Source of the DNA: an uncultured bacterium
GTDB lineage: Bacteria; Actinomycetota; Acidimicrobiia; Spongiisociales; UBA5794
Direction: 5' to 3'
DNA: 64,000 bases
NCBI GenBank assembly: GCA_963801165.1
Contig: CAWDDT010000005.1
Coordinates: forward strand, 64,001-128,000
A program made the position numbers and the translations under genes. Positions 1-64,000 of this stretch are shown piece by piece (positions within the stretch are counted from its first letter, which is position 1; the number at the start of each line of letters is the position of its first letter). The notes under the pieces are model-generated. The model saw nothing but the letters and a program-made list of their open reading frames with translations. It made no database searches and was not told the origin of the DNA.

Positions 1-2
1 AC

Positions 3-1247
3 GTGCTCGACGATCGCGGCCTCACGCTCACGCATGTGCTCGAGACGCACGTTCACAACGACTACATCTCGGGTGGCAGGGACCTCGCCAAAGTGAGGGA
101 CGCCGACCTGGTTCTCCCTGCGGGCTCGGGTGCGTCGTTCTCCTACCGGCCCGCCTTTCACAACGAGGAGATCGAGAGCAGCGACGGCCTGATCATCCGC
201 CCGCTACACACCCCCGGCCATACGCCCGAGCACACCAGCTACGTCATCCTCGTCGATGGCACCGAGCAAGCCGTATTCACCGGTGGCAGCCTGCTGGTCG
301 GGGCCGCGGGCCGATCGGATCTGCTCGGCCGTCAATACGCCCGCCAGCTCGCCATCCTCCAGCACGGCAGCCTGCGCCGCCTCGGCCGACTCCCGGACAC
401 GACCGGTGTGTTTCCCACTCACGGCGAAGGTTCCTTCTGTACGGCTTCCGGCGCAGGGCGCACTACGTCGACGATCGGGCGGGAGAAGACGGAGAACCGA
501 CTGTTCGGGTTCGACAACGCCGAGGCATTTGCCGACGATCAGCTCGGTGGTCTCGTCCCCTACCCCGACTACTACGCCCACATGGGTCCGACGAACAGGC
601 AGAACCCCACCGCGATCGAGCCAGCTGCGCCTGCGGAGCTATCTCCGCCCGAGGCCGAGACCGCGATCACAGCGGGCGCCGCGATACTCGACGGCCGCGA
701 TCGGTACTCGTTTGCCGCCGGTCACATCCCCGGATCGATCGGCATTGAGCTCGGGGACTCCTACGCACCGTGGGCAGGCTGGCTGCTCGACTACAACGTC
801 CCGCTCGTTCTCGTCTTGAACACAAACGACGACGCCCAGCGCGCCGCCACGGAATTGGCAAGGATCGGGTTCACCAACGTGCTCGGGGTCGTGCGTGGCG
901 TCGCTGCGTGGCTGGCGACCGGCCACCCGGTGTCATCGTTCACCACCGCATCACACTCAGATCTCGCGAACGCTCTGACGACGGCCGATCACGACATCCA
1001 GATCCTCGACGTCCGCGATCCTCAGGAATGGGAGCGAGCGCACATCTCAGGAGCGATCCACCGCTATGTACCCGACATCAGGTCGGGGCTTCCTGACGGT
1101 CTCGACCCTACGCACCCGGTATGGGTGGTCTGCCAGAGCGGCAACCGGGCGTCAATCGCGGCGGGTTTACTGGAGCGCCTGGATGTCGAGCCGATCGTCG
1201 TCACCAGGGGCGGTGTCTCTCAGGTGCTCGCCTCGACTGGTGCGTGA
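3..1247 (+). CDS. MBL-fold hydrolase (persulfide dioxygenase-like) fused to two rhodanese domains; probably 5'-truncated by the window edge
   Basis: THVHND, HTPGHTPEH and PTHG metallo-beta-lactamase motifs; rhodanese signatures 'GHIPGS' and 'DVRDPQEWERAHISGA' with active-site CQSGNR. Confidence 0.9.
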   Translation: MLDDRGLTLTHVLETHVHNDYISGGRDLAKVRDADLVLPAGSGASFSYRPAFHNEEIESSDGLIIRPLHTPGHTPEHTSYVILVDGTEQAVFTGGSLLVGAAGRSDLLGRQYARQLAILQHGSLRRLGRLPDTTGVFPTHGEGSFCTASGAGRTTSTIGREKTENRLFGFDNAEAFADDQLGGLVPYPDYYAHMGPTNRQNPTAIEPAAPAELSPPEAETAITAGAAILDGRDRYSFAAGHIPGSIGIELGDSYAPWAGWLLDYNVPLVLVLNTNDDAQRAATELARIGFTNVLGVVRGVAAWLATGHPVSSFTTASHSDLANALTTADHDIQILDVRDPQEWERAHISGAIHRYVPDIRSGLPDGLDPTHPVWVVCQSGNRASIAAGLLERLDVEPIVVTRGGVSQVLASTGA

Positions 1248-1441
1248 GACTCGAGCCTCGCCTCGGTGGCCGGCGTCGGCGATGTGGAAGTTGCTGCAGG
1301 GTGGTTTGTCCGACGACGGGGCGCTCATACCTACCGCGTAGAGACTGCCCGATTTGACCCGAGCGATCCAGGGATACGGCAAAGTCGTCAACTAGGCCGA
1401 CCCCAGTCCAAGAGGCCAGCCAACTGGAGTCTGATTCATGG

Positions 1442-2050
1442 TCAGGACGGGTGCTCGTCGAAGAAGGCGACGATCCGGCTCCTGGCATCGGTGGCCGACG
1501 GTTCGTGGTAGCCGGCCGACACGAACCTAACCATGATCACCGACCATCGCGGCACTTCGGCATCGGGGTGATCGTTCATGAAGCTATGCCCGGCTTCGGA
1601 GTACAACTTCATGTCAAACGGTATCGAATGCTCTTTCAGGACGGCGGCGATCTTGTCGGGCTCGCGCCGCAGGCTCCGATCCAACCAGCCGTAGCTGCCG
1701 ACGATAGGACAGGAGCCGGCGAGCCCGGCGAGCGCTTCCTTAGTGAGACCCGTAGTTGCTGCTGGCGGCCCGGAACCCACCGCGACCGGCGAGGAACAGA
1801 GCAAATCCGCCGCCGCGATAGAACCCGATCACGCCCACTCTGCTGCTGCTGTCGGGACGGGCAACCAGCCAGGATCAAACCGCTTCGAAGTCCTCGTAGA
1901 TCGGACCACGACCACTCATCGCCTCCCGTACGGTGGTGAACAGACAACGCATCCTGCCGCCCCAGTAGTAGAGGTCTGGAGCTGCGGCCAGAAAGCCCTC
2001 CCCGGCAAGCCAGTCGACCTGACTGCGGAGGTCCGTCGTCATAACGGCCC
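1442..2050 (-). pseudogene. Dienelactone hydrolase family pseudogene
   Basis: Segments 'DWLAGEGFLAAAPDLY', 'VGVIGFYRGGGFAL' and 'YSEAGHSFMN' are split by an in-frame TGA at 1875-1877 and a frameshift near 1745; nucleophile motif GFCxGG reads GFYRGG; N-terminus missing. Confidence 0.8.
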
Positions 2051-2141
2051 AACCGCCGTCCAGGAATGATGGCCACGCAAGAATGGTGCCTGATCTGCTC
2101 AACCGGGTAAACACATGGCCACCGTGCGAGGTGTGCAGGGT

Positions 2142-2678
2142 ATGAAGACGACAGGAGTATTGGTGACGGATCGAGAACCGGGCGCCCCCGCGGTCCGCTT
2201 GCAAGAGACCTTCCCTGCGTTTTACCGCCGGGAGTACCCGAAGATGGTGGCCATCGCCGCCGCCGTCTCCGGGAATCGCGCGATCGCCGAGGACTTGGCT
2301 CAGGACGCCATGGTTCGTGCTCATCGTCACTGGGACCGCATTTCTTCTTATGACCGTCCGGGTGCCTGGGCGCGCCGGGTCACCATCAACCTGTCGCTCA
2401 GCGCGGCGAGGCGGGCGACCGCAGAGATGAGGAAGATCCTGCGTCTCGCCGAGCCGGCGACTCTGCCGGCTCCCGAAGCGGCAGACGATCGAGTATGGCA
2501 AGCCGTGGCACGGCTCCCCGGCAACCAGCGCGCTGCCATCGCGCTCCACTATCTCGAGGACCGGTCGATCGACGAGATCGCCACGATCCTCGATATCGCG
2601 CCCGCAACGGCGCGCGTCCACCTCCACCGCGGACGCCAGGCACTGGCGACCGATCTCGACCAAGAGGAGGCCTCATGA
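2142..2678 (+). CDS. ECF (SigE-family) RNA polymerase sigma factor
   Basis: Region 2 'AEDLAQDAMVRAHRHW...AWARRVTIN'; region 4 'LPGNQRAAIALHYLEDRSIDEIA...TARVHLHRGR'; alternative start 2115. Confidence 0.92.
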   Translation: MKTTGVLVTDREPGAPAVRLQETFPAFYRREYPKMVAIAAAVSGNRAIAEDLAQDAMVRAHRHWDRISSYDRPGAWARRVTINLSLSAARRATAEMRKILRLAEPATLPAPEAADDRVWQAVARLPGNQRAAIALHYLEDRSIDEIATILDIAPATARVHLHRGRQALATDLDQEEAS

Positions 2679-3844
2679 GCGAGCGCGACATCCGAAACAG
2701 TTTCCAGCACCTCCAGGAGGATGTCATGAGCAATGTCGAGACCGAGAAGCGGCTCGCCCACATCACCGATAGGCGAAGACGGCTCCGCCCAGCGCTCACC
2801 GCATTCGCCGGGGCGGCGGCGGTTGTCCTGGCGGTCGGCGCCACCTTGTTCCTCCTGCGCCCCTCGGGACCGACCGACACGCTGCCTCCGGTGACGGAAA
2901 TCACGGTGGCTCCGACGACCAACCGCGTCCCAACGACGAGCGAAGCCACCACGACAACCAATCCGGAGAACGCGCTCCCCACCCTGAGCAACGGCACAGT
3001 CGTCATCGCCGCGCCGGACTTGGCGCCCAGCAGCCCGCAAGGCGTCGAAGTGTCTGTGGTGGTGGGTCGGGACGGCACGGCAGCCGTTCGGGGCGACCGG
3101 GTGGTCGGTGACGGCAGCGGAGGGCTGTTCGTCCAGAGCGGAGGCAACATCGAGTGGTGGCGTCCGGACGGCACGCGCACCACTCTGGTCGATCCGACGT
3201 TCACAGGTAGCAGAGTGGAACTGCGGCTCGAGGACGTCGCAGTCGTAGACGGGGAGACCAACGTGATCTTCATCGCCGCGGGTGGGGAGAACCTGCAACG
3301 CTATGAAGAGGTTTGGCGCTACGACGTAGCGACGGCGACCCCGACCATGATCTACCACACCGGCGCCTATGAAGGTGGGATCCGGAGGGCATCCCTCGCA
3401 GGCAACCTCCTCGTTGTGACGAGGGCCGCCGAGGGATACACGTGGTTCTTGTTCTTCGATGCAGACGGGAACCCGGTCGACGTGCACAACCCAAAACCGG
3501 ACGGCGCCGAGGCTCCGATCTTCGTCGATCAAGGTGTGCTGTCTCCGGATGGGGCAACCCTCGCCTATCTCGAGTCGGATCTGGCCTCACCAGCCGACGA
3601 CAACACGTGGCCCATGGATGTGGTGGTGTGGGATCTCGCAACCGGCACCGAGACCAGTAGGACGCCGGTCGGACTCGGCACCTGGTTCCCGGATCGTATG
3701 GACTTCGACGGCAACGGCGTCGTGCTCGGCCGGATCAGGCATGGGGCGGACGGGGACCAAACGGGAGCGCCGCTCCAGGTCTCACTCGCTACCGGCAACA
3801 GCGCCGAGCTCGCCGCTGACGGAACACCCAGTCTCATCAAGTGA
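2675..3844 (+). CDS. Putative membrane anti-sigma factor with Thr-rich linker and extracellular beta-rich (propeller-like) domain
   Basis: ATGA overlap with the sigma gene stop and GAGGAGG RBS; short N-terminal domain, one TM helix (ALTAFAGAAAVVLAVGATLFLL), T-rich linker, 'LSPDGATLAY' WD40/PD40-like motif. Confidence 0.7.
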   Translation: MSERDIRNSFQHLQEDVMSNVETEKRLAHITDRRRRLRPALTAFAGAAAVVLAVGATLFLLRPSGPTDTLPPVTEITVAPTTNRVPTTSEATTTTNPENALPTLSNGTVVIAAPDLAPSSPQGVEVSVVVGRDGTAAVRGDRVVGDGSGGLFVQSGGNIEWWRPDGTRTTLVDPTFTGSRVELRLEDVAVVDGETNVIFIAAGGENLQRYEEVWRYDVATATPTMIYHTGAYEGGIRRASLAGNLLVVTRAAEGYTWFLFFDADGNPVDVHNPKPDGAEAPIFVDQGVLSPDGATLAYLESDLASPADDNTWPMDVVVWDLATGTETSRTPVGLGTWFPDRMDFDGNGVVLGRIRHGADGDQTGAPLQVSLATGNSAELAADGTPSLIK

Positions 3845-3857
3845 CCACAATGATGGG

Positions 3858-5348
3858 GTGAGAGTCGGAACGACCGTCGCGTTGTGTGTGTTGCTTGCCG
3901 CCTGCGGGGGGACAGCCGCAGGCGGCAACGCCTCCACGACGACGATGTCGAGTGCGCACAGCCCCCCGCGAGGGATCGTGCGAATCGCTTTGGTCGGGGA
4001 CGTAATGCTGGGGCGGGGAGTCGCTCCGGTAATCGAAGCGGATGGGGATTCCGCGTTCGAGGGTGTGCGCCACCTGCTCAGCGAAGCCGACATCGCCGGA
4101 GCCAATCTGGAATCGCCGCTCACTACCCGGCCTCACGTCTCGAACAACGTCAACGCCCTCGAAGCGGATCCGCGGTATGTCAGCGTCCTCGCTGGGGCTG
4201 GCTTCGATGTCATGGCGCTGCCCAACAACCATACGATGGACGCCGGCGCCGAGGGTCTGCTCGACACGATCGGCGCTCTCGATGGTGCCGGCATCGCACA
4301 CATCGGGGCCGACGCAGACAACGCCGCCGAGCCGTTGATCGTCGAGGAAGACGGGCTGACAGTTGGCTTCCTCGCCTTCGACACGACTGGTGTTGGGCCG
4401 ACCGCCGGCGCCGATCCCGGAGTGATGCGTTGGGAAGGCGACACCTCACTCGATCAGGTGCGGGCGGTGCGAGGGAATGTCGACGTGCTGGTCGTCTCGA
4501 TCGACGGCGGGACCGAGTACCTCCCCGTAAACGATCCCGGCCTGGCCGCGATAGCCGTACAACTCGCCGCAGTGGGCGTCGACGTGGTCTGGGGCCACGG
4601 CGCACATGTGGTGCAGCCGGTGTCGGTGAGCGCCGGGACGCGCCCTACGGTGGTCTCAACTTCTCTGGGCAACTTCCTCTTCGACCAGGCTGGTACGGAC
4701 CGCACTACCGGCTACGTGCTGGAGGTGATGGCGGGCAGCGCCGGTGTCGTCGCCTACCGGGTCGCGGTGACCGAGCATCCCGACCGCCGTGTCGTGTTCG
4801 ATGAATGGCTCGATCCTGCCGGCGACGCCGTCTGGATGGATGGTGCATGGTGGACGCTCACCGTTCAGCCGGTCACCTCACCCACAACTTCAGTCTCGGT
4901 CGACGCCTTCCGACACGGCGATCTCGTTGCCGCGGCGCACGGCGACATCAACGGCGATGGAACCGATGACGTTGTTGCCTCGTTCCGGCGACCGTACGAG
5001 CCGACCCCGTTCATCGAGACACACCCGGAGGTGCAGTGGCAGGATGCGGTGGGACGAAGCGCCCATCTCGGCGTCTACCGACCCGACGGGCTCGAGGAGG
5101 TCTGGGTCGCCGGCACCGTGATGCAGCCGGTCGCCGGCCTCGAGGTGTGCGACGGATCATTGGCGCTGGTCCACGACCGGCTCGACGATCCCATGGTGGT
5201 TGCGGCGGGGGCCTGGCAGTGGAACGGCTTTGGGTTCACCACAGCACCCGCGATTCCCGGCCCGGGCACCCCCGCCTGCGCCGACGTAGACGGCGACGGT
5301 CGGACGGAGCCGGTCATCCTCGATCGGTACCCGGGTCATTCCCGATAG
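3858..5348 (+). CDS. CapA/PGA_cap family metallophosphoesterase lipoprotein with C-terminal FG-GAP-like repeats
   Basis: Lipobox LAAC; motifs GDVMLGR, NLESP, NNHTMD, GHGAHV, SLGNFLF; C-terminal GDINGDGTDD and DVDGDGRTE. Confidence 0.85.
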   Translation: MRVGTTVALCVLLAACGGTAAGGNASTTTMSSAHSPPRGIVRIALVGDVMLGRGVAPVIEADGDSAFEGVRHLLSEADIAGANLESPLTTRPHVSNNVNALEADPRYVSVLAGAGFDVMALPNNHTMDAGAEGLLDTIGALDGAGIAHIGADADNAAEPLIVEEDGLTVGFLAFDTTGVGPTAGADPGVMRWEGDTSLDQVRAVRGNVDVLVVSIDGGTEYLPVNDPGLAAIAVQLAAVGVDVVWGHGAHVVQPVSVSAGTRPTVVSTSLGNFLFDQAGTDRTTGYVLEVMAGSAGVVAYRVAVTEHPDRRVVFDEWLDPAGDAVWMDGAWWTLTVQPVTSPTTSVSVDAFRHGDLVAAAHGDINGDGTDDVVASFRRPYEPTPFIETHPEVQWQDAVGRSAHLGVYRPDGLEEVWVAGTVMQPVAGLEVCDGSLALVHDRLDDPMVVAAGAWQWNGFGFTTAPAIPGPGTPACADVDGDGRTEPVILDRYPGHSR

Positions 5349-5395
5349 CTCCCAAGGCGGGTAAGGAGTCGGTATGTTGAGGGGGGAGAACAACG

Positions 5396-6817
5396 ATGGA
5401 CAAGCCTCGCATTTACACCATCGACGAGGCAGTCAACCTCGGTCTCGACGAGACCCTCGAGCTGAACCGCGAGTACGTCAACGAATCGCTCATTGATCTC
5501 ATCGCCGGGTACGGTCTCCCCCGGCGGTTTGTCAAAGCGGAGGGCATCCGGCTCTGGGACGAAAACGGCAACGAGTACCTCGACTTCCTGTGTAGCTACG
5601 GGGCACTGTCTCTCGGCCACAACAACCCGAGGATCATCGCCGCTGTGGAACGAGCCCGCGCCCTCCCCAACTTCTTTGTGATCTCGCCTGGCGCCGTAAC
5701 CGGTGCTCTTGCCGCCAGTCTCGCCGCCATCAGCCCGGGCGATCTGCAACGTAGCTTCTTCTGCAACAGCGGCTCCGAGGCGATCGAAGGTGCGGTGAAG
5801 CTGGCGAGGGTAGCCACCGGCCGGACGCGGATCATCGCCGCTCGTGAGGGATTCCACGGCAAGAGCATGGGGGCCCTTTCGGTCACCGGGCATGAAGCCA
5901 TGAAGAAACCGTTCCGCCCGTTGCTGCCCGATGTCGAGCACGTCCCGTTTGCCGACGCGGACGCCATCGAGACGGCGCTGCGAACTGCTCCGACTGCCGC
6001 CGTCGTGCTCGAACCGATCCAGGGGCCGGCGGGCATCATCGTTCCCCCGGACGGATACCTCACCGACGTGCGAGGGCTGTGCACGAGGCACGGGGCTCTC
6101 CTCATCCTCGATGAGATCCAGACGGGACTGGGTCGCACCGGCCGGATGTTCGGGTGTGACCACGAGGGAATCGTTCCCGACGTGCTGTGCGTCTCGAAGG
6201 GGCTCAGCGGCGGGATCTATCCGATCGGTGCCTACATCACGACCGACCGGGTATGGCGAAAGGCGTACGGCTCGAAAAAGACCGCAACGCTTCACTCCTC
6301 GACTTTTGGCGGCAACACGCTCGCCTGTGCCGCCGCACTCGAGGCAATCGGAGTGACGGTTGAGGACGACCTACCCGCACGCGCCGCCGATGTCGGCGAC
6401 TACTTCCACCGCGGGCTGCTCTCCCTCGCCGACAAGTTCCCCCTCTTGCGTGAAGTCAGAGGACGCGGGCTGATGATCGGGCTCGACTTCGAGCAGACGA
6501 CGCACCGCCTGACCCGGGACTTGCTCAACCAAACGGCAGCAATGGTTGCCGTGCAGATGCTGCACCGGCACCGCATAGTCAGCATCTACACGTTCACCAA
6601 CGCCAGCGTGATCCGGCTCGCCCCGCCACTCACCGTGGAGACGGCCGACCTCGATACATATCTGGAGGCACTGCAGGACACTCTCACCCGCAACCGTCGA
6701 TTCCCACAATTGGCGGCAACGACAATGCGGGCCGTCCGATCTCACCGGCGCACCCGGGCAAAAGGCCGCTGGAGCAGGAAGGGGACTGTACCCGAGCGGC
6801 AGCCTGGCGTACCGTGA
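5396..6817 (+). CDS. Class III PLP aminotransferase (putrescine/acetylornithine aminotransferase-like)
   Basis: YLDF..SLGH, NSGSEAIE, FHG, EPIQG, DEIQTGLGRTG, PLP-lysine in SKGLSGG, STFGGN. Confidence 0.92.
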   Translation: MDKPRIYTIDEAVNLGLDETLELNREYVNESLIDLIAGYGLPRRFVKAEGIRLWDENGNEYLDFLCSYGALSLGHNNPRIIAAVERARALPNFFVISPGAVTGALAASLAAISPGDLQRSFFCNSGSEAIEGAVKLARVATGRTRIIAAREGFHGKSMGALSVTGHEAMKKPFRPLLPDVEHVPFADADAIETALRTAPTAAVVLEPIQGPAGIIVPPDGYLTDVRGLCTRHGALLILDEIQTGLGRTGRMFGCDHEGIVPDVLCVSKGLSGGIYPIGAYITTDRVWRKAYGSKKTATLHSSTFGGNTLACAAALEAIGVTVEDDLPARAADVGDYFHRGLLSLADKFPLLREVRGRGLMIGLDFEQTTHRLTRDLLNQTAAMVAVQMLHRHRIVSIYTFTNASVIRLAPPLTVETADLDTYLEALQDTLTRNRRFPQLAATTMRAVRSHRRTRAKGRWSRKGTVPERQPGVP

Positions 6818-6839
6818 GCAACGGACGAGGCAGGAGGCA

Positions 6840-9365
6840 GTGGTGAAGCGTTGGTTCATTCCGGTTCTGGTGATGCTCCTGGTCGCGGCGGCGTGCACAT
6901 CCGGGAACGACACCGCGTCGACCACGACGGCGCCGTCGACCACCCAGACGTCGGCAACGACGACCACCGCGCCGGCAACCACAACGCCACCAACCACGAC
7001 GTCTCTTCCGCCCATCGTTGTCCCGACGCTCGAGCCAATGTCCTTCGGGTCACTGACCGCGGTGCCCCTCCTTTCCGGCGGCTCGTATGCGGGGCCGGCA
7101 GTACCAAGCCGTCTCTCCAGCGTCTACGTGCCCGATTGGGTCTCGTCCTACCTCAACAGCTACGACGCCACCGCGATGCTCGAGGACAACGGATTCGTCG
7201 TGGTGCCAAGTGGGGGGACCCGTCTCTTCCAGCACATCTATGAAGGTTCGACGTATGACGGCTGGCCGGTATACCTCACCACCGACGCCGCATACAACGT
7301 GTGGCATCTCGCCTTCGACAAGATCCTGCGCGAGACCGAGCAGCAGCGCCTCCTTCCTGTCCTCGAGGACATGCTCGGTCGGCTGGTCGCGCTGGCCCGC
7401 GCTCAGGAGAGCGAGCTCGGCGGCACCGACCTCGCCGAAGCGGCCAGCCGGGTGACCCAGTACTACGAGGCAGCCGCAACGGTGCTCGGGCTCGACGTCG
7501 GGCCTATCGGACCGCTGGCTCAGCAGGAGGTGGACCTCATCTTGGCCGCCGCCGGGCCCAGCCTGTCGCCGACAACCGGAGGCGACGACAACTCCGGGTT
7601 CATCACCACCCTCGTTGACTACAGCCTGTTCCGGCCGCGAGGTCACTACACGCGCAACGCCGATCTGGAGCGATACTTCCGGGCCATGTCGCAGCTTGGC
7701 AACAACGCCTTCCTGCTCAGCAAAGGTCTCACCCTCGGTGTGCTTGCCAGCCGCGTCCTGCTCGCCGACCCGGACGTCCTCGACGAGTGGCAGCTCATCT
7801 ACGAGCCGACCGCATGGCTGGTGGGCGCTGCCGACGACTACACCCCGCTCGAGCTCGGCGCCGTGGTCGACCAGGTGGTGCCGACCGGCTGGGACGACAT
7901 AACGGCGTTCGCCGATCCGGCGACGATCGACTCCATCCGTCAGGGGCTGCTCGCCATGCGACCCGTGGCAATCAATCCCGAAGCCGCGTCGCTCCGGGTG
8001 ATGGGAAGCCGGTTTGTCATCGACTCGTACATCCTCGACCAGCTCGTCGCTCCCAACGTCGACAGGGACACGGCCTCACCACTCGATGTGGCAGCCGCCT
8101 TCGGATCTGACTGGGCGCTGGGGGTACAAGAAGCGGCGGGTGATACGACCGCGGGCGGATACACCGCGCAAATGGACAAGATGCGAGCGCTCATCGCCGA
8201 CCGAACCACCGAGGACTGGGGTAAGACTGTCTACGACTCATGGCTGTATGCGATCTCGCCGATGTGGGGAGCACATGGGGCGGACTACCCGAAGTACATG
8301 CAGTCCGACGCCTGGTCGGCCAAGGACCACCAGACCGGGTTCGGGTCGTATACCGAGCTGAAGCACGACACCATCCTCTATACCAAACAGGCAGTCGCCG
8401 AGGGCGGTGGCGAGGAACCGCCGGTGCCACCGCGCCACTGGGTCGAGCCTGAGCCGGTGGTCTACGAGCGTCTCGCCGCCATCTCCGATCTGATGAGGAC
8501 CGGTTTGGAGAGCCGTGACCTGCTGCCGGACGAGTACTCGCAACTACTCACCGACCTCGAGGGCTTCTACACGTGGCTGGCAGGCATCGCCAACGACGAG
8601 CTTGCCGGCCTCCCCATCAGCGAGGAGGACAACAACCGGCTCGCAGGCGTCGGCTCCACCCTGGAGAGCTTCTGGGTCCGTACCTCGGATAGCGACATCT
8701 CCGCCGATGACGGCCCCGACGACTACGCCGCCCTCATCGCCGACGTCATGCGCAACGCCGCCGGCGTGCTCGAGCTCGGCACCGGGTACATCGACTACCT
8801 ATTTGTGATCGTCCCCGACGACCGCGGCGGGTTCCAGGTGGCCACCGGCGGGGTCTACTCCTACTACGAGTTCTGGAACGATGGGCAGCGCTTCACCGAT
8901 GAGGAGTGGCGGGCCCAGCTCGAAGCCGGTACCCAACCCGAGCGGCCGAAGTGGGAGCAGGCATTCCTTGCCGACAACCCGCCACAGAACAACGCAACCG
9001 GACTGGAAAGTGGTCTGTTCTGCCGCGACCTGGCAGCCATGGGATACGGTTTCACCGAGGCTGTTGCCTACTGGCTGGCGGAAGGCGCGCCCGACCGGAT
9101 GGACGCCGACCGCAACGGCATCCCCTGTGAGACCGTGTACCCCGACGACTATGAGTCGTTCCTGAACGTGGCCGGGGGTATCGCGAGCGGGCAGCGCTGC
9201 GCTGATCTCGGGTTGAACGACGACAGAACGGGCTACCAGGTGGCTGTCGCCTATTGGATGCTCGAGGGCGCACCGGATCGCATGGATGGCGACGGCAACG
9301 GCATCCCGTGCGAAACGGTGTTCTCGGCGACGACCGTTCAGGACTTCCTCACCGGCGGCGGGTAG
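6840..9365 (+). CDS. DUF3160-type lipoprotein with two C-terminal excalibur-like Ca-binding repeats
   Basis: Lipobox AAAC and Thr-rich linker; DYSLFRPRGHYT, SYTELKHDTILYTKQ, GGVYSYYEF, TDEEWR motifs I recall for DUF3160; two 'C..L...DRMDxDxNGIPCE' repeats. Confidence 0.82.
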   Translation: MVKRWFIPVLVMLLVAAACTSGNDTASTTTAPSTTQTSATTTTAPATTTPPTTTSLPPIVVPTLEPMSFGSLTAVPLLSGGSYAGPAVPSRLSSVYVPDWVSSYLNSYDATAMLEDNGFVVVPSGGTRLFQHIYEGSTYDGWPVYLTTDAAYNVWHLAFDKILRETEQQRLLPVLEDMLGRLVALARAQESELGGTDLAEAASRVTQYYEAAATVLGLDVGPIGPLAQQEVDLILAAAGPSLSPTTGGDDNSGFITTLVDYSLFRPRGHYTRNADLERYFRAMSQLGNNAFLLSKGLTLGVLASRVLLADPDVLDEWQLIYEPTAWLVGAADDYTPLELGAVVDQVVPTGWDDITAFADPATIDSIRQGLLAMRPVAINPEAASLRVMGSRFVIDSYILDQLVAPNVDRDTASPLDVAAAFGSDWALGVQEAAGDTTAGGYTAQMDKMRALIADRTTEDWGKTVYDSWLYAISPMWGAHGADYPKYMQSDAWSAKDHQTGFGSYTELKHDTILYTKQAVAEGGGEEPPVPPRHWVEPEPVVYERLAAISDLMRTGLESRDLLPDEYSQLLTDLEGFYTWLAGIANDELAGLPISEEDNNRLAGVGSTLESFWVRTSDSDISADDGPDDYAALIADVMRNAAGVLELGTGYIDYLFVIVPDDRGGFQVATGGVYSYYEFWNDGQRFTDEEWRAQLEAGTQPERPKWEQAFLADNPPQNNATGLESGLFCRDLAAMGYGFTEAVAYWLAEGAPDRMDADRNGIPCETVYPDDYESFLNVAGGIASGQRCADLGLNDDRTGYQVAVAYWMLEGAPDRMDGDGNGIPCETVFSATTVQDFLTGGG

Positions 9366-9406
9366 CCGGGCGGTATCCTTTGCGGTCCCGCTCGGGAGAT
9401 GCGTTC

Positions 9407-10843
9407 ATGCCCATTCGACCGAATCTGCTGTTCATCATGAGCGATGACCATGCCGCTCATGCCATCTCCGCATATGGGAGCCGGATCAACAAGACCCCGA
9501 ATCTCGATCGGATCGCCCAAAACGGGATGCGGTTCGACGCCGCGTTCTGCACCAACTCGATCTGTACGCCGAGCCGGGCGGCGATCCTCACCGGGACATA
9601 CAACCACGTCAACGGTGCCACGACGCTCGACACGCCGCTCGACAATCGCCAGTGGACGTTCCCACAGTCCCTCCAAGAAGCGGGGTACTACACGGGCCTC
9701 ATCGGCAAGTGGCATCTCGGACACGGTCCGGAGTTCGACCCGGCCGGCTTCGACTTCTGGCGGATCCTGCCCGGCCAGGGCCACTATGACAACCCGGTCA
9801 TGCTCGAGCCCGGCGGCAAGATCATCGAGCGCGGGGGATACGTCACCGACCTCATCACCGACGACTGCGTCGAGTTCATCGAACAACACCACCAGGAGCC
9901 GTTTGCGCTCTTCTGCCATCACAAGGCCACCCACCGCACCTGGATCCCTGCACCACGCCACTTCACGCTTTACGACGACGTCGAGATCCCCGAGCCCGTG
10001 ACCTTCCATGACGACCTCGAGGGGCGGGCCGAGGTGATCAAGGCGGTCAAGATGCACATGCTGGATCTCGACCCGATCACCGACCTAAAGGCGCTCGTAC
10101 CCGACGGCCTGACCCGGGACGAGGAGATCGAGTGGCGCTACCAGCGCTACATCAAGGACTACCTGCGTGTGGTGGCGGCTCTCGACGAGGGGGTCGGTCG
10201 GATGCTCGACAAACTGGGCGAGCTTGGCATCGCAGGCAACACCATCGTCCTGTACACATCGGACCAGGGCTTCTTCCTCGGCGACCACGGCTGGTTCGAC
10301 AAGCGACTGATGTACGAGGAGTCGCTGGCCATGCCACTGCTCATCCAATACCCCGACCGCGTCGCCGGTGGGACAACGTGTGACGAGATCGTGGTCAACG
10401 TCGACTTCGGCCCGACCTTGCTCGACCTGATGGGAGTCGAAATTCCGGACCACGTCCAGGGCCGATCTTTCGCCACACTCCTCGATGGGGAGCATCCTGA
10501 GGACTGGCCGCAGACGATGTACTACCGGTATTGGATGCACCGGGACAGCGCCCACAACACTCCGGCGCACTACGGGGTGCGTACCAAGACGCACAAGCTG
10601 ATCTGCTACTACAACGACCCCCTCGACCAGCCGGGCGCCAACGGACCGCGAGATCCAATCGAGTGGGAGCTCTTTGATCTCGAGGCCGACCCCTATGAGG
10701 TGAGCAACGTCGTCGATAACCCCGATTACACCACGGTCAGATCGATGCTCGAGGAGGAGCTGACCCGTCTGCAAGCGGTGGTCGGCGACGAGCCATATCC
10801 GGAAGCACTGCGAACGCCGGAAGTCTTCGAGACCGAACCCTGA
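9407..10843 (+). CDS. Formylglycine-dependent sulfatase, cytoplasmic
   Basis: PNLLFIMSDDH, CTPSRAAILTG, GKWHLG, YTSDQG..LGDHG, WELFDL..DP.E; no signal peptide. Confidence 0.93.
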   Translation: MPIRPNLLFIMSDDHAAHAISAYGSRINKTPNLDRIAQNGMRFDAAFCTNSICTPSRAAILTGTYNHVNGATTLDTPLDNRQWTFPQSLQEAGYYTGLIGKWHLGHGPEFDPAGFDFWRILPGQGHYDNPVMLEPGGKIIERGGYVTDLITDDCVEFIEQHHQEPFALFCHHKATHRTWIPAPRHFTLYDDVEIPEPVTFHDDLEGRAEVIKAVKMHMLDLDPITDLKALVPDGLTRDEEIEWRYQRYIKDYLRVVAALDEGVGRMLDKLGELGIAGNTIVLYTSDQGFFLGDHGWFDKRLMYEESLAMPLLIQYPDRVAGGTTCDEIVVNVDFGPTLLDLMGVEIPDHVQGRSFATLLDGEHPEDWPQTMYYRYWMHRDSAHNTPAHYGVRTKTHKLICYYNDPLDQPGANGPRDPIEWELFDLEADPYEVSNVVDNPDYTTVRSMLEEELTRLQAVVGDEPYPEALRTPEVFETEP

Positions 10844-10875
10844 GGCTCTACGTCACCGGCGGTACGAGTGCTACG

Positions 10876-12006
10876 TCACATGATGCGCCGGGCCCCTGCG
10901 GATGGCGCCACCGTGAATATCATGGGCGTTGCGAACCCTCGCTGCTCGAAGGCAGCCACCACCGTGCGCTGCGTTCCGACGGCAGCGCTCGACTCGATGA
11001 GAGCGATCGCAGCGCCGCCGAAACCACCGCCGGTGAGCCGGGCGCCGAGCGCCCCGCAATCGAGCAGCGTATCGACCGCAACGTCGACTTCAATACAGCT
11101 CGCCTCGAAGTCATCCCGATACGAGATGTGCGCTTCGGTCAACAACTCACCGACCCGACCCCAGTTGCCCAAAGCCAGAGCCGCGGCCACGTCGCTCACT
11201 CGTTGGTTCTCAGTCACGATGTGACGGGTCCGCATGGCGAGCTGCTCGTCACCGAGCCGTTCCGCCGCGGCCGGCAATTCGGCGACGGTGACCGCACGTA
11301 GCGACGGGACCCCGAGCCGTCTTGCCGATTCCTCACAGTCCGCACGACGCGCCCGGTACTCCCCCGCGGCGTGGCCGTGGCGAACCATTGAGTCGACGAC
11401 CAGCACCTCGAGGTCTGCCGCCCCCGGGTCGAACGGGACTTGTTCTGTCATGTCGGCTTGCACGTCGAAGAGGATGGCATGTCCCTCGGTGGCGAGTAGC
11501 GAGGCGACCTGGTCCATCCCGCCCGTCGGCGCACCGACATAGTCATTCTCCGTGCGTTGCGTGCGCCGGGCCAGATCTCGTCTCGAGAAACCGAGGTCGA
11601 ACAGCTCGTTCAACCCGAGCCCGACAGAGCACATGAGAGCCGCCGACGAGGAGAGCCCGGATCCCAGCGGCACGCTGCTGTCGATGGCCACGTCGAACCC
11701 CTGCGCACACTCGAGGGACCAGGGGACGCCCGCCACGTACGCCGCCCACCCCGATGGGATACCCGGACGGAGACCGGAGACATCGAGCTCCACAACCTCA
11801 CCGGCGCTCTGTGCCGAGCACGCGCGAATACGCCCGTCGGTACGCGGTGTGATCGCCGCCTCGGTGCGCTCTGCGATGGCGAACGGCAGAACCAAACCTT
11901 CGTTGTAGTCCGTGTGCTCACCGATCAGGTTCACCCGGCCGGGCGCCGCCCACACACCACCGGCGGGGTAGCCGTATACCCGCCCGAAGATGGTGGCAGC
12001 ACTCAT
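10876..12006 (-). CDS. galK: Galactokinase
   Basis: APGRVNLIGEHTDYN, PLGSGLSSSAA, GARLTGGGFGG; start overlaps the galT stop. Confidence 0.95.
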   Translation of the reverse strand: MSAATIFGRVYGYPAGGVWAAPGRVNLIGEHTDYNEGLVLPFAIAERTEAAITPRTDGRIRACSAQSAGEVVELDVSGLRPGIPSGWAAYVAGVPWSLECAQGFDVAIDSSVPLGSGLSSSAALMCSVGLGLNELFDLGFSRRDLARRTQRTENDYVGAPTGGMDQVASLLATEGHAILFDVQADMTEQVPFDPGAADLEVLVVDSMVRHGHAAGEYRARRADCEESARRLGVPSLRAVTVAELPAAAERLGDEQLAMRTRHIVTENQRVSDVAAALALGNWGRVGELLTEAHISYRDDFEASCIEVDVAVDTLLDCGALGARLTGGGFGGAAIALIESSAAVGTQRTVVAAFEQRGFATPMIFTVAPSAGARRIM

Positions 12007-13094
12007 CGAATTGTCGCCGACCGCAGTGTGGCCGCGATATGTTCGGGAGTCACATCGCTGATCCAAACCCCCATCCCGGACTCGGTGCCGGCCAAATATT
12101 TCAGCTTGTCGGCGGACCGCTGCACCGAAAAGATCTCCAGATGCAGATGAGCCAGATCGCGATCAAGGGAAACCGGAGCTTGATGCCAGGCCGCGATATA
12201 CGGAAGACGCCGCTCGTAGAGAGAGTCGAGCTTCTTCAGAATCAAGAGATACAGCTCTGCGAAGTCGTTCCTTTCCTCCGGGGTTAGCTCGGTGAGGTCC
12301 GGCGTCTGACGGTGCGGGTAGAGGTGGACCTCCACCGGCCATCTAGCCGCGGCCGGCACAAACGCCGTCCAGTTCGCGTTCGTGGCGACGATCCGGTCCC
12401 CGAGACGGCGCTCGGCATCCACCAGGTCCGCAAAGAGGCTTCGACCGGTCTCGTCCCGGTACCGGCGGGCGTTATTGAGCATGCGCTCGGTCTTTGGCGT
12501 TACAAACGGCAGAGCGTATATCTGCCCGTGCGGGTGGTTCAGAGTCACCCCGATCTCGATGCCGCAATTCTCGAACGGGAAAACCTGAGCAATGCCCGGC
12601 ATCGCCGACAGATCAGCGGTTCGGTCTGCCCAGACGTCGATAACCTCACGGACTCGCGCAACGGGCAATTCGGAGAAAGACTGGTCGTGGTCGCTGGTGA
12701 ACACCACAACCTCGCAACGCCCGCGCGCCGGACGACGGCCGATCAACCGTTCGTCGAGCCGCACGGATTGGTCGATGCCCAAAATCCCCATGGCAAGACT
12801 GGGAAAACGGTTCTCGAACACGACAATGTCGTAATCCGCCTCGGGGATCTCGGTGTGGTTGTCCGAGGAACTGGGACACAGCGGACACCGGCTCGTCGGG
12901 GGCAGAAACGTCCGCGACTGCCGGTGAGAGGCGATCACGACCCACTCGCCGAGCAACGGGTCGTAGCGCATCTCCGAGGTGACCTGCAGCTCGGGGAGTT
13001 GGCGCTGATCGACGGCAGTACGAATGGCCGTCTCGTCGCTGTCGTAGTAGATGAGCTCGCGGCCGTCGGAGATCCTGATCGAGGTCTTCTTCAT
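12003..13094 (-). CDS. galT: Galactose-1-phosphate uridylyltransferase
   Basis: RYDPLLGEWV, CPLCP, VFENRFP, catalytic HPHGQ, KLKYLAGTES. Confidence 0.95.
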   Translation of the reverse strand: MKKTSIRISDGRELIYYDSDETAIRTAVDQRQLPELQVTSEMRYDPLLGEWVVIASHRQSRTFLPPTSRCPLCPSSSDNHTEIPEADYDIVVFENRFPSLAMGILGIDQSVRLDERLIGRRPARGRCEVVVFTSDHDQSFSELPVARVREVIDVWADRTADLSAMPGIAQVFPFENCGIEIGVTLNHPHGQIYALPFVTPKTERMLNNARRYRDETGRSLFADLVDAERRLGDRIVATNANWTAFVPAAARWPVEVHLYPHRQTPDLTELTPEERNDFAELYLLILKKLDSLYERRLPYIAAWHQAPVSLDRDLAHLHLEIFSVQRSADKLKYLAGTESGMGVWISDVTPEHIAATLRSATIR

Positions 13095-13098
13095 ACGT

Positions 13099-13302
13099 CT
13101 ACCCGAAGCCCTCTTCAGCTACGTCGGCGGCCACCAACTCACCAACATGCTCGGCGAGGATCGACCCGGCGTTCGGTGGCAAACCGCTGTCGGTAACCAG
13201 AACGTCGATCTGGTCGAGTCGAGCGATAGAACTGATGCCGACGGCGGTGCCCGGCTGCACCGGTGCGGCGGCGAACCCCGGCTCGTATGACTTCGTCAAC
13301 AT
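13099..13302 (-). pseudogene. Internally deleted DeoR/GlpR regulator remnant
   Basis: Strong RBS and ATG, then only 'EPGFAA' and the DeoR C-terminus 'VGISSIARLDQIDVLVTDSGL'; no HTH; 67 aa versus about 250 normally. Confidence 0.75.
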
Positions 13303-13500
13303 CTAGCTGCTTTCCTCCTTCACGACGACGGCTCCACCGGGCGCAACGACACCAGGCCCGCTCCGGCCCGAGAGTAGATCCTTTTGTTGAGGCGGGAAAC
13401 AACCTCTGAGTCGGCGTGATTGATCACGACCAGGTATGAATCCCGACCTCCGTGTGTCGAACCATGTCGACATCGGGTAGTGGACGCCGTTTGGTGGGTC
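13303..13500 (-). pseudogene. C-terminal remnant of a GH42 beta-galactosidase
   Basis: Across three frames: 'PDVDMVR', 'SYLVVINHADSEV', 'KDLLSG...VAPGGAVVVKE', resembling the actinobacterial GH42 C-terminal domain. Confidence 0.6.
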
Positions 13501-13611
13501 GCTCGTGAACAGCGACCGGATCGCGGCACTCGATGAATGGGGTATCGAGACGACCCGCCGGTTACTGTCCGAGTTACCAACCGAGCTCTTCATCCCCTCT
13601 CGAGGACAAAC

Positions 13612-14625
13612 ATGAGGATCCTGCTAACCGGTGGCACCGGATACATCGGCAGTCATACCACCGTCGCCTTGCTCGACGCCGGGCACGACGTGACCCTGCT
13701 CGACAACTTCTCCAACTCGAAACCCGCGGTGCTCGACAGGCTCAGCACGATCACGGGCAAGAACATGGACTTCTTCGAAGCCGACGTCACAGACGGCGAG
13801 GCGATGGCCGAGATCATGAAGGAGCGAACCTTCCACGCTGCCATTCACTTCGCCGCCCCCAAGGCGGTCGGAGAGTCAATGGAGCGGCCCCTGCACTACT
13901 ACGCCAACGGTGTCGGTGGCACCGTGACGCTGCTCCAGGCGATGGCCGACCACGGAGTCCGCAACATCGTGTACAGCTCGTCGGCAACGGTCTACGGGCT
14001 CAGTGATGACCTCCCCTACACAGAGGACGCGCCGACCACCGCCATAAACCCCTACGGCCGAACCAAGCTCATGTGTGAGGACATCCTCCGCGACCTTTAC
14101 GCATCCGACAATCGCTGGAACACCATGTCGTTGCGATACTTCAACCCGGTCGGCGCTCACCCCTCCGGGCTCATCGGCGAGGATCCGCAGGGCGTCCCGG
14201 CCAACCTCCTGCCGTTCCTCGCCCAGGTCGCCGTAGGCCGCCGCCCGGCGCTGCGGATTTTTGGCGACGACTACCCGACCCCCGACGGCACCGGGGTGCG
14301 CGACTACATACACGTGATGGACCTGGCGGAAGGGCACGTGGCGGCGGTGGAACACCTCGCCGCCAACCCCGGTCTCGACGTGATCAACCTGGGCACCGGC
14401 ATCGGTGTCTCGGTGCTGGAGATGGTGGCGGCCTTCGAACGGGCGACCGGCAAGCCGATCCCAACCGAGGTTCTACCCAGGCGAGCGGGCGACGGCCCGG
14501 CGAGCTACGCAGACGTGTCCAAGGCTGCCCGGGTGCTCGGCTGGCGGGCGACCCGAACGCTCGACGAGATGACTGCCGACGTCTGGCGCTGGCAAAGCCG
14601 GAACCCCAACGGGTACGACACATAG
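13612..14625 (+). CDS. galE: UDP-glucose 4-epimerase
   Basis: TGGTGYIGSH, KAVGES, SSSATVYG, YGRTK, LRYFNPVGAH, DGTGVRDYIHV. Confidence 0.96.
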   Translation: MRILLTGGTGYIGSHTTVALLDAGHDVTLLDNFSNSKPAVLDRLSTITGKNMDFFEADVTDGEAMAEIMKERTFHAAIHFAAPKAVGESMERPLHYYANGVGGTVTLLQAMADHGVRNIVYSSSATVYGLSDDLPYTEDAPTTAINPYGRTKLMCEDILRDLYASDNRWNTMSLRYFNPVGAHPSGLIGEDPQGVPANLLPFLAQVAVGRRPALRIFGDDYPTPDGTGVRDYIHVMDLAEGHVAAVEHLAANPGLDVINLGTGIGVSVLEMVAAFERATGKPIPTEVLPRRAGDGPASYADVSKAARVLGWRATRTLDEMTADVWRWQSRNPNGYDT

Positions 14626-14645
14626 ACCGGCGCCGGCGGTGCTGG

Positions 14646-15842
14646 TCATTTGCCGGCCACGAGATCCCGCTCCTCCATTTGGCTGGCCCGGGCAACCGGC
14701 ACCGCACATCCAACGACGATGACGGCCGTTACCGCCAGCAGGACCCGATAGTCGGTAAAAGCGAGCAGCGCGGCACCGATGGCGGTGCCTACGCTCTGCG
14801 GGCCGTTGAGAGCCATGTTGGTCGCGGCGGCGACCCGACCCTGCAAGCGGGCGGGAGTGAGACGCTGCCGCAACGTCGTGTAGGCAACGACGAACAAGGG
14901 AATCGCCAATCCGATTGCCGCCTCGCCGGCCGCCACCACCACAACGTGTCGCGATACAAGCGCACCTACCATCGCACCGAGCACAACCAAAGCAAGCGCA
15001 ATCGACCACCGCTCGCCTCTTCGTTTGACGATCGCCGCCGCGACTAATCCGCCGACAACAGAACCCGCACCTTCAATCGCCGCCAGGATTCCGAAGAATT
15101 CCGGCGGCTTGCCCAGCCCCGAGTCAACAATGGCGAAGACCGCGGCGTTGACCAGTCCTATGGCGGCGAAGGCAGGAACAATCGACCATGTGATCCGGGC
15201 TAGCAGCGGTTCTGTGAGGATGTGTCTGAATCCCGCCGCCAGCTCTCGCCAGAATCGCTCCTCAGGGGCATCAAGCGATGTCTCTTCGACGGCAACGGTG
15301 GTCATCACCAGCGCGGCGGCGACAAGCAGCACCGATGTCATGATGGCGACCGCCAGACCGCCGAACATTGTGTAGAGCCCGGCCCCAACCAACGGGCTCA
15401 GCAGACGAAGCGCCTGATCGATGGTGACGAGCAGACCGTTGCCATCGGCCAGTTGGTCGTCGCCGAGCATGTCCCGCACCAGACCCGACCCGGCGGCGCT
15501 TGTCGCATAGGTGAGGAACCCGTAGCCAAAGGTCACGGCGTATATCAGCCAGACGTCGGACGGCTGAGTCACCCAACCGAGGCTGAGGACACCGACCGCG
15601 GCTGTCAGATTCGCCGCGATCACCAGACGCCGGCGTGGGACCCGATCGGCAAGCTGACCGGCCAGCGGAGCCATGAAGACCGGCAAACCGAGAAACAGGA
15701 ACACGAGACCGGCCATGGCGTCACTCCCGGTGAGATCCTTCACCCAGATTGCCAAGGACAAGTACAGCAAGCTGTCGCCAAAGTTCGAGAACGACCACGC
15801 GATCGCCAACCTGCGAAACGACGGTACCGAGATCGCCCTCAC
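14646..15842 (-). CDS. MFS transporter (efflux type)
   Basis: About 12 hydrophobic segments; motif A 'AGQLADRVPRRR'; 'TPARLQGRV'. Confidence 0.9.
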   Translation of the reverse strand: MRAISVPSFRRLAIAWSFSNFGDSLLYLSLAIWVKDLTGSDAMAGLVFLFLGLPVFMAPLAGQLADRVPRRRLVIAANLTAAVGVLSLGWVTQPSDVWLIYAVTFGYGFLTYATSAAGSGLVRDMLGDDQLADGNGLLVTIDQALRLLSPLVGAGLYTMFGGLAVAIMTSVLLVAAALVMTTVAVEETSLDAPEERFWRELAAGFRHILTEPLLARITWSIVPAFAAIGLVNAAVFAIVDSGLGKPPEFFGILAAIEGAGSVVGGLVAAAIVKRRGERWSIALALVVLGAMVGALVSRHVVVVAAGEAAIGLAIPLFVVAYTTLRQRLTPARLQGRVAAATNMALNGPQSVGTAIGAALLAFTDYRVLLAVTAVIVVGCAVPVARASQMEERDLVAGK

Positions 15843-16426
15843 GCACCGCTCGGCTTCATGCGCTTCTCTTTGTTGACATCGACGTGCGCGGCGGCAAACA
15901 CACGGACCGGGCGGGCCCCCTCAGGCCGAAGCGATGGGTCGACGTTCCGGGCGTCGAACCGATCTGTAAGGCTCGCCAGGGTCTCACTCACTTCTAGTAG
16001 CTCAGCCGCAGTCGCCCAGAACTGATGTTGCGTGACAGCCGTGGCATCCACCCACTCGCGACTCTCACCACCGAACGCCCATATGGACGCCCGCAGGCTC
16101 TCGGCGGCATGCTCGACGTACAACAGAGCCGCACCGGCGGTTGCCTGCAAGGACTCGGGGTCATCCTCACCGGGCCGGATGTCCAACCCGGGGCTCGCCA
16201 GCCGCCACGGCTTCTCCCGGCCCCTGCGCTCGGCGAGCTCGATGAAGTCGTATTTCGCCAACATCCTCAGGTGAAACGAGCAGCTCGCTACGCTCTCCCC
16301 CGTCTGCTCGGCACACTCGGTGGCGGTCGCCGGGCCGTCGCGAAGGACGTCGAGCAGCTCCAAGCGCAGCGGGTGGGTGAGCGCTCGGATCCTGGTGGGA
16401 TCGGAAACCCGTGGTGTGTCGGACAT
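15839..16426 (-). CDS. ArsR-like winged-HTH transcriptional regulator
   Basis: 'RALTHPLRLELL...GPATATECA...SCSFHLRMLAKYDFIE...GREKPW'; translationally coupled to the MFS gene. Confidence 0.88.
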   Translation of the reverse strand: MSDTPRVSDPTRIRALTHPLRLELLDVLRDGPATATECAEQTGESVASCSFHLRMLAKYDFIELAERRGREKPWRLASPGLDIRPGEDDPESLQATAGAALLYVEHAAESLRASIWAFGGESREWVDATAVTQHQFWATAAELLEVSETLASLTDRFDARNVDPSLRPEGARPVRVFAAAHVDVNKEKRMKPSGA

Positions 16427-16440
16427 CGCCTCACACTAGC

Positions 16441-16476
16441 ATTCTAAAGACTCCTTTAGCAAGAAGTCTTTAGAAT
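16441..16476. promoter_or_regulatory. Palindromic operator for the ArsR-MFS operon
   Basis: ATTCTAAAGACT-N12-AGTCTTTAGAAT, perfect 12-bp arms, 14 nt upstream of the regulator start. Confidence 0.7.
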
Positions 16477-16640
16477 AGCAGCGAGCATTGCCCGCCAGGG
16501 TTTGCTCGATCTGCGCCGGGTGGGAAAAACAGCTATCGTGTGGCCAACATTGCACATCTGGGCGGTAGCGGGCAGATGCCCACGCCGAAGGGACGGTGTT
16601 CACGCCGCATGTGGCACGAACGCAGCCAACCGAGGGTCGA

Positions 16641-16792
16641 ATGTAGGAACTGGCCGAAGCAGTCCCTGCATCACGGGCGGATCCCGGAAGACGATGCAAG
16701 TGCGATCGAAGTATCGGGCGGAGACCGGAACCGGATCTCACATCCGGCGGCCAACCAATAGAGCCACTCCCCAAGGGAGTGGCTCTTTTTTT
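16641..16792 (+). promoter_or_regulatory. Structured attenuator-like 5' leader of the nucleobase permease
   Basis: Mutually exclusive hairpins (16641-16671 versus 16667-16698), a hairpin at 16731-16747, then an intrinsic terminator before the RBS. Confidence 0.55.
16760..16792 (+). terminator. Intrinsic terminator inside the permease leader
   Basis: AGAGCCACTCCC-CAA-GGGAGTGGCTCT followed by a T run, 17 nt before ATG 16810. Confidence 0.85.
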
Positions 16793-16809
16793 GTGGGAGA
16801 GGAAGGTAT

Positions 16810-18099
16810 ATGGAATTAACGATGCAGAAGAAGGTCGTGCTGGGTCTCCAGCACACCGTGGCCATGTTCGGAGCCACCATCTTGGTGCCGCTGATAACGG
16901 GCCTGGACGCGTCTGTCGCTCTACTGGCGGCCGGCCTGGGCACCCTCCTGTTCCATCTGATCACCAAGCGGATGGTCCCGGTGTTCCTCGGCTCGTCATT
17001 TGCGTTCATACCGCCGATTCTGACGGCGGTAAACAAGGGCTACTCGTGGGAAGCGATCGGGAGCGGCATCATCGGGGCGGCGGTGGTCTATGTGATCGTC
17101 TCGATCATCATCACGTTCGTCGGCCCGGAGCTGATCACGCGGGTCTTCCCACCGATAGTCACCGGCCCGATCATCGTCGTCATCGGCGTCACGCTTGCGG
17201 CGGTCGCCATCAGCAGCGCCCGGGCTAACTGGTGGCTGGCGGCGGTGAGCCTTCTCGCCGCGATTGGTGCAGCTGTGTACTTCAAGGGCGTCTTCAGGAT
17301 GCTGCCCATTCTGACCGGCTTCCTCGTTGGGTACCTGATCGCCATCGTGACCGGACAGGTCGATTTCGGGGTCGTCGGCGACGCCAAGTGGATTGGCTTG
17401 CCGCACCTCACCTGGGGTCTCGGCGACATCCAGTGGGGAGCGATCATCCTCATCGCACCGGTTGCGTTCGTGACAATGATCGAGCACGTCGGAGACATCA
17501 TCGCTAACGGCAGGGTCGTGGGTCGGGACTTCCTCGAAGAACCCGGCCTGCACCGGACACTGCTCGGCGACGGTCTGGCGACCTTGCTCGCCGGTCTCAT
17601 CGGTGGCCCGCCGAATACCACGTACTCGGAGAACACCGGTGTGCTGGCCGTCACCAAGGTATACGACCCGTTCATCCTGCGGATCGGGGCACTTTTCGCG
17701 ATCTTCCTCGGTCTTATCCCGAAGTTGGCGGCGATCCTGCAGACCGTGCCGGGCGCCGTACTCGGTGGTCTCGAGATCATTCTCTTCGGGATGATCGCAT
17801 CGGTTGGCCTGCGCACGCTCATCGAGGGGCAAGTTGATTTCAAGAAGAGCCGGAACATGATCGTGGCCGGCGTGATCCTGGTCTTTGGTCTCGGCATCGG
17901 GGCGTTCGAGCAAGTCACGACGCTGCTCGGCGGCGTTTCTGGCTATTCGCCGATTGTGCAGATCGGCGACGTAACCGTATCGGGTCTCGCTGTAGCTGCT
18001 GTTGCAGGTGTGCTTGCAAACCTGATCTTGCCCATGGATACTGGAGAAGATCAGGTAGCAATGCCGTCAGACAGGAAGGCTTCGGAGACAAGGTCCTAG
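16810..18099 (+). CDS. uraA: NCS2 uracil/xanthine permease (UraA/PyrP-like)
   Basis: GLQH..AMFGATILVP, FLGSSFAF, EHVGD, GLHRTLLGDG, NAT signature TTYSENTGVLAVTK. Confidence 0.9.
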   Translation: MELTMQKKVVLGLQHTVAMFGATILVPLITGLDASVALLAAGLGTLLFHLITKRMVPVFLGSSFAFIPPILTAVNKGYSWEAIGSGIIGAAVVYVIVSIIITFVGPELITRVFPPIVTGPIIVVIGVTLAAVAISSARANWWLAAVSLLAAIGAAVYFKGVFRMLPILTGFLVGYLIAIVTGQVDFGVVGDAKWIGLPHLTWGLGDIQWGAIILIAPVAFVTMIEHVGDIIANGRVVGRDFLEEPGLHRTLLGDGLATLLAGLIGGPPNTTYSENTGVLAVTKVYDPFILRIGALFAIFLGLIPKLAAILQTVPGAVLGGLEIILFGMIASVGLRTLIEGQVDFKKSRNMIVAGVILVFGLGIGAFEQVTTLLGGVSGYSPIVQIGDVTVSGLAVAAVAGVLANLILPMDTGEDQVAMPSDRKASETRS

Positions 18100-18135
18100 G
18101 ACGCGTCTCCAGGACCGCCCATCCAACCGGGCGCA

Positions 18136-18168
18136 GGGAGCCGGCGCAAGCGCCGGCTCCCACTTTTT
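18136..18168 (+). terminator. Intrinsic terminator after the permease
   Basis: GGGAGCCGGCG-CAAG-CGCCGGCTCCC then ACTTTTT. Confidence 0.8.
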
Positions 18169-18201
18169 CGTGCCGATAATCCCAATCGGTTGGAGCTACC
18201 A

Positions 18202-18239
18202 CTACTCTGCTATCCGTACTAGTGTGTTATTCGTAGTAG
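18202..18239. promoter_or_regulatory. Tandem putative PadR operator
   Basis: Two overlapping 21-mers, CTACTCTGCTATCCGTACTAG and CTAGTGTGTTATTCGTAGTAG, 17-bp period, just upstream of the RBS. Confidence 0.55.
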
Positions 18240-18254
18240 TCACGAGGAGGACAC

Positions 18255-18584
18255 ATGGACACGACGCAGCTCCTCAAGGGTGTACTCGACACGGCCGTGC
18301 TCGCGGTCCTGCGTCGCGGCAGCACCTACGGATACGATCTGGTGAGACAACTGCGTGACGCCGGGTTCGACGAGGTCGGTGACGCCTCGGTGTACGGCAC
18401 CCTGCGCCGGCTGTTCGGCGGCGGGTATCTGACCTCGGAGATCGTTCCCTCGGACGAGGGCCCGCCGCGCAAGTACTACGGGCTCAACAAGGCGGGGCGT
18501 GACATGCTCGATTCCGCCACGAAGACCTGGGGCCACTTCTCGCTCGTAATGACCGATCTCTTGTCGGAGGAGGCAGCAGCATGA
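18255..18584 (+). CDS. PadR family regulator
   Basis: 'QLLKGVLD..VL...YGYDL...SVYGTLRRL...GPPRKYY'. Confidence 0.93.
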   Translation: MDTTQLLKGVLDTAVLAVLRRGSTYGYDLVRQLRDAGFDEVGDASVYGTLRRLFGGGYLTSEIVPSDEGPPRKYYGLNKAGRDMLDSATKTWGHFSLVMTDLLSEEAAA

Positions 18585-19648
18585 CCACCGCCACTCTTTC
18601 CACCCCTGGCGAGAAGTACCTCGAGGCCGTTCAGAGAGGTCTGGCCGACCTTCCTGAGGAAGACGTCGAGGAGGTATTACAGGACCTGGCCGCCCATATC
18701 GCCGAGTTGGGAGATGCCGACCCGGCCAACGCGCTGGGACGCCCGGAGACGTTCGTCGCCGAGTTTCGCCGAAGTGCCGGACTCGACAACACGGCCAACA
18801 AGGGTCGCAGCACGCACATCCTCCGATGGATGCAGCGCCGGATAGCCATGATCGAGCGGATGCGCCGGAACACGGTCCATGCGCTTCAACCCCTTCTCGA
18901 GCCGGTGGCGCAACACCGGGAGGAGCTACGAACTGTCTGGATATGGATGCGCGGAATCATCGCGATCACCGCGTACGCGTGGATAAATGGCAACCCCTAC
19001 GACACCGGAAGCTGGCTCGGCATCGGCGGGATGGTGCGGACACTGAGCATCATTGGCGCCGTGACCGCAACATCGGTATGGGTGGCGCAAGAGGAGGGAA
19101 ACTGGTGGCGCCGCACCGGAGCTGCGTTCACGGTCGCGACGGCGGTCCTCGCATTGATCGCTCTCGCGACACCCAGATACCAGCCGTACCCGGCGGACGC
19201 CTACTACCCGGTGACCGACGAATCGAACCCGGTTCTGCTCATCGGGCCAAACGGACCCATCCAGAACCTCTATGCGTACGACACCGCCGGGAACCCGGTA
19301 CACGTTCTTCTCTACGACGAGTACGGGAATCCGATCCTCACTCTCCCCGGCTATGCATATGACGAAGCGGCAACGGACGGCCGCACCGGCAATCCGTTCA
19401 TCTGGGAGGGCTACGAGCTGAAGTTCACCACCGACGCCTACGGTCGACCCATCGGCAACCTCTATCCGCTTGCCCGCTACGAGTGGACCGAGACCGGTGC
19501 CCGGTCGGCGCCGCAGCCACCACCGGTTGTCGGGATCCCCGAGATTCCCATATCCGGCACCACCAGCGACCAGCAGACCGACCCCGGCACAACGACCATC
19601 ACGACGACACAGACAACAGCAGAGCCCGGCCTGCCTGGTCGCTATTAG
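18581..19648 (+). CDS. Membrane protein with N-terminal HAAS/DUF1700-like domain
   Basis: 'YLEAVQRGLADLP...EVLQDLAAHIAE...LGRPETFVAEF'; about 3 TM helices; coupled to padR. Confidence 0.75.
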   Translation: MTTATLSTPGEKYLEAVQRGLADLPEEDVEEVLQDLAAHIAELGDADPANALGRPETFVAEFRRSAGLDNTANKGRSTHILRWMQRRIAMIERMRRNTVHALQPLLEPVAQHREELRTVWIWMRGIIAITAYAWINGNPYDTGSWLGIGGMVRTLSIIGAVTATSVWVAQEEGNWWRRTGAAFTVATAVLALIALATPRYQPYPADAYYPVTDESNPVLLIGPNGPIQNLYAYDTAGNPVHVLLYDEYGNPILTLPGYAYDEAATDGRTGNPFIWEGYELKFTTDAYGRPIGNLYPLARYEWTETGARSAPQPPPVVGIPEIPISGTTSDQQTDPGTTTITTTQTTAEPGLPGRY

Positions 19649-19665
19649 CGGTCGACGTCGCTACT

Positions 19666-19965
19666 TCAGCGCAGCGAGGCCATGATCGTGGGAGCGGACA
19701 CCAATGCGGCGCCCTCTTCGCCCTGCACCGCGCGGTAGAACTCGCATTTGAGACAGTTGGCGACCTTGGCGGCAAACGTCCCCTGGACAACCCCGCCACA
19801 CAACGTACCGGCCAGCGCCCAGCACGCCCTGCCGCCGTTACTTCCACCGTTGATGCCGTCGCAACGTGTTTCCACCGCGGCGGCGCATACACCCAGTTCT
19901 CTGGCCTTGGAGCCACCCGGCTCGCGGCCACACCGCTTGAACTCCCAGCAATTCTTCTTGGCCAT
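19666..19965 (-). CDS. Small Cys-rich two-CW domain protein
   Basis: NCWEFKRC...C...GGRACW..AGTLC...CLKCEFY. Confidence 0.8.
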   Translation of the reverse strand: MAKKNCWEFKRCGREPGGSKARELGVCAAAVETRCDGINGGSNGGRACWALAGTLCGGVVQGTFAAKVANCLKCEFYRAVQGEEGAALVSAPTIMASLR

Positions 19966-20048
19966 GGAGCGCCTTTCGATCGACTCAGATCCCGGTCGAC
20001 TCCTGGGCGCCAATTATTAGTCCTGCTCTGTGTATTTCGAGGTCGGTG

Positions 20049-20738
20049 TCACTCGTCTGCCGGTTTGACGTCCTGGGCGGCCACCCGCTCCGGATCGTCC
20101 CGCCACACGAAGTAGGAGTAGGCGACAAGGAAGATGATCCCGGGGATCATGACGACCATCATCCCATAGAACGCCCACTGGCCACCGACAAACGCTCCGA
20201 GCATGGTGACGAGACCGGTCGCTATGAAGATACGGCCTCCGAGACGGTGTGTTTTGGTCCACGACAGCTTGCTGCTGAGCGTCCACGGGGTGCGCACACC
20301 GGCGAACCAGTTGGGCCGGAGCTTCCCCATTACGGCACCGAGGACGACGAACAGGACACCAACACTCCCCATGATCAGGTCGCCGGTCGGGATTGTCTCC
20401 TCGCGACCAATGGCGAGCACCGTCACGGCGTAGACGAAGCCCAGGTACACCATCAGCACAACGCGAATGAGCATGTAGGTGCCGGCAAAGGTCTCGTAGT
20501 TGCGCCGCGCCGGATCGATACGCGGGATGTACTTCAACACAAGGTACAAACCGACGGCGACGATGGGCTCGAGCAGAAGCCCAACGAACTTGCCGCCGTA
20601 TCCATCGACCTGACCGGCGGCGTTCCAATGGATCGGGATCCGGTCGGGGACCGACCCCCACCGCAGCGCAGCCGTGATGAACATCGCTGCGATGATCACA
20701 AGCTGGACGATCTCCCATTGTCTCTTGTACCTCGTCAT
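20049..20738 (-). CDS. sdpI: SdpI family immunity membrane protein (DUF1648 + SdpI)
   Basis: PDRIPIHWNAAGQVDGY; PNWFAGVRTPWTLSSKLSWTKTHRLGG. Confidence 0.9.
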   Translation of the reverse strand: MTRYKRQWEIVQLVIIAAMFITAALRWGSVPDRIPIHWNAAGQVDGYGGKFVGLLLEPIVAVGLYLVLKYIPRIDPARRNYETFAGTYMLIRVVLMVYLGFVYAVTVLAIGREETIPTGDLIMGSVGVLFVVLGAVMGKLRPNWFAGVRTPWTLSSKLSWTKTHRLGGRIFIATGLVTMLGAFVGGQWAFYGMMVVMIPGIIFLVAYSYFVWRDDPERVAAQDVKPADE

Positions 20739-20739
20739 G

Positions 20740-21045
20740 TCACTCCTCTACAGAGTCCGGCTCTGAGGGCCGCCGGGCACGATGGCTCCCGAAATACGAC
20801 ATGACCGAGGCTGCCGCATCGTCGAAGGCCGACATGTTTATCGAGTAGACCACCTGGGTCCTGCTTCGTTCCGAAACGATCAACCCGGCCGTCTTCAGCA
20901 CATTGAAATGACCCGACATGGTCGACTTGGCGAGATCGAAGTGTGCGGCCAGCTCCCCGGCGGTCATGTCGCCGTCTCGGAGCAAACGAAGCACCTCCCG
21001 CCGTGTCGGGTCGGCCAGCGCTCGCATTGTCTCGTTGATGCTCAT
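20740..21045 (-). CDS. sdpR: ArsR family autorepressor (SdpR-like)
   Basis: ALADPTRREVLRLLRDGDMTAGELA...STMSGHFNVLK; directly upstream of sdpI. Confidence 0.88.
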   Translation of the reverse strand: MSINETMRALADPTRREVLRLLRDGDMTAGELAAHFDLAKSTMSGHFNVLKTAGLIVSERSRTQVVYSINMSAFDDAAASVMSYFGSHRARRPSEPDSVEE

Positions 21046-21046
21046 G

Positions 21047-21078
21047 TTCGGTGTTTCGCTAAACACCGAATTATAGCA
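21047..21078 (-). promoter_or_regulatory. SdpR-like operator and extended -10 promoter
   Basis: TTCGGTGTTT-CGCT-AAACACCGAA perfect inverted repeat (21047-21070); TGcTATAAT on the minus strand at 21078-21070. Confidence 0.72.
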
Positions 21079-21100
21079 CCCGTGCGGCCCCCGATCTATG

Positions 21101-21595
21101 TCAACGCGGTCTAGGGAGAGGAACGTCGGGAATGACGAGAAAGACCGGATAGCCGTCGGCAATGGCCTGAAAACGCTCAACCGGGGCACCCCTGGGCACG
21201 GGGATGTGGGGCCGACCGCCCGGGACCTTGTCCACGTATCGCTTCAGGATCGGGCCGCGCCCGGCGGCCGGGACTTCCTCGAGACGACAGGGGTACGAGC
21301 GGCGGCGGCGCAGCACGACCCGGCCTCCCGCTGCACTGACGTTGTGCACCCAGGCACACTCGCCGAGCATCGACACGAGGTACCAGTCGCCGCCTACGTC
21401 CGCCATACCGAGTGGGAAGCTCCGGAGTAACCCGCTCTTCCGGCCTCGCACCGCGAGAACCACCCATCGTCTCGGCAGCACGCCAAGTCTCATCACCCTC
21501 GCCCATAGCCGGGAGAACCGACGGGCAACTTCATCCCGCTTGCCCGCCGAGTACATCCGGCGCGCCGCATCATCCGAGATCAACCTGAGTCTCAC
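21101..21595 (-). CDS. Deazaflavin (F420)-dependent nitroreductase-family protein
   Basis: 'LAVRGRKSG..RSFPL', 'WVHNV.AAG', C-terminal 'YPVF'. Confidence 0.75.
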   Translation of the reverse strand: MRLRLISDDAARRMYSAGKRDEVARRFSRLWARVMRLGVLPRRWVVLAVRGRKSGLLRSFPLGMADVGGDWYLVSMLGECAWVHNVSAAGGRVVLRRRRSYPCRLEEVPAAGRGPILKRYVDKVPGGRPHIPVPRGAPVERFQAIADGYPVFLVIPDVPLPRPR

Positions 21596-21598
21596 GCC

Positions 21599-22894
21599 CT
21601 ACCCCAGCGGGTCCGATTCGCCGGTCTGCTCGAAGACCCTCCTGGCCTTGCCGACCTCCGAGCGGGGCATCGAACCCGGGTCGCCGACCAACACCGTCGT
21701 CCGGGACCGAAGCCTGCTGAGCAGGTCCTTCTCGAGACGTTCCCGTATCTCGTCGCGCCGGGGGATTTCGGTCTGCGACGCCAACTCGCAACGCACGACC
21801 ATCTCCATCATCGTCCCACGCTTGTCGAGCACGATCGCCCACTGGCCGGACACGCCGGATTCTGCGAGGACGACGGCTTCGATCTCCGATGGGAAGACGT
21901 TGACACCGCGCACGATGAGCATGTCGTCGACGCGCCCGCTGATGCGATCCATGCGTTGGAAGGTGCGGCCGCACGCGGACGGCTCGTCAACGAATCTGGT
22001 GATGTCACCGGTGCGGTAGCGAATGACCGGCAGCGCCTCCTTGGTCAGCGTGGTGAGCACGAGCTCGCCCTGGGCGCCGTCCGGAACGGGGTCGCCCGTC
22101 TTCGGGTCGACTATCTCGGGATAGAAGTGGTCATCAAAGATGAAGGGGGCACCCTTCCCCGCCACCGACTCCATGGCCACACCCGGGCCAATCACCTCCG
22201 ACAGCCCATAGATGTCCAGAGCGTCTATCGCCCACGCCTCTTCGATCTTGACACGCATCGACTCGGACCACGGCTCGGCACCGAGAATGCCGTACTCCAG
22301 CTTGATCTGATCCTTCACCCCGGCCGCCTCGGCCTTCTCGGCAAGCAAGAGCGTGAAGGAAGGTGTCGCGCAGATCCCCCGAGCCCCCAGATCGGCGAGC
22401 AGCTGGACCTGAAAAGCGGCGTTGCCACCGGAGGCGGGAACCACCGTCACCCCGAACCGCTCCGCCCCTCCGTGGAGACCGAGCCCCCCGGTGAAGAGGC
22501 CATAGCCATATGCGTTGTGGAAAACGTCCTCGGGCCGGGCGCCGGCGCAGCCGAGCACCCGGGCATTGACTTCGGAGAACACGTCGAGATCGGTCTTCGT
22601 ATAGGCCACCACCGTCGGCTTCCCGGAAGTACCAGAGGAAGCGTGGATCCGGTTGCACTGCTCGATGGGCACGGCCAGCATCCCGTAGGGATACGAGTCC
22701 CGCATCTCCGACTTGACCGTGAAGGGCAGCTTGGTGATGTCGTCGATCGACTCGACGGCGGTCACACCGGCGAGCTTCTCGCGCCAGAAGGGGTTGTTGG
22801 ATGCCCGTAACCTGTCGACCAGAGCGATCAATCGGTCCGTCTGCAGCTTCCGCTTCGCCTCCCGACCCATCGTTTCCAGCTCAGGCTGATACAT
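21599..22894 (-). CDS. paaK: Phenylacetate-CoA ligase
   Basis: RIHASSGTSGKP, AYGYGLFTGGLG, GAEPWS, DIYGLSE, RYRTGD, GRVDDMLIVRGVNVFP. Confidence 0.93.
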   Translation of the reverse strand: MYQPELETMGREAKRKLQTDRLIALVDRLRASNNPFWREKLAGVTAVESIDDITKLPFTVKSEMRDSYPYGMLAVPIEQCNRIHASSGTSGKPTVVAYTKTDLDVFSEVNARVLGCAGARPEDVFHNAYGYGLFTGGLGLHGGAERFGVTVVPASGGNAAFQVQLLADLGARGICATPSFTLLLAEKAEAAGVKDQIKLEYGILGAEPWSESMRVKIEEAWAIDALDIYGLSEVIGPGVAMESVAGKGAPFIFDDHFYPEIVDPKTGDPVPDGAQGELVLTTLTKEALPVIRYRTGDITRFVDEPSACGRTFQRMDRISGRVDDMLIVRGVNVFPSEIEAVVLAESGVSGQWAIVLDKRGTMMEMVVRCELASQTEIPRRDEIRERLEKDLLSRLRSRTTVLVGDPGSMPRSEVGKARRVFEQTGESDPLG

Positions 22895-22924
22895 GGCTCC
22901 TCCTCCGACCGATCTTGCGCAAGT

Positions 22925-23521
22925 TCATGAAGATACGACCCGGCAACCCACCGCTCTCATCTCTGCGATGGCTTTATCCCCGTCGCCGGGCTCGAGATCG
23001 ACCGCGCTCATGGCGTCTTCGAAGAGCGTCACCTCGAACCCGTAGTCGGCGCCGTCGAGGGCAGTCGCCTTGATGCAATAGTCGGTGGCCAGACCGCAGA
23101 CGACGATCTTCCTGATCCCCCAGCGCTCGAGCTGGTCTCGCAGGCCCGTCTCCGTCACCACATCGCTCGCCGGATCCCGCATCGAGAACCCGGAGTAACC
23201 GTCCTCGCCGCCGGTTCCCTTGCGCACCACGGGGCCGTCGACGATGAGGTTGGGGTGGAACGCCGCTCCCCAGGTGTCACCGACGCAGTGCACCGGCCAG
23301 ATGCCACCGTCCTTGGCGAAATGCGGTGAGGTGCCGGGATGCCAATCGGCGGTGTAGACGACTCTTGCCCCAGCGCTGCGCGCCCGGGCGATCTCGGTGT
23401 TGACAACGGGGACAACGTCCTCACCACCCCCGACATATAGGTTGCCGTTGGGGTCGGCGAAGTCGTTCTGCACATCAACGACCACAAGGGCCGTCTCACG
23501 GTCGTAGTCATATGCGGGCAT
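22925..23521 (-). CDS. pncA: Nicotinamidase/pyrazinamidase
   Basis: VDVQNDF, DWH, WPVHCV, KG...YSGF, GLATDYC. Confidence 0.92.
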   Translation of the reverse strand: MPAYDYDRETALVVVDVQNDFADPNGNLYVGGGEDVVPVVNTEIARARSAGARVVYTADWHPGTSPHFAKDGGIWPVHCVGDTWGAAFHPNLIVDGPVVRKGTGGEDGYSGFSMRDPASDVVTETGLRDQLERWGIRKIVVCGLATDYCIKATALDGADYGFEVTLFEDAMSAVDLEPGDGDKAIAEMRAVGCRVVSS

Positions 23522-23553
23522 GCGGCGATCTTAACCCGCCCACGTGGGCCGCT

Positions 23554-23740
23554 CCCTGACGGCGCAGCCTGGATCCACGGATTGGGGAGGAGGAATCGCT
23601 CGATCCGGCAAAGAACCTCGGAACCTGGCGCTACCGGCTGTTTCCCCGGGAGATTGAAGGCGGTCAACGAGCAGCATCGTCGGTACTGCCGCAAGGATCG
23701 AGTGATCCGTCAATCTGCAACCGTGGATTCAGGCTCAGGG
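23554..23740 (+). ncRNA. Candidate rod-shaped structured RNA (or MITE-like element)
   Basis: Nested helices: 23566-23580/23721-23735, ATCGCTCGATCC/GGATCGAGTGAT, GGCA/TGCC, TACCGGC/GTCGGTA; the non-Watson-Crick pairs within these helices are G-U on the + strand. Confidence 0.4.
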
Positions 23741-23837
23741 GTCTCAGGGTCGGACCAGGGTCACTCCCCATAGATGACACGGCCAGGTTGCGAGAAGCTG
23801 GAGTCACAGAAAGCACACGCATTGAGACGAGGCAGAC

Positions 23838-24209
23838 ATGACAACTACCACACCAATCGAGAACACATCCGCGGAGATCTCGAGCGACTCCCGCAACTGG
23901 GCGACTCTCAGCCACCTGTCGGCGTTCTCCGTCTTCATGGGCATTCCCTCCGTAGTCGGACCGCTGGTCATGTGGCTGCTACGCCGGGACGACCCGTACG
24001 CGGAACACCATGCCAAGGAGGCGTTGAACTTCAACATCTCCATCATCCTCTACTCGGTTGTCGCCGCCATCAGCATCATCATGCTGATCGGGATCCTGGC
24101 GCTACCAGCAGTATTGATCGCATGGTTCGTACTCACGATCCAGGGTGCGATGCGCGCCTCCCAGGGCGAGTACTACGAGTACCCGTTGACCATCCGGTTC
24201 ATCAAGTAA
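23838..24209 (+). CDS. DUF4870 family membrane protein
   Basis: 'WATLSHLS...GPLVMWL...HAKEALNFNIS...YEYPLTIRFIK'. Confidence 0.9.
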   Translation: MTTTTPIENTSAEISSDSRNWATLSHLSAFSVFMGIPSVVGPLVMWLLRRDDPYAEHHAKEALNFNISIILYSVVAAISIIMLIGILALPAVLIAWFVLTIQGAMRASQGEYYEYPLTIRFIK

Positions 24210-24262
24210 CCCAGATCCCGGGCACGCTCCCTTCCTCCCTCCCGTTCCCGTGCCCGAAACAG

Positions 24263-24296
24263 AGACCCCCGGTGACATCACCGTCGCCGGGGGTCT
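24263..24296 (+). terminator. GC-rich hairpin, probable terminator
   Basis: AGACCCCCGGTGAC-N6-GTCGCCGGGGGTCT followed by TGTGTT. Confidence 0.6.
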
Positions 24297-24437
24297 TGTG
24301 TTCCATGGTGGGCAAAACGAGATCGGAGCGGGCCACGGGCCGCTCGCCGGTAGCGGCCGCCTCGTGCGGACACGACGGGAAATGAACCGGGCCGGAGCGA
24401 GCAACACTTATCCTGGTCACCGGGAGTCGGGGAGGTT

Positions 24438-27134
24438 GTGTTGTCAGTTGTTCGTCGCCAGGTGTCGCTCGCAGCGATTCTGCTCGTCGCTGCTTTCGCC
24501 GTTCCCGCCGACGCCGACACCGCGGCTCTGCATACGACCCGGGTCTCGGCGGCGCCGGGCATGGGCGTCGATGGGGGCACCGATCCGCACGTCACCGACG
24601 ATGGCAGCATCATCGTCTTCGTCTCCTCCTCGAGCATCCTGGTCGAAGGTGACAACAACGGCGCCGGCGACGTTTTTGCATACGCAACGGCAACCGGGAA
24701 CGTGACACGGGTTTCGCTGGCGAGCGATGGCAGCGAGGCGGATAGGGCCAGCGGCGACCCCGCGATCTCGGCCGACGGCGGCACGATTGTCTTCGTATCG
24801 TCGGCAACGAACCTCGACGCGGACGCGGTCGGCGTTGCCGGCGATCTGTACATGCGCGATACCGCCACGGGAGAGACCACACGAATCACAGGTGGTTGGG
24901 ACGGCAGCGCTCTCAATGGGTGGGTCGGTGAACCGCAGATCTCTGCCGACGGGTCGACGATCGTCTACGCCTCGTTAGCCTCGAATATCGTCCCGGACGA
25001 CACCAACGCGACAGAGGACGTCTTTGCATACGACGTCGACACCGGAGCGACCATCAAGGTTTCCAGGTCGGCGATGGGCTCAAACGCCAACGGGCCGAGC
25101 AGCCACCCTGCGGTGTCGGCCGACGGTTCGCTGATTGTCTACGAGTCCACCGCCACCGACATCATCGCCGACGACACCAACACGGCGAGCGACGTGTTCG
25201 CCTACTACACGACCACCGGGACTACCGACCGTGCGTCCTTGACGGAGAACGGTGGACAGGCCGACGCCGCCAGCGACCACCCCGGCCTCGCTCCGGACGG
25301 CAGCACCGTCGTATTCGAGTCACAGGCGACGAATCTCACAGAGACCGCCACCCAGGCCGGCTACGACGTCTATATGCGCGACCTGGCAACCGGTGCCGTC
25401 GCCCTGGTCTCCGTTGCCACCGACGGGACACCGGGAGACGGCCCGAGCCGCAATCCCCGGATCTCTGCGGATGGGCTAACGGTCGTTTACGAGTCCGAAG
25501 CATCCAATCTCGTCGCCGGTGACACCAACTCCGCCGCGGATGTCTTCGCACATGAGACCTCTTCCGGAGCGACCACCCGCGTTTCCGTCGCCGACGACGG
25601 TACGCAGACCGACGCCGCCAGCCGGTACCCCGCCGTTGCATCCGATGGGGCGCGAGTCGTTTACGAGTCTGACGCGACCTCTCTGGCGACTAACGATGAC
25701 AACGCACATACCGACGTCTTCCTGACCCAGATCGTCAACCGTCCCCCCGTCGTCGCCGATGCATCATTGACGGTTCCCGAGGACGCCCACATCGGAGATG
25801 CCATAGGGCTCGTGCCCGCGGCCGATCCGGACAACGACGATCTGGCGTACACCGTCACCGACGGCGACGAGGCTGTGTTCGCCGTAGACAACCACGGCAA
25901 CGTGACCACCAAACAACTCCTCGACTTCGAGACCCGGAACACCTATGGCCTCACTGTCGATGTGTCCGACGGGCACTTGGTCGAGTCCGCCTCGCTTGCG
26001 ATCGAGGTGACCAACGTCAACGAGCGACCCCAAACAAGCGACTTCGAAACGTCTGTGCCCGAGGACGCACCAATCGGGACTCTTGTCGACACTGTCACGG
26101 CCAGCGACCCCGACGGCGACCCACTGAGCTTTTCGATTACCCGCCGTCCCGGCGGTGCCTTCGCTGTCGACCCAGTTACCGGCGACATCACAACCACTGC
26201 CATCCTGGACTACGAGACCGACCCCGGACACACTGTGACGGTTGTCGTGAGCGATGGGACATTCCAGACGGAATCCCGGGTGGTCGTCACCGTTAGCAAC
26301 GTGAACGAGGCCCCGACAGTCTCGGGTTTTGCGGCACAGACACCGGAGGACACGCCCGTTGGGGTCATCGTCGGAGCGTTGACGGCTTCCGACCCTGAGG
26401 GGGACGCGCTGACGTTTGAGATCACCGACGGCAATGCCGGCGGGGCGTTTGCAGTCGACGAAGCCGGCAACGTCTTGGTGGCCGGGGGCCTTGATTACGA
26501 GACGGTCCCCGGCTTCACGCTGACCGTGGCCGGATCGGACGGCGAGCTCGCCGGCGAGACCACAGTGACCATCGCTGTGACCGACGTGTATGAAGTCGAC
26601 CCCGCATACGACCCGTTTGACGACGACGGGTTCTTCGAAGCCGACATCGAGTGGCTCGCCTATAACGGGATAACCAGAGGGTGCGCTCCCCGCCTCTTCT
26701 GTCCCGATGACCCTGTCACCAGGGAGCAGCTCGCGGTCTTCCTGGTCAGGGCGCTGTCGCTCCCGGCACCGTCGCACGACTACTTCACCGACGACAAAGG
26801 CAGCTCGTTCGAAGACGCCATCAACAGGCTGGCCGAGGCCGGAATCACCAAGGGATGCAACCCGGGCGACGGCAACACCCACTTCTGCCCGCAGGATGCG
26901 GTGTCCCGGGGGGAGATGGCCGCGTTCCTGGTGCGTGCCCTCGGTTACACGGACGACGGGGCCGGCAACATATTTTCCGACGACGACGGCTCGATCTTCG
27001 AGTCGGCGATCGACAAGCTGGCAACCGCCGGCGTCACCAGAGGCTGCAACCCACCAGCCGACGACAATTACTGCCCGGACGATCTGGTGACACGGGGACA
27101 GATGGCCGCCTTCCTCCACCGCGCATTGGGATGA
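24438..27134 (+). CDS. Secreted surface protein: TolB/PD40-like beta-propeller, three cadherin domains, C-terminal SLH-like repeats
   Basis: Signal peptide; repeated 'PxISADG...D(T)NxxxDVF'; cadherin motifs 'PEDA','DPDGD','LDYET','VNE(R/A)P'; three 'GITRGC...FCP.D.VTR..MA.FL.RAL' repeats. Confidence 0.88.
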   Translation: MLSVVRRQVSLAAILLVAAFAVPADADTAALHTTRVSAAPGMGVDGGTDPHVTDDGSIIVFVSSSSILVEGDNNGAGDVFAYATATGNVTRVSLASDGSEADRASGDPAISADGGTIVFVSSATNLDADAVGVAGDLYMRDTATGETTRITGGWDGSALNGWVGEPQISADGSTIVYASLASNIVPDDTNATEDVFAYDVDTGATIKVSRSAMGSNANGPSSHPAVSADGSLIVYESTATDIIADDTNTASDVFAYYTTTGTTDRASLTENGGQADAASDHPGLAPDGSTVVFESQATNLTETATQAGYDVYMRDLATGAVALVSVATDGTPGDGPSRNPRISADGLTVVYESEASNLVAGDTNSAADVFAHETSSGATTRVSVADDGTQTDAASRYPAVASDGARVVYESDATSLATNDDNAHTDVFLTQIVNRPPVVADASLTVPEDAHIGDAIGLVPAADPDNDDLAYTVTDGDEAVFAVDNHGNVTTKQLLDFETRNTYGLTVDVSDGHLVESASLAIEVTNVNERPQTSDFETSVPEDAPIGTLVDTVTASDPDGDPLSFSITRRPGGAFAVDPVTGDITTTAILDYETDPGHTVTVVVSDGTFQTESRVVVTVSNVNEAPTVSGFAAQTPEDTPVGVIVGALTASDPEGDALTFEITDGNAGGAFAVDEAGNVLVAGGLDYETVPGFTLTVAGSDGELAGETTVTIAVTDVYEVDPAYDPFDDDGFFEADIEWLAYNGITRGCAPRLFCPDDPVTREQLAVFLVRALSLPAPSHDYFTDDKGSSFEDAINRLAEAGITKGCNPGDGNTHFCPQDAVSRGEMAAFLVRALGYTDDGAGNIFSDDDGSIFESAIDKLATAGVTRGCNPPADDNYCPDDLVTRGQMAAFLHRALG

Positions 27135-27137
27135 CAG

Positions 27138-27171
27138 GAGAGCCCCCGGCGACCGTGCGCCGGGGGCTCTC
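27138..27171 (+). terminator. GC-rich hairpin, probable terminator
   Basis: GAGAGCCCCCGGCG-N6-CGCCGGGGGCTCTC, perfect 14-bp stem 3 nt after the stop. Confidence 0.7.
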
Positions 27172-27454
27172 GCGTGTGCGGAGTTGTCCCTACCTGTTTC
27201 GGCCGGTGTGGTCGCCCGGATCCCCCTGCCCCCGGACGACAACACCGCCAAGTCCAGCCCCACAGCACCGCACCACCCACCACCGCTGCGCTATCCAGAC
27301 CGGATTTCCATTCCGGGTAACAAGAGCAGCGTGGCAAACTTGTGATACAAGGAATCTCGACACACCTCTGAGACCAGCGGAAAGATAAGCCGGACAAATA
27401 GGCCTCAGGTATCCGGGGCTGCGGCCGATTGATCACGATACGGAGGACTGGACG

Positions 27455-28147
27455 TTGCCACTCGACCCCACAGCGCTCGACAAAGAGCTGCAAGCCGAAC
27501 TCACCGAAGTTCGAATTCAGACCGACCACGGTCGTATTCTGATGCCCGTCGTCCCACTCGACATGGGTCTTGTCGCGTCGGATGTCTTCGACATCGACGA
27601 CGAGGACGAAGCATTCGCCCAGGTCAAGGCCGAGATGGGAATGGAATCGCTCGTCACCCTCGAGTGGCACGAGGATGGAGCGCCCGCATTCAATAACTCG
27701 CTCCAGGTGCTCCGCCTCGGTGAGCGCGCGTACATCTCGATATCGCCCGATGCAGCGGTCGCTCAGCACTGGGAAGCCATTGCTATGTGCGAACCGGGGA
27801 CACCCGAGATGCTCGAGGCCTTCTACCTCGACCTCGCCAGGGACAACGGCTCCACATACAGCATCGATCTCTACAGCGCCCTGCCGACTCGTGTCGCCTC
27901 CAACTACCTCAGTTGCGACGCCATCGCCGCCAGCTTCTCTGCCTATCTCGACTGGGACGAAGCCCGCTCACCCGGCGCCTGGGCATATGCGTGCGAGTAT
28001 CTGCCACAGTCCGTCGAGAAAACGCCGGATCTGGTGATCGGCTCGATGGCGCTGCGCAAAGAGGACAACGAGTTCTCCAGACGGCGCTACATCAACGCAT
28101 ACGCTGCCGCGGTGTACGACGCCCAGGCGAGCGCCGCTGCTTCGTAG
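27455..28147 (+). CDS. Hypothetical acidic protein
   Basis: GGAGGA RBS before TTG, GC3-rich codons, natural amino-acid composition; no family recognised. Confidence 0.7.
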   Translation: MPLDPTALDKELQAELTEVRIQTDHGRILMPVVPLDMGLVASDVFDIDDEDEAFAQVKAEMGMESLVTLEWHEDGAPAFNNSLQVLRLGERAYISISPDAAVAQHWEAIAMCEPGTPEMLEAFYLDLARDNGSTYSIDLYSALPTRVASNYLSCDAIAASFSAYLDWDEARSPGAWAYACEYLPQSVEKTPDLVIGSMALRKEDNEFSRRRYINAYAAAVYDAQASAAAS

Positions 28148-28151
28148 CGTC

Positions 28152-28736
28152 CTACAGGCGGGCACCTGAGGCAAGCACCGCCATCGCCCTCCGCGTGAGC
28201 TCGAGGAGATCGCCCCCACCACGACCCCATGCGGTGAGCGCGACCATGAGCGCAGACACGAAGGTGTTTGCTATCACGCGCAGCTCGAAATCATCGGCAT
28301 CCAGGTCGCTGCGAGCCGCGAGTGCGCCAACGATCAGGTCTACGCCCGAATCGAAGTGATCACCCATGGCGGAGCGCAAAGCCGGCTCACGCAGGATCAA
28401 CTCCACCCGCCGACGCATCGTGACCTCGTCAGACCTCATGAGCTCCCACATCCCCTCGATGAGTTCCATGAGGGAGTCAAGCGGTTGCTCGCCCGACGGG
28501 CGACGCTCGAGCGCGGCCACGATGAGCGGGTCCCAGGGGTCCCAAAAGACAGTCTCATCCTTGGTCGTGAAGTAGCGGTAGACGGTGCTGGGCGAGACCT
28601 CTGCTACGGCAGCGATCTGCTCGACTGTCGTGTTGTCGTATCCCTGATCCTCGAACAGCGTCAGCGCCGCCGCCTGGATAGCGAGTCGGGCCCGCTCCTT
28701 CTTACGCTGACGTAACGGAATCTTGTCGGTTGTCAC
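28152..28736 (-). CDS. TetR family regulator
   Basis: 'LRQRKKERARLAIQAAALTLFEDQGYDNTTVEQIA..AEVSPSTVYRYFTTKDE'; true start likely GTG 28736. Confidence 0.92.
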   Translation of the reverse strand: MTTDKIPLRQRKKERARLAIQAAALTLFEDQGYDNTTVEQIAAVAEVSPSTVYRYFTTKDETVFWDPWDPLIVAALERRPSGEQPLDSLMELIEGMWELMRSDEVTMRRRVELILREPALRSAMGDHFDSGVDLIVGALAARSDLDADDFELRVIANTFVSALMVALTAWGRGGGDLLELTRRAMAVLASGARL

Positions 28737-28765
28737 CCTTTCATAATACCTCTTTCGTGATACTA

Positions 28766-28797
28766 TGACAGTGACTTTCAATTCATAGTCACTCTCA
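28766..28797. promoter_or_regulatory. TetR operator between divergent tetR and ABC genes
   Basis: TGACAGTGACT-N10-AGTCACTCTCA (one mismatch) in an AT-rich divergent intergenic region. Confidence 0.68.
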
Positions 28798-28832
28798 ATA
28801 CTTCGGGGCCGGGACAGTCGAAAGGAACCCGC

Positions 28833-29747
28833 ATGGAGCCTGTGATCTCGCTGCGCCAGGTGCGCAAGACGTTTGGAAGCACGGTCGCCCTCGACGGGTT
28901 GGATCTCGAGGTCGCCGCGGGTGAGGTTCACGGGTATCTCGGACCCAACGGAGCCGGGAAGTCGGTGACGATCCGGGTGCTGCTCGGCCTGCTCCGCCGT
29001 GACGCAGGTGAAGCGCGCCTCTTCGGCGCCGACCCGTGGCCGAACGCAGTCGCACTGCACCGTCGTCTCGCCTACGTCCCCGGGGACGTCAGCTTGTGGC
29101 CGAACCTGTCGGGTGGAGAAGCCATCGATGTGCTGGCGTCGTTGCGGGGCGGGATCGACCGGCTCAAGCGAGACGAACTGATCGAGCGCTTCGAGCTCGA
29201 TCCACGGAAGAAGGCGTCCACCTACTCGAAGGGCAATAGACAGAAGGTGGCGCTCGTTGCGGGGCTGGCGTCGGATGCCGAGCTGCTGATCCTGGATGAG
29301 CCCACTTCCGGGCTCGATCCGCTGATGGAGTCGGTGTTCCAGGAGTGCATCCTGGAGAAGAAGGCGGAGGGGCGGACGGTGCTGCTGTCCAGCCACATAC
29401 TCGCCGAGGTGGAGAAACTGTGTGACCGGTTGACGATCATCCGGCTAGGCCGGTCGGTGGAACAGGGCACGTTGGCGGAGCTGCGACATATCACGAGCAC
29501 CTCGTATGCAGTCGAGACCGAGCGGCCGATCGTCGGCCTGGAATCGATCCCGGGGGTGCGGTCGATCACCGTCGACGGAAGTTCGACGACATTCGAGGCC
29601 GATGGAGACGCAGTGAATGCCGTGTTTGATGCTGTTCACGCCGCCGGGGTGCGTTCCCTGTTCGGCCAGCCGCCGACTCTGGAACAGCTGTTCCTCCGCC
29701 ACTACGAAACGGAGCTGAACGGGATCGCAGCCGGAGCCGGACTATGA
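28833..29747 (+). CDS. ABC exporter ATP-binding subunit (TnrB2-like)
   Basis: GPNGAGKS, YSKGNRQK, LILDEPTSGLD, LLSSH. Confidence 0.93.
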   Translation: MEPVISLRQVRKTFGSTVALDGLDLEVAAGEVHGYLGPNGAGKSVTIRVLLGLLRRDAGEARLFGADPWPNAVALHRRLAYVPGDVSLWPNLSGGEAIDVLASLRGGIDRLKRDELIERFELDPRKKASTYSKGNRQKVALVAGLASDAELLILDEPTSGLDPLMESVFQECILEKKAEGRTVLLSSHILAEVEKLCDRLTIIRLGRSVEQGTLAELRHITSTSYAVETERPIVGLESIPGVRSITVDGSSTTFEADGDAVNAVFDAVHAAGVRSLFGQPPTLEQLFLRHYETELNGIAAGAGL

Positions 29748-31378
29748 CAACCATGGTAGGGGCGCCGGGATCCGCCACCGCGGCCGGAGGTTTCACGGGC
29801 ACGATCCGTTTATTGCGGCTGGCGATTCGTCGCGATCGCGTCCGGCTCGCGGTGTGGGCTGCGTCGATAGCGGGCCTGGTCGGTGTATCGGCAGCAAGCG
29901 TTCACAGTCTGTACGGCACCGCCCGGCAACAGATGGAGTACGTCCAGGTCACCCAGGGCAACGCGGCCATGATCGTGCAATCGGGACCGGGGTATGGCCT
30001 CGACCACCCGACACTTGGAGCCATCTTCATGAACGAGACCGCCATCTGGACGATCATCCTCGTGGCCGTGCTCGGCATCCTGATGACTACCCGGCACACC
30101 CGGCTCGAGGAAGAGACGGCACGCTCCGAACTGGTTCGCTCGGCGCCGGTGGGCAGGTTCGCGGGAGCGACCGGCGGGCTCCTCGCGGTCCTGGTCGCCC
30201 AGGTCACCGTGGCGATCGTGGTTGTGCTCACCGTCGTCGGCTTCGGCTACGGACCGGTCGGGGCAATCGCCTTCGGGGCGGCCCTCGTCGTTGCCGGGAG
30301 CGCCTTCTCAGCGGTGACGCTCGTCGCCGCCCAGGTCGCCGCGTCGTCACGCACCGCCAGCGGTCTGGGCTTGATGGTGCTCGGTGTGGCGTTTGTAGTT
30401 CGCGCGTACGGTGACGTGGCCGTGCCGTGGTTGAGCTGGCTCTCCCCGATCCATTGGGCACAAGCAGTACGCGCCTTTGCGGGCGAGCAGTGGCTCGTTC
30501 TGGTCCTTCCCATCGCGCTGACCGCGGTGCTGCTTCCGGCGGCCGCCTCACTTGCGGAGCACCGCGACTTTGGCGGCGGGCTGCTCGACCCGCGACCTGG
30601 ACGAGCTGAGGCAGCTCCGACCCGCTACCCCTTGCTGCGTCTCGCAGCCGGGCTGCTCCGTGGCTCGATCATCAGCTGGGGCGTCGGGATCGCCGCCGGC
30701 GCGTTCTTCCTCGGCGTGGTCGCCGACCAGGTGGAGCAGATGGCCGCGGACAATCCTGCGATGAGCGGGCTCTTCAGCGTCGTCGGAAGCGGCTCGATAA
30801 CCGATACCTTCCTCGCCACCGCACTTCTCATCGTCGGCTTGCTCGCTGCCGGGTTCGCTATCTCGGCCGCGCTGCGCATGCACACCGAGGAAGCCGCCGG
30901 TCGTGTGGACCCCCTGCTCGCCACTCCGGTCGGCCGGGCTCGATGGGCGGGCAGCCATCTCGCGGTAACGATGGGAGCGCTGCTGGGTCTGATGGCGATC
31001 GGCGGCCTCGCCGGCGGGCTCGGTGCCGCCCTGGTGCTCAACGACCCCTCCCGGATCCTCGGCATGCTCGGTGGCGGCATCACCATGGCCGCCGGGGTTG
31101 CCGTGCTCGGTGGGATCGCGTTCCTCGTGTGCACTGCGGCGCCGCGGCTGGCGTTGCTGGCGTGGGTGCCGATGGTGCTCGCCGCATTCCTGAGCATGTT
31201 CGGCCGGTCACTCGGCCTCCCTTCCTGGTTGATGGACCTGTCACCGTATCAGCATGTGCCGGCACTTCCCGCGGCCCAATTCGATCTGGTTCCGATCGTC
31301 GCGTTGTCTCTGGTGACCGCCGGTGTGATCACGGCCGGTCTCCTCATCCTCCCCCGCCGGGACGTGGGACGCGCCTGA
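29744..31378 (+). CDS. ABC-2 exporter permease (TnrB3/polyether-ionophore resistance-like)
   Basis: 'FTGT.RL.RL..RRDR', 'RHTR.EEE..R.EL', 'EE.AGR.DP.LATPVGR.RW', terminal 'RRDV'; about 12 TM. Confidence 0.88.
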   Translation: MTTMVGAPGSATAAGGFTGTIRLLRLAIRRDRVRLAVWAASIAGLVGVSAASVHSLYGTARQQMEYVQVTQGNAAMIVQSGPGYGLDHPTLGAIFMNETAIWTIILVAVLGILMTTRHTRLEEETARSELVRSAPVGRFAGATGGLLAVLVAQVTVAIVVVLTVVGFGYGPVGAIAFGAALVVAGSAFSAVTLVAAQVAASSRTASGLGLMVLGVAFVVRAYGDVAVPWLSWLSPIHWAQAVRAFAGEQWLVLVLPIALTAVLLPAAASLAEHRDFGGGLLDPRPGRAEAAPTRYPLLRLAAGLLRGSIISWGVGIAAGAFFLGVVADQVEQMAADNPAMSGLFSVVGSGSITDTFLATALLIVGLLAAGFAISAALRMHTEEAAGRVDPLLATPVGRARWAGSHLAVTMGALLGLMAIGGLAGGLGAALVLNDPSRILGMLGGGITMAAGVAVLGGIAFLVCTAAPRLALLAWVPMVLAAFLSMFGRSLGLPSWLMDLSPYQHVPALPAAQFDLVPIVALSLVTAGVITAGLLILPRRDVGRA

Positions 31379-31590
31379 GCCCTCGCCACCCGGGGCCGCC
31401 AGCACCAGAGGCGACCGCGCTCGCTTCGAAGGCGCACCGGCTGAGGTCAGGATGAGGAAGGGCGGCAGCGCGCGTACGCGGTGATAGCGCGTTCGCGAGC
31501 CATTGCATGGTCGACGATGGGCTCCGGATATTCAGTTCCCAGGCTCACGCCATTGCGCAGCCAGCACCCCGGCGTCGGCGTGCCACGGAG

Positions 31591-32622
<1,032 letters not shown>

Positions 32623-32677
32623 GATGTGGTCCTCTCGCGGCGTTTTCTTCTCGTCGCGCTCTATCTTCCCCCCCGAC

Positions 32678-33091
32678 ATGACACAACAGCAAACCTACGA
32701 CGAGCTCCAGGCGTATCTCATCGAGAGAGCGCACCTCCAATTCATCATCCAGCACGCGGTCGATGCGTGGGCGGCCCAACATGCCTCAGCCGAAACAAAA
32801 CCGATCGGGCTGACGTTTGCGCTCGTTGGGCTCTACCTCCACGTCGAGCGGAGGGCTACCGGCCGGTGGGTCCAGCAAGTGCACATGCGCTTGGGTCGAC
32901 GCAAACGAGAATGGCCCTCCTTCCCGATACCGGCCGATCGGGGCACCGTGACCGTGCTCGACGTCATGGCGAGAGATCCGGGCCCGGAGCGGTACCGGGC
33001 CATCGACGACTGGTGCGCTTCGGTGTGGGAGGCATACGCCGACAGCCATCAAGCGGTCGAAGACCTCCTAACCGATTACGAGATCATCTGA
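32678..33091 (+). CDS. DUF5946-like hypothetical protein
   Basis: 'FIIQHAVDAWAAQH...FALVGLYLHVE...VQQVHM...WCASVWEAY'. Confidence 0.7.
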   Translation: MTQQQTYDELQAYLIERAHLQFIIQHAVDAWAAQHASAETKPIGLTFALVGLYLHVERRATGRWVQQVHMRLGRRKREWPSFPIPADRGTVTVLDVMARDPGPERYRAIDDWCASVWEAYADSHQAVEDLLTDYEII

Positions 33092-33120
33092 CCCCGGTGC
33101 TGCCGAGTAACGTGGCCGCC

Positions 33121-33594
33121 ATGAGACCGAGCTGGGACGAGTACTTCCTCGAGTTGGTCGATCAGGTGGCGACCCGCGCAACCTGTGACCGCGGCAAGAG
33201 TGGCTGTGTCGTCGTGCGCAGCAAGCGCATCATCTGCACCGGGTACGTCGGCTCGCCTTCGGGGATGCCACACTGCGACGAGGCCGGCCACGATCTGAAG
33301 AAGGTCATGGACGACGATGGCACCGTACGTCAGCACTGTGTCCGCACAGTGCACGCCGAGCAGAACGCCATTGTGCAGGCGGCGCGCTACGGCCTCCAGC
33401 TCGACGGGACCACCCTGTATTGCTCGATGGAGCCATGTCGAGTATGCGCCATGCTGATCGCAAGCGCGGGGATCTCCAGGGTCGTTGCCAGGCGCCGCTA
33501 TCACGCAGGCGGGGACACTCCCGAAATCCTCTCTGCCGCCGGTGTCGACCTGGACATCCTCGAGGACGTGGTGGAGCAGTACGAGGGGCAGTAG
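33121..33594 (+). CDS. Deoxycytidylate deaminase (ComEB-like)
   Basis: RPSWDEYF, RATCDR, HAEQNA, PCRVC zinc motifs. Confidence 0.92.
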   Translation: MRPSWDEYFLELVDQVATRATCDRGKSGCVVVRSKRIICTGYVGSPSGMPHCDEAGHDLKKVMDDDGTVRQHCVRTVHAEQNAIVQAARYGLQLDGTTLYCSMEPCRVCAMLIASAGISRVVARRRYHAGGDTPEILSAAGVDLDILEDVVEQYEGQ

Positions 33595-33730
33595 CCGTCA
33601 GACTGCCGACGGGTGGATCATATCCTCAACCGCTGCCGCGTAGATCTCAGCATCGGGAGCGTGCCCGAAACAGATCGGCGCCCTATGAACCGCACCCGTC
33701 TCTGTGTGCAGCTCCACTAGCCTGGTCGCG

Positions 33731-33867
33731 TCGACTGAAGGGTGGCTAGGGTTCCGCTCGCTCCGGCGGGGTCTGGTCCGAGCGCCACGGAAGGCCCGAT
33801 GCGGGCTCGCACCTCACTGGACAAAAGCCTCGAGGGGATAGGTCGGCACGATTGAACGTGTGCCGAC
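33731..33867 (+). ncRNA. ykkC-family riboswitch (guanidine-I-like scaffold, variant) with expression platform
   Basis: GTGGC-TAGGGTTCCG...GTCTGGTCCGAGC-GCCAC (P1), GGCCCG/CGGGCT (P2), GG-ACAAAAG-CC (P3 loop); directly upstream of a transporter. Confidence 0.85.
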
Positions 33868-33880
33868 AATGGAGCCCTGC

Positions 33881-34786
33881 ATGTCCAGCCAACATCGTGC
33901 CCTTCACCTCAGAGCCGTTGCCGCGGCCCTGCTCGTCACCTTCCTGTGGAGCTCCTCCTGGGTGCTCATCCGGTGGGGGTTGGACGACGAGGCATTACAG
34001 CCGGTCACCTTTGCGGCGCTTCGCTACGGGCTGGCTGCCCTATTGCTCATCGGCTGGGTCGCTTCGAAGCGGCCCCTACGACAAACCATCTCCGGTCTCG
34101 ACCGCAGATCGCTCGTTCAGATCATCATCCTCGGCGTGGTCTTCTACACGATCACCCAGGGTGCCCAATTCGTCGCTATCGACAATCAACCGGCGGCGAC
34201 AACGAGCCTCGTCCTTTCCTGGAGCCCATTGCTGGTCGCCGCTCTGGGATCGCTGTTCATCGCCGAGACCGCGACCCGGCGGCAGATCGCAGGGGCGCTA
34301 CTCGTCGCTGCCGGGGCATGGGCGTACTTTGCGGGCGATCTCGGAGCGACCGCCCTTGGGATGATGGCGGCTCTGATCGCAATGGCAGCCAACGTCGCCA
34401 GCTCGCTGCTCGGCCGAAATGTCAACCGCCGGGCCGACTGTCCCCCCGTTGTCGTCACCGCAATCAGCATGGCCGTCGGTGCTGCCCTCCTTGTCGCTGT
34501 TGGCATCGGCACCGAAGGCATGCCTGCTGTCTCGGCACGAGCCTGGCTGATCATCGGCTGGCTCGCCGTGGTCAATACTGCTTTGGCGTTCACGCTCTGG
34601 AACTACTCGCTACGCCGGCTGTCCGCTCTCGAATCGACGGCGATCAACAACACAATGCTGATCCAGATCGCACTGCTGGCGTGGATCTTCCTCGACGAGA
34701 ACCTCGGCATCGCCGAGATCACAGGAATCGTCCTCGTCTCGATTGGTGTGCTCCTGAGCCAGGCCGCCCGCACGCGAGCCACCTGA
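33881..34786 (+). CDS. EamA/DMT family transporter
   Basis: Two EamA repeats: 'VTFLWSSSWVLIR...AALRY' and 'LAVVNTALAFTLWN...LAWIFLDE'; about 10 TM. Confidence 0.92.
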   Translation: MSSQHRALHLRAVAAALLVTFLWSSSWVLIRWGLDDEALQPVTFAALRYGLAALLLIGWVASKRPLRQTISGLDRRSLVQIIILGVVFYTITQGAQFVAIDNQPAATTSLVLSWSPLLVAALGSLFIAETATRRQIAGALLVAAGAWAYFAGDLGATALGMMAALIAMAANVASSLLGRNVNRRADCPPVVVTAISMAVGAALLVAVGIGTEGMPAVSARAWLIIGWLAVVNTALAFTLWNYSLRRLSALESTAINNTMLIQIALLAWIFLDENLGIAEITGIVLVSIGVLLSQAARTRAT

Positions 34787-34793
34787 GATCCCG

Positions 34794-34839
34794 TTCTGGC
34801 GTCGCAGACCGGAAAATGTTCCGGTCTGCGACGCCAGAA
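34794..34839. terminator. Perfect 21-bp-arm hairpin between convergent genes (bidirectional terminator or REP-like repeat)
   Basis: TTCTGGCGTCGCAGACCGGAA-AATG-TTCCGGTCTGCGACGCCAGAA. Confidence 0.7.
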
Positions 34840-34847
34840 TGGACGAG

Positions 34848-37496
34848 TTAACCCTTTTCGTTGAGAACTGCCTGGGCCGCAGCCAGACGGGCGACGGGCA
34901 CCCGGAACGGCGAGCAGCTCACGTAGTCGAGACCGAGTTCGTGGCACAGATGCACCGACTCTGGATCGCCACCGTGCTCACCGCAGATACCGATCTCCAT
35001 GCCGGGGCGGGTCTTGCGACCGCCGTCGACCGCGATCTTGATGAGACCGCCGACGCCGTCACGATCCAGCGTCTGGAACGGGTTGACCGGAAGGACGCCC
35101 TGATCGACGTACTGGATGAGGAAGCTCTTCTCGGCATCGTCACGGCTGATCGCAAACGTCGTCTGCGTCAGGTCGTTGGTGCCGAATGAGAAGAACTCGG
35201 CCTCGGTAGCAAGCTGATCGGCCGTCATCGCCGCACGTGGTGTCTCGACCATGGTGCCGACCTTGTAGTCGACCTTGACCCCGCGGGCCTCCATGACCTC
35301 TTCCGCCACCTCGACGATGAGCTTCTTGAGCAGCTTGATCTCGTTGACGTGAATCGACACCGGGATCATCACCTCGGGCATCGGCGTGGCACCGTTCTCC
35401 TTGGCGTCACAGGCCGCCTCGATGATTGCCCGCGCTTGCATCCTCGAGATCTCCGGCATCAGAACGCCGAGCCGAACGCCCCGGAAGCCGAGCATCGGGT
35501 TCTCCTCATGGAGCTCGTAGACCCGGGCCAGGATCTTCTCCAGCCGGGCGATCTCTGCGTCATCGGTTGCGGCGGCAATCTCACTCGTCAGCTCTTCTGC
35601 GCCGGGCAGGAACTCGTGCAACGGCGGGTCGATGAGACGGATGATCACGGGCATGCCGGACATCGCTTCGAACAGACCACGGAAGTCCTCACGCTGGAAC
35701 GGCAGCAGGACATCGAGTGCTTCCTGACGCTCCTCGACCGTGTCGGCGAGGATCATCTTTTGCACAGTGGGGAGCCGCTCTTCCTCGAAGAACATATGCT
35801 CGGTGCGACACAGACCGATGCCCTCAGCGCCGTAGTCACGGGCACGATTGGCATCGACCGGGTAATCGGCATTCGCCAGCACCTTGAGACGCCGGATGTC
35901 ATCAGCCCATCCGAGCAACGATGACAGCCAGTGGTCGTTGATGTCGGGAACGAACGTCGGCAGCTGGCCGAGGAAGACCTCGCCGCCTGTACCTTCGATG
36001 GAGATGAACTCGCCCTCGTTGATGACCCGACCACCAATCGACATGTTCCGGGCAGTGAGGTCGATGTTGAGCTCGGCGATACCAACAACGGCAGGTTTGC
36101 CGAATTGACGGGCTACGAGAGCAGCGTGGCTGGTACGGCCACCACGGCTGGTCACTATGCCCTTGGCAGCCAGCATGCCGTGCACGTCATCGGGCTTGGT
36201 CTCGGGCCGTACCAGGATGACGTCCTTGCCCTCGTCAGCCCACTCAACCGCCTGGTCTGCGTCGAAGGCGATGATGCCGACGGCGGCACCCGGAGAGACG
36301 TTGAGGCCCTTGGCGAGCAGGTCGCCCGCCTTGCGCGACTCGACGCTGAACTGCGGGTGGAGGAAGAAGTCGATCTGATCCGGGGTGACCCGTCCGACTG
36401 CTTCTTCCTTCGAGATGAGGCCCTCTTCGGCCATCTCGACCGCGATACGAACCGCAGCCTGTGCGGTGCGCTTACCGTCACGAGTCTGGAGCAGCCAGAG
36501 CTTGCCGCTCTCGATGGTGAACTCCATGTCCTGCATGTTCCGGTAGTGCTTCTCGAGCTGGTCGGCGGTTGCCAGCAGCTCGTCGTAGATCCCGGGCATG
36601 TTCTCCTTCATGTCGTCCAGGGTGAGCGTCGCCCGGATACCGGCAACGACGTCCTCGCCCTGGGCATTCATTAGGTAGTCGCCCTCGATGTGGTTGTCTC
36701 CGGTCGCACCGTGACGTGACATGGCAACGCCGGTACCGCAGTTGTCGCCCAGGTTGCCGAAGACCATCGTTTGCACGTTGACGGCAGTCCCGAGGTCGTG
36801 GGGGATGTGCGACGCGTTGCGGTAGTCGATGGCCCGCCTGCTGTTCCACGACCTGAAAACGGCCTCGACGGCGAGCTTGAGCTGTGCGTCCGGATCCAAC
36901 GGGAACTCGGGCGTTACCTCGAGGAAGCGCTCCACGATCTCCTGGAGCGACTCGGTGGAGAGATCGGCATCGATAGCGGCACCCGTCTTCTCACGGAACT
37001 CAGTGAGGATCTCCTCGTACGGCTCGTCCGGCTTGTCGAGAACGACCGAACCGAACATCTGAATGAGCCGGCGGTAAGAGTCATAGACGAAGTGGGCGTC
37101 GCCACTGATGTCGACCAACGACTCGGCTACCTCATGGTTGAGGCCGATGTCGAGAACGGTGTCCATCATCCCCGGCATCGAGAACTTGGCACCGGAGCGG
37201 CAAGAGACGAGGAGCGGGTTGCTGGGATCACCGAACTTCTTGCCGGTCTTCGCCTCGATCGTGGCGAGCGCCTCGGCCACCTGATCCCACATCCCTCCAG
37301 GTACCGTGCCGGCATCGCTGTAGGCGTTGCACGCCACGGTCGTGATCGTGAACCCGGGTGGCACCGGAACGCCCAACCTGGCCATGTCGGCGAGGTTCGC
37401 GCCCTTACCGCCGAGCAGACCGCGGACACTGTCCCAATCTCCGACGAGAGCCTCCGCTTCCGAGACCTCGTCGAAGGTATATACCCACTTCGTCAT
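34848..37496 (-). CDS. ppdK: Pyruvate, phosphate dikinase
   Basis: LLGGKGANL, PVPPGFTIT, SMPGMMDT, phospho-His GGRTSHAA, GLCRTEHMF, SFGTNDLTQ, GICGEHGG; start MTKWVY. Confidence 0.96.
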   Translation of the reverse strand: MTKWVYTFDEVSEAEALVGDWDSVRGLLGGKGANLADMARLGVPVPPGFTITTVACNAYSDAGTVPGGMWDQVAEALATIEAKTGKKFGDPSNPLLVSCRSGAKFSMPGMMDTVLDIGLNHEVAESLVDISGDAHFVYDSYRRLIQMFGSVVLDKPDEPYEEILTEFREKTGAAIDADLSTESLQEIVERFLEVTPEFPLDPDAQLKLAVEAVFRSWNSRRAIDYRNASHIPHDLGTAVNVQTMVFGNLGDNCGTGVAMSRHGATGDNHIEGDYLMNAQGEDVVAGIRATLTLDDMKENMPGIYDELLATADQLEKHYRNMQDMEFTIESGKLWLLQTRDGKRTAQAAVRIAVEMAEEGLISKEEAVGRVTPDQIDFFLHPQFSVESRKAGDLLAKGLNVSPGAAVGIIAFDADQAVEWADEGKDVILVRPETKPDDVHGMLAAKGIVTSRGGRTSHAALVARQFGKPAVVGIAELNIDLTARNMSIGGRVINEGEFISIEGTGGEVFLGQLPTFVPDINDHWLSSLLGWADDIRRLKVLANADYPVDANRARDYGAEGIGLCRTEHMFFEEERLPTVQKMILADTVEERQEALDVLLPFQREDFRGLFEAMSGMPVIIRLIDPPLHEFLPGAEELTSEIAAATDDAEIARLEKILARVYELHEENPMLGFRGVRLGVLMPEISRMQARAIIEAACDAKENGATPMPEVMIPVSIHVNEIKLLKKLIVEVAEEVMEARGVKVDYKVGTMVETPRAAMTADQLATEAEFFSFGTNDLTQTTFAISRDDAEKSFLIQYVDQGVLPVNPFQTLDRDGVGGLIKIAVDGGRKTRPGMEIGICGEHGGDPESVHLCHELGLDYVSCSPFRVPVARLAAAQAVLNEKG

Positions 37497-37686
37497 ACTT
37501 CTCCACCTATCGCTAGGGATTGCGCGTTCATTGGGGGTCGTTTGTGGGCCACAAAAACCCACGACACCACACCAGCAAACCCCCATTGGCGCAAGGGTCG
37601 AGCGCCACTGAAGATGTGCCAATTGGCCCGTTTCGGGCAAACCATCAAGTCGTACGGTAACAAGGTTACCGAGAGGAGAATCGGCT

Positions 37687-38841
37687 GTGAGCGAGATGTA
37701 CGTCTCGGGCCAGTCGGGTATCGGCCGTTTGATTCAAGCGTTGGCAGACAGTGGTCACCGCGTGATCGGGCCGAGAATCCGCAACCAGGCCCTTGTATAC
37801 GATGAAATCGCAGCACTCGACGATCTCCCCAAAGGGTGGACCGACGTGCAGGAGCCGGGGCACTACCGCCTCGAGCACCGCGGCGGTGAGAAGCTCTTCG
37901 GGTATGTCGTTGGTGCCGCGAGCTGGAAGCAATACGTGAACCCGCCCGAGGCGGTCATCTGGTCGGGCACCCGCGGGAAGGAAGGATTCACTACTGACCC
38001 GAGCCCGGCGCCTGTCAAATACGCCTTCTTTGGAGCCCGCCCGTGTGAGCTGGCCGCAATGCGCATTCTCGACGATGTGTATGCCGGCAACGACGGCGTG
38101 CCCGCGCTCGGCGGCTATACCGCGACGCGGGCCGGCGTGTTCGTCGTCGCCGTCAACTGTGGCGAGCCCGGTGGGAACTGCTTCTGTTCCTCAATGGGAA
38201 CAGGACCAACGGCGAAAGCGGGCTTTGACATCGCGATCACCGAGATCACCCACGACGGCAACATGCGCTACTTGCTCGAGAGCGGCAGCGACAAGGGCGC
38301 CGCGATGCTCCGCAGCCTCGAAGGCATGGAGACGGCGACCGACGCCGAGATCGAGTCCGCAGAGGCAATGCTGGCTGCGGCAGCCGAGAACATGGGCAAG
38401 ACCCTCGACACCGAGGACCTGCCCGGCCTGCTCAAGGGCAATGCGCTCAACCCCCGCTGGGAGAGCGTCGCCGACCGCTGTCTGGCATGCGCCAACTGCA
38501 CCATGGTGTGCCCCACCTGCTTCTGCAACACCGTCGACGACAACCTGGCGCTCGATGGTTCGCAGGCCACCAGGACACGCAAGTGGGACTCCTGCTTCAC
38601 CCTCGGCTTCTCGTACATGCACGGGCAGCCGATGCGAGAGCCGGTTGCGGCACGATACCGTCAATGGATGACCCACAAGCTCGCCACGTGGGTCGACCAG
38701 TTCGGCGAGATGGGCTGTGTCGGGTGCGGGCGCTGCATCACATGGTGCCCGGTTGGTATCGACATCACCCAGGAAGCGGCCGCAATCAGACGGGCCGACC
38801 TGCGTGACACCCAGATCAAGGTGGGAGGCGTAACGCCATGA
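37687..38841 (+). CDS. Group 3b NiFe-hydrogenase (sulfhydrogenase) beta subunit, 4Fe-4S dicluster
   Basis: GARPCE, NC...[31 protein letters not shown]. Confidence 0.9.
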
Positions 38842-39296
38842 GTGAACTAGTCGCAACACTGAGCGACCACGACTTCTTCCGGGGTATGAGCGAGGCCCAT
38901 CTGGCGAAGCTCGCCGGCGTCGCCACCGAGATCGAGGTCGAGGGTGACAAGGTCCTCTTCGGAGAGGGCGGCACCGCCGATGCGGCGTATGCCATCGTCT
39001 CCGGCTCGATTGCACTCGAGCTGAGCGTCGCCACCCGGCAACTCATCGTGCAAACGCTGCACGGCGGAGAGATGCTCGGATGGAGCTGGCTGTACCCGCC
39101 CTATCGGTGGTCTTTCAGCGCCGTCGCCAACGATCCGGTGCATCTGATCCGATTCGAGGCCGAGCAACTGCGCGATATGTTCGATAACGACTGCGCTCTC
39201 GGCTACGAGGTGATGAAGCGGTTCGCCGGGGTCATAACCAGCCGTCTGGCCGCAACTCGACTCCAACTGGTGGATTTTTATGGAAACGCTAACTGA
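38838..39296 (+). CDS. Stand-alone cyclic-nucleotide-binding domain protein
   Basis: 'LF.EG..AD..Y.I.SG.I...GEMLGWSWL'; 152 aa, no HTH. Confidence 0.85.
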
Positions 39297-40128
39297 GCCC
39301 GCCGTCATCGATCAGATGACACCAATCCCGTTCCGCGTACGCGGTGTGCGCGAGGAGCTTCCGCACACGTTCACGTTGGAGCTGGAGCCACCCGACGGCA
39401 GCTTCGAGTTCCTTCCCGGGCAATTCACGATGGTCTATGCCTTCGGTATCGGCGAGGTGCCGATATCGATCAGCAGCAGCGCCTCGAAGCCGGGGACGAT
39501 CCTGCAGACCATCCGGCGCACGGGTGCGGTCACCCACGCCCTCGGCCGGCTCAAGTCCGGTGACTATGTCGGCATCCGCGGTCCATTCGGGACACCGTGG
39601 CCGCTTGACACGGCCAGGGGAGGCGATCTGTTGATCATCGGTGGTGGCATCGGCCTGGCGCCGTTGCGCCCCGCCATCTATCACGCCATCGAGAACCGTG
39701 CCGATTACGAGCGGGTTGTCGTTCTCTACGGCACCCGGACCCCGGACGACATCCTATTCGAGAAGGAGTTGGCGGCCTGGGGCGAGCGTACCGACGTCAC
39801 AACCATGATCACCGTCGATGCCGCCGACCGTGGCTGGCACGGCTCAGTCGGAGTCGTCACCCGTCTCATCGGCCGTGTCGGCTTCGATCCCGCGAACACG
39901 ACGGTGCTGGTCTGCGGCCCCGAGATCATGATGACGGTCACGGCACGGCGTCTCATCGAGGGATCCTCGGTGGAGCCTGAGAACATCTACGTGACCATGG
40001 AGCGCAACATGAAGTGCGCCATCGGGGTGTGCGGCCACTGCCAGTTCGGCGAGAAGTTCATTTGTACCGACGGGGCGGTGTTCCCGTACCCGGAAGTCGG
40101 GCATCTCTTCGACATAAAGGGAGTGTGA
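39280..40128 (+). CDS. Hydrogenase gamma subunit (FAD/NAD(P)-binding, 2Fe-2S)
   Basis: [45 protein letters not shown]...C. Confidence 0.92.
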
Positions 40129-40129
40129 G

Positions 40130-40917
<788 letters not shown>

Positions 40918-40921
<4 letters not shown>

Positions 40922-42228
40922 TCATGACGTCAGAAGTGAGAAAGCTCGACGTTGACTACATCGCCCGCGTCGAAGGCGAGGGCGAAATGCACGTCAAGGT
41001 CGTCGACGGCAAGATCGAAGACGTCTGGTTTGGCATCTTCGAGCCACCCCGCTTCTACGAGGCGTTTCTCGAGGGCCGGCCGTTCTCGGATGCACCGGAC
41101 ATAACGGCACGCATCTGCGGCATCTGTCCGATCGCCTATCAGATGAGCTCGACGCATGCGATGGAGTATGCGTTCGGTGCGTCGGTCACCGGCCAGCTCC
41201 GTGCGCTGCGCCGCCTCATCTATTGCGGTGAATGGATCGAGAGCCACGTGCTGCACATGTTCCTGCTCCACGCCCCGGACTTCCTCGGGTATGAGAGCGC
41301 CGTGCACATGGCGGCGGACCACAGGGACGTTGTCGAGCTCGGTCTGCGGCTGAAGAAGGCGGGCAACGCGATTGTCACCGTCGTCGGCGGCCGGGAGATC
41401 CACCCGGTCAACGTCAAGGTCGGCGGTTTTTACCGGGTCCCGACCAAGCAGGAGCTCGAGACGCTGGTCCCGGAGCTGGAGTGGGCACGTGAAGCTGCAA
41501 AGCAGACGATCAGGCTCGTTTCCGGATTCACCTTCCCCAAGGTGGAGCAGGACTTCGAGTTCGTCTCGTTGAGCCACCCGTTGGAGTACCCGTTCTGTGA
41601 AGGCCGGATCGTCTCCAACAAGGGTCTCGACATTGCCATCTCCGAGTGGAACGACTACTTCCTCGAGGAGCACGTTGAGCGCTCGAATGCGCTGCATTCG
41701 CGTATCCGCTCGCGCGGGGCGTATCACGTCGGCCCACTGGCCCGGTACGCCAACAACTTCGAGAAGTTGACCCCGGCGGCACGAGATGCTGCTCTCGAGG
41801 CGGGTCTTGGCCCGGTTGAGCTGAACCCGTTCAAGAGCATCATCGTGCGCGGTGTCGAGACGCTCTACGCGGTCGAAGAGGCGCTGCGGATCATCGATCA
41901 ATACGAGGAGCCGGATCGCCCCGATGTCGAGCTGAACATTCACGCCGGTGTCGGGCACGGTGCTTCCGAGGCGCCCCGCGGCATGCTCTACCACCGCTAT
42001 GAGGTGGACAATGCCGGCCGGATCTTGAAGGCGCAGATCGTGCCACCAACGGCGCAGAATCAGCTGACGATCGAGGACGACCTGCGGGCGGTGCTCGAGG
42101 AGTCGCTGGATCTGCCCGACAAGGAGCTGACCTGGGTGCTGGAGCAATCGATCAGGAACTACGACCCCTGTATCTCGTGTGCGACTCACTTCCTGAACGT
42201 GAAAGTCGACCGGATCACCACTAAATAG
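40918..42228 (+). CDS. NiFe-hydrogenase large (alpha) subunit, group 3b
   Basis: RVEGEG, L1 RICGICP, EAPRG, VPPT, L2 DPCISCATH plus a cleavable C-terminal extension. Confidence 0.95.
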
Positions 42229-42253
42229 TGGACCCTACGGCGGTGATGAGCTG

Positions 42254-42730
42254 ATGGGAGGAGGAGCTCCGTCCACCGATGGAGCGCACGCAGTCGTTAT
42301 CGGCGTCGGCAATCGCTGGCGCCGGGACGACGCAGCCGGGATGGAAGTTGTCGACGCGCTCCAGGAGCGCGTCGACGACTCGGTCATCCTGGTCGAGAGC
42401 GGCGGTGAACCGGCCCGGCTGCTCGACGCCTTCGCACTCGCTCGCCGTGTCGTCATGGTCGATGCGGTGGTCACCGGAGCCGAGCCCGGGACCATCCACC
42501 GTTTCACCGACGCGGATCTGCCACAGCGGATGGGGATCGGGCAGTCGAGCCACCTGGTCCAGCTCGTCGAGAGCATCCAGCTGGGCAAATTGCTCGGCAA
42601 GCTCCCCAATGGGCTCACGCTGATCGGGATCGAGGCAACGGATTTTGGCAACGGGGAGGGCATGACGATCCCGGTCGAATCTGCCATTGCCGTCGCCGTC
42701 GACGCGGTGCTGGCCGAGCTGGCAGGCTAA
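42254..42730 (+). CDS. Hydrogenase maturation protease
   Basis: VIGVGNRWRRDDAAG, VDAV, SSH. Confidence 0.9.
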   Translation: MGGGAPSTDGAHAVVIGVGNRWRRDDAAGMEVVDALQERVDDSVILVESGGEPARLLDAFALARRVVMVDAVVTGAEPGTIHRFTDADLPQRMGIGQSSHLVQLVESIQLGKLLGKLPNGLTLIGIEATDFGNGEGMTIPVESAIAVAVDAVLAELAG

Positions 42731-42789
42731 CGCAGCGTTTCCTGCGGACCATCGCAGCCCTCACGACGGCTGTCCTGTCGCAAATTCGA

Positions 42790-43821
42790 TCAGGTGCGGC
42801 CGATCGTGCTCTCCCGGATCACCAGCTCGGCTTCGAGCTGGATGGCCGACGCGGGCGCCGAGCCATCGCGCACCTCAGCGAGCAGCGTGCGCACAGCGTG
42901 CCGCCCGATGTCCATCAGCGGTTGCAGCACCGAGGTGAGCGGTGGGGCGAACCACGCCGCCTCTTCGATGTCGTCAAACCCGGCAACGGCGATGTCCTCG
43001 GGAACGCGCAGCTTCCGGCCCCGGATCGTGTGCATCGCACCCAGAGCCATGCGGTCGTTGCCGGCGACCACTGCATCAATGTCCGGCAGGCGGTCGAGCA
43101 GGGCGCTCATCGCGTCTGCTCCGCTGCTGGGAGACCAATCGCCCTCCTCGCACAGCTCGAGAGTCGGTTCGAAACCGTGCTTGGCGAGCCCGCGCCGCCA
43201 GCCGTCCCGCCGATCTTCGGCCTCATGCCAGCTCAGCGGTCCCGAGATGTGTGCGATCCGGGTGCGCCCGATCGACACGAGATGATCGACGACGCGTTCG
43301 GTCGCACCGGCGTTGTCGACAACGACACTCGAGTAGCGGTCCGACACACCGGCCTTGACGAACACCACCGGCTCGAACTGCTCCGACAATGCGGCACGGA
43401 TCCGGTCGACGATCTGGCCCACTGCCGGAACGGACATGATGATCCCATCAACGTGACGCTCGATAAGCGCTGAGATTGCCGGCCGCGGGTCGTCGAAGCT
43501 CTCACGCTCGGGGAGCTCGGCAATCAGCACGGTCATCCCGAGTTGGGTCGCTTCATCGACGATGCCCCGCAGGGTCAGTGCGGTGCCCGTGTAACCCATG
43601 CCGGCAAGCAGTACCCCGATGGCATTGCTGTGTCTGGCGACCAGGGTTCGCGCCACCGCGCTCGGTTTGTAGTCGAGTGCAGCGATGGCATCGGCCACAC
43701 GCTTTCTCGTATCCGGGGCCACGTCGGGCCGATCGTTCATGACGCGGGAGACAGTCTGGGTCGAGACACCACAGTAGGCCGCCACATCCTTGATTGTGAT
43801 TCTCCGACCCGACCCGTGCAT
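42790..43821 (-). CDS. LacI family regulator (probable arabinose regulator)
   Basis: TIKDVA..CGVSTQTVSRVMN, YKPS..AR.L, NDRMALG, GFDD...PPLTSV; divergent from araB. Confidence 0.94.
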   Translation of the reverse strand: MHGSGRRITIKDVAAYCGVSTQTVSRVMNDRPDVAPDTRKRVADAIAALDYKPSAVARTLVARHSNAIGVLLAGMGYTGTALTLRGIVDEATQLGMTVLIAELPERESFDDPRPAISALIERHVDGIIMSVPAVGQIVDRIRAALSEQFEPVVFVKAGVSDRYSSVVVDNAGATERVVDHLVSIGRTRIAHISGPLSWHEAEDRRDGWRRGLAKHGFEPTLELCEEGDWSPSSGADAMSALLDRLPDIDAVVAGNDRMALGAMHTIRGRKLRVPEDIAVAGFDDIEEAAWFAPPLTSVLQPLMDIGRHAVRTLLAEVRDGSAPASAIQLEAELVIRESTIGRT

Positions 43822-43882
43822 CTTCACTCCTGCTCTGCCTGGGACCAGACCCTCTGTAGATTACCTCACACTACTAGGCTAT

Positions 43883-43908
43883 GTTATCGTTAACGGGAGC
43901 GTTAACAT
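43883..43908. promoter_or_regulatory. Tandem LacI-type operator (copy 1)
   Basis: GTTATCGTTAACGGGAGCGTTAACAT, two CG-centred palindromic sites; near-identical copies at 47892 and 47981. Confidence 0.8.
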
Positions 43909-43939
43909 GATGCTTGCTCGAGCGGAAGGGGAAACGGCG

Positions 43940-45610
43940 ATGGATCCCGAGCAACCGGCGGTCATTGGTGTCGATTACGGCACATCGAGTGCACGGGCCG
44001 TCGTCGTGGACACCGCCACCGGCCGGGAGCTCGGTGAGGGCGAGTATGCCTACCGGCACGGCACCGACGGTGTCATCACTGATACGAGGGACGCCCACCT
44101 CGCCCGCCAGTCCGCACACGACTACATCGACGGGCTCCGCGTATCTGTCCTGGGTGCGCTCGAGACAGCAGAAGCCGCCGGTTTCGACCGATCCAGGGTC
44201 GTAGGCATCGGCGTCGACACCACCGGATCGAGCCCCATCCCGGTCGACGCCGCAGGCGTGCCGCTCGCTCTAGACCCGCGCTTTGCGAACGATCCCAACG
44301 CCATGACGTGGTTGTGGAAGGACCACACCTCCCACGCCGAGACCGCCGAGATCAACAAAACCGTGCTTCGGGACCGCCTCCCCTACCTCGGCCCGTGCGG
44401 AAGCACCTACTCGAGCGAGTGGTACTGGGCCAAGCTCGCCCACTTCCTCCGGACCGCCGATCCCGGGGTCCGGGCCGCGGCGGGCGGATGGGTCGAGCTC
44501 GCCGACTTCGTACCAGGCTATCTGGCGGGTCGACTCGATCCCGCCACGATGGCTCGAGGGATCTGCCCCGCCGGGCACAAGGCCATGTACGACACTGAGT
44601 GGGGCGGGCTGCCCTCGGCCGATTTCCTCGACTCGATCGAACCCGGGATGGCGGCCTTCCGCTACACAACCACGGCCCAGGCATCGGATACCTCCATCGG
44701 TGGGCTCACCGACGAGCTGGCCGCCGAGCTCGGGCTCCGACCGGGAATCGCCATCGCCGCCGGTGCTTTCGACGCTCACACCGGTGCGGTCGGCGCCGGG
44801 GTGTCGGAAGGGACGCTCGTCAAGATCATCGGCACCAGCACATGCGATACGACGGTGGTCCCGGGCGATCGACCGCTCATCGCCGGTTTGTGCGGGAGTG
44901 TCCCCGATTCGATTATCCCCGGGATGGCAGGTCTCGAGGCCGGGCAGTCGGCCGTTGGGGACATTTTCAACTGGTTCGCCTCTTCGCTGGCACCGGGCGA
45001 CCAGGGAACCGCGGCCCGGCTCGACGAACTGGCGGCGCAAGCTGAAGGAATCCCGCCGGGCGCCAGCGGGCTGCTCGGGCTCGACTGGCACAACGGCAAC
45101 CGGTCCGTCCTCGTAGATCCACTGCTGTCCGGGGCCATGATCGGGATGACCCTGTCCACGACCGCAGCCGAGTTCTATCGGGCGCTCGTCGAGTCGACCG
45201 CCTTCGGAGCGCAACGCATCATCGAGCAATTCGAGTCGAACGGGGTGCCGATCCGGCGCATCGTGCTGAGCGGCGGCATTTCCAAGAAGAGCCCGCTGCT
45301 GGTGCAGATCTACGCCGACGTCACCGGCCGCAGGGTCGAGCTGGCGGGAACTTCACAGACCTGTGCCGTCGGTGCAGCCATCCTCGCCAGCGTCGCCGCC
45401 GGCGTGTATGGGACCACCGGGGAAGCCCAGAAGGCCATGGTCCCGGAACCAGCGGGTGTCGTCGAGCCGAACCCGGAGGCGGTGGCGGTCTACAAAGAGT
45501 TGTACCCGCTCTACCGGAAGATCCACGACGCGTTCGGGGTACACGGCCCGAGCGATCTCTACGACTTGATGAAAGACCTGCAACGCATCCGCAGCGAGGT
45601 CACCCGATGA
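43940..45610 (+). CDS. araB: Ribulokinase
   Basis: IGVDYGT, GVDTTGS, LWKDHT, YSSEWYWAK, GHKAM, FDAH, GTSTCD, EAGQSAVGD, DWHNGNR. Confidence 0.94.
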   Translation: MDPEQPAVIGVDYGTSSARAVVVDTATGRELGEGEYAYRHGTDGVITDTRDAHLARQSAHDYIDGLRVSVLGALETAEAAGFDRSRVVGIGVDTTGSSPIPVDAAGVPLALDPRFANDPNAMTWLWKDHTSHAETAEINKTVLRDRLPYLGPCGSTYSSEWYWAKLAHFLRTADPGVRAAAGGWVELADFVPGYLAGRLDPATMARGICPAGHKAMYDTEWGGLPSADFLDSIEPGMAAFRYTTTAQASDTSIGGLTDELAAELGLRPGIAIAAGAFDAHTGAVGAGVSEGTLVKIIGTSTCDTTVVPGDRPLIAGLCGSVPDSIIPGMAGLEAGQSAVGDIFNWFASSLAPGDQGTAARLDELAAQAEGIPPGASGLLGLDWHNGNRSVLVDPLLSGAMIGMTLSTTAAEFYRALVESTAFGAQRIIEQFESNGVPIRRIVLSGGISKKSPLLVQIYADVTGRRVELAGTSQTCAVGAAILASVAAGVYGTTGEAQKAMVPEPAGVVEPNPEAVAVYKELYPLYRKIHDAFGVHGPSDLYDLMKDLQRIRSEVTR

Positions 45611-46311
45611 CAGCTGTTGCCGACCTCCGCGAGTACGTGTGTGGGCAGAATTCCCGCCTTCCTGCCGAGGGTCTCGTCTCGCTCACCTGGGGAAACGTGA
45701 GTGGGCGGTCCGGCGATCTGATCGCGATCAAGCCGAGCGGCGTGCCCTACCCCGGGATGACCCCCGACGACATCGTCGTGCTGGATCTCGATGGCAGCGT
45801 CGTTGCCGGGCGGCTGCGGCCGTCGATCGACACCGCGACCCACCTCGAGCTGTACCGGGCCTTTCCCGAGATCGGTGGAGTGGTCCATGCCCACAGCACC
45901 TACGGGACCGCCTTCTCCCAGGCAAGGCTCCCCATCGAGTGTCTCGGCACCACCCATGCAGATCACTTCAACGGGCCCGTACCGGTTACCCGGCCACTCA
46001 CCGCAGCTGAGGTGGCCACCGAGTACGAAGCCAACACGGGCCGGGTGATCGTCGCCCACTTCCGCAGCAACGGGATCAACCCGATGCACGTGCCCGGGGT
46101 GCTCGCTGCCGGTCATGCTCCTTTTGTCTGGGGTACGAACGCGGCGAACGCTGTCGACAACACGGTCGCTCTCGAGGCGAGCGCACGGATGGCCCTCCTC
46201 ACCGGCATGCTCACTTCCAATCACCCGGTCCCGCTCGAGGACTGGATCCTGGCGAAGCATCATGAACGCAAACACGGCGCAAACGCTTACTACGGACAGG
46301 GGAAATCATGA
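45607..46311 (+). CDS. araD: L-ribulose-5-phosphate 4-epimerase
   Basis: [33 protein letters not shown]. Confidence 0.95.
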
Positions 46312-47810
46312 TCGATCCCGGCAGCTCGAACCTCTGGTTCGTAACGGGGAGCCAACATCTTTACGGAGATGAGACACTCGCCCTCGTTGCGGACAACAGC
46401 CGCCAGATCGCAACCGCGCTGAACGAGAGCCCGCACATCCCCCTCGAGATCGCGGTCAGACCGGTGATGACGGGCAGCGATGGCATCGCCGCCCTGGTGC
46501 GGGAAGCCAACGCGGACCCGCAGTGCGCCGGCTTGATTCTCTGGATGCACACATTCTCTCCGGCCCGTATGTGGATCCGTGGTCTCGAGGAGCTCAACAA
46601 GCCGTACCTGCATCTCCACACCCAATTCGCCAGGGACCTGCCGTGGGCAACGATCGACATGGACTACATGAACGCCCATCAGTCCGCCCACGGAGACCGC
46701 GAGTTCGGCCACATCGCCAGCCGGCTCCGATCGCGACGCAAGATCGTCGCCGGCGACTGGTCGGAGACACGGGTCGCCGAGAGGATCGGTGCATGGGCAC
46801 GCGCCGCCTTTGCGGTGGCCGACGCCGCCACCGCTCGCATCGCCCGCTTCGGCGACAACATGAGAAGTGTTGCGGTTACTGAAGGTGACAAGGTCGAGTT
46901 CCAACGTGTCTTCGGATACGACGTCGAGGGCTACGGGCTCGGTGACCTCGTCGCCCACATCGAGAGGTTCGGAGACGCCGCCATCGACGCCCTCTGTGCC
47001 GAGTACGACGACACGTATGAGATGGCGGCGGAGCTGCGCCCCGGCGGCGACCGTCGCCAGTCGCTCCGGGACGCCGCAGCGATCGAGCTGGGATTGCGGT
47101 CGTTTCTCGAGGAGGGCCGGTTTGTCGCCTTCACGGACACGTTCGAGAACCTCCACGGTCTCAAGCAGCTCCCCGGTATCGCGCCACAACGCATCATGGC
47201 CGACGGCTACGGCTTCGGCGCCGAGGGCGACTGGAAGACGGCCGCGATGGTACGAGCAATGAAGGTCATGGCGCACGGTCTCGAAGGCGGCACCAGCTTC
47301 ATGGAGGACTACACGTACCACCTCGACCCGGACGGCTCGTTCGCTCTGGGTGCCCACATGCTCGAGGTCTGCCCGTCGATTGCGAAGGGAACCCCCCGCT
47401 GTGAAATCCATCCGCTTTCGATAGGCGGCAAGGAGGATCCGGTGCGCCTCGTGTTCAACGCCGCCCCCGGACCAAGCGTGAACGCCTCCGTCGTCGACCT
47501 GGGAGATCGTTTCCGTATGACAGCGGCCAGGGTGGAGGTCGTCGACCCACCCGCGGCAATGCCCAACCTGCCGGTGGCGCGATCGGTGTGGAAACCGGAG
47601 CCCGATCTTCCCCGGGCCGCCGAGGCCTGGATCCTCGCCGGCGGCTCGCATCACTCGTGTCACAGTCGTGCGCTCACGGTCGAGCACCTCGAGGACTATG
47701 CCCGTATCGTCGGCGTTGAGCTGATCACGATCAACGAGTCCACGGACATGCGAGATCTGGAGAGAGAGTTGTTGTGGAACGACGCTTCGTACAGGTTGCT
47801 GGGGAGATGA
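46308..47810 (+). CDS. araA: L-arabinose isomerase
   Basis: [51 protein letters not shown]. Confidence 0.96.
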
Positions 47811-47891
47811 CAGTGTCGGTGACACTCGCCGGCTGAGATCAGAAACGGGAGGAGGACCCGGGACGGTTAGACAGATTCAACCCAGAACATA

Positions 47892-47917
47892 ACGTTAACG
47901 TTCCCGGTAGCGATAAC
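47892..47917. promoter_or_regulatory. Tandem LacI-type operator (copy 2)
   Basis: ACGTTAACGTTCCCGGTAGCGATAAC, similar to the reverse complement of copy 1. Confidence 0.7.
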
Positions 47918-47980
47918 ATCGTGGCGCGCAGGGAAAACGCGACGAAGGCACCCGGCCAGGCTAGACATGTAGTTCACATG

Positions 47981-48006
47981 ATGTTAGCGTTCCCGTTAAC
48001 GATAAC
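47981..48006. promoter_or_regulatory. Tandem LacI-type operator (copy 3)
   Basis: ATGTTAGCGTTCCCGTTAACGATAAC, 24/26 identical to the reverse complement of copy 1. Confidence 0.8.
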
Positions 48007-48112
48007 GGAGCTTGGCTCACGAGATACGGGGCGGCTCATTCCCACATCGCGTCGAGCGCGAAGACAACGGACATTCCCGAATCGGGATGAGGAAGATGGG
48101 AAGGAAGGTCAT

Positions 48113-49192
48113 ATGACACTAAGAAGAGACAAGCGGTTTGCGTTCGTGATTCTGCTTGCCGTTTTGGCTCTGGCAGCCGCCTCCTGCGGAGGAGATAGCA
48201 CAGAGTCATCGACAACCACCACGAGCGGAAACGCGGAAACCACCACGGCTGCCCCCGACACCGGGCAAGCAGCAGGCGCCGGGTTCTGTGCGAACACCCA
48301 CATAGTGTTCTTCCCCGGCGGGCCCGAAGGTGGCCCGTTCGCCACGGTGGTATACAACGGAGCAGTGAAGGCACAAGAAGTGCTCGGCGCTGACGTCGAC
48401 TACGTATGGTCCGACTGGGATCCGGAGAAGATGCTGACCCAGTTCCGTGAAGCCGTTGCGACCCACCCCGATGGCATCGCCATCATGGGTCATCCAGGCG
48501 ACGATGCCTTTGCTCCACTCGTTGACGAGGCAGAAGCAGCCGGCATCATCGTCACCAGCCAGAACACAACTCTGCCCACGATCGAGGCGAAGTACGCCAG
48601 CAACGGCTTCGGCTATGTGGGTGCCGAGTTGTATACGGCCGGTCACTCGCTTGGCGCCGAAGCGGTTGCCGAGTTCGGCCTGGCCGCCGGCGACCGGGCC
48701 ATGGTCTGGGGTCTGCTGGCGCAAGCCGGACGTGGCGAGCGGACAAAGGGCGTCATCGACGCACTCGAGGAAGCGGGCCTCACGGTCGACTACCTCGAGA
48801 TCGACGACGCTACCAACGCCGATGCCGCAGCAGGCACCGCGACGTTCGTTGGTTATGCCTCATCACATCCGGACGTCAAGTTGGTCGTCACCGATCACGG
48901 CGCCTTGACCGCCGCGCAGCAGACCTACTTCGAGGCTGCAGGTCTCGGACCGGATGATGTGTATGGCGCCGGCTTCGACCTGAGTGCATCGACGGTGGAA
49001 TCGATCAAGGCCGGCTGGACCGACCTGGTCATCGATCAGCAGCAGTATCTGCAGGGATTCTTCCCGATTCTGCAGATATGTTTGACCAACAACTATGCGT
49101 TCACCGGTCTCCATATCGACACCGGCGCGGGCTTCGCCAACGCCGGCAACGTCGATCTGCTCGCCGACCTGGTGACACAGCAGATCAGGTAA
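48113..49192 (+). CDS. Sugar ABC transporter substrate-binding lipoprotein
   Basis: AAGGAAGG RBS; lipobox AASC and T-rich linker; periplasmic-binding fold motifs 'GFD...IDQQQYLQGF'. Confidence 0.9.
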   Translation: MTLRRDKRFAFVILLAVLALAAASCGGDSTESSTTTTSGNAETTTAAPDTGQAAGAGFCANTHIVFFPGGPEGGPFATVVYNGAVKAQEVLGADVDYVWSDWDPEKMLTQFREAVATHPDGIAIMGHPGDDAFAPLVDEAEAAGIIVTSQNTTLPTIEAKYASNGFGYVGAELYTAGHSLGAEAVAEFGLAAGDRAMVWGLLAQAGRGERTKGVIDALEEAGLTVDYLEIDDATNADAAAGTATFVGYASSHPDVKLVVTDHGALTAAQQTYFEAAGLGPDDVYGAGFDLSASTVESIKAGWTDLVIDQQQYLQGFFPILQICLTNNYAFTGLHIDTGAGFANAGNVDLLADLVTQQIR

Positions 49193-49247
49193 CAACGGCT
49201 CGGCTCGATTGCGGCCGGGACAGAAGAGCGAAAGGATGTTTGGACAG

Positions 49248-50084
49248 ATGTCTGATAAGGATGCTGGGATAGACCCGGCGACTCCGCGCCTCGAGCTGCG
49301 CGGAGTCAACAAGCAGTTTGCCGGAGTGCAAGCACTGTCCGACATCAACTTCCGTCTCGGCCGCAACGAGATCGTCGGTCTCATCGGCGACAACGGCGCC
49401 GGTAAGTCGACGATGATCAAGCACATTTGCGGCTACCACTCCCCCGACAGCGGCGAGATCTTGTTCGACGGGGTTCCGGTACACAACCTCACCGTCGAGC
49501 GCGCTCGCGAGCTCGGGGTGGCGGCCGTCTATCAGGAAAGAGCACTGGCCGACCTACAGACCCTGTGGCGCAACATCTTCATAGGTCAGGAAATCCAGAC
49601 CCGCTTTGGATTTCTGGACGTGCGCAAGATGCGACGTGAGACCCACAAACTCATGCTCGAGTCGATGGGATTCACCTCGACCGCGGTCACTCCCGAGTCG
49701 GTCGTCAAGAACTTCTCGGGTGGCGAGAAACAAGGCATCGCGATCACCCGGGCACTCTATTTCGACGCCGACATCCTCATCCTCGATGAGCCGGCCGTCG
49801 GGCTTTCGATCAAAGAGACCGACAAGCTGCTCCAGTTCATCCAGTCGATCAAGAAAGCCGGGAAAGCGGCGATCCTGATCGATCACAACATATTCCACGT
49901 CTACGAAGTCGCAGACCGGATCGTGGTGCTTGATCGAGGCAAGATTGCCGGTCGTTTCCGGCCGAAGCACCGCAACGTGATAGAGCTGACCGAGATCATG
50001 CGCGAGATAGCCGAGACAGGTCACTCGTCCGTACCGGACGACCCGTACGAAGAGTCGGTGTCTGATACGGAGGAGACGGCATGA
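49248..50084 (+). CDS. Sugar ABC transporter ATP-binding protein
   Basis: GDNGAGKST, FSGGEKQ, LILDEP; alternative start 49236. Confidence 0.93.
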   Translation: MSDKDAGIDPATPRLELRGVNKQFAGVQALSDINFRLGRNEIVGLIGDNGAGKSTMIKHICGYHSPDSGEILFDGVPVHNLTVERARELGVAAVYQERALADLQTLWRNIFIGQEIQTRFGFLDVRKMRRETHKLMLESMGFTSTAVTPESVVKNFSGGEKQGIAITRALYFDADILILDEPAVGLSIKETDKLLQFIQSIKKAGKAAILIDHNIFHVYEVADRIVVLDRGKIAGRFRPKHRNVIELTEIMREIAETGHSSVPDDPYEESVSDTEETA

Positions 50085-51115
50085 ATGGCTCGATGACCGA
50101 CGCCGACCAGGCTGCCCTCGACGAGGCGGCGTGGGGTCGCGGGGTCTCCCTCCTACACGATCCGAAGCGCTTTGCTAGCACCTATGCGGGCCAGCTCGGG
50201 ATAACCGGAGCGTTTCTGCTGCTCTGGATCGCGTTTCTGGTCACGGCTCCGGACACATTCACGCACATTGAGATCTATGCCGCGTTTGCTGCGACTATCC
50301 CTCTCTTCGGTATCGTCGCGATGCCGCTCACCATGGTGGTGACCGCGGGTGAGATCGACCTGTCCTTTCCTTCGACTTATGCGCTCGGCATGGTCGGATT
50401 CGTGCTGACATGGGAACACACGGGCAACGTCACGCTGGCGATCGCAGTCGCTCTTCTAATCGGTGCCGTCGCCGGGCTGATCAATGCCTTCGTCATCGTC
50501 CAGATCGGGGTACCGGCGCTCGTGGCTACCATCGGCACCCTCTTCTTCTTCCGGGGCCTGTCGCTGGTAGTGATCGGCGGCAGGAACATCACTCTGATAG
50601 ACACCCGGCCCTCGATTCTCTTCCGGCTGTTCGTCGGGGAGCTATACGGGATTCCGATGCAGTTCTTCTGGCTGCTGCTAGCGGCCGTGGCCACCTGGTT
50701 CCTTCTCAATCGTCACAAGTACGGCGCCGCCCTCTACGTCATCGGCGACAACGCCGAGACGGCCGAGCTCCAGGGCATAAAGACAAAACAGGTGCGTCTC
50801 ATCCTGTTCATCCTCGTTGGAGTTGCCGCCGCGTTCTCCGGGATCCTGTCGAGCCTGTTCATCGTCTCTTTCTTCCCGTCGGTCGGCGATGGTCAGCTGC
50901 TACCAGCCCTGGCTGCTGTGTTCGTTGGAGGCACGTCGGTCTTTGGCGGCAAGGGCACCGTGTGGGGAACCTTGCTCGGCGCCTTCATGATCGGAACCAT
51001 CAACGCCGGGATTGTCGCCGCCGGTCTCACCGGGTTCTACACCCAGCTCATCTACGGTGCCGTCATCGTCGTGTCGGTCTCCATCCACGCGATGGTGCAG
51101 CGACGTTTCGGGTGA
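50081..51115 (+). CDS. Sugar ABC transporter permease (RbsC type)
   Basis: GEIDLS, VPALVATIG, IGDN..AE..GI, AAVFVGGTS..GG.G. Confidence 0.93.
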   Translation: MNGSMTDADQAALDEAAWGRGVSLLHDPKRFASTYAGQLGITGAFLLLWIAFLVTAPDTFTHIEIYAAFAATIPLFGIVAMPLTMVVTAGEIDLSFPSTYALGMVGFVLTWEHTGNVTLAIAVALLIGAVAGLINAFVIVQIGVPALVATIGTLFFFRGLSLVVIGGRNITLIDTRPSILFRLFVGELYGIPMQFFWLLLAAVATWFLLNRHKYGAALYVIGDNAETAELQGIKTKQVRLILFILVGVAAAFSGILSSLFIVSFFPSVGDGQLLPALAAVFVGGTSVFGGKGTVWGTLLGAFMIGTINAGIVAAGLTGFYTQLIYGAVIVVSVSIHAMVQRRFG

Positions 51116-51116
51116 T

Positions 51117-51938
51117 CTAGGCCACAACCGCCCCGGGTCCCACCAGGTGAACGGGGATCCCAAGCTTCTCCAACGAGACGACCAACTCGGCGGGCGCGGC
51201 CGCGTCCGTGATGACGGCATCGATCCGATCGGTTCGGCAGAAGGTCGCCACCGCCGCCCGGCCCCACTTGGTATGGTCGACGATCGCCACGACCCGGCGC
51301 GCCGTGGCGACCATGGATCGCTTGAGCTGGGCCTCTTCCTCCATGGAGTCGGACAGCCCCGACTCGATCGTGAAGCCGGCGGCACCGACAAACGCGGTCT
51401 GAACGTTGACCTTGCGGAACATCGCTCCACCGAGATGACCCAGCAGCGAGAGCGCCTCGGGCCGGAGACGCCCGCCCGGCATGAGTACAACGATCCCGGG
51501 ATGACTGGCAAGCTCCGCGGCGATCCTGATGCCGTTGGTGACCACGGTGAGCGCCCGCCAGCCGTCACGATCGCCCAGGTGACGAGCAACGTATAGGGCG
51601 GTCGTGCTGGCGTCGAGAGCGATGCCTTCGCCGTCTACCACCAGACCTGCGGCGAACTCGCCGATCTGTGATTTCTCCTCCCGCTGCAGCAGTTCGCGGA
51701 CGTCGAAGGCGAGCTCAGGCCGGTTGCGTTCGACCGCGATCGCCCCTCCGTGCGTCCGCACCAGGCGCCGCTCCGACTCGAGAAGAAGGAGGTCCTTGCG
51801 GATCGTCACGGCCGACACGCCGAACCGGGCTGCCAGATCCGACACCCGGGCCCGACCCTCCACCTCGACGAGGGCCGCTATCTGCTGCTGCCGCTCCTCG
51901 GCAAACACGCTATCGGATTGTCCTGCAGTTGTGGCCAT
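51117..51938 (-). CDS. DeoR/GlpR family regulator
   Basis: 'EERQQQI...VS..TIRKDL..LE...RTHGGA', DASTT, VVTN, DHTKW; start uncertain (51938 or 51983). Confidence 0.93.
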   Translation of the reverse strand: MATTAGQSDSVFAEERQQQIAALVEVEGRARVSDLAARFGVSAVTIRKDLLLLESERRLVRTHGGAIAVERNRPELAFDVRELLQREEKSQIGEFAAGLVVDGEGIALDASTTALYVARHLGDRDGWRALTVVTNGIRIAAELASHPGIVVLMPGGRLRPEALSLLGHLGGAMFRKVNVQTAFVGAAGFTIESGLSDSMEEEAQLKRSMVATARRVVAIVDHTKWGRAAVATFCRTDRIDAVITDAAAPAELVVSLEKLGIPVHLVGPGAVVA

Positions 51939-51948
51939 GTCGCGCACC

Positions 51949-53676
51949 CTAGCCGGAGGATTGTTTATCGACTTCGAGGCCATCACGCCTCCCGGCGTCG
52001 CGCAGCAGAGCCTCTTCAGCGGCCCTGGTCCAACGTCCACCGTCTAGCGCCGCCGCCACCGCAGGCACACGGTCCTGGAGCCGGGCAAGCGAGGTGAGCC
52101 CGAGGTTCGGGAGCGACGGGTAAACGATGATCTTGCCCGACGAAGTGCGAGCCTCGATGGCGGCCATGGCGTCGGCAAAGCCGGCGAATCCCGTCACCAT
52201 GTCCAACGAGATGTTGGTGTCGAGCTGGCCGCTCTCCACCTTCCGGAGGACGGCCTTCATGTCGTCGATCTTCGAGCCGCTGGTGCCGACGAAGTAGCAG
52301 CCGTTGGCGACGTACCGGTTCAAGTCGATCTCGGCCCGGGTTCCGACGGCGAAGCCGGCGAAGATGTTGATCCGGCCGTGCCTGCCCGCAAGAGCGAGTG
52401 ACCGGGCAACGAGTGCCGGCGCGGGCACCAGCAAGGCCACATAGCTGAACCCGGCTTCGAGCTGGGTGGTCGCGCTGTTCACAACCGTAAGGGCGACGTT
52501 GCGTTCGGCGGCGAGCGGCGCGGCCAGGTGCTCGAGGTGGGCGAGACGGGAATCATCGACGTCGACGGCGGCCACCGTGAGGTCCTGCCAGCCGCCCGAG
52601 ATGGAGCGAACGACATGCATCGAGCCCATCGGGCCTGCGGCGCCGATGACCGCGACCCGATCGCCGTCGCAAAGCTCGCCGTTTGCCGGAATTTCGCCGT
52701 AACCGTTCGCCGCCGAACCGGACGAGGTACCGGTCCAGCGGGTCAGGTCGTAGTGGATCCGACCCACGTCAACGGAGACCGGCCGGTCGATCAGCCGGCC
52801 GCCGGTGACGATGTCGATCACGCCGTACGGAGCCAACAGATCCTGAAGCTTCTCGATGACATTCGCTCTGGTCCCGAAGTACACGACGTCGTCGAAGGTC
52901 TGGGCGGGCAGCTCGTCGAGGCCAGCAGCTGCGGTTGCGGGCAAGGCGCCACTCTCGACCGCCGCGCCGGCGGCGAGGACAGTGGTGACCGACGCCGGTG
53001 GGCTAGCGGCCAAGAGTGTGCCAAGGCCATCGACAACGTGACCATCGTCCGCCACCACAAGAAGGCGACCACCGGCGAGAAGGTGGTTGCGTTCCTTGTA
53101 GGCATAGGCGGCTTCGACACAGGCCCAGGGCTCGACGAGCGCGATCGCGGAAGCGCTTGGTCCGTCACCAACCGGCAGCAGGAACCGCTCTCCAGTCTCG
53201 GGCTCCATGATGACCCGCTCGTCGAGCAGCACGTACTCCTGGAGCCCGCCTTCGAAGTTGTAGCCGAAAGCCGCGTTGGACACGGCGGTCGGTAGGTGCC
53301 GGTAGTCGGTCTCGACGAGCACACGCTCGCCCACCTCGTGGTGGCGCACCTCGTCGCCGACGGCGACGATCCGGCCCACCGCCTCGTGACCGGGAACTGT
53401 GGGCTTGGTGCCGGGGCAATACGAAGGGATCTCGGCCAGCACCCCTGCCGGTAGACCGGAGCGGACCTCACTCTTGCGCGGGTGGCTGGTGTAGGCGTGG
53501 AGGAGCTTGGTGTCCGAGAAACAGATCCCGCACGCCTCGACTTTGACGAGGATCTGGGTGGGTCCCACCGTCGGCACCGGCTTGGCACGGTTGTGGACGA
53601 TGTCGTTTGGACCGACGAACTGAATGGCGTGCTCGGTCTCTGGGATGTCGGGGGCACTCGCCCGCACTGTGCTCAC
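51949..53676 (-). CDS. Extended zinc-dependent MDR dehydrogenase, L-sorbose-1-phosphate reductase (SorE)-like
   Basis: CGICFSD, GHE, EPWACV catalytic-Zn motifs; GAAGPMG Rossmann motif; no structural-Zn Cys loop; 575 aa. Confidence 0.8.
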   Translation of the reverse strand: MSTVRASAPDIPETEHAIQFVGPNDIVHNRAKPVPTVGPTQILVKVEACGICFSDTKLLHAYTSHPRKSEVRSGLPAGVLAEIPSYCPGTKPTVPGHEAVGRIVAVGDEVRHHEVGERVLVETDYRHLPTAVSNAAFGYNFEGGLQEYVLLDERVIMEPETGERFLLPVGDGPSASAIALVEPWACVEAAYAYKERNHLLAGGRLLVVADDGHVVDGLGTLLAASPPASVTTVLAAGAAVESGALPATAAAGLDELPAQTFDDVVYFGTRANVIEKLQDLLAPYGVIDIVTGGRLIDRPVSVDVGRIHYDLTRWTGTSSGSAANGYGEIPANGELCDGDRVAVIGAAGPMGSMHVVRSISGGWQDLTVAAVDVDDSRLAHLEHLAAPLAAERNVALTVVNSATTQLEAGFSYVALLVPAPALVARSLALAGRHGRINIFAGFAVGTRAEIDLNRYVANGCYFVGTSGSKIDDMKAVLRKVESGQLDTNISLDMVTGFAGFADAMAAIEARTSSGKIIVYPSLPNLGLTSLARLQDRVPAVAAALDGGRWTRAAEEALLRDAGRRDGLEVDKQSSG

Positions 53677-53689
53677 ATTGAACCTCCGG

Positions 53690-55741
53690 TTAGCTGAGCA
53701 TCACCTGGCCACCGGTCACAGGTATGGCCTGGCCGGTCTCGTAGCGTTGCGCCACGACGTAGTAGATGGCCTCCATCACATCTGCCGGGGTACAGCCGCG
53801 GCCCATCGGGACCTTCGCCTCGTAGGCGTGGCGCACGTCCTCGATGGTCTTGGCCCCGGGCACTTTGCCCTCGCGCAGGTACTGGACAAAGAGCCCGCTC
53901 TCCGGGTCGGACCAAAGCGGGCCGTCGAGAAAGTTGCCCGGGCAGATCGCGTTGACCTTGATGCCGTCGCCAACCAACTCGAGTGCAAATGACTGGGTCA
54001 GGCCGATACCGCCGAACTTGCTCCCGGCGTAGGCGCTGTTGCGACTCGATCCGACCAGACCCGACTTCGAGTTGATCTCGATGATGTCGCCCCAGTAGTC
54101 GGGCTTGGTGCGGTGCTGCCGGGCGAGGATCGGGGCGCCGTTGCGGACGCACACAAAGAAACCGCGGTAGTTGACCCGCGTGACGGCATCGAACTCGGCT
54201 ACCGGGAGAGACGTAACACCGCCGGCCTTCAGGATGCCGGCATTGGAGATTATGAGATCGAAACCGCCGAAGCGACGGACGACTTCGTCGAAGCCGGCCG
54301 CCACCGACGCGTCGTCGGTCACGTCAACCGCCAGGGCCATGGCCCTTCCCATGCCGGAGCCGGCCGCAAGAGCCTTCGCCTCGGATTCCGCTTGGGCCGC
54401 GTTGAGATCCGCAAGCACCACGTGCGCCCCTTGGGCGACGAGGTCGCCGGCGATGGCCAATCCAAACCCCTGGGCGGCGCCTGTGACGACGGCGACCATG
54501 CGATCGGCGCGCCCCGGCCGGGCCGATCCCGCGGCGACCCGGCGGCGATCCTCCCCGGCTTCCCGGAGCTCGATGAACTTGCGCTCGTCCTCGGCGAGGG
54601 GTCGGATGCCGCCGAGCCCGGCGGCCAGTGTCGCCACCCGGACTGCATCGAGGTAGACGTCACGCACCACCTCGGCCCGGCCGATCGACGATCCCGCGGC
54701 GAAGAGACCCAGGTTGGGAACCACAACAACAGCGGGCTTGTAGCCGTGATCGCGTTCGAAGTCCTCGATGGCGGCTAGGACATCTGCGGCGAGATCACCG
54801 GCATCGAGGGTTCCGTCTGGACGCGGCTGGACCGGCTCGAGTATCAGCGGACATGATCCGGCGTAGACGATCTGGTCGGGGGTCAGCGGTCCCCGGGTGA
54901 GCAGCTTGTCGCCTGTAACGGGATGCTCGATCCGGGCGGCAAGAGAGCTGCCGTCGAAAGTGACTATCTCGAGTCGCGCACCGGTGGCGAGGGCGGCCCG
55001 TAGCGTGGGCCCGATGATGCGGACTGCCGCGGAGGCGACCGCGGGTTCCAGCGCCGGCTCGGCCCTACCCGTCTCCGCATTTCCGAGCCGATCACCTATG
55101 GCGCCGACGATCCTGCTGGAAATGCGGTCGATGTCGTCCGGGCTATCAGCAGCGACGATGAGCCCATGGTTCTGGAGCAGGAGTGCCACCGGCTCCGAAA
55201 CGCCGGTCCCGGCCTCGTGCTCACGCAACATCGCCCGGATCCGCCGGGCCAGGGGGAGACCGGGATTGGTGTACGGGATCCAGAGAACCTCGTCGCCGAA
55301 CAGCTCGGCGGCGAGATCTCGACCCCGGCTGCTGCAGGTCAGTGCGTTGATCGTGATCGGGTGGGTGTGCAGCACGTACCGCTGCGGGAGGAGGGCGTGG
55401 AAGAGGAACTCGCCCGAGAGGCGCCGGCCGTCACCGGGCCCGATCCCTGCCGCGACGGCCACCGCAATGGCCTGGTCGGTGTCGCCGGCGGGACCGGGCC
55501 GCTCCGGGGCATCGAGTAGGTCCAGCAGGGGCCGCAGCTCCAGACCGATGAAATCCTCGACCGTCAGGGTGGACAGCGGTGCTCCGCTCGGCTTGATGTA
55601 CAGCACACCGTCCGCCTTGACCGAGCTGTTGCCGATAACGGCCCGCGATAACTCCGGATCGAGGCCGTAACGGTGGGAAACCTCGACGATGGCAGCCAGC
55701 GCATGCGGCAGAGGGTTCTTGCTCATGGTCTGCTCGCTCAC
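53690..55741 (-). CDS. Class II aldolase/epimerase fused to a sorbitol-6-phosphate dehydrogenase (SrlD)-like SDR
   Basis: GNSSVK, KPSG, E...H, HTHP, QNHG; SDR TGAAQGFG, NAG, INSKSG, YAGSK. Confidence 0.85.
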   Translation of the reverse strand: MSEQTMSKNPLPHALAAIVEVSHRYGLDPELSRAVIGNSSVKADGVLYIKPSGAPLSTLTVEDFIGLELRPLLDLLDAPERPGPAGDTDQAIAVAVAAGIGPGDGRRLSGEFLFHALLPQRYVLHTHPITINALTCSSRGRDLAAELFGDEVLWIPYTNPGLPLARRIRAMLREHEAGTGVSEPVALLLQNHGLIVAADSPDDIDRISSRIVGAIGDRLGNAETGRAEPALEPAVASAAVRIIGPTLRAALATGARLEIVTFDGSSLAARIEHPVTGDKLLTRGPLTPDQIVYAGSCPLILEPVQPRPDGTLDAGDLAADVLAAIEDFERDHGYKPAVVVVPNLGLFAAGSSIGRAEVVRDVYLDAVRVATLAAGLGGIRPLAEDERKFIELREAGEDRRRVAAGSARPGRADRMVAVVTGAAQGFGLAIAGDLVAQGAHVVLADLNAAQAESEAKALAAGSGMGRAMALAVDVTDDASVAAGFDEVVRRFGGFDLIISNAGILKAGGVTSLPVAEFDAVTRVNYRGFFVCVRNGAPILARQHRTKPDYWGDIIEINSKSGLVGSSRNSAYAGSKFGGIGLTQSFALELVGDGIKVNAICPGNFLDGPLWSDPESGLFVQYLREGKVPGAKTIEDVRHAYEAKVPMGRGCTPADVMEAIYYVVAQRYETGQAIPVTGGQVMLS

Positions 55742-56988
55742 GCCACCACCGCCGTGCTCTGTGCGCTCGCAATCACTTGCTCCCCGAGCTCGCGGAACCA
55801 GCGGATCCGCGTCTCACCGTCGGTGAACCCGGTGGCGAGCTGCCCCCCGGCGTCGACGTAGCCGGGCCGGTCTGTCTGGCGCAGATGTTGATGGGCCGCG
55901 ATCACGCAGGTTGCTTCCCAGAATGTCGTTCGGGCCATGTCCGACGGCGCGACCCCGCCCCGGCAGGCCGGCGTCAGGGGGATCATGCGCTGGGTGTTGT
56001 GCTCGGTGCCGGCCAGCACCAGTATCCCGGCCTCACGAAGCACGGATACGTATCGATCTACCGTCTCAGGGGCGTTGCGGGCCGGAATCAGCTCGGCGCA
56101 GTAGACGCCCCGATCGAGCAGCGCCTGAGCCAGCGCCACCGGCGGGTCCTCGAAGGGGCACACCGGTTCCGCGCCGTCGGCGAGGATGGGATAACAGGGA
56201 ATCCCGTCCAGCTCCAGCACGAGCCGATAGGCGTCATCGAAAGATACCTCGGCGTCCGGTACGAAGGCGGGCCGGCCGGCCTTCATGAGCTTGGAGCGGA
56301 TGGCGTTCTGAAGAGCGATCGGGTCGGTGACGATGGTCGGGTCCGCGGCAGATCCCAGCAACGCCGCCAGCACGGTCCCGCGCTCCCCGGGATCAAATTG
56401 CGCGTACACGCTCTCCTGGAGGGCACGGGCGAGATGGCGCTCCTGGAGCGAGACCCATCCGGCGGGGACACCGCTCCTCCTCGCCACATCGCCAACGATG
56501 TTCTCGATGGTGGGCGGCTGGTCGATACCGGCCGCGAGCCCGAGATCGGTCAGCCGGGCCGCCATCGCGTTCATTCGCTTCTCACTCGAAGCGCGGATCT
56601 TGTCCAGGAGGCGTGTCGCCACCAGGCCCGGGGCCCTGTAGCCTGCCATTGCCTTGCCGCACATGTAGGTGCGGCCCGGGTTATCCGGATCGTTCACCAG
56701 AACGCCTTCGGCCCGCAGATCTTCCTGGAGGGTGATGATCTCGGTGCCGAAGAGCGGAGCGATGCGAGCGGCCGCACACGCCCGGGCGAAACGGTCATAG
56801 ATGCTGAAATCGAAGTAGTTGGAGGCTCCGACCGCGACCACGCCTTCGTCTCGGGCACGGTTCACAACGGCCTCCACGTCCTCGAACGCCGAAAAGTTGG
56901 GCGGCAGGTGCACGTGCGCATTGACGGGCCTCGGACCCGGTTCCCGGTCGATGGAGTGTGAACTATTGTCGAGGGCGGTGCGTGTCAC
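55738..56988 (-). CDS. PHP-superfamily metallohydrolase-like protein
   Basis: N-terminal NAHVH, 'GTEI', 'ELIP.RN', 'GTEHN'; translationally coupled to the aldolase-SDR gene. Confidence 0.7.
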   Translation of the reverse strand: MTRTALDNSSHSIDREPGPRPVNAHVHLPPNFSAFEDVEAVVNRARDEGVVAVGASNYFDFSIYDRFARACAAARIAPLFGTEIITLQEDLRAEGVLVNDPDNPGRTYMCGKAMAGYRAPGLVATRLLDKIRASSEKRMNAMAARLTDLGLAAGIDQPPTIENIVGDVARRSGVPAGWVSLQERHLARALQESVYAQFDPGERGTVLAALLGSAADPTIVTDPIALQNAIRSKLMKAGRPAFVPDAEVSFDDAYRLVLELDGIPCYPILADGAEPVCPFEDPPVALAQALLDRGVYCAELIPARNAPETVDRYVSVLREAGILVLAGTEHNTQRMIPLTPACRGGVAPSDMARTTFWEATCVIAAHQHLRQTDRPGYVDAGGQLATGFTDGETRIRWFRELGEQVIASAQSTAVVA

Positions 56989-57046
56989 GGGCCGCAGCTC
57001 CGGTCAGGGTCTCGCCGGCAACGTCTTCGGAGCGACACCGGCTGGC

Positions 57047-57132
57047 TTTCGACTATTTACGATTCGTTACTATTGTCTTATACTACGACATGAATTTGAC
57101 GGTCACAACCACCGAATCGAAAGAATATGAAA
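57047..57132. promoter_or_regulatory. AT-rich divergent promoter with inverted candidate DeoR sites
   Basis: TTTCGACTATTTACGATTCG (57047-57066) and CGAATCGAAAGAATATGAAA (57113-57132) are imperfect inverted copies. Confidence 0.5.
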
Positions 57133-57191
57133 TCGCTCTCCCCGACCCGGAAACGGTCCGGGAACGGCTATCGACCCCATCGAGGTGAGAA

Positions 57192-59498
57192 ATGATGGCG
57201 ACGGAGACTGCATATCGGAGCGACACCCGGCCCGGCTTTGCACCGTTCGAGGTGTCGCTGGGCTCGATTGGAGGCTTCGTCTACACGGGCGATCTCAGCT
57301 CGGAGCTCGGTGCCGGCCGCCTCACCCCCGCGTCGACACTTGATCTGCTCGACGACATGCTCGCGATCCGTGAGCTCGAAGAGATGATCGTCCGTCTCCG
57401 CTCGGGTGGCTACGACCCGCTACCCGGCTACGACTACCGGGGCCCCACCCACGTCTCCATCGGCCAGGAAGCGAGCGCCGTGGGGGCCTCGAGCGTCCTC
57501 CGCCTCGATGACCATGTCACCAGCAGCCACCGCGGACACGGCGACGCGATCGCAAAGGGTTTCTCAGCGATGCGGGCGATGACGGACGATCAGCTGCGGG
57601 CGCGAGTACCCGGCGCGAGTGCAAACAGCCATGACGACCTGCTGGCGGGTGCTCTCGAAGAACATGTGTACCGGGTAATCGCCGAGCTGTTCGGCAAGGA
57701 AGAGGGATACTGCAAGGGCCGCGGTGGGGGCATGCACATCGGTGACTTCTCCACCGGTCACCTGGGCGCCAATGCCATCGTGGGTGGCAGTGTGCCAATC
57801 GCAACGGGTGCGGCGATGGCTCTGCGTTACCAGGGCTCCGACCGCGTTGTGTGCTGCTTTGCCGGTGATGGAGCCTACGCAAACGGCGTCGTGCTCGAAT
57901 CCCTCAACTGGGCCGTTCAGGAGCAATGGACAAACCACCTGGCCGGCGACCACGCCGGCGGGTTGCCCGTCATCTTCTTCGTCCAAAACAACCATTACGG
58001 CATGACCCACCGCACCGATGACGAGGTCATGGGCGTAAGCCATCTCGCCCGCCGCGGCGCCGGCTTCGCCGAGAACAACATGCACGCCGAGACGGTGAAC
58101 GGTATGGACGTTCTGGCGGTTCGCGACGCGGTCACCCGAGCTGTGGCTCTGTGTCGTGAAGGCGAGGGTCCCGTCCTCATCGAGGCGAGCACATACCGCT
58201 ACTACGGGCACTCTCTCTCGGATCCGCGCAACGAGTATCGGACCCGGGAAGAGGAGGCTGCCTGGCGTGCAGTCGATCCAATCGAGCATCTCAAGAGACA
58301 GCTCCAAGAAACGGGCGCGGCCGACGAAGCCACGATTGCCGCGGTTGTGGCCAATGCCAGGGATCGGAACGCCCGCGCCGCTCTGCGCGCTTCACAGGCC
58401 ACCGATCCTGATCCGGCCGACGTCACCCGCTACCTGTTCACCGACACTGCCGCGGACGTGGTGCCCGAACCTGACCGGGTGGTTGCCACCCTGGCGGACC
58501 CCCCGGTGGCCGCCCGCGGCCCGGACGGCGAGATCAGCTACAAGGATGCCCTCCGCGATGCCCTGACCGAGGAGATGCTGCGCGACCGGCGCGTCATTGC
58601 CTACGGGGAGGACATAGCCGAGTATGGCGGTGCCTTCAAGCTCACCAAGGGGCTTCTGGAGACATTCGGCCGACAGCGCATCTTCAACACCCCGATCTCC
58701 GAAGCATGTATCTGCGGGACCGCGGTCGGTGCCTCGATGGTCGGGCTACGGCCGGTCGTCGAGTTGATGTACATGGATTTCGCTCTCATGGCCTCGGACC
58801 AGATCGCCAACCAGGCGGCCAAGTGGCACTACATGTCGGGGGCGCAGACCGAGGTGCCGCTGGTAATTCGCGCTTCTGTCGGCGCCGGCAAGGGCTACGG
58901 AGGCCAGCATTCCCAGTCGCTCGAGAGCGTCTTCACCCACATCCCCGGCATCTACGTCCTGTATCCGGCAACGCCTGGCGATGCCAAGGGCCTTCTCAAG
59001 AGCGCGATCAGGGACAACAACCCGGTTCTGTTTGTCGAGAGCCAGGGCCTGTATGCGACCAAGGGATTCGTCCCGGAGGGTGAGGTCCTGACGCCGATCG
59101 GCGTCGCCCGCGTCGCACGGGAGGGCTCGGACGTCACCATCGTGGCCTGGGGCCCGGCCGTCGTCGACGCCATGAAGGCAGCCGATCGCCTGGCTGCCGA
59201 GAGAAGCATCTCGGCCGAGGTCATCGACCTGCGCAGCCTCTTCCCGCTGGACATGGAAACCGTATTGAACTCGATCGCCAAGACGGGGCGCGGTGTCGTT
59301 GCCACGCAGGCGGTCCTCACCGGCAGCTTCGTCAACGAGATCGTGGCTCGCATCCAGTTCGAGGCATTCGACGAGCTAGATGCCCCCATCGCCCGCGTTG
59401 GTGCCGCTTTCGGCATCAGCCCCCAGGCCGAGGGACTCGAGCGGGCCTTCCTGCCCGACGCCACGACCATCTTCGACGCGGCTGCCGGCCTCCTGTGA
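57192..59498 (+). CDS. Fused 2-oxoacid/acetoin dehydrogenase E1 alpha+beta
   Basis: H..IGQEA, SHRGHG, ThDP motif GDG...NN, YRYYGHS.SD; beta GEDI, NTPISE, GQHSQ, DLRSL.PLD. Confidence 0.92.
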   Translation: MMATETAYRSDTRPGFAPFEVSLGSIGGFVYTGDLSSELGAGRLTPASTLDLLDDMLAIRELEEMIVRLRSGGYDPLPGYDYRGPTHVSIGQEASAVGASSVLRLDDHVTSSHRGHGDAIAKGFSAMRAMTDDQLRARVPGASANSHDDLLAGALEEHVYRVIAELFGKEEGYCKGRGGGMHIGDFSTGHLGANAIVGGSVPIATGAAMALRYQGSDRVVCCFAGDGAYANGVVLESLNWAVQEQWTNHLAGDHAGGLPVIFFVQNNHYGMTHRTDDEVMGVSHLARRGAGFAENNMHAETVNGMDVLAVRDAVTRAVALCREGEGPVLIEASTYRYYGHSLSDPRNEYRTREEEAAWRAVDPIEHLKRQLQETGAADEATIAAVVANARDRNARAALRASQATDPDPADVTRYLFTDTAADVVPEPDRVVATLADPPVAARGPDGEISYKDALRDALTEEMLRDRRVIAYGEDIAEYGGAFKLTKGLLETFGRQRIFNTPISEACICGTAVGASMVGLRPVVELMYMDFALMASDQIANQAAKWHYMSGAQTEVPLVIRASVGAGKGYGGQHSQSLESVFTHIPGIYVLYPATPGDAKGLLKSAIRDNNPVLFVESQGLYATKGFVPEGEVLTPIGVARVAREGSDVTIVAWGPAVVDAMKAADRLAAERSISAEVIDLRSLFPLDMETVLNSIAKTGRGVVATQAVLTGSFVNEIVARIQFEAFDELDAPIARVGAAFGISPQAEGLERAFLPDATTIFDAAAGLL

Positions 59499-59533
59499 GA
59501 TCCAAAGAGTTGAGCTAGAGCTGAGGAGTACCG

Positions 59534-60841
59534 ATGGCGCATCCGATCCTGATGCCGAAGCCGGGCCAGATGACCGAGGAGTGCACGATCGTCGCCTGGA
59601 ACAAGAAGCCGGGCGACCCGGTCCACCGGGGCGACATCCTCTTCGAGATCGAGACCGACAAGTCGGACATGGACGTGGAGGCGTTCGAAGAAGGTGTCCT
59701 TTTGAAGACGTACTTCGAGGAGGGAGACACGGTCCCGGTGAACAGCGTGGTGGCCTATGTCGGCGAGGCGGGCGAAGAAGTGCCCGACGTGGCCCCGTCG
59801 GCGCCCGCCGCGATCGAGCCCTCCGCCACGCCACTACCGCCGGGTCCATCGCCGGATCTCACCGGCGCCCCCGTTGCGACCGCGGCCGTCGCTCCTCCTG
59901 TGGCCGCGGTCGCCCCACCCCTGTCCACCGCAACCTCGAGTCGGGAAGATCGGCTGCGCATCAGCCCGCGTGCCAGCAGGCTCGCTGCCAGCACCGGCAT
60001 CGACCCGCGCACGATCTCCGGCACGGGCCCCGAAGGCCGCATCACCGAGCGCGATGTGCAGGCCGCACTCGACACCCGCTCCTCGGGCCAGCCGAGCGCG
60101 ACGCCGGCACCCTTTCCCGCCCACATCCCACCGGCGGTCGTCAGTGAAGACGAGGAAGGTCCCCGGGCCATGAGCCGCATGCGGCAGGTGATCGCCGAGC
60201 GGTTGACGTACTCGGCGACAACGGTTCCGCACTTCACCATGACCGTCAACGTGGATATGACCAGCGTCCTGACTCTCCGTACCGAGCTGAAAACCACCGG
60301 CACCCAGTTGAGCCTCACCGACTTCATCCTGGCAGCGACAGCGCAAACCCTCGCCGAGTTCCCGGAGGTCAACTCGCGCACCGACGGGGCTTCCGTGTGG
60401 ATCCGGAACCGGGTCCATCTCGGCCTTGCCGTTTCTGTGCCCAACGGGCTGGTCGTGCCGGTAATCCGTGACGCCGATCGGCTCTCCTTGACCGAGCTCC
60501 ATGATCGGGCAGGTGCGGTCGCGGTGGCGGCCCGGGAGGGAACCCTCTCACCAGACGACATGACCGGCAGCACCTTCACCGTCTCCAACTTGGGGATGTT
60601 CGGCGTCGACGAGTTCACCGCGATCATCAATCCCGGAGAGTCGGCCATATTGGCCGTGGCCAGCGTCGTGCCCACCGCGGTAGCGATCGGCGACGGGCTG
60701 GCTGTACGGCAGGTCATGAAGCTGACTCTCTCTGCCGATCACCGGATCATCGATGGCGAGCTGGCTGCCCGTTTTCTCAGCTCCCTCCGGCGCCGGCTCA
60801 CCGACGTCGAAGCCTTCCGTCTAGACGCACTCAACTCTTAG
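59534..60841 (+). CDS. Dihydrolipoamide acyltransferase E2
   Basis: Lipoyl EIETDK, E3-binding 'SPRA...GTGPEGRITERDV', catalytic ADHRIIDG. Confidence 0.94.
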   Translation: MAHPILMPKPGQMTEECTIVAWNKKPGDPVHRGDILFEIETDKSDMDVEAFEEGVLLKTYFEEGDTVPVNSVVAYVGEAGEEVPDVAPSAPAAIEPSATPLPPGPSPDLTGAPVATAAVAPPVAAVAPPLSTATSSREDRLRISPRASRLAASTGIDPRTISGTGPEGRITERDVQAALDTRSSGQPSATPAPFPAHIPPAVVSEDEEGPRAMSRMRQVIAERLTYSATTVPHFTMTVNVDMTSVLTLRTELKTTGTQLSLTDFILAATAQTLAEFPEVNSRTDGASVWIRNRVHLGLAVSVPNGLVVPVIRDADRLSLTELHDRAGAVAVAAREGTLSPDDMTGSTFTVSNLGMFGVDEFTAIINPGESAILAVASVVPTAVAIGDGLAVRQVMKLTLSADHRIIDGELAARFLSSLRRRLTDVEAFRLDALNS

Positions 60842-60854
60842 GATGGCCCGGGGT

Positions 60855-61178
60855 TCACTCCACCTCGCCCTCGTCGAACTCGATGTCGTAGAGCGCCGCG
60901 CCGAGTGTCTTGCCGTGGCGGTCCAGGTAGAGCGATGTGTTCACCGTGTCGCCGGGGTGCCGCCTGCACACGAACAGAACAGTGGCGATCTTGGGAAGCT
61001 CGTGCCTCGCCTCGACACCGGCGATACGCCCGTCCAGGTGCCGAGTGGCGACCTCGCTGGTGAGACGTTCGGCCAGCAACTGGTAAGCCTCCTGGTCATG
61101 GCAGGTGACCGAGATGGTGGTAAGCGGACCCTTGTCACCGGTGCGGACGTGGGCGATGTCACGGAGCAACCTGCTCAC
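60855..61178 (-). CDS. Small AtuA-related ferredoxin-like-fold protein
   Basis: 'LRDIAHVRTGDKG...SLYLDRHGKTL'; coupled to the DUF1446 gene. Confidence 0.82.
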   Translation of the reverse strand: MSRLLRDIAHVRTGDKGPLTTISVTCHDQEAYQLLAERLTSEVATRHLDGRIAGVEARHELPKIATVLFVCRRHPGDTVNTSLYLDRHGKTLGAALYDIEFDEGEVE

Positions 61179-62494
61179 ACCGGTACCCCCGGAGTGACGG
61201 AGACCTGCGGCGTGACGGCATCCCGTGCGACCAGGGTCGACACGATCCCGATCGTCTCCTCGATGCGGGTGCGCACACCGCCTCCACCGGCGGGACCGGA
61301 GGTGTATAGCGCCAGCACCTCCTCGGCCACCCGCTCGGCGGCGACCCTGTCGGTGACCCGGGCGGCGATCCGGACCCGACACCCCGGGGCGGACCACCGG
61401 TCGGTACCGAGATCGAGAACCTCCGTCTTGGCGACCTCGAGCCTCAGCTCGATACCGCCGGGGAGACGGTCCCTGACCAGCTCGCACGCCAGTCTCCCCC
61501 GTTCAACGGCCCCCCGACCCGCGTAGGAGATCTCGCCTTCGACGGTGCAGCCTGCTCGATACCCAACGCTCACCTTCAGCTGCTCGGGACGGCTGCTCCC
61601 CCGCGCCCCGTCGACTCGTACTCGATCGTCTCCCTGATCGGCGACATCGACATTGGAAAAGTCGGCGATCACATCAGGAGTTACGTACGCATGTGGGTCG
61701 GTGATCTCGTACATCAGCTGCTCGATCACCGTGTCCCTGGTGACCATCCCGCCGGTGTCGTTCAGCTTGGTGACGACCGCCGAACCGTCGGCTGCAACCT
61801 CGGCGAGTGGATACCCGACATCGGCGAGGCCGGGCACCTCCCGGAGCGGCGGGTCGGCGAAGTAGCCGCCGGAGACCTGGGGACCGCACTCGAGCAGATG
61901 ACCGATCACCGTGCCCCGAGCCATGAGATCGAAATCGCCGCCGTCCCATTGGTGCGCGAGCACGAGGGGGGCGAGAAACAGGGACGGGTCGGCGACGCGA
62001 CCGGTCAAGACCACTTGGGCGTCGGTCCGCAGTGCTCCGAGTAGATGCTCTGCACCGAGGTAGGCGTTGGCGGACACGATCTCACCGTGCGCCTCCAGGG
62101 GCAGGCCGTCCTCAATGGCGGGCGCATCGGGATCGATGAGTGTCAGCACATCGTCACCGGTCAACGCCGCTACCCGAACGGCGATGCCCAGCTCACGTGC
62201 GATCCCGGCGGCCACCCGGGCCGCCCCCTCGGGGTTGGCGGCCCCCATGTTGGAGATGAGCCGCGTCTGGCCCCTCGCCAGAACGGGGAGGAGTTGCCGC
62301 ATTCGTTTCCTCAGCAGCGGGTCGAACCCGGCGTCCGGGTCGGCGAGACGCCGCAACTGGGCATCGGCGATGGTGCGCTCAGCGAGACATTCCAGCACGA
62401 GGAAATCGAGCTCACCCCGCTCGAGCAGGTCGAGCGCCGGCGGGAGCCGATCTCCCGAAAAGCCAGCCCCACAGCCGATTCTCACGTGCGTCAC
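61175..62494 (-). CDS. Acyclic terpene utilization AtuA (DUF1446) family protein
   Basis: RIGCGAGFSGDR, ECLAERT, NMGAANP, NAYLG, GRVADP, GHLLECG.Q, EQLMYEI, GPAGGGG. Confidence 0.9.
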   Translation of the reverse strand: MTHVRIGCGAGFSGDRLPPALDLLERGELDFLVLECLAERTIADAQLRRLADPDAGFDPLLRKRMRQLLPVLARGQTRLISNMGAANPEGAARVAAGIARELGIAVRVAALTGDDVLTLIDPDAPAIEDGLPLEAHGEIVSANAYLGAEHLLGALRTDAQVVLTGRVADPSLFLAPLVLAHQWDGGDFDLMARGTVIGHLLECGPQVSGGYFADPPLREVPGLADVGYPLAEVAADGSAVVTKLNDTGGMVTRDTVIEQLMYEITDPHAYVTPDVIADFSNVDVADQGDDRVRVDGARGSSRPEQLKVSVGYRAGCTVEGEISYAGRGAVERGRLACELVRDRLPGGIELRLEVAKTEVLDLGTDRWSAPGCRVRIAARVTDRVAAERVAEEVLALYTSGPAGGGGVRTRIEETIGIVSTLVARDAVTPQVSVTPGVPV

Positions 62495-62555
62495 GCCCGC
62501 CACTGTACCTCGCCGCGGGCTACGCTCCCACCGAGTCATTGAGAGGAGAACCGCG

Positions 62556-63317
62556 GTGCCGGCGCAGTATCAGATCAGCTCGGTATTCGACGGCATGGCC
62601 GCCGTGATCTTCGACCTCGACGGTGTAATCACCGACACCGCGTCCGTGCACACGGCAGCGTGGACCCAGCTCTTCAACGGGTACCTGGAACAAAGGGCCC
62701 GTTCCGACGGCACGGATTTCGTGCCGTTCACGGGCGACGACTATGTCTCGTTTGTCGACGGCAAACTGCGCTATGACGGTGTGAAGTCGTTTCTCGAATC
62801 GCGCGGCATCGACCTCCCGTATGGCGATCCCAGCGACAGTCCCGACCAGGAGACGGTGTGTGGTCTGGGGAACCGGAAGAACGGTATGTTTCGTCGTGCC
62901 CTCGACGAGGAAGGCGCCGAGGTCTTTCCAACGACGGTGACCTTGATCGAGCGGCTCCGCTCGATGTCGGTCAAGACCGGCTGTGTATCCTCGTCGAAGA
63001 ACTGCCGCTTGATTCTCGGATCGGTCGGTCTGCTCGCCAGCTTCGACGCCATCATCGACGGGCGGGACGCAGAGGAGGGTGGCATTCCCGGCAAGCCGGC
63101 GCCGGACACCTACCTCGAGTGCGCCCGCCGGCTCGGTGTAGAGGCGGGGGACGCGGTGGTGGTCGAAGACGCCATCTCGGGGGTTGCCTCAGGTGCCGCC
63201 GGCGGGTTTGGCCAGGTGATCGGGGTCAACCGGAGGGCGGGCCGCAGTGAGCTGCTGGCCGCCGGCGCAACCGTCGTAGTCGACGACCTCGGGGAGCTTC
63301 TCCAACCAACGGCTTGA
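62556..63317 (+). CDS. HAD-family hydrolase (beta-phosphoglucomutase-like)
   Basis: FDLDGVITDT, SSSKN, GKPAPD, VEDA.SG; GAGGAG RBS before GTG 62556. Confidence 0.9.
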   Translation: MPAQYQISSVFDGMAAVIFDLDGVITDTASVHTAAWTQLFNGYLEQRARSDGTDFVPFTGDDYVSFVDGKLRYDGVKSFLESRGIDLPYGDPSDSPDQETVCGLGNRKNGMFRRALDEEGAEVFPTTVTLIERLRSMSVKTGCVSSSKNCRLILGSVGLLASFDAIIDGRDAEEGGIPGKPAPDTYLECARRLGVEAGDAVVVEDAISGVASGAAGGFGQVIGVNRRAGRSELLAAGATVVVDDLGELLQPTA

Positions 63318-63382
63318 CCCGCCATACCGGGCGCACCATCCCGTCTCCTGAGCGCATCTGCACCCGTGAACCACATCTGGCC

Positions 63383-63408
63383 CTTGCATTGGTCTCTTGC
63401 ATTGGTCT
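63383..63408. repeat. 13-bp perfect tandem repeat
   Basis: CTTGCATTGGTCT twice. Confidence 0.85.
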
Positions 63409-63411
63409 ATT

Positions 63412-63445
63412 TCACACGTATACTAAAAGTATTGCACAAGTGTGA
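63412..63445. promoter_or_regulatory. Candidate PadR operator/promoter
   Basis: TCACAC...ATACT-AAA-AGTAT...GTGTGA nested inverted repeats in an AT-rich patch upstream of padR. Confidence 0.5.
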
Positions 63446-63463
63446 TACCTCGGAGAGGCGGGG

Positions 63464-64000
63464 ATGAGCCGAACAAAGCTGGAGCTGATCTTGCTCGGAG
63501 TCCTGCTGCAACGGCCGCAGACAGGCTATGACCTGACCGGATTCATGGACAAGGCCGGCCGATTCATGCGCGACAACACGTCGATGACCCAGGTGTATCG
63601 ATCCCTACGACAGATGGAAGAACTCGGCTGGCTCACCCACACCGTCGAGCCGAGACCGGGGGCGCAGGACGCCAAGCGCTACGCCGTCACCGACGAGGGT
63701 CACGACACCTTCATCCACTGGCTGAACGAGCCCTACCGCCCTTCGGAGCAGCCGGGTGGCGGAGCCTTCTTCACCCTGCTGCGCTTCCGCGCCACATATA
63801 TAGGAGTCGACTCCGTACTGGACCTCCTCGACACCGAGATCGCATATCGCAAGACGCAGATCGCAACGAACCGGTACCGCGACCGGACCGAATGGGTCGA
63901 CACGACCGTGTCCTTCGACGATGAACTGGCCGGCGCCGTCATGGACTGGATCCACCATCGAGGCGCCGACCGCATGGACCGACATCTCGAGTCCTGCCTC
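63464..64000 (+). CDS. PadR family regulator (runs off the window; absent from the ORF track)
   Basis: Manual translation MSRTKLELILLGVLLQRPQTGYDL...QVYRSLRQMEELGWL...AKRYAVTDEG. Confidence 0.88.
   Translation, partial: MSRTKLELILLGVLLQRPQTGYDLTGFMDKAGRFMRDNTSMTQVYRSLRQMEELGWLTHTVEPRPGAQDAKRYAVTDEGHDTFIHWLNEPYRPSEQPGGGAFFTLLRFRATYIGVDSVLDLLDTEIAYRKTQIATNRYRDRTEWVDTTVSFDDELAGAVMDWIHHRGADRMDRHLESCL

What the first reader, a model, noticed from the sequence alone, without database searches (positions are those of the whole stretch)
33731..33880. ykkC-scaffold riboswitch with an altered P3, possibly a different-ligand variant, before an EamA transporter
Seen: the ykkC hallmarks TAGGGTTCCG, CTGGTCCGAG and ACAAAAG are intact, but P3 reads ACCTCACTGG-ACAAAAG-CCTCGAGGGG, whereas I recall guanidine-I as about ACACGGCGGG-ACAAAAG-CCCGGGAG. 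A P0-like pairing TCGACT(33731-36)/GGTCGG(33841-46) competes with the hairpin GTCGGCAC/GTGCCGAC (33842-33867) just before the RBS. Known: ykkC variants sense guanidine, ppGpp, PRPP or ADP/CDP, and one subtype (2d) is orphan; ligand-contacting bases lie in and around P3. Inference: this RNA may bind something other than guanidine, and the EamA substrate would point to it.
Basis: partly seen in the sequence, partly recalled or inferred. Interest (0 to 1): 0.78.

Follow-up and report, generated by a model that had tools for sequence, protein, structure and literature searches.

The report
Orphan ykkC-variant riboswitch before EamA transporter
This is a real, well-conserved RNA switch built on the guanidine-riboswitch scaffold but with a changed binding pocket; it fits a known class that controls EamA transporters and whose ligand has not been identified.

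Summary
Window 33730-33849 (+) is a complete ykkC-scaffold aptamer. It scores 47.9 bits against Rfam Guanidine-I, below the cut-off of 63. It scores 130.2 bits (E 4e-35) against a model built from 33 relatives that excludes the window.

It carries C33783 at the position where guanidine-I has an adenosine, which is the published rule for "subtype 2". It has an extra outer helix P0 (33730-35/33842-47) supported by covariation. Its P3 (CACCUCA..GGACAAAAGCCUCGAGGGG) is almost invariant.

Among homologues not selected by motif, 19 of 21 lie before an EamA gene. Among motif-selected ones, 68 of 69 do. That matches the published orphan "ykkC subtype 2d", which is linked to EamA/phn_DUF6 and has no known ligand. 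I could not read the 2d consensus, so membership rests on scaffold, discriminator base and gene association.

New here:
- There are two sub-architectures. The window's group A keeps the junction motifs and the residues I infer to be the phosphate-binding residues of PRPP/ppGpp aptamers.
- A conserved -10 box places the transcript start at P0.
- A hairpin that competes with P0 sits directly before the Shine-Dalgarno sequence.

The most likely mechanism is a translational ON switch for an exporter, responding to an unidentified, probably anionic, metabolite. It is a new member of a known orphan class and of moderate interest.

The parts
33718..33723 (+). -10-like promoter hexamer TAGCCT (TANNNT). 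It ends 6 nt before P0, so the transcript probably starts at or next to 33730.
   Evidence: A TANNNT hexamer starts 15 to 10 nt before P0 in 49 of 50 distinct group A leaders. In a control position (-36 to -31) it occurs in 0 of 50. That TANNNT is the actinobacterial -10 consensus is recalled, not tested. A sigma-70 consensus scan found no promoter.
33730..33735 (+). P0 5' strand, GUCGAC
   Evidence: It pairs with 33842-47. Five of 6 P0 pairs show changes on both sides in 33 group A sequences, and 6 of 6 in 72 sequences. RNAalifold predicts the helix.
33736..33741 (+). J0/1 junction, UGAAGG. It is part of the group A motif GAAGGG.
   Evidence: GAAGGG is present in 39 of 50 distinct group A sequences, 0 of 34 group B and 11 of 40 Firmicutes subtype 2a/2b-type RNAs. 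The latter mostly read GAAAGUG or similar (37 of 40).
33742..33788 (+). P1/P1a domain. P1 is 33742-46 with 33784-88. The conserved core CUAGGGUUCCG is 33746-56. The P1a hairpin is 33757-61/33766-70. GGUCCGAG is 33775-82.
   Evidence: Full-length alignment to RF00442 and to R2. All 6 pairs of the P1a helix and 2 of 5 P1 pairs covary in group A.
33783..33783 (+). Subtype discriminator, C. Guanidine-I has A here (A46 in the numbering of Reiss et al.).
   Evidence: The alignment shows GAGAG in the model against GAGCG here. C is found in 49 of 50 group A (1 not parsed) and 32 of 34 group B (2 not parsed). Firmicutes 2a/2b-type RNAs read T 21, C 17, G 2 of 40. The rule comes from PMC6031431 and PMC8457001.
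33790..33810 (+). P2 hairpin: G33790-C33810, and 33793-97 with 33803-07.
   Evidence: Three of 5 stem pairs covary in group A.
33812..33835 (+). P3. CCUC 33812-15 can pair with GAGG 33832-35. GG 33819-20 pairs with CC 33828-29. The A-rich loop ACAAAAG is 33821-27.
   Evidence: The sequence is nearly invariant. CCUCGAGG occurs in 20 of 21 homologues not selected by motif and in 0 of 40 Firmicutes 2a/2b-type RNAs. There is no covariation, so the lower helix is only a prediction. The fourth pair is unpaired in 6 of 33 sequences.
33836..33841 (+). J3/0 junction, GGAUAG. With the preceding GG it reads GGGGAUAGG.
   Evidence: It resembles the CGGGUAGGU of the purE/ilvE-associated RNAs printed. GGGGA[U/G/C]A occurs in 35 of 50 group A and 0 of 34 group B.
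33842..33849 (+). P0 3' strand GUCGGC (33842-47) plus the invariant AC. This segment is shared with the competing hairpin.
33842..33867 (+). Anti-P0 hairpin, 33842-50 paired with 33859-67 (dG -15.9 kcal/mol). It is mutually exclusive with P0.
   Evidence: A hairpin that uses at least 4 of the 6 P0 3'-strand bases is predicted in 46 of 50 distinct group A leaders, with median dG -15.7. It is not followed by a U run, and no terminator-like site was found.
33871..33874 (+). Shine-Dalgarno GGAG. It starts 3 nt after the hairpin and ends 6 nt before the start codon.
   Evidence: Read directly from the sequence. An SD-like motif begins a median of 2 nt after the hairpin in group A.
33881..34786 (+). 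EamA-family (DMT superfamily) transporter gene, 301 aa.
   Evidence: Pfam PF00892 matches at E 1.6e-34 with two EamA repeats. The best NCBIfam hit is TIGR00950 at 86 bits, below its cut-off of 230.
34794..34839 (.). A perfect 21-bp inverted repeat with a 4-nt loop, lying between the convergent EamA and pyruvate phosphate dikinase genes. It marks the likely end of the transcription unit.
   Evidence: Read directly. The consensus terminator scan does not call it because there is no T run.

Best explanation
Window 33730-33849 encodes the aptamer of a ykkC-scaffold riboswitch of the non-guanidine kind (subtype 2). It belongs to the EamA-associated group that the literature calls subtype 2d, whose ligand is unknown.

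The leader is transcribed from its own promoter (-10 box at 33718-23) and starts at the outer helix P0.

Inferred mechanism:
- When the ligand is bound, P3 docks and P0 (33730-35/33842-47) is held shut. The segment 33859-67 then stays single-stranded, the Shine-Dalgarno sequence (33871-74) sits in an open stretch, and the EamA transporter is translated.
- Without ligand, the 3' strand of P0 is captured in the stronger hairpin 33842-50/33859-67. That hairpin abuts the Shine-Dalgarno sequence. In many relatives it can be extended by pairing of a P3 CCUC with the GAGG of the Shine-Dalgarno sequence. Initiation is then hindered.

The switch is therefore most likely a translational ON switch for an exporter.

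The ligand is not guanidine. The RNA keeps P0 and the residues I infer to be the phosphate- and metal-binding residues of PRPP/ppGpp aptamers, so I favour a small anionic (phosphate-, phosphonate- or sulfonate-bearing) metabolite.

Shown here: the fold, the discriminator base, covariation, the gene association, the promoter box, and the P0/hairpin competition. Inferred: the direction of switching, the way the hairpin represses, and the chemical nature of the ligand.
For: Scaffold:
- RF00442 matches over its full length at 47.9 bits.
- R2, built from 33 relatives without the window, gives 130.2 bits, E 4.3e-35.
- On those 33 sequences, 95.5% of cells are paired against 87.1% in shuffles. Sixteen of 33 pairs change on both sides, and 0 of 500 shuffles reach the observed values. 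Sliding the partners by 1-3 columns drops pairing to 32-47%.

Subtype 2:
- C33783 sits at the A46-equivalent position (rule read).
- P0 covaries at 5 of 6 pairs.
- Real purE- and ilvE-associated RNAs also hit only RF00442, below its cut-off (57.9-61.5 bits). Rfam therefore has no separate subtype-2 families, and a sub-threshold hit is expected.

Gene association:
- Nineteen of 21 homologues found by model search alone precede an EamA gene. Thirteen were confirmed by Pfam and 6 by 59-92% identity to the window protein.
- Among loci found by the P3 motif, 68 of 69 downstream proteins, the window's included, match PF00892.
- The review PMC7266159 assigns EamA/phn_DUF6 and TauE transporters to orphan subtype 2d. 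PMC5912903 says the same for phn_DUF6.

Functional conservation:
- Seven of 9 intact EamA orthologues (59% identity or more) in 61 related genomes carry the aptamer.
- One frameshifted orthologue has a decayed aptamer scoring 9.9 bits.

Platform:
- The -10 box is present in 49 of 50 leaders.
- The anti-P0 hairpin is present in 46 of 50, with an SD-like motif a median of 2 nt later.
- With the aptamer enforced, the predicted unpaired probability of the Shine-Dalgarno sequence rises in 12 of 17 leaders.

ON direction:
- Guanidine-I, ppGpp and PRPP classes are all ON switches, and P0 is part of their expression platform (PMC6031431).
Against: - I could not read the published 2d consensus. Sherlock 2019, Nelson 2017 and Peselis 2018 are not held, and supplements are closed. 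Identity with 2d therefore rests on gene association and the subtype-2 rule.
- PMC5912903 says the 2d consensus is the one most like guanidine-I and proposes a small guanidine-like cation. The window's group looks more like 2a/2b at its junctions, which fits that description poorly.
- The window's EamA is not of the phn_DUF6 type. Its best NCBIfam hit is TIGR00950, whereas 34 of 69 downstream proteins, all from the other architecture group, hit TIGR03340.
- By whole-model score, group B (36-61 bits on R2) is no closer to group A than purE/ilvE RNAs are (42-55 bits). Joining A and B rests on the shared P3 and the EamA link, and group B was collected with a P3 pattern.
- The hairpin does not itself cover the Shine-Dalgarno sequence and has no U tail. 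The folding test is weak: 4 of 17 leaders go the other way and 1 is unchanged.
- Two intact orthologues (in G002 and G044) have no aptamer within about 440 nt upstream.
- There are no expression data.
Confidence: 0.7

Rival explanations
1. Group A, the window's type, is a separate ykkC subtype that has not been described and is not the published 2d. On this reading it senses its own ligand, plausibly a phosphorylated metabolite or alarmone, and controls a TIGR00950-like EamA clade. Published 2d would correspond to group B, the phn_DUF6-type genes of Actinomycetes.
For: - Group A has GAAGGG in J0/1 (39 of 50) and GGGGAnA in J3/0 (35 of 50). Group B has neither (0 of 34 for each).
- The group A model scores group B at 36-61 bits, the same range as purE/ilvE RNAs.
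- The two groups precede different EamA clades: 33 proteins hit TIGR00950 and 34 hit TIGR03340.
- The 2018 paper names only phn_DUF6 for 2d and calls it guanidine-I-like.
Against: - Groups A and B share an almost identical 26-nt P3 and the same discriminator C.
- The 2020 review speaks of 'EamA' transporters in general.
- Group A also occurs outside Acidimicrobiia MAG records (L075 Phytoactinopolyspora, and Trueperaceae/Deinococcaceae/Rubrobacteraceae MAGs). From recall, I expect earlier Infernal searches to have picked such lineages up.
Confidence: 0.2
2. It senses one of the known subtype-2 ligands: ppGpp/pppGpp, PRPP, or ADP/CDP and their deoxy forms.
For: - It has P0.
- It has the bases I infer to correspond to PRPP-aptamer residues G48, C49, C75, C77, C78 and G104: G33782, C33783, C33810, C33812, C33813 and G33841. 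The mapping combines the residue names read in PMC6031431 with the purE/ilvE-type sequences.
- Its J3/0 resembles that of 2a/2b.
Against: - CCUCGAGG is absent from 40 of 40 Firmicutes 2a/2b-type RNAs, and CA[CU]CU[CG]A is present in only 1 of 40.
- None of the 21 + 69 downstream genes is a purine, branched-chain amino acid, glutamate synthase, NUDIX or HAD gene.
- PMC6003355 reports that all other subtype-2 RNAs examined failed to bind ppGpp or guanidine. I do not know whether a group A RNA was among them.
- No 2c (NUDIX-linked) example was retrieved, so the sequence comparison with 2c was not made.
Confidence: 0.08
3. It is a diverged guanidine-I riboswitch that still senses guanidine and drives a guanidine exporter.
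For: - The only Rfam family that matches is Guanidine-I.
Against: - The score is below the gathering cut-off (47.9 against 63).
- C replaces the A46-equivalent, and the ACGG of P3 reads CCUC.
- Two RNAs from the same phylum keep GAGAG and ACACGGCGGGAGAAAAGCCCGGGAG and precede other genes (L030 a sodium:solute symporter, L027 a solute-binding protein). The guanidine type therefore coexists with the variant as a separate form.
Confidence: 0.03
4. It is a relic aptamer that no longer regulates anything.
For: - Relics exist. G057 has a frameshifted EamA and a 9.9-bit remnant.
- The copy before a glutamate dehydrogenase gene (L016) lacks the -10 box and the hairpin, and has changes at otherwise invariant bases.
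Against: - The window copy matches the group consensus throughout at 130.2 bits.
- It has the -10 box, the hairpin, the Shine-Dalgarno sequence and an intact 301-aa gene.
Confidence: 0.02

Closest known systems
ykkC subtype 2d orphan riboswitch candidate (Breaker laboratory; described in PMC5912903 and PMC7266159)
   Same: - ykkC scaffold.
- Pyrimidine at the guanidine-I A46 position.
- Located in the 5' leader of EamA-family (phn_DUF6) transporter genes.
- Ligand unknown. It was still called orphan in 2021 (PMC8457001) and 2023 (PMC9881157), and no later paper in the held library names a ligand.
   Different: - The published consensus could not be read, so base-by-base identity is untested.
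- The window's transporter is TIGR00950-like, not phn_DUF6-like.
- No TauE-associated copy was seen among the 69 motif-selected plus 21 model-found loci.
- The window's group has junction motifs that look like 2a/2b rather than guanidine-I.
Guanidine-I riboswitch (Rfam RF00442, ykkC subtype 1)
   Same: - P1/P1a/P2/P3 architecture.
- CUAGGGUUCCG and GGUCCGAG cores.
- A-rich P3 loop.
- ON-switch logic for an efflux-type gene (inferred for the window).
   Different: - A46 is replaced by C.
- P3 5' strand ACGG reads CCUC, and the 3' strand GGGAG reads UCGAGGGG.
- It has the extra helix P0.
- It scores below the Rfam cut-off.
- It is not linked to guanidine carboxylase or Gdx genes.
PRPP (2b) and ppGpp (2a) riboswitches
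   Same: - P0 helix whose 3' strand is shared with the expression platform.
- Pyrimidine discriminator.
- CACC at the start of P3.
- A GGG(n)UAGGU-like J3/0.
- A GAAG-type J0/1.
   Different: - P3 reads CACCUCAnnGGAnAAAAGCCUCGAGGGG here, against ACACCGnnGGGAUAAAAGCCCnGGCGGGUAGGUUUC in the 2a/2b examples.
- P0 lies 6 nt further out on the 5' side.
- The platform is a hairpin next to the Shine-Dalgarno sequence, not an intrinsic terminator.
- The genes controlled are EamA transporters.
- The hosts are Actinomycetota and a few Deinococcota rather than Firmicutes.

Membership tests
ykkC motif scaffold | Three-hairpin fold (P1/P1a, P2, P3) with conserved CUAGGGUUCCG, GGUCCGAG and an A-rich P3 loop. 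| tested here: met
   Full-length RF00442 alignment. R2 gives 130.2 bits. P1, P1a and P2 covary.
Guanidine-I (RF00442) | Score at or above Rfam's gathering cut-off of 63 bits. | tested here: not met
   47.9 bits.
Guanidine-I (RF00442) | Adenosine at the A46-equivalent position, and purines in the P3 pocket (ACGR on the 5' strand, the S-turn guanosines on the 3' strand). | tested here: not met
   C33783, CCUC at 33812-15 and UCGAGG on the 3' strand. The positions were taken from PMC5340920, PMC6031431 and PMC8457001.
Guanidine-I (RF00442) | Association with guanidine carboxylase, Gdx/SugE or related genes. | tested here: not met
   The downstream gene is an EamA transporter. Nineteen of 21 homologues have the same gene.
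ykkC subtype 2 (any) | Pyrimidine at the A46-equivalent position. | tested here: met
   C33783. C is found in 49 of 50 group A sequences.
ykkC subtype 2 (any) | Conservation extended 5' and 3' of the three hairpins, forming helix P0. | tested here: met
   33730-35 pairs with 33842-47. Five of 6 pairs covary in group A and 6 of 6 in 72 sequences.
ykkC subtype 2d | Located upstream of EamA/phn_DUF6 or TauE transporter genes. | tested here: met
   PF00892 at E 1.6e-34. The window protein matches TIGR00950 rather than TIGR03340, and both are below their cut-offs.
ykkC subtype 2d | The subtype's own consensus at the pocket positions. | not testable with these tools
   The papers holding the consensus are not held. 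Figures and supplements are not available.
ykkC subtype 2d | Fails to bind guanidine, ppGpp and PRPP. | not testable with these tools
   This needs in-line probing.
ykkC subtype 2a/2b (ppGpp, PRPP) | P3 and J3/0 sequence as in RNAs before purine or branched-chain amino acid genes. | tested here: not met
   CCUCGAGG occurs in 0 of 40 Firmicutes examples whose downstream genes include purE (17), purB (3), purL, purK and ilvE (3). The window differs in both P3 strands.
ykkC subtype 2c ((d)ADP/(d)CDP) | Association with NUDIX or HAD hydrolase genes, and the subtype's own pocket bases. | tested here: inconclusive
   The gene context is not met (EamA). No 2c example was retrieved, so the sequences were not compared.

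The most novel reading that the evidence does not exclude
The window's group A is a ykkC subtype of its own, distinct from the phn_DUF6-linked RNAs published as 2d. It combines the 2d-type P3 with the P0, the junctions and the inferred phosphate-binding platform of PRPP/ppGpp aptamers. It senses a phosphorylated or otherwise anionic metabolite or signal, not a guanidine-like cation as proposed in print. It switches on a dedicated EamA exporter in Acidimicrobiia, other Actinomycetota and some Deinococcota.
Probability: 0.2. Interest if true: 0.7.

Novelty: new member of a known kind. Interest (0 to 1): 0.42.

Why it matters
ykkC subtype 2d is the last orphan among the ykkC variants. Every solved sibling revealed a ligand of broad importance: guanidine, ppGpp, PRPP and nucleoside diphosphates.

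This locus, with at least 84 distinct relatives collected here, supplies material for a ligand search:
- a defined 120-nt construct with its natural 5' end;
- a simple translational platform suited to reporter assays;
- two sub-architectures that share one P3;
- the observation that the inferred phosphate-binding platform of the PRPP/ppGpp aptamers is retained, which widens the ligand candidates beyond guanidine-like cations.

Identifying the ligand would also assign a substrate or a physiological role to two uncharacterised EamA transporter clades.

Tried and rejected
- Default Rfam scan of the window: no family reached its cut-off.
- Papers not held: Sherlock 2019, Nelson 2017 and Peselis 2018. 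Construct sequences were not found in the text of PMC6031431 or PMC5912903, so the residue numbering of the PRPP aptamer was mapped by inference only.
- Consensus promoter and terminator scan of 33500-34950: 0 sites of each kind.
- Single-sequence folding of 33728-33900: z-score -1.06, uninformative, and the minimum-energy fold does not reproduce the aptamer.
- Search for one universal anti-Shine-Dalgarno partner: none found. In the window and its congeners the predicted partner is GGGUUCC of the conserved core; in others it is a CCUC of P3. I therefore do not claim direct sequestration.
- Conserved neighbours as a ligand clue. Group A has none beyond the EamA gene. Group B sits in a conserved haem and cytochrome c biogenesis neighbourhood, which may only reflect shared ancestry.
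- The glutamate dehydrogenase-linked copy (L016/L106) as a clue to nitrogen metabolism. I rejected it as a probable relic: it has no -10 box and no hairpin, it carries changed invariant bases, and no EamA orthologue was found in that genome with this query.
- Eight of 80 motif loci (L038, L051, L061, L062, L065, L090, L091, L096) have no ykkC match with R1 or Rfam and were dropped as chance matches.
- L009 was dropped as a false Rfam hit (28.4 bits; no conserved motifs).
- L031 (unpublished genome G364) and the G050 hit were not used.
Full report
**What is in the sequence**

- The ykkC core motifs are TAGGGTTCCG (33747-56) and CTGGTCCGAG (33773-82).
- The A-rich loop ACAAAAG (33821-27) is flanked by CACCTCACTGG and CCTCGAGGGG.
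- An outer pairing joins GTCGAC (33730-35) with GTCGGC (33842-47).
- A hairpin (33842-50/33859-67) reuses GTCGGC.
- GGAG (33871-74) and ATG (33881) follow.

A default Rfam scan of the whole window finds nothing. With an E-value threshold, the Guanidine-I model RF00442 aligns over its full length to 33735-33837 at 47.9 bits, against a cut-off of 63, with E 1e-7. It is the only such match in the 4.55 Mb genome.

The alignment shows two kinds of departure from guanidine-I. GAGAG reads GAGCG (C33783). The P3 strands read CCUC and UCGAGGGG where the model has ACGG and GGGAG.

**Relatives**

RF00442 found eight related copies in 61 related genomes, all below the cut-off. A ninth hit, L009, has none of the motifs and was dropped.

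I built model R1 from the eight, with P0 included. Its hits:

| Sample | Genomes with a hit |
|---|---|
| Same order | 16 of 151 |
| Same class | 8 of 151 |
| Same phylum | 6 of 151 |

These totals include G000 and repeats of genomes between the three samples, and two canonical guanidine-I-like RNAs (L030, L027). One hit lies in an unpublished genome and was not used.

Aligned together, 21 RNAs are of the window's variant type. Twenty of the 21 carry CCUCGAGG. L030 and L027 keep GAGAG and the guanidine-type P3, and they precede a sodium:solute symporter and a solute-binding protein.

Eighty were shown. R1 confirmed 72 of the 80. The other 8 have no ykkC match in Rfam either.

By their record titles, the confirmed hosts are mostly Actinomycetota: Acidimicrobiia, Actinomycetes, Streptosporangiaceae, Nitriliruptorales, Rubrobacteraceae and Solirubrobacterales. 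There are also three Deinococcota MAGs, and single MAGs labelled Acidobacteriota and Melainabacteria.

**Structure**

On 33 group A sequences that exclude the window and its genus (alignment A7):
- 95.5% of cells form standard pairs, against 87.1% in shuffles.
- Sixteen of 33 pairs change on both sides.
- Zero of 500 shuffles reach the observed values.
- Sliding the partners by 1-3 columns leaves 32-47% paired.

Five of 6 P0 pairs, 6 of 6 P1a pairs, 2 of 5 P1 pairs and 3 of 5 P2 pairs covary. P3 does not vary, so its lower helix (CCUC/GAGG) remains a prediction. The fourth pair is broken in 6 of 33 sequences.

Two caveats apply. The alignment was fitted to the model's structure, which favours that structure. 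All 33 sequences came from the P3-motif scan, so the invariance of P3 is partly by construction. The 21 RNAs that were not motif-selected show the same invariance.

Model R2, built from A7, scores the window at 130.2 bits, E 4.3e-35, over 33730-33849. This is the only hit in the window.

**Which ykkC kind**

Passages read in PMC6031431 and PMC8457001 state the sorting rule. The adenosine A46 of guanidine-I is a pyrimidine in subtype 2, and sorting by this one position separates the guanidine gene contexts from the others. The window has C at that position.

The same papers and PMC9881157 describe the extra helix P0 formed by the two ends of subtype 2 aptamers, and the window has one.

As a control I collected 40 sub-threshold RF00442 hits from 151 Bacillota genomes. 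Their downstream genes fall into these groups:

| Downstream gene | Number |
|---|---|
| purE | 17 |
| xanthine/uracil permease | 5 |
| purB | 3 |
| ilvE-type aminotransferase | 3 |
| purL | 1 |
| purK | 1 |
| other transporters or unassigned | 10 |

This is the PRPP and ppGpp context. Their discriminator base is T in 21, C in 17 and G in 2. All 40 start P3 with ACACC. None has CCUCGAGG. Three of them also hit only RF00442, at 57.9-61.5 bits. Rfam 15 therefore has no separate families for subtype 2, and a sub-threshold Guanidine-I hit is what any subtype 2 RNA gives.

The window is thus a subtype 2 RNA by the published rule, but it is not of the 2a/2b type. No NUDIX-linked (2c) example turned up, so that comparison is missing.

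**Gene association and the link to subtype 2d**

The gene at 33881-34786 encodes a 301-aa EamA-family transporter (PF00892, E 1.6e-34). Nineteen of the 21 model-found variants precede an EamA gene: 13 confirmed by Pfam and 6 by 59-92% identity to the window protein. The exceptions are L016, before a large NAD-glutamate dehydrogenase, and L029, with a weak MFS match below cut-off.

Of 69 downstream proteins in the motif-selected set plus the window, 68 match PF00892 and 1 is the glutamate dehydrogenase.

The review PMC7266159 states that subtype 2d RNAs regulate transporters annotated as EamA (originally phn_DUF6) and TauE, in response to an undetermined ligand. PMC5912903 says the same for phn_DUF6. 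Subtype 2d was still called orphan in 2021 and 2023. Six searches of the held library found no paper naming a ligand.

I therefore file the window under this class. One reservation remains: the papers and supplements that show the 2d consensus could not be read.

**Two architectures**

The collected RNAs fall into two groups.

| Feature | Group A (50 distinct; the window belongs here) | Group B (34 distinct) |
|---|---|---|
| Hosts | Mostly Acidimicrobiia | MAGs labelled Actinomycetes, Streptosporangiaceae, Solirubrobacterales and others |
| P0 | GUCGAC/GUCGGC | Own conserved flanks |
| J0/1 GAAGGG | 39 of 50 | 0 of 34 |
| J3/0 GGGGAnA | 35 of 50 | 0 of 34 |
| P1 | GUGGC | GCGCC, with a long P1a |
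| Downstream protein, best NCBIfam hit | TIGR00950 (33 proteins) | TIGR03340 phn_DUF6 (34 proteins) |

All the NCBIfam hits are below cut-off.

Both groups share the discriminator C and the P3 signature. By whole-model score, however, group B is no closer to group A (36-61 bits on R2) than purE/ilvE RNAs are (42-55 bits). Group B was found through the P3 pattern, so its P3 identity is by selection. That all 34 group B RNAs precede EamA-type genes is not by selection.

Two outcomes remain open. The published 2d may cover both groups or only group B. Group A may be an undescribed sibling.

**Hints about the ligand**

PMC6031431 lists the residues that hold PRPP and ppGpp: G48, C49, C75, C77, C78, G96, G104 and G6. 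Matching these names to the purE/ilvE-type sequences (ACACC = 74-78; UAGG = 102-105) is my inference. On that mapping the window keeps:
- G33782 and C33783;
- C33810, C33812 and C33813;
- G33841.

A74 is G in most of group A ([G/C]CACC in 42 of 50) and A in group B.

Together with P0, this argues for an anionic, possibly phosphate-bearing ligand. The published suggestion, a small toxic cation like guanidine, is not excluded.

Group A has no conserved neighbours besides the transporter.

**Expression platform**

A TANNNT hexamer starts 15 to 10 nt before P0 in 49 of 50 distinct group A leaders and in 0 of 50 at a control position. In the window it is TAGCCT at 33718-23. The transcript therefore probably begins at P0.

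A hairpin that uses at least 4 of the 6 P0 3'-strand bases is predicted in 46 of 50 leaders, with median dG -15.7 kcal/mol. A Shine-Dalgarno-like motif follows a median of 2 nt later. The hairpin has no U tail, and no terminator-like site is called. P0 and the hairpin cannot form together.

All characterised ykkC classes are ON switches whose P0 or P3 3' strand is shared with the platform. By analogy, ligand-stabilised P0 should leave the region before the Shine-Dalgarno sequence single-stranded and allow initiation.

Folding with the aptamer enforced raises the predicted unpaired probability of the Shine-Dalgarno sequence in 12 of 17 leaders, lowers it in 4 and leaves 1 unchanged. This is weak support. 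How the hairpin represses is inferred, not shown.

**Co-inheritance**

Among 61 related genomes, 9 hold an intact orthologue of the transporter at 59% identity or more. Seven of those carry the aptamer. Two (G002 and G044) have none within about 440 nt upstream. A tenth genome (G057) has a frameshifted gene and an aptamer remnant of 9.9 bits.

The copy next to glutamate dehydrogenase lacks the -10 box and the hairpin and has changes at invariant bases. It is probably a relic.

**Verdict**

The element is real, intact and under selection. It is a ykkC subtype 2 riboswitch that controls an EamA transporter. It fits the known orphan subtype 2d by every criterion I could test, so the kind is known and this is a new member.

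The open points are the ligand, the direction and mode of switching, and whether the window's architecture group was part of the published class.

Noticed in passing
L092, L084, L072, L089 and 30 other loci (group B; flanks printed): The phn_DUF6-type group has its own conserved leader. A TAnnCT box comes first, then CAGCAUGUGGCUGCGC before the core. After P3 come GCUCUGUUAGCCGUGCCC, a small GCCC/GGGC hairpin, and CAGGAGCCGCC before a GUG start. Its outer helix could not be settled by eye.
   Followed up: partly
L089:1539-6992, L081:3381-5228, L040:4384-5442: In group B the riboswitch-EamA unit lies between hemL (Aminotran_3) with hemB (ALAD) on one side and a divergent His_Phos_1, ResA-like thioredoxin, ResB and CcsB cytochrome c biogenesis cluster on the other. 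This may be only inherited synteny, or it may be a hint towards haem-precursor metabolism.
   Followed up: partly
L016 / L106 (same place in genome G023): A group A aptamer (116-131 bits) lies 68 nt before a large NAD-glutamate dehydrogenase gene. It has no -10 box and no anti-P0 hairpin, and it reads CCAGGG for CUAGGG and GA for GG in the apical P3 pair. No EamA orthologue was found in that genome with this query.
   Followed up: partly
L221 (G057:C12:9750-10250) and G057:C12:8917-9805: An EamA orthologue is split into two frames (70% and 73% identity pieces), and its upstream aptamer has decayed to 9.9 bits. Gene and switch appear to be decaying together.
   Followed up: yes
window 32047-33594 (+): A 515-aa protein has a C-terminal cytidine/dCMP deaminase domain (residues 362-481) and about 360 N-terminal residues with no Pfam match. 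Its weak NCBIfam hits are ComEB (101.6 bits, cut-off 219) and anti-phage dCTP deaminase (52 bits, cut-off 400).
   Followed up: no
window 34794-34839: A perfect 21-bp inverted repeat with a 4-nt loop lies between the convergent EamA gene and a 930-aa pyruvate phosphate dikinase gene (34848-37640, minus strand). It is probably a two-way terminator without a T run.
   Followed up: no
L188, L209 (Bacillota): Two sub-threshold ykkC RNAs have G, neither A nor a pyrimidine, at the discriminator position. They precede an M20 peptidase gene and an ABC permease gene.
   Followed up: no
window 29744-31378 (+): A 544-aa ORF with no Pfam match directly follows a DrrA-like ABC ATPase gene (28833-29747).
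   Followed up: no

What the first reader, a model, noticed from the sequence alone, without database searches (positions are those of the whole stretch)
51117..60841. DeoR-linked sugar/polyol catabolic system pairing PHP, aldolase-SDR and SorE-like enzymes with its own fused-E1/E2 complex
Seen: a translationally coupled operon (PHP -> class II aldolase/SrlD-like SDR fusion -> 575-aa SorE-like dehydrogenase -> deoR) shares an AT-rich divergent promoter with a fused E1ab and an E2. No kinase, PTS or E3 lies inside the cluster. Known: SorE and SrlD interconvert L-sorbose-1-P, glucitol-6-P and fructose-6-P; RhaEW/YuxG-type fusions join a class II aldolase to an SDR; acetoin-type E1 enzymes cleave alpha-hydroxyketones. 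I know no characterised pathway with this combination. Inference: an undescribed route that oxidises a polyol or ketose (phosphate) and cleaves it ThDP-dependently to an acyl-CoA, possibly fed by the adjacent ABC transporter and ribulokinase.
Basis: partly seen in the sequence, partly recalled or inferred. Interest (0 to 1): 0.85.

Follow-up and report, generated by a model that had tools for sequence, protein, structure and literature searches.

The report
Deoxy-sugar pathway with its own E1-E2 complex
This gene block is the core of a widespread but undescribed add-on to rhamnose/fucose breakdown, in which an aldolase-dehydrogenase fusion, an unusually long zinc dehydrogenase and a phosphoesterase always travel with their own pyruvate-dehydrogenase-like complex that probably makes acetyl-CoA from the sugar's methyl end.

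Summary
The genes are there as described, and the key claim holds: the fused E1alpha-beta/E2 belongs with the PHP / aldolase-SDR / 575-aa dehydrogenase operon. In 91 related loci the E1/E2 genes sit beside this trio in at least three different gene orders. One order is a single operon: rhamnose ABC transporter, RhaI, RhaB, PHP, aldolase-SDR, long MDR, E2, E3, fused E1.

Relatives carry a true L-rhamnose isomerase and a rhamnulokinase-like kinase. This genome has no rhamnose isomerase, but it has fucI-fucK-fucU elsewhere and no FucA. So the input is most likely a 6-deoxy-ketohexose 1-phosphate, not sorbose or glucitol. The adjacent araBDA-ABC operon is a separate L-arabinose system.

The block looks horizontally acquired as a unit. 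E1 is 81-86% identical to Chloroflexota MAGs whose RpoB is only 61-64% identical, and it was not found in the relatives I searched.

Best reading: aldolase cleavage to DHAP plus L-lactaldehyde, oxidation to pyruvate, then acetyl-CoA. A bolder rival is not excluded: a SorE/SrlD-like carbonyl shift followed by acetoin-dehydrogenase-like cleavage. The E1 carries four lineage-specific insertions, and the genome already has AceE, PFOR and another PDH. The role of PHP is unexplained.

The parts
51117..51938 (-). DeoR-family regulator (RhaR-like). The long ORF runs to 52040; the probable start is the ATG at 51938.
   Evidence: PF08220 and PF00455. The ATG lies 10 nt after the MDR stop. It is 76% identical to the DeoR of L001 and 61-66% to DeoRs that flank rhaI/rhaB/ABC genes in L005, L010, L022, L023, L037 and L079.
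51949..53676 (-). 575-aa NAD-dependent Zn dehydrogenase (MDR) with an extra alpha/beta domain at about residues 190-335 and a C-terminal helical tail
   Evidence: Pfam. Invariant C52, H97, E98, E182, G345-x2-G348-x2-G351 and D372 in 26 orthologues. AF2 model pLDDT 78.1. Foldseek gives polyol-dehydrogenase-type MDRs: RspB TMt 0.74, threonine DH 0.71, HpsP 0.69.
53690..55741 (-). Class II aldolase / SDR fusion, a divergent member of the RhaEW (PRK08324) architecture
   Evidence: TIGR02632 283.8 bits over residues 17-679 (cut-off 567.75); NF009050 SrlD 231 bits. Invariant K50, S52, G53, E111, H125, H127, H192 and the SDR residues G421, G425, G427, D445, N524, S558, Y571, K575 in 24 sequences.
55738..56988 (-). 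416-aa PHP-fold metal phosphoesterase of unknown substrate; first gene of the operon
   Evidence: Weak PF02811 match. AF2 pLDDT 88.6. Foldseek top hits 3e0f, 9etk (RNase AM) and 2yb1 (Cv1693), prob 1.0, TMt 0.68-0.76. Invariant H25, H27, E83, H185, E299, H330, H366 and many Arg.
56989..57191 (.). Shared divergent control region with an AT-rich conserved core. It holds a promoter-like site (57056-57084, + strand) and an inverted repeat (57057-57066 / 57113-57122).
   Evidence: GC 0.547 overall, core 0.396. The core is conserved with L001, L019 and L017 although their proteins are only about 70% identical. Promoter scan: 1 site against 0.1 expected. Inverted repeat.
57192..59498 (+). Fused E1 alpha-beta (ThDP-dependent), a distinct subfamily with four lineage-specific insertions in the alpha part
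   Evidence: Pfam. NCBIfam: PDH E1 beta 354 bits (cut-off 321) and PDH_E1_alph_y 267 bits (cut-off 394). Insertions shared with type B E1s and absent from 4 paralogues and from human PDH E1alpha.
59534..60841 (+). E2 dihydrolipoyl acyltransferase (lipoyl domain, E3-binding domain, catalytic domain)
   Evidence: PF00364, PF02817 and PF00198. TIGR01349 324 bits, below the cut-off of 445.

Best explanation
The block is a two-operon unit, probably acquired horizontally, with a shared control region between the operons: deoR <- long MDR <- aldolase/SDR <- PHP | E1alpha-beta -> E2. It is the conserved core of an undescribed extension of 6-deoxyhexose catabolism: L-rhamnose in most relatives, probably L-fucose in this genome.

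Proposed mechanism:
1. An isomerase and an FGGY kinase make a 6-deoxy-ketohexose 1-phosphate. In this genome they are encoded elsewhere (fucI-fucK-fucU on contig C3). In many relatives rhaI-rhaB lie inside the cluster.
2. The RhaEW-like aldolase domain splits it into DHAP and L-lactaldehyde.
3. The SDR domain and then the long Zn-dehydrogenase oxidise the three-carbon piece, with NAD+, to L-lactate and then pyruvate.
4. The dedicated ThDP/lipoyl E1alpha-beta-E2, using the genome's single E3, converts this to acetyl-CoA. That irreversible step would pull the unfavourable NAD-linked oxidation.
5. DeoR (RhaR-like) controls both operons from the shared spacer.

Shown: gene content, intact catalytic motifs, co-conservation of E1/E2 with the trio, linkage to rhaI/rhaB elsewhere, and a patchy distribution consistent with transfer as a unit.

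Inferred: every substrate, the order of the steps, and the regulation. The PHP phosphoesterase has no assigned step.
For: Synteny
- PHP is followed directly by the aldolase-SDR in 51 of 58 loci that have at least 1.5 kb downstream.
- The long MDR is present in 35 of 39 loci that have at least 4.5 kb downstream.
- E1 or E2 is present in 22 of 34 loci that hold a trio member and have one long flank, and E1/E2 or rhaI/rhaB in 32 of those 34.

Three or more gene orders
- Divergent E2<-E1<-(SorC) | PHP->... in L001, L002, L006, L008, L009, L011 and others.
- A single operon rhaS-type ABC, rhaI, rhaB, PHP, aldolase-SDR, MDR, E2, E3-like, fused E1 in L066, L067, L069, L070, L072, L081, L083 and L086. 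L074 and L091 end after E2.
- E2->PHP->... in L090 and L096.

Movement as a unit
- In 5 of 5 genomes holding PHP, an E1 orthologue of 73-86% identity is present. In 4 of the 5 it lies in the same neighbourhood as PHP; in G002 it is on another contig.
- PHP was found in 0 of 300 phylum and 0 of 200 class genomes sampled, apart from this one.
- The best E1 match in 60 same-order genomes is 44% or less.
- RpoB core identity is 84% to a same-family genome, 78% to a same-order genome, and only 61-64% to the cluster-bearing genomes.

Sugar identity
- RhaI is above its curated cut-off. The kinase scores 455-462 bits against TIGR02627, and the binding protein 325 bits against TIGR02637.
- This genome has no RhaA/RhaI.
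- It has FucI (1034 bits), an FGGY kinase and FucU.
- None of its five class II aldolase-domain genes reaches a FucA cut-off.

Other support
- RhaEW converts rhamnulose-1-P to DHAP and L-lactate, and some regulons add lactate dehydrogenases to reach pyruvate (PMC3870299, passages read).
- Catalytic residues of both fusion domains and of the MDR are invariant.
- The E1 alpha part is most like mitochondrial-type PDH E1alpha: 146 bits, against 65-78 bits for BCKDH or Bacillus PDH.
Against: - The genome already has AceE (1347 bits), PFOR (1788 bits) and an x-type PDH with its own E2. Another enzyme for plain pyruvate looks redundant.
- The pathway-linked E1s, types A and B, are only 38% identical to each other. 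Yet they share four insertions of 7, 33-43, 12 and 3 residues. These are absent from four paralogues in this genome and from human PDH E1alpha. One insertion directly follows the (Y)R-x-HG motif. From recall, that motif lies near the ThDP site.
- The fusion protein reaches only half the RhaEW cut-off. It is 26% identical to a gene annotated as RhaEW in Sinorhizobium, and its SDR domain is closer to SrlD.
- As far as I recall, no MDR is known to act as a lactate dehydrogenase.
- This scheme has no role for the PHP phosphoesterase, although it is the first gene and is tightly coupled.
- SorC-type regulators in front of E1 in relatives point to a sugar-phosphate signal.
Confidence: 0.45

Rival explanations
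1. A sor-like carbonyl shift followed by acetoin-dehydrogenase-like cleavage. The long MDR, like SorE, reduces the C2 keto group of the 6-deoxy-ketohexose 1-phosphate to a deoxy-hexitol phosphate. The SrlD-like SDR domain re-oxidises it next to the methyl group, giving a 1-deoxy-ketohexose 6-phosphate, a methyl alpha-hydroxyketone like acetoin or DXP. The class II aldolase-fold domain acts on this as an epimerase or aldolase. The specialised E1-E2-E3 then cleaves it, without decarboxylation, into acetyl-CoA and a tetrose 4-phosphate.
For: - It uses three sor-system-like parts together: the SrlD-like SDR (231-240 bits; 36-40% identity), a long MDR that some JGI pipelines name L-sorbose-1-P reductase, and SorC-family regulators in front of E1 in relatives.
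- A full-length homologue of the long MDR (31% identity) sits in an SDR - long MDR - FGGY kinase operon on a Deinococcus plasmid, with no aldolase or E1.
- The E1 has four shared insertions and forms its own lineage.
- The genome already has three other pyruvate-oxidising systems.
- The nearest plasmid E1 (43% identity) lies beside a glucitol PTS and a SorC-type regulator in a Rhizobium.
Against: - There is no biochemical precedent for this cleavage that I know of or found.
- The fusion aligns end to end with RhaEW and keeps the Glu typical of aldolases rather than the Asp that, from recall, AraD epimerase has.
- It is the only aldolase candidate in operons that hold rhaI and rhaB.
- The 'SorE' names are automatic annotations.
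- PHP has no role in this scheme either.
Confidence: 0.3
2. One reading: a polyol or ordinary ketose (sorbose/glucitol type) is taken up by the adjacent ABC transporter, phosphorylated by the adjacent ribulokinase, and then processed by this cluster.
For: Physical adjacency in the window. The SrlD-like SDR and the MDR.
Against: - The neighbours are a complete araB (595 bits, above the cut-off of 428) - araD - araA operon with its own transporter and a divergent LacI-type regulator. The operon converges on deoR.
- None of the 91 related loci has araBDA next to the module. They have rhaI/rhaB and RhaS-type transporters instead.
- AraA was found in none of the 5 same-family genomes searched. The ara genes are therefore accessory in this lineage too and give no sign of a link to the module.
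Confidence: 0.07
3. E1alpha-beta/E2 is an ordinary housekeeping or branched-chain 2-oxoacid dehydrogenase that lies next to the sugar operon by chance.
For: The E1 beta part passes the PDH E1 beta subfamily cut-off (354 bits against 321). Fused E1s are common in this order.
Against: - Adjacency recurs in at least three gene orders across PHP identities of 47-96%.
- One of those orders is a single operon that includes an E3-like gene.
- E1 is transferred together with the trio.
- The spacer is conserved.
- Housekeeping enzymes are present elsewhere in the genome.
Confidence: 0.05

Closest known systems
RhaEW (YuxG / Caur_2283): bifunctional L-rhamnulose-1-phosphate aldolase / L-lactaldehyde dehydrogenase, with a DeoR-family RhaR in Chloroflexales (Rodionova et al. 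2013, PMC3870299)
   Same: The same three-part architecture of about 680 aa, aligned end to end. The Zn-His/Glu residues and the SDR catalytic residues are kept. In relatives it lies with rhaI, rhaB, a RhaS-type transporter and a DeoR regulator.
   Different: It scores half the family cut-off (284 against 568 bits). It is 26% identical to a Sinorhizobium gene annotated as RhaEW, and its SDR is closer to SrlD. It is always preceded by a PHP gene and followed by a long MDR. It is accompanied by an E1/E2(/E3) complex, none of which is named in the paper's main text (0 occurrences of 'PHP' and of 'pyruvate dehydrogenase'). This genome has no rhaI/rhaB.
Pyruvate dehydrogenase complex of the heterotetrameric (alpha2beta2) E1 type, and the related acetoin dehydrogenase AcoABCL
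   Same: E1_dh, Transket_pyr and Transketolase_C domains. An E2 with lipoyl, E3-binding and catalytic domains. The beta-subunit HSQS histidine motif is kept. The alpha part is nearest to mitochondrial-type PDH E1alpha.
   Different: Alpha and beta are fused in one chain. There are four insertions in the alpha part, shared only with the other sugar-cluster E1s. The alpha score is below the PDH cut-off (267 against 394). It is encoded beside and moves with a deoxy-sugar operon. There is no E3 in this window. No curated AcoA/AcoB E1 model came up, so PDH and Aco could not be told apart.
L-sorbose system SorC / SorD (SrlD-like) / SorE of enterobacteria (recalled, not fetched)
   Same: An SrlD-like SDR, an MDR that acts in a ketose-phosphate context, and SorC-family regulators in relatives.
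   Different: No PTS is present. The SDR is fused to an aldolase-fold domain. The MDR is 575 aa with an extra domain. The associated sugars are deoxyhexoses. The similarity to SorE was not tested against a characterised sequence.
COG0613 PHP phosphoesterases: Cv1693 (3',5'-bisphosphonucleotide 3'-phosphatase, 2yb1), RNase AM (9etk, 7ug9), BAD_1165 (3e0f)
   Same: The same distorted barrel with an inserted helical domain by Foldseek (prob 1.0, TMt 0.68-0.76). An HxH motif and further invariant His/Glu/Asp residues.
   Different: 9-16% sequence identity. No sequence match to any PDB chain. About 130 residues longer. It lies in a sugar operon, and its substrate is unknown.

Membership tests
RhaEW (TIGR02632, bifunctional rhamnulose-1-phosphate aldolase/short-chain dehydrogenase) | [quoted passage not shown] | tested here: met
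   Residues 17-679 match model positions 3-670 of 676.
RhaEW (TIGR02632, bifunctional rhamnulose-1-phosphate aldolase/short-chain dehydrogenase) | Score at or above the curated equivalog cut-off (567.75 bits) | tested here: not met
   283.8 bits for the window protein and 318.5 bits for the type B orthologue in an operon with rhaI/rhaB.
RhaEW (TIGR02632, bifunctional rhamnulose-1-phosphate aldolase/short-chain dehydrogenase) | Encoded inside an rha locus with an isomerase and a kinase | tested here: inconclusive
   Not in this window or genome: no RhaA/RhaI was found. It is so in relatives, where rhaI/rhaB occur in 35 of 91 loci, many of them short contigs.
RhaEW (TIGR02632, bifunctional rhamnulose-1-phosphate aldolase/short-chain dehydrogenase) | Aldolase activity on L-rhamnulose-1-P and NAD-dependent oxidation of L-lactaldehyde | not testable with these tools
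   Only conservation of the putative Zn ligands, the Glu and the SDR Ser-Tyr-Lys is seen. The roles of these residues are assigned from recall.
2-oxoacid dehydrogenase complex, PDH type | E1 with ThDP-binding alpha and transketolase-like beta domains; E2 with lipoyl, E3-binding and acyltransferase domains | tested here: met
   Pfam matches are all above their gathering scores.
2-oxoacid dehydrogenase complex, PDH type | E1alpha and E2 reach the curated PDH equivalog cut-offs | tested here: not met
   PDH_E1_alph_y 267.4 against 393.85; PDHac_trf_mito 324.3 against 445. Only the E1beta subfamily model passes, 354.1 against 321.
2-oxoacid dehydrogenase complex, PDH type | An E3 is available | tested here: met
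   The genome has one lipoamide dehydrogenase above the cut-off, at C4:667905-669269 and outside the window. Type B operons carry their own Pyr_redox_2/Pyr_redox_dim gene.
Acetoin dehydrogenase (AcoAB E1) | E1 that cleaves a methyl alpha-hydroxyketone without decarboxylation | not testable with these tools
   No curated AcoA/AcoB E1 model matched, and no characterised sequence was on hand. Plasmid hits annotated as aco are 40-45% identical.
Sorbitol-6-phosphate dehydrogenase SrlD (NF009050) | Score at or above 307 bits | tested here: not met
   231.2 bits for residues 415-681. 36-40% identity to genes annotated srlD.
L-sorbose-1-phosphate reductase SorE | Orthology to characterised SorE | not tested
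   No SorE model or sequence was available. Only 6 of the 120 listed homologues carry that automatic JGI name.
PHP domain (PF02811) / COG0613 phosphoesterases | Pfam gathering score | tested here: not met
   24.1 bits against 26.4.
PHP domain (PF02811) / COG0613 phosphoesterases | PHP fold with an inserted domain | tested here: met
   AF2 pLDDT 88.6. Foldseek matches to 3e0f, 9etk and 2yb1 at E 3e-10 to 5e-8, prob 1.0.
DeoR family regulator | HTH_DeoR plus the DeoRC sensor domain | tested here: met
   PF08220 52.7 bits and PF00455 157 bits. No equivalog cut-off is reached; the best is AgaR, 197 bits against 260.

The most novel reading that the evidence does not exclude
The E1alpha-beta/E2(/E3) is not a pyruvate dehydrogenase. 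It would be a new, sugar-pathway-specific ThDP/lipoyl enzyme that removes the methyl-ketone end of a rearranged 6-deoxy-sugar phosphate as acetyl-CoA without loss of CO2. The rearranged substrate is a 1-deoxy-ketohexose 6-phosphate, made by a SorE/SrlD-like reduce-then-oxidise carbonyl shift. The other product is a tetrose 4-phosphate. The PHP protein would be a new sugar-phosphate phosphoesterase of the same route. This would be a new way to break down rhamnose and fucose, and the first 2-oxoacid-dehydrogenase-type complex acting on a sugar phosphate.
Probability: 0.3. Interest if true: 0.88.

Novelty: new variant of a known kind. Interest (0 to 1): 0.68.

Why it matters
Rhamnose and fucose are major plant, algal and microbial cell-wall sugars. 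Their known bacterial routes end at lactaldehyde, lactate or propanediol.

Here a module that is abundant in soil, peat and wetland metagenomes adds three uncharacterised enzyme families and a private E1-E2-E3 complex. The database searches counted 1693 PHP homologues and 4026 long-MDR homologues; these are lower bounds.

Even under the conservative reading, this is a deoxyhexose-to-acetyl-CoA operon with a new fused E1 subfamily, an MDR with a new domain layout and an orphan PHP phosphoesterase. Under the bold reading, it is new carbon-carbon cleavage chemistry for a lipoyl-dependent complex.

It also gives concrete functional leads for the large PRK08324 family of 'bifunctional aldolase/SDR' proteins, of which only RhaEW has been characterised.

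Tried and rejected
- **E1 beta-domain tree.** Built from 31 sequences: 7 type A, 6 type B and 17 paralogues from this and related genomes, plus one long-branch row. Types A and B are each well supported. Whether they are sisters is unresolved, so one origin is neither shown nor excluded. I therefore relied on the shared insertions.
- **Plasmid searches.** E1 gives 781 records, all below 60% identity, with a best of about 45% and generic names. PHP gives no match. The aldolase-SDR gives 15 records of 26-29% identity over the full length.
- **Composition.** Block GC is 0.664 against 0.641 for the genome. Its tetranucleotide correlation is 0.976, against a mean of 0.978 for random 9.7-kb pieces. 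Composition therefore gives no sign of foreign origin; the case for transfer rests on phylogenetic discordance and patchy distribution. The same call shows all 13 contigs are homogeneous, which argues against a binning error even though contamination is reported as 5.6%.
- **Flank test for an insertion site.** AtuA has 1 weak match (41%) in 5 same-family genomes, and AraA has 0 of 5. The flanks are accessory too, so no empty site could be defined.
- **Expression.** No RNA holder is listed among the 15 runs. I did not lay any reads.
- **Protein Atlas.** It returned only unnamed or 'DNA polymerase III family' clusters for PHP.
- **Literature.** Searches found only the 2013 rhamnose paper as relevant. 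Its supplements (Table S1, Figure S6) could not be seen and might list neighbouring genes in Chloroflexi.
- **Ideas considered and dropped.** A sulfoquinovose route: the isomerase passes the rhamnose isomerase cut-off, and no sulfo-sugar gene was seen in the loci annotated. A butanediol/acetoin operon: SrlD is a much stronger match than acetoin reductase, 169 against 108 bits.

Full report
**What is in the window.**

On the minus strand lie four genes:
- a 416-aa PHP-like protein (55738-56988);
- a 683-aa class II aldolase/SDR fusion (53690-55741);
- a 575-aa Zn-dependent medium-chain dehydrogenase (51949-53676);
- a DeoR-family regulator (51117-52040; the likely start is 51938).

On the plus strand, across a 203-bp spacer, lie a fused E1alpha-beta (57192-59498) and an E2 (59534-60841).

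The junctions are tight: a 4-nt overlap, then gaps of 13, 10 and 35 nt. The spacer has a 96-bp core of 39.6% GC, against 64% for the window. It holds a sigma-70-like site facing E1 and a 10-nt inverted repeat that brackets that site.

To the left, araB, araD and araA (araB and araA clearly identified by NCBIfam and Pfam; araD by Pfam only) are followed by an ABC transporter and preceded by a divergent LacI-type regulator. These form a self-contained L-arabinose operon that converges on deoR. To the right, AtuA and a small DUF4387-like ORF converge on E2.

**Is the E1/E2 pair linked to the sugar operon?**

I searched public genomes (11 loci, all MAGs labelled Chloroflexota) and metagenomes (328 confirmed relatives, the best 80 kept) with the PHP protein. 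I then mapped all window proteins onto the 91 loci.
- The aldolase-SDR follows PHP directly in 51 of 58 loci that have enough downstream sequence.
- The long MDR is present in 35 of 39 such loci.
- Of the 14 loci with long flanks on both sides, 9 carry E1 and E2. In a tenth (L005), the E1 orthologue lies about 1.5 kb beyond the fetched end.

The adjacency takes at least three forms.
- Type A: E2<-E1<-(SorC-type regulator) lies divergent from PHP->aldolase-SDR->MDR->a second 337-aa MDR.
- Type B: one co-directional operon of ABC transporter, rhaI, rhaB, PHP, aldolase-SDR, MDR, E2, an E3-like flavoprotein and a fused E1. It is seen whole in 8 loci, and in 2 more that end after E2.
- Type C: E2->PHP->aldolase-SDR->MDR, in L090 and L096.

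Type B proteins are only 35-53% identical to the window's, so the association is old.

The AT-rich spacer core is conserved in L001 and L019, although their proteins are only about 70% identical.

**Distribution.**
- PHP was found in none of 300 sampled genomes of the window's phylum, and none of 200 of its class.
- The best E1 match in 60 same-order genomes is 44%. The two best are from unpublished genomes G490 and G486; without them the best is 43%.
- All five PHP-bearing genomes examined have an E1 orthologue of 73-86% identity.
- The RpoB core of this genome is 84% identical to a same-family genome and 78% to a same-order genome, but only 61-64% to the cluster-bearing genomes.

An E1 that is more similar than RpoB, plus absence from close kin, indicates that the whole block moved horizontally as a unit. 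Composition gives no signal either way, and it shows that the contig belongs to this genome.

**Which sugar?**

The genes that join the module elsewhere are an L-rhamnose isomerase (TIGR02635, 617-645 bits, cut-off 531), a rhamnulokinase-like FGGY kinase (455-462 bits, cut-off 528) and a RhaS-like binding protein (325 bits, cut-off 342). The DeoR gene is orthologous to the DeoRs next to those genes. In Chloroflexales a DeoR-family RhaR controls rhamnose operons (PMC3870299, passages).

The window's genome is 98% complete and has no RhaA or RhaI. It does have fucI (1034 bits), an FGGY kinase, fucU and a LacI regulator on contig C3.

Of its five class II aldolase-domain genes, none reaches a FucA cut-off:
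- AraD, in the window;
- a UlaF-like epimerase in a ula-like operon;
- an aldolase-aminotransferase fusion;
- a second aldolase-SDR in a cluster resembling 5-deoxyribose salvage;
- the window's own fusion.

L-rhamnulose-1-P and L-fuculose-1-P both give DHAP and L-lactaldehyde. A module that serves either sugar would explain why it can travel without its isomerase and kinase.

**The parts.**

*The fusion.* It aligns end to end with the RhaEW model and keeps the putative Zn ligands, the Glu and the SDR catalytic residues. But it scores only half the cut-off, and it is 26% identical to a Sinorhizobium gene annotated as RhaEW. Its SDR domain is nearest to sorbitol-6-phosphate dehydrogenase.

*The long MDR.* It keeps the catalytic-zinc residues and an NAD-type Rossmann motif. 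It folds like polyol-type dehydrogenases, with an additional alpha/beta domain at about residues 190-335. It has thousands of metagenomic homologues with only generic names. A full-length relative sits in an SDR - long MDR - FGGY kinase operon on a Deinococcus plasmid.

*PHP.* It has no named homologue among the 120 listed and no PDB sequence match. A confident model (pLDDT 88.6) matches COG0613 PHP phosphoesterases. Homologues of 46-49% identity also stand alone in unrelated contexts.

*E1.* It belongs to the PDH-y/Aco-like group rather than to BCKDH. Its beta part is standard. Its alpha part has four insertions that are shared by type A and type B E1s. They are absent from four paralogues of this genome and from human PDH E1alpha. 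A beta-domain tree leaves the relation between types A and B unresolved.

**Mechanism.**

The conservative reading extends the published RhaEW pathway. Aldolase cleavage gives DHAP and L-lactaldehyde. Oxidation gives lactate and then pyruvate. The private complex then makes acetyl-CoA.

Four things speak against this reading:
- redundancy with AceE, PFOR and an x-type PDH;
- the specialised E1;
- the SrlD-like SDR;
- the idle PHP.

The rival reading uses the sor-like parts for a carbonyl shift, which creates a methyl alpha-hydroxyketone phosphate. The complex would then cleave this as acetoin dehydrogenase cleaves acetoin. In both readings the acetyl group comes from C5-C6 of the deoxy sugar. 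The two differ in whether C4 leaves as CO2, which is directly testable.

The rest goes to schemes not thought of.

**Known or new?**

Searches for the combination in the paper library found nothing. The 2013 rhamnose paper does not mention PHP or a pyruvate dehydrogenase in its main text, and I could not see its supplements. I rate this a new variant of a known kind: the RhaEW-type deoxyhexose pathway, with a substantial chance of new chemistry.

As a result no earlier findings were used, and the type B loci have no taxonomy.

Noticed in passing
window 42790-51115: A complete L-arabinose unit: a LacI-type regulator (-), then araB (ribulokinase, 595 bits, above its cut-off), araD, araA, a Peripla_BP_4 binding protein, a single-domain ABC ATPase (291 aa) and a permease. 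It converges on deoR with a 1-nt gap. AraA was found in none of the 5 same-family genomes searched.
   Followed up: partly
window 60855-62539 (-): AtuA-family protein (PF07287, 465 bits) followed by a short ORF that looks like its usual DUF4387 partner. The partner's identity is from recall and was not scanned. The pair converges on the end of E2.
   Followed up: no
L012 (G000:C9:292000-311900), about 4600-17600: A second aldolase/SDR fusion (NF006196, 913 bits, above the cut-off of 831). It lies in an operon with a sugar ABC transporter, an IF-2B/MtnA-like isomerase, a DeoC-family aldolase, a muconolactone-isomerase-like protein, an APH-type kinase and a split transketolase. This looks like a 5-deoxyribose or methylthioribose-type salvage cluster with an uncharacterised fusion subfamily.
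   Followed up: partly
L109:4778-7081 (G000:C3:74777-77080): A 767-aa fusion of a class II aldolase domain with a glutamate-1-semialdehyde-aminomutase-like PLP aminotransferase.
   Followed up: no
L013:8873-10984 (G000 contig C7): Another fused E1alpha-beta (703 aa) with no E2 nearby. It lies among amidohydrolases, a bicupin, an M24 peptidase, a DAO-type oxidase and an ABC transporter. Fused E1s occur in all 60 same-order genomes searched.
   Followed up: no
L110:10805-12457 (G000 contig C4): A LipB-LipA fusion (550 aa), placed directly after the only E3 and a SucB-type E2.
   Followed up: no
L128 (Rhizobium sp. B230/85 plasmid), 1531-12233: A glucitol/sorbitol PTS (GutM, IIC, IIB, IIA, PtsP) is followed by a SorC-type regulator, a 441-aa NAD(P)H-dependent oxidoreductase, E1alpha, E1beta and E2. 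This is the nearest plasmid relative of the window's E1 (43% identity). The same oxidoreductase-E1alpha-E1beta-E2 cassette occurs on an Aminobacter plasmid (L129). It is a second case of a lipoyl complex beside sugar-phosphate genes.
   Followed up: partly
L127 (Deinococcus sp. AJ005 plasmid), 9138-13892: An operon of SDR, a 564-aa long MDR (31% identical to the window's over its full length), an FGGY kinase and GntR. It is divergent from a sugar ABC transporter, a ROK protein, an AGE epimerase and a mannose-6-P isomerase.
   Followed up: partly
L004 10001-14878; L006 and L007: In L004, PHP is followed directly by the long MDR with no aldolase-SDR, and that genome's E1 orthologue is on another contig. 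In L006 and L007 the aldolase-SDR matches in two pieces, which suggests frameshifts or assembly errors.
   Followed up: no
G000 as a whole: The genome (4.55 Mb, contamination 5.6%) is 1.5 to 2.4 times larger than the nine same-family genomes listed (1.9-3.1 Mb). All contigs share composition (tetranucleotide correlation at least 0.97, and above 0.998 for large contigs). The extra DNA therefore seems to be real accessory content.
   Followed up: partly
L077, L089, L093: PHP homologues of 46-49% identity stand alone among signalling and cell-wall genes. The family is therefore not confined to the sugar module.
   Followed up: partly
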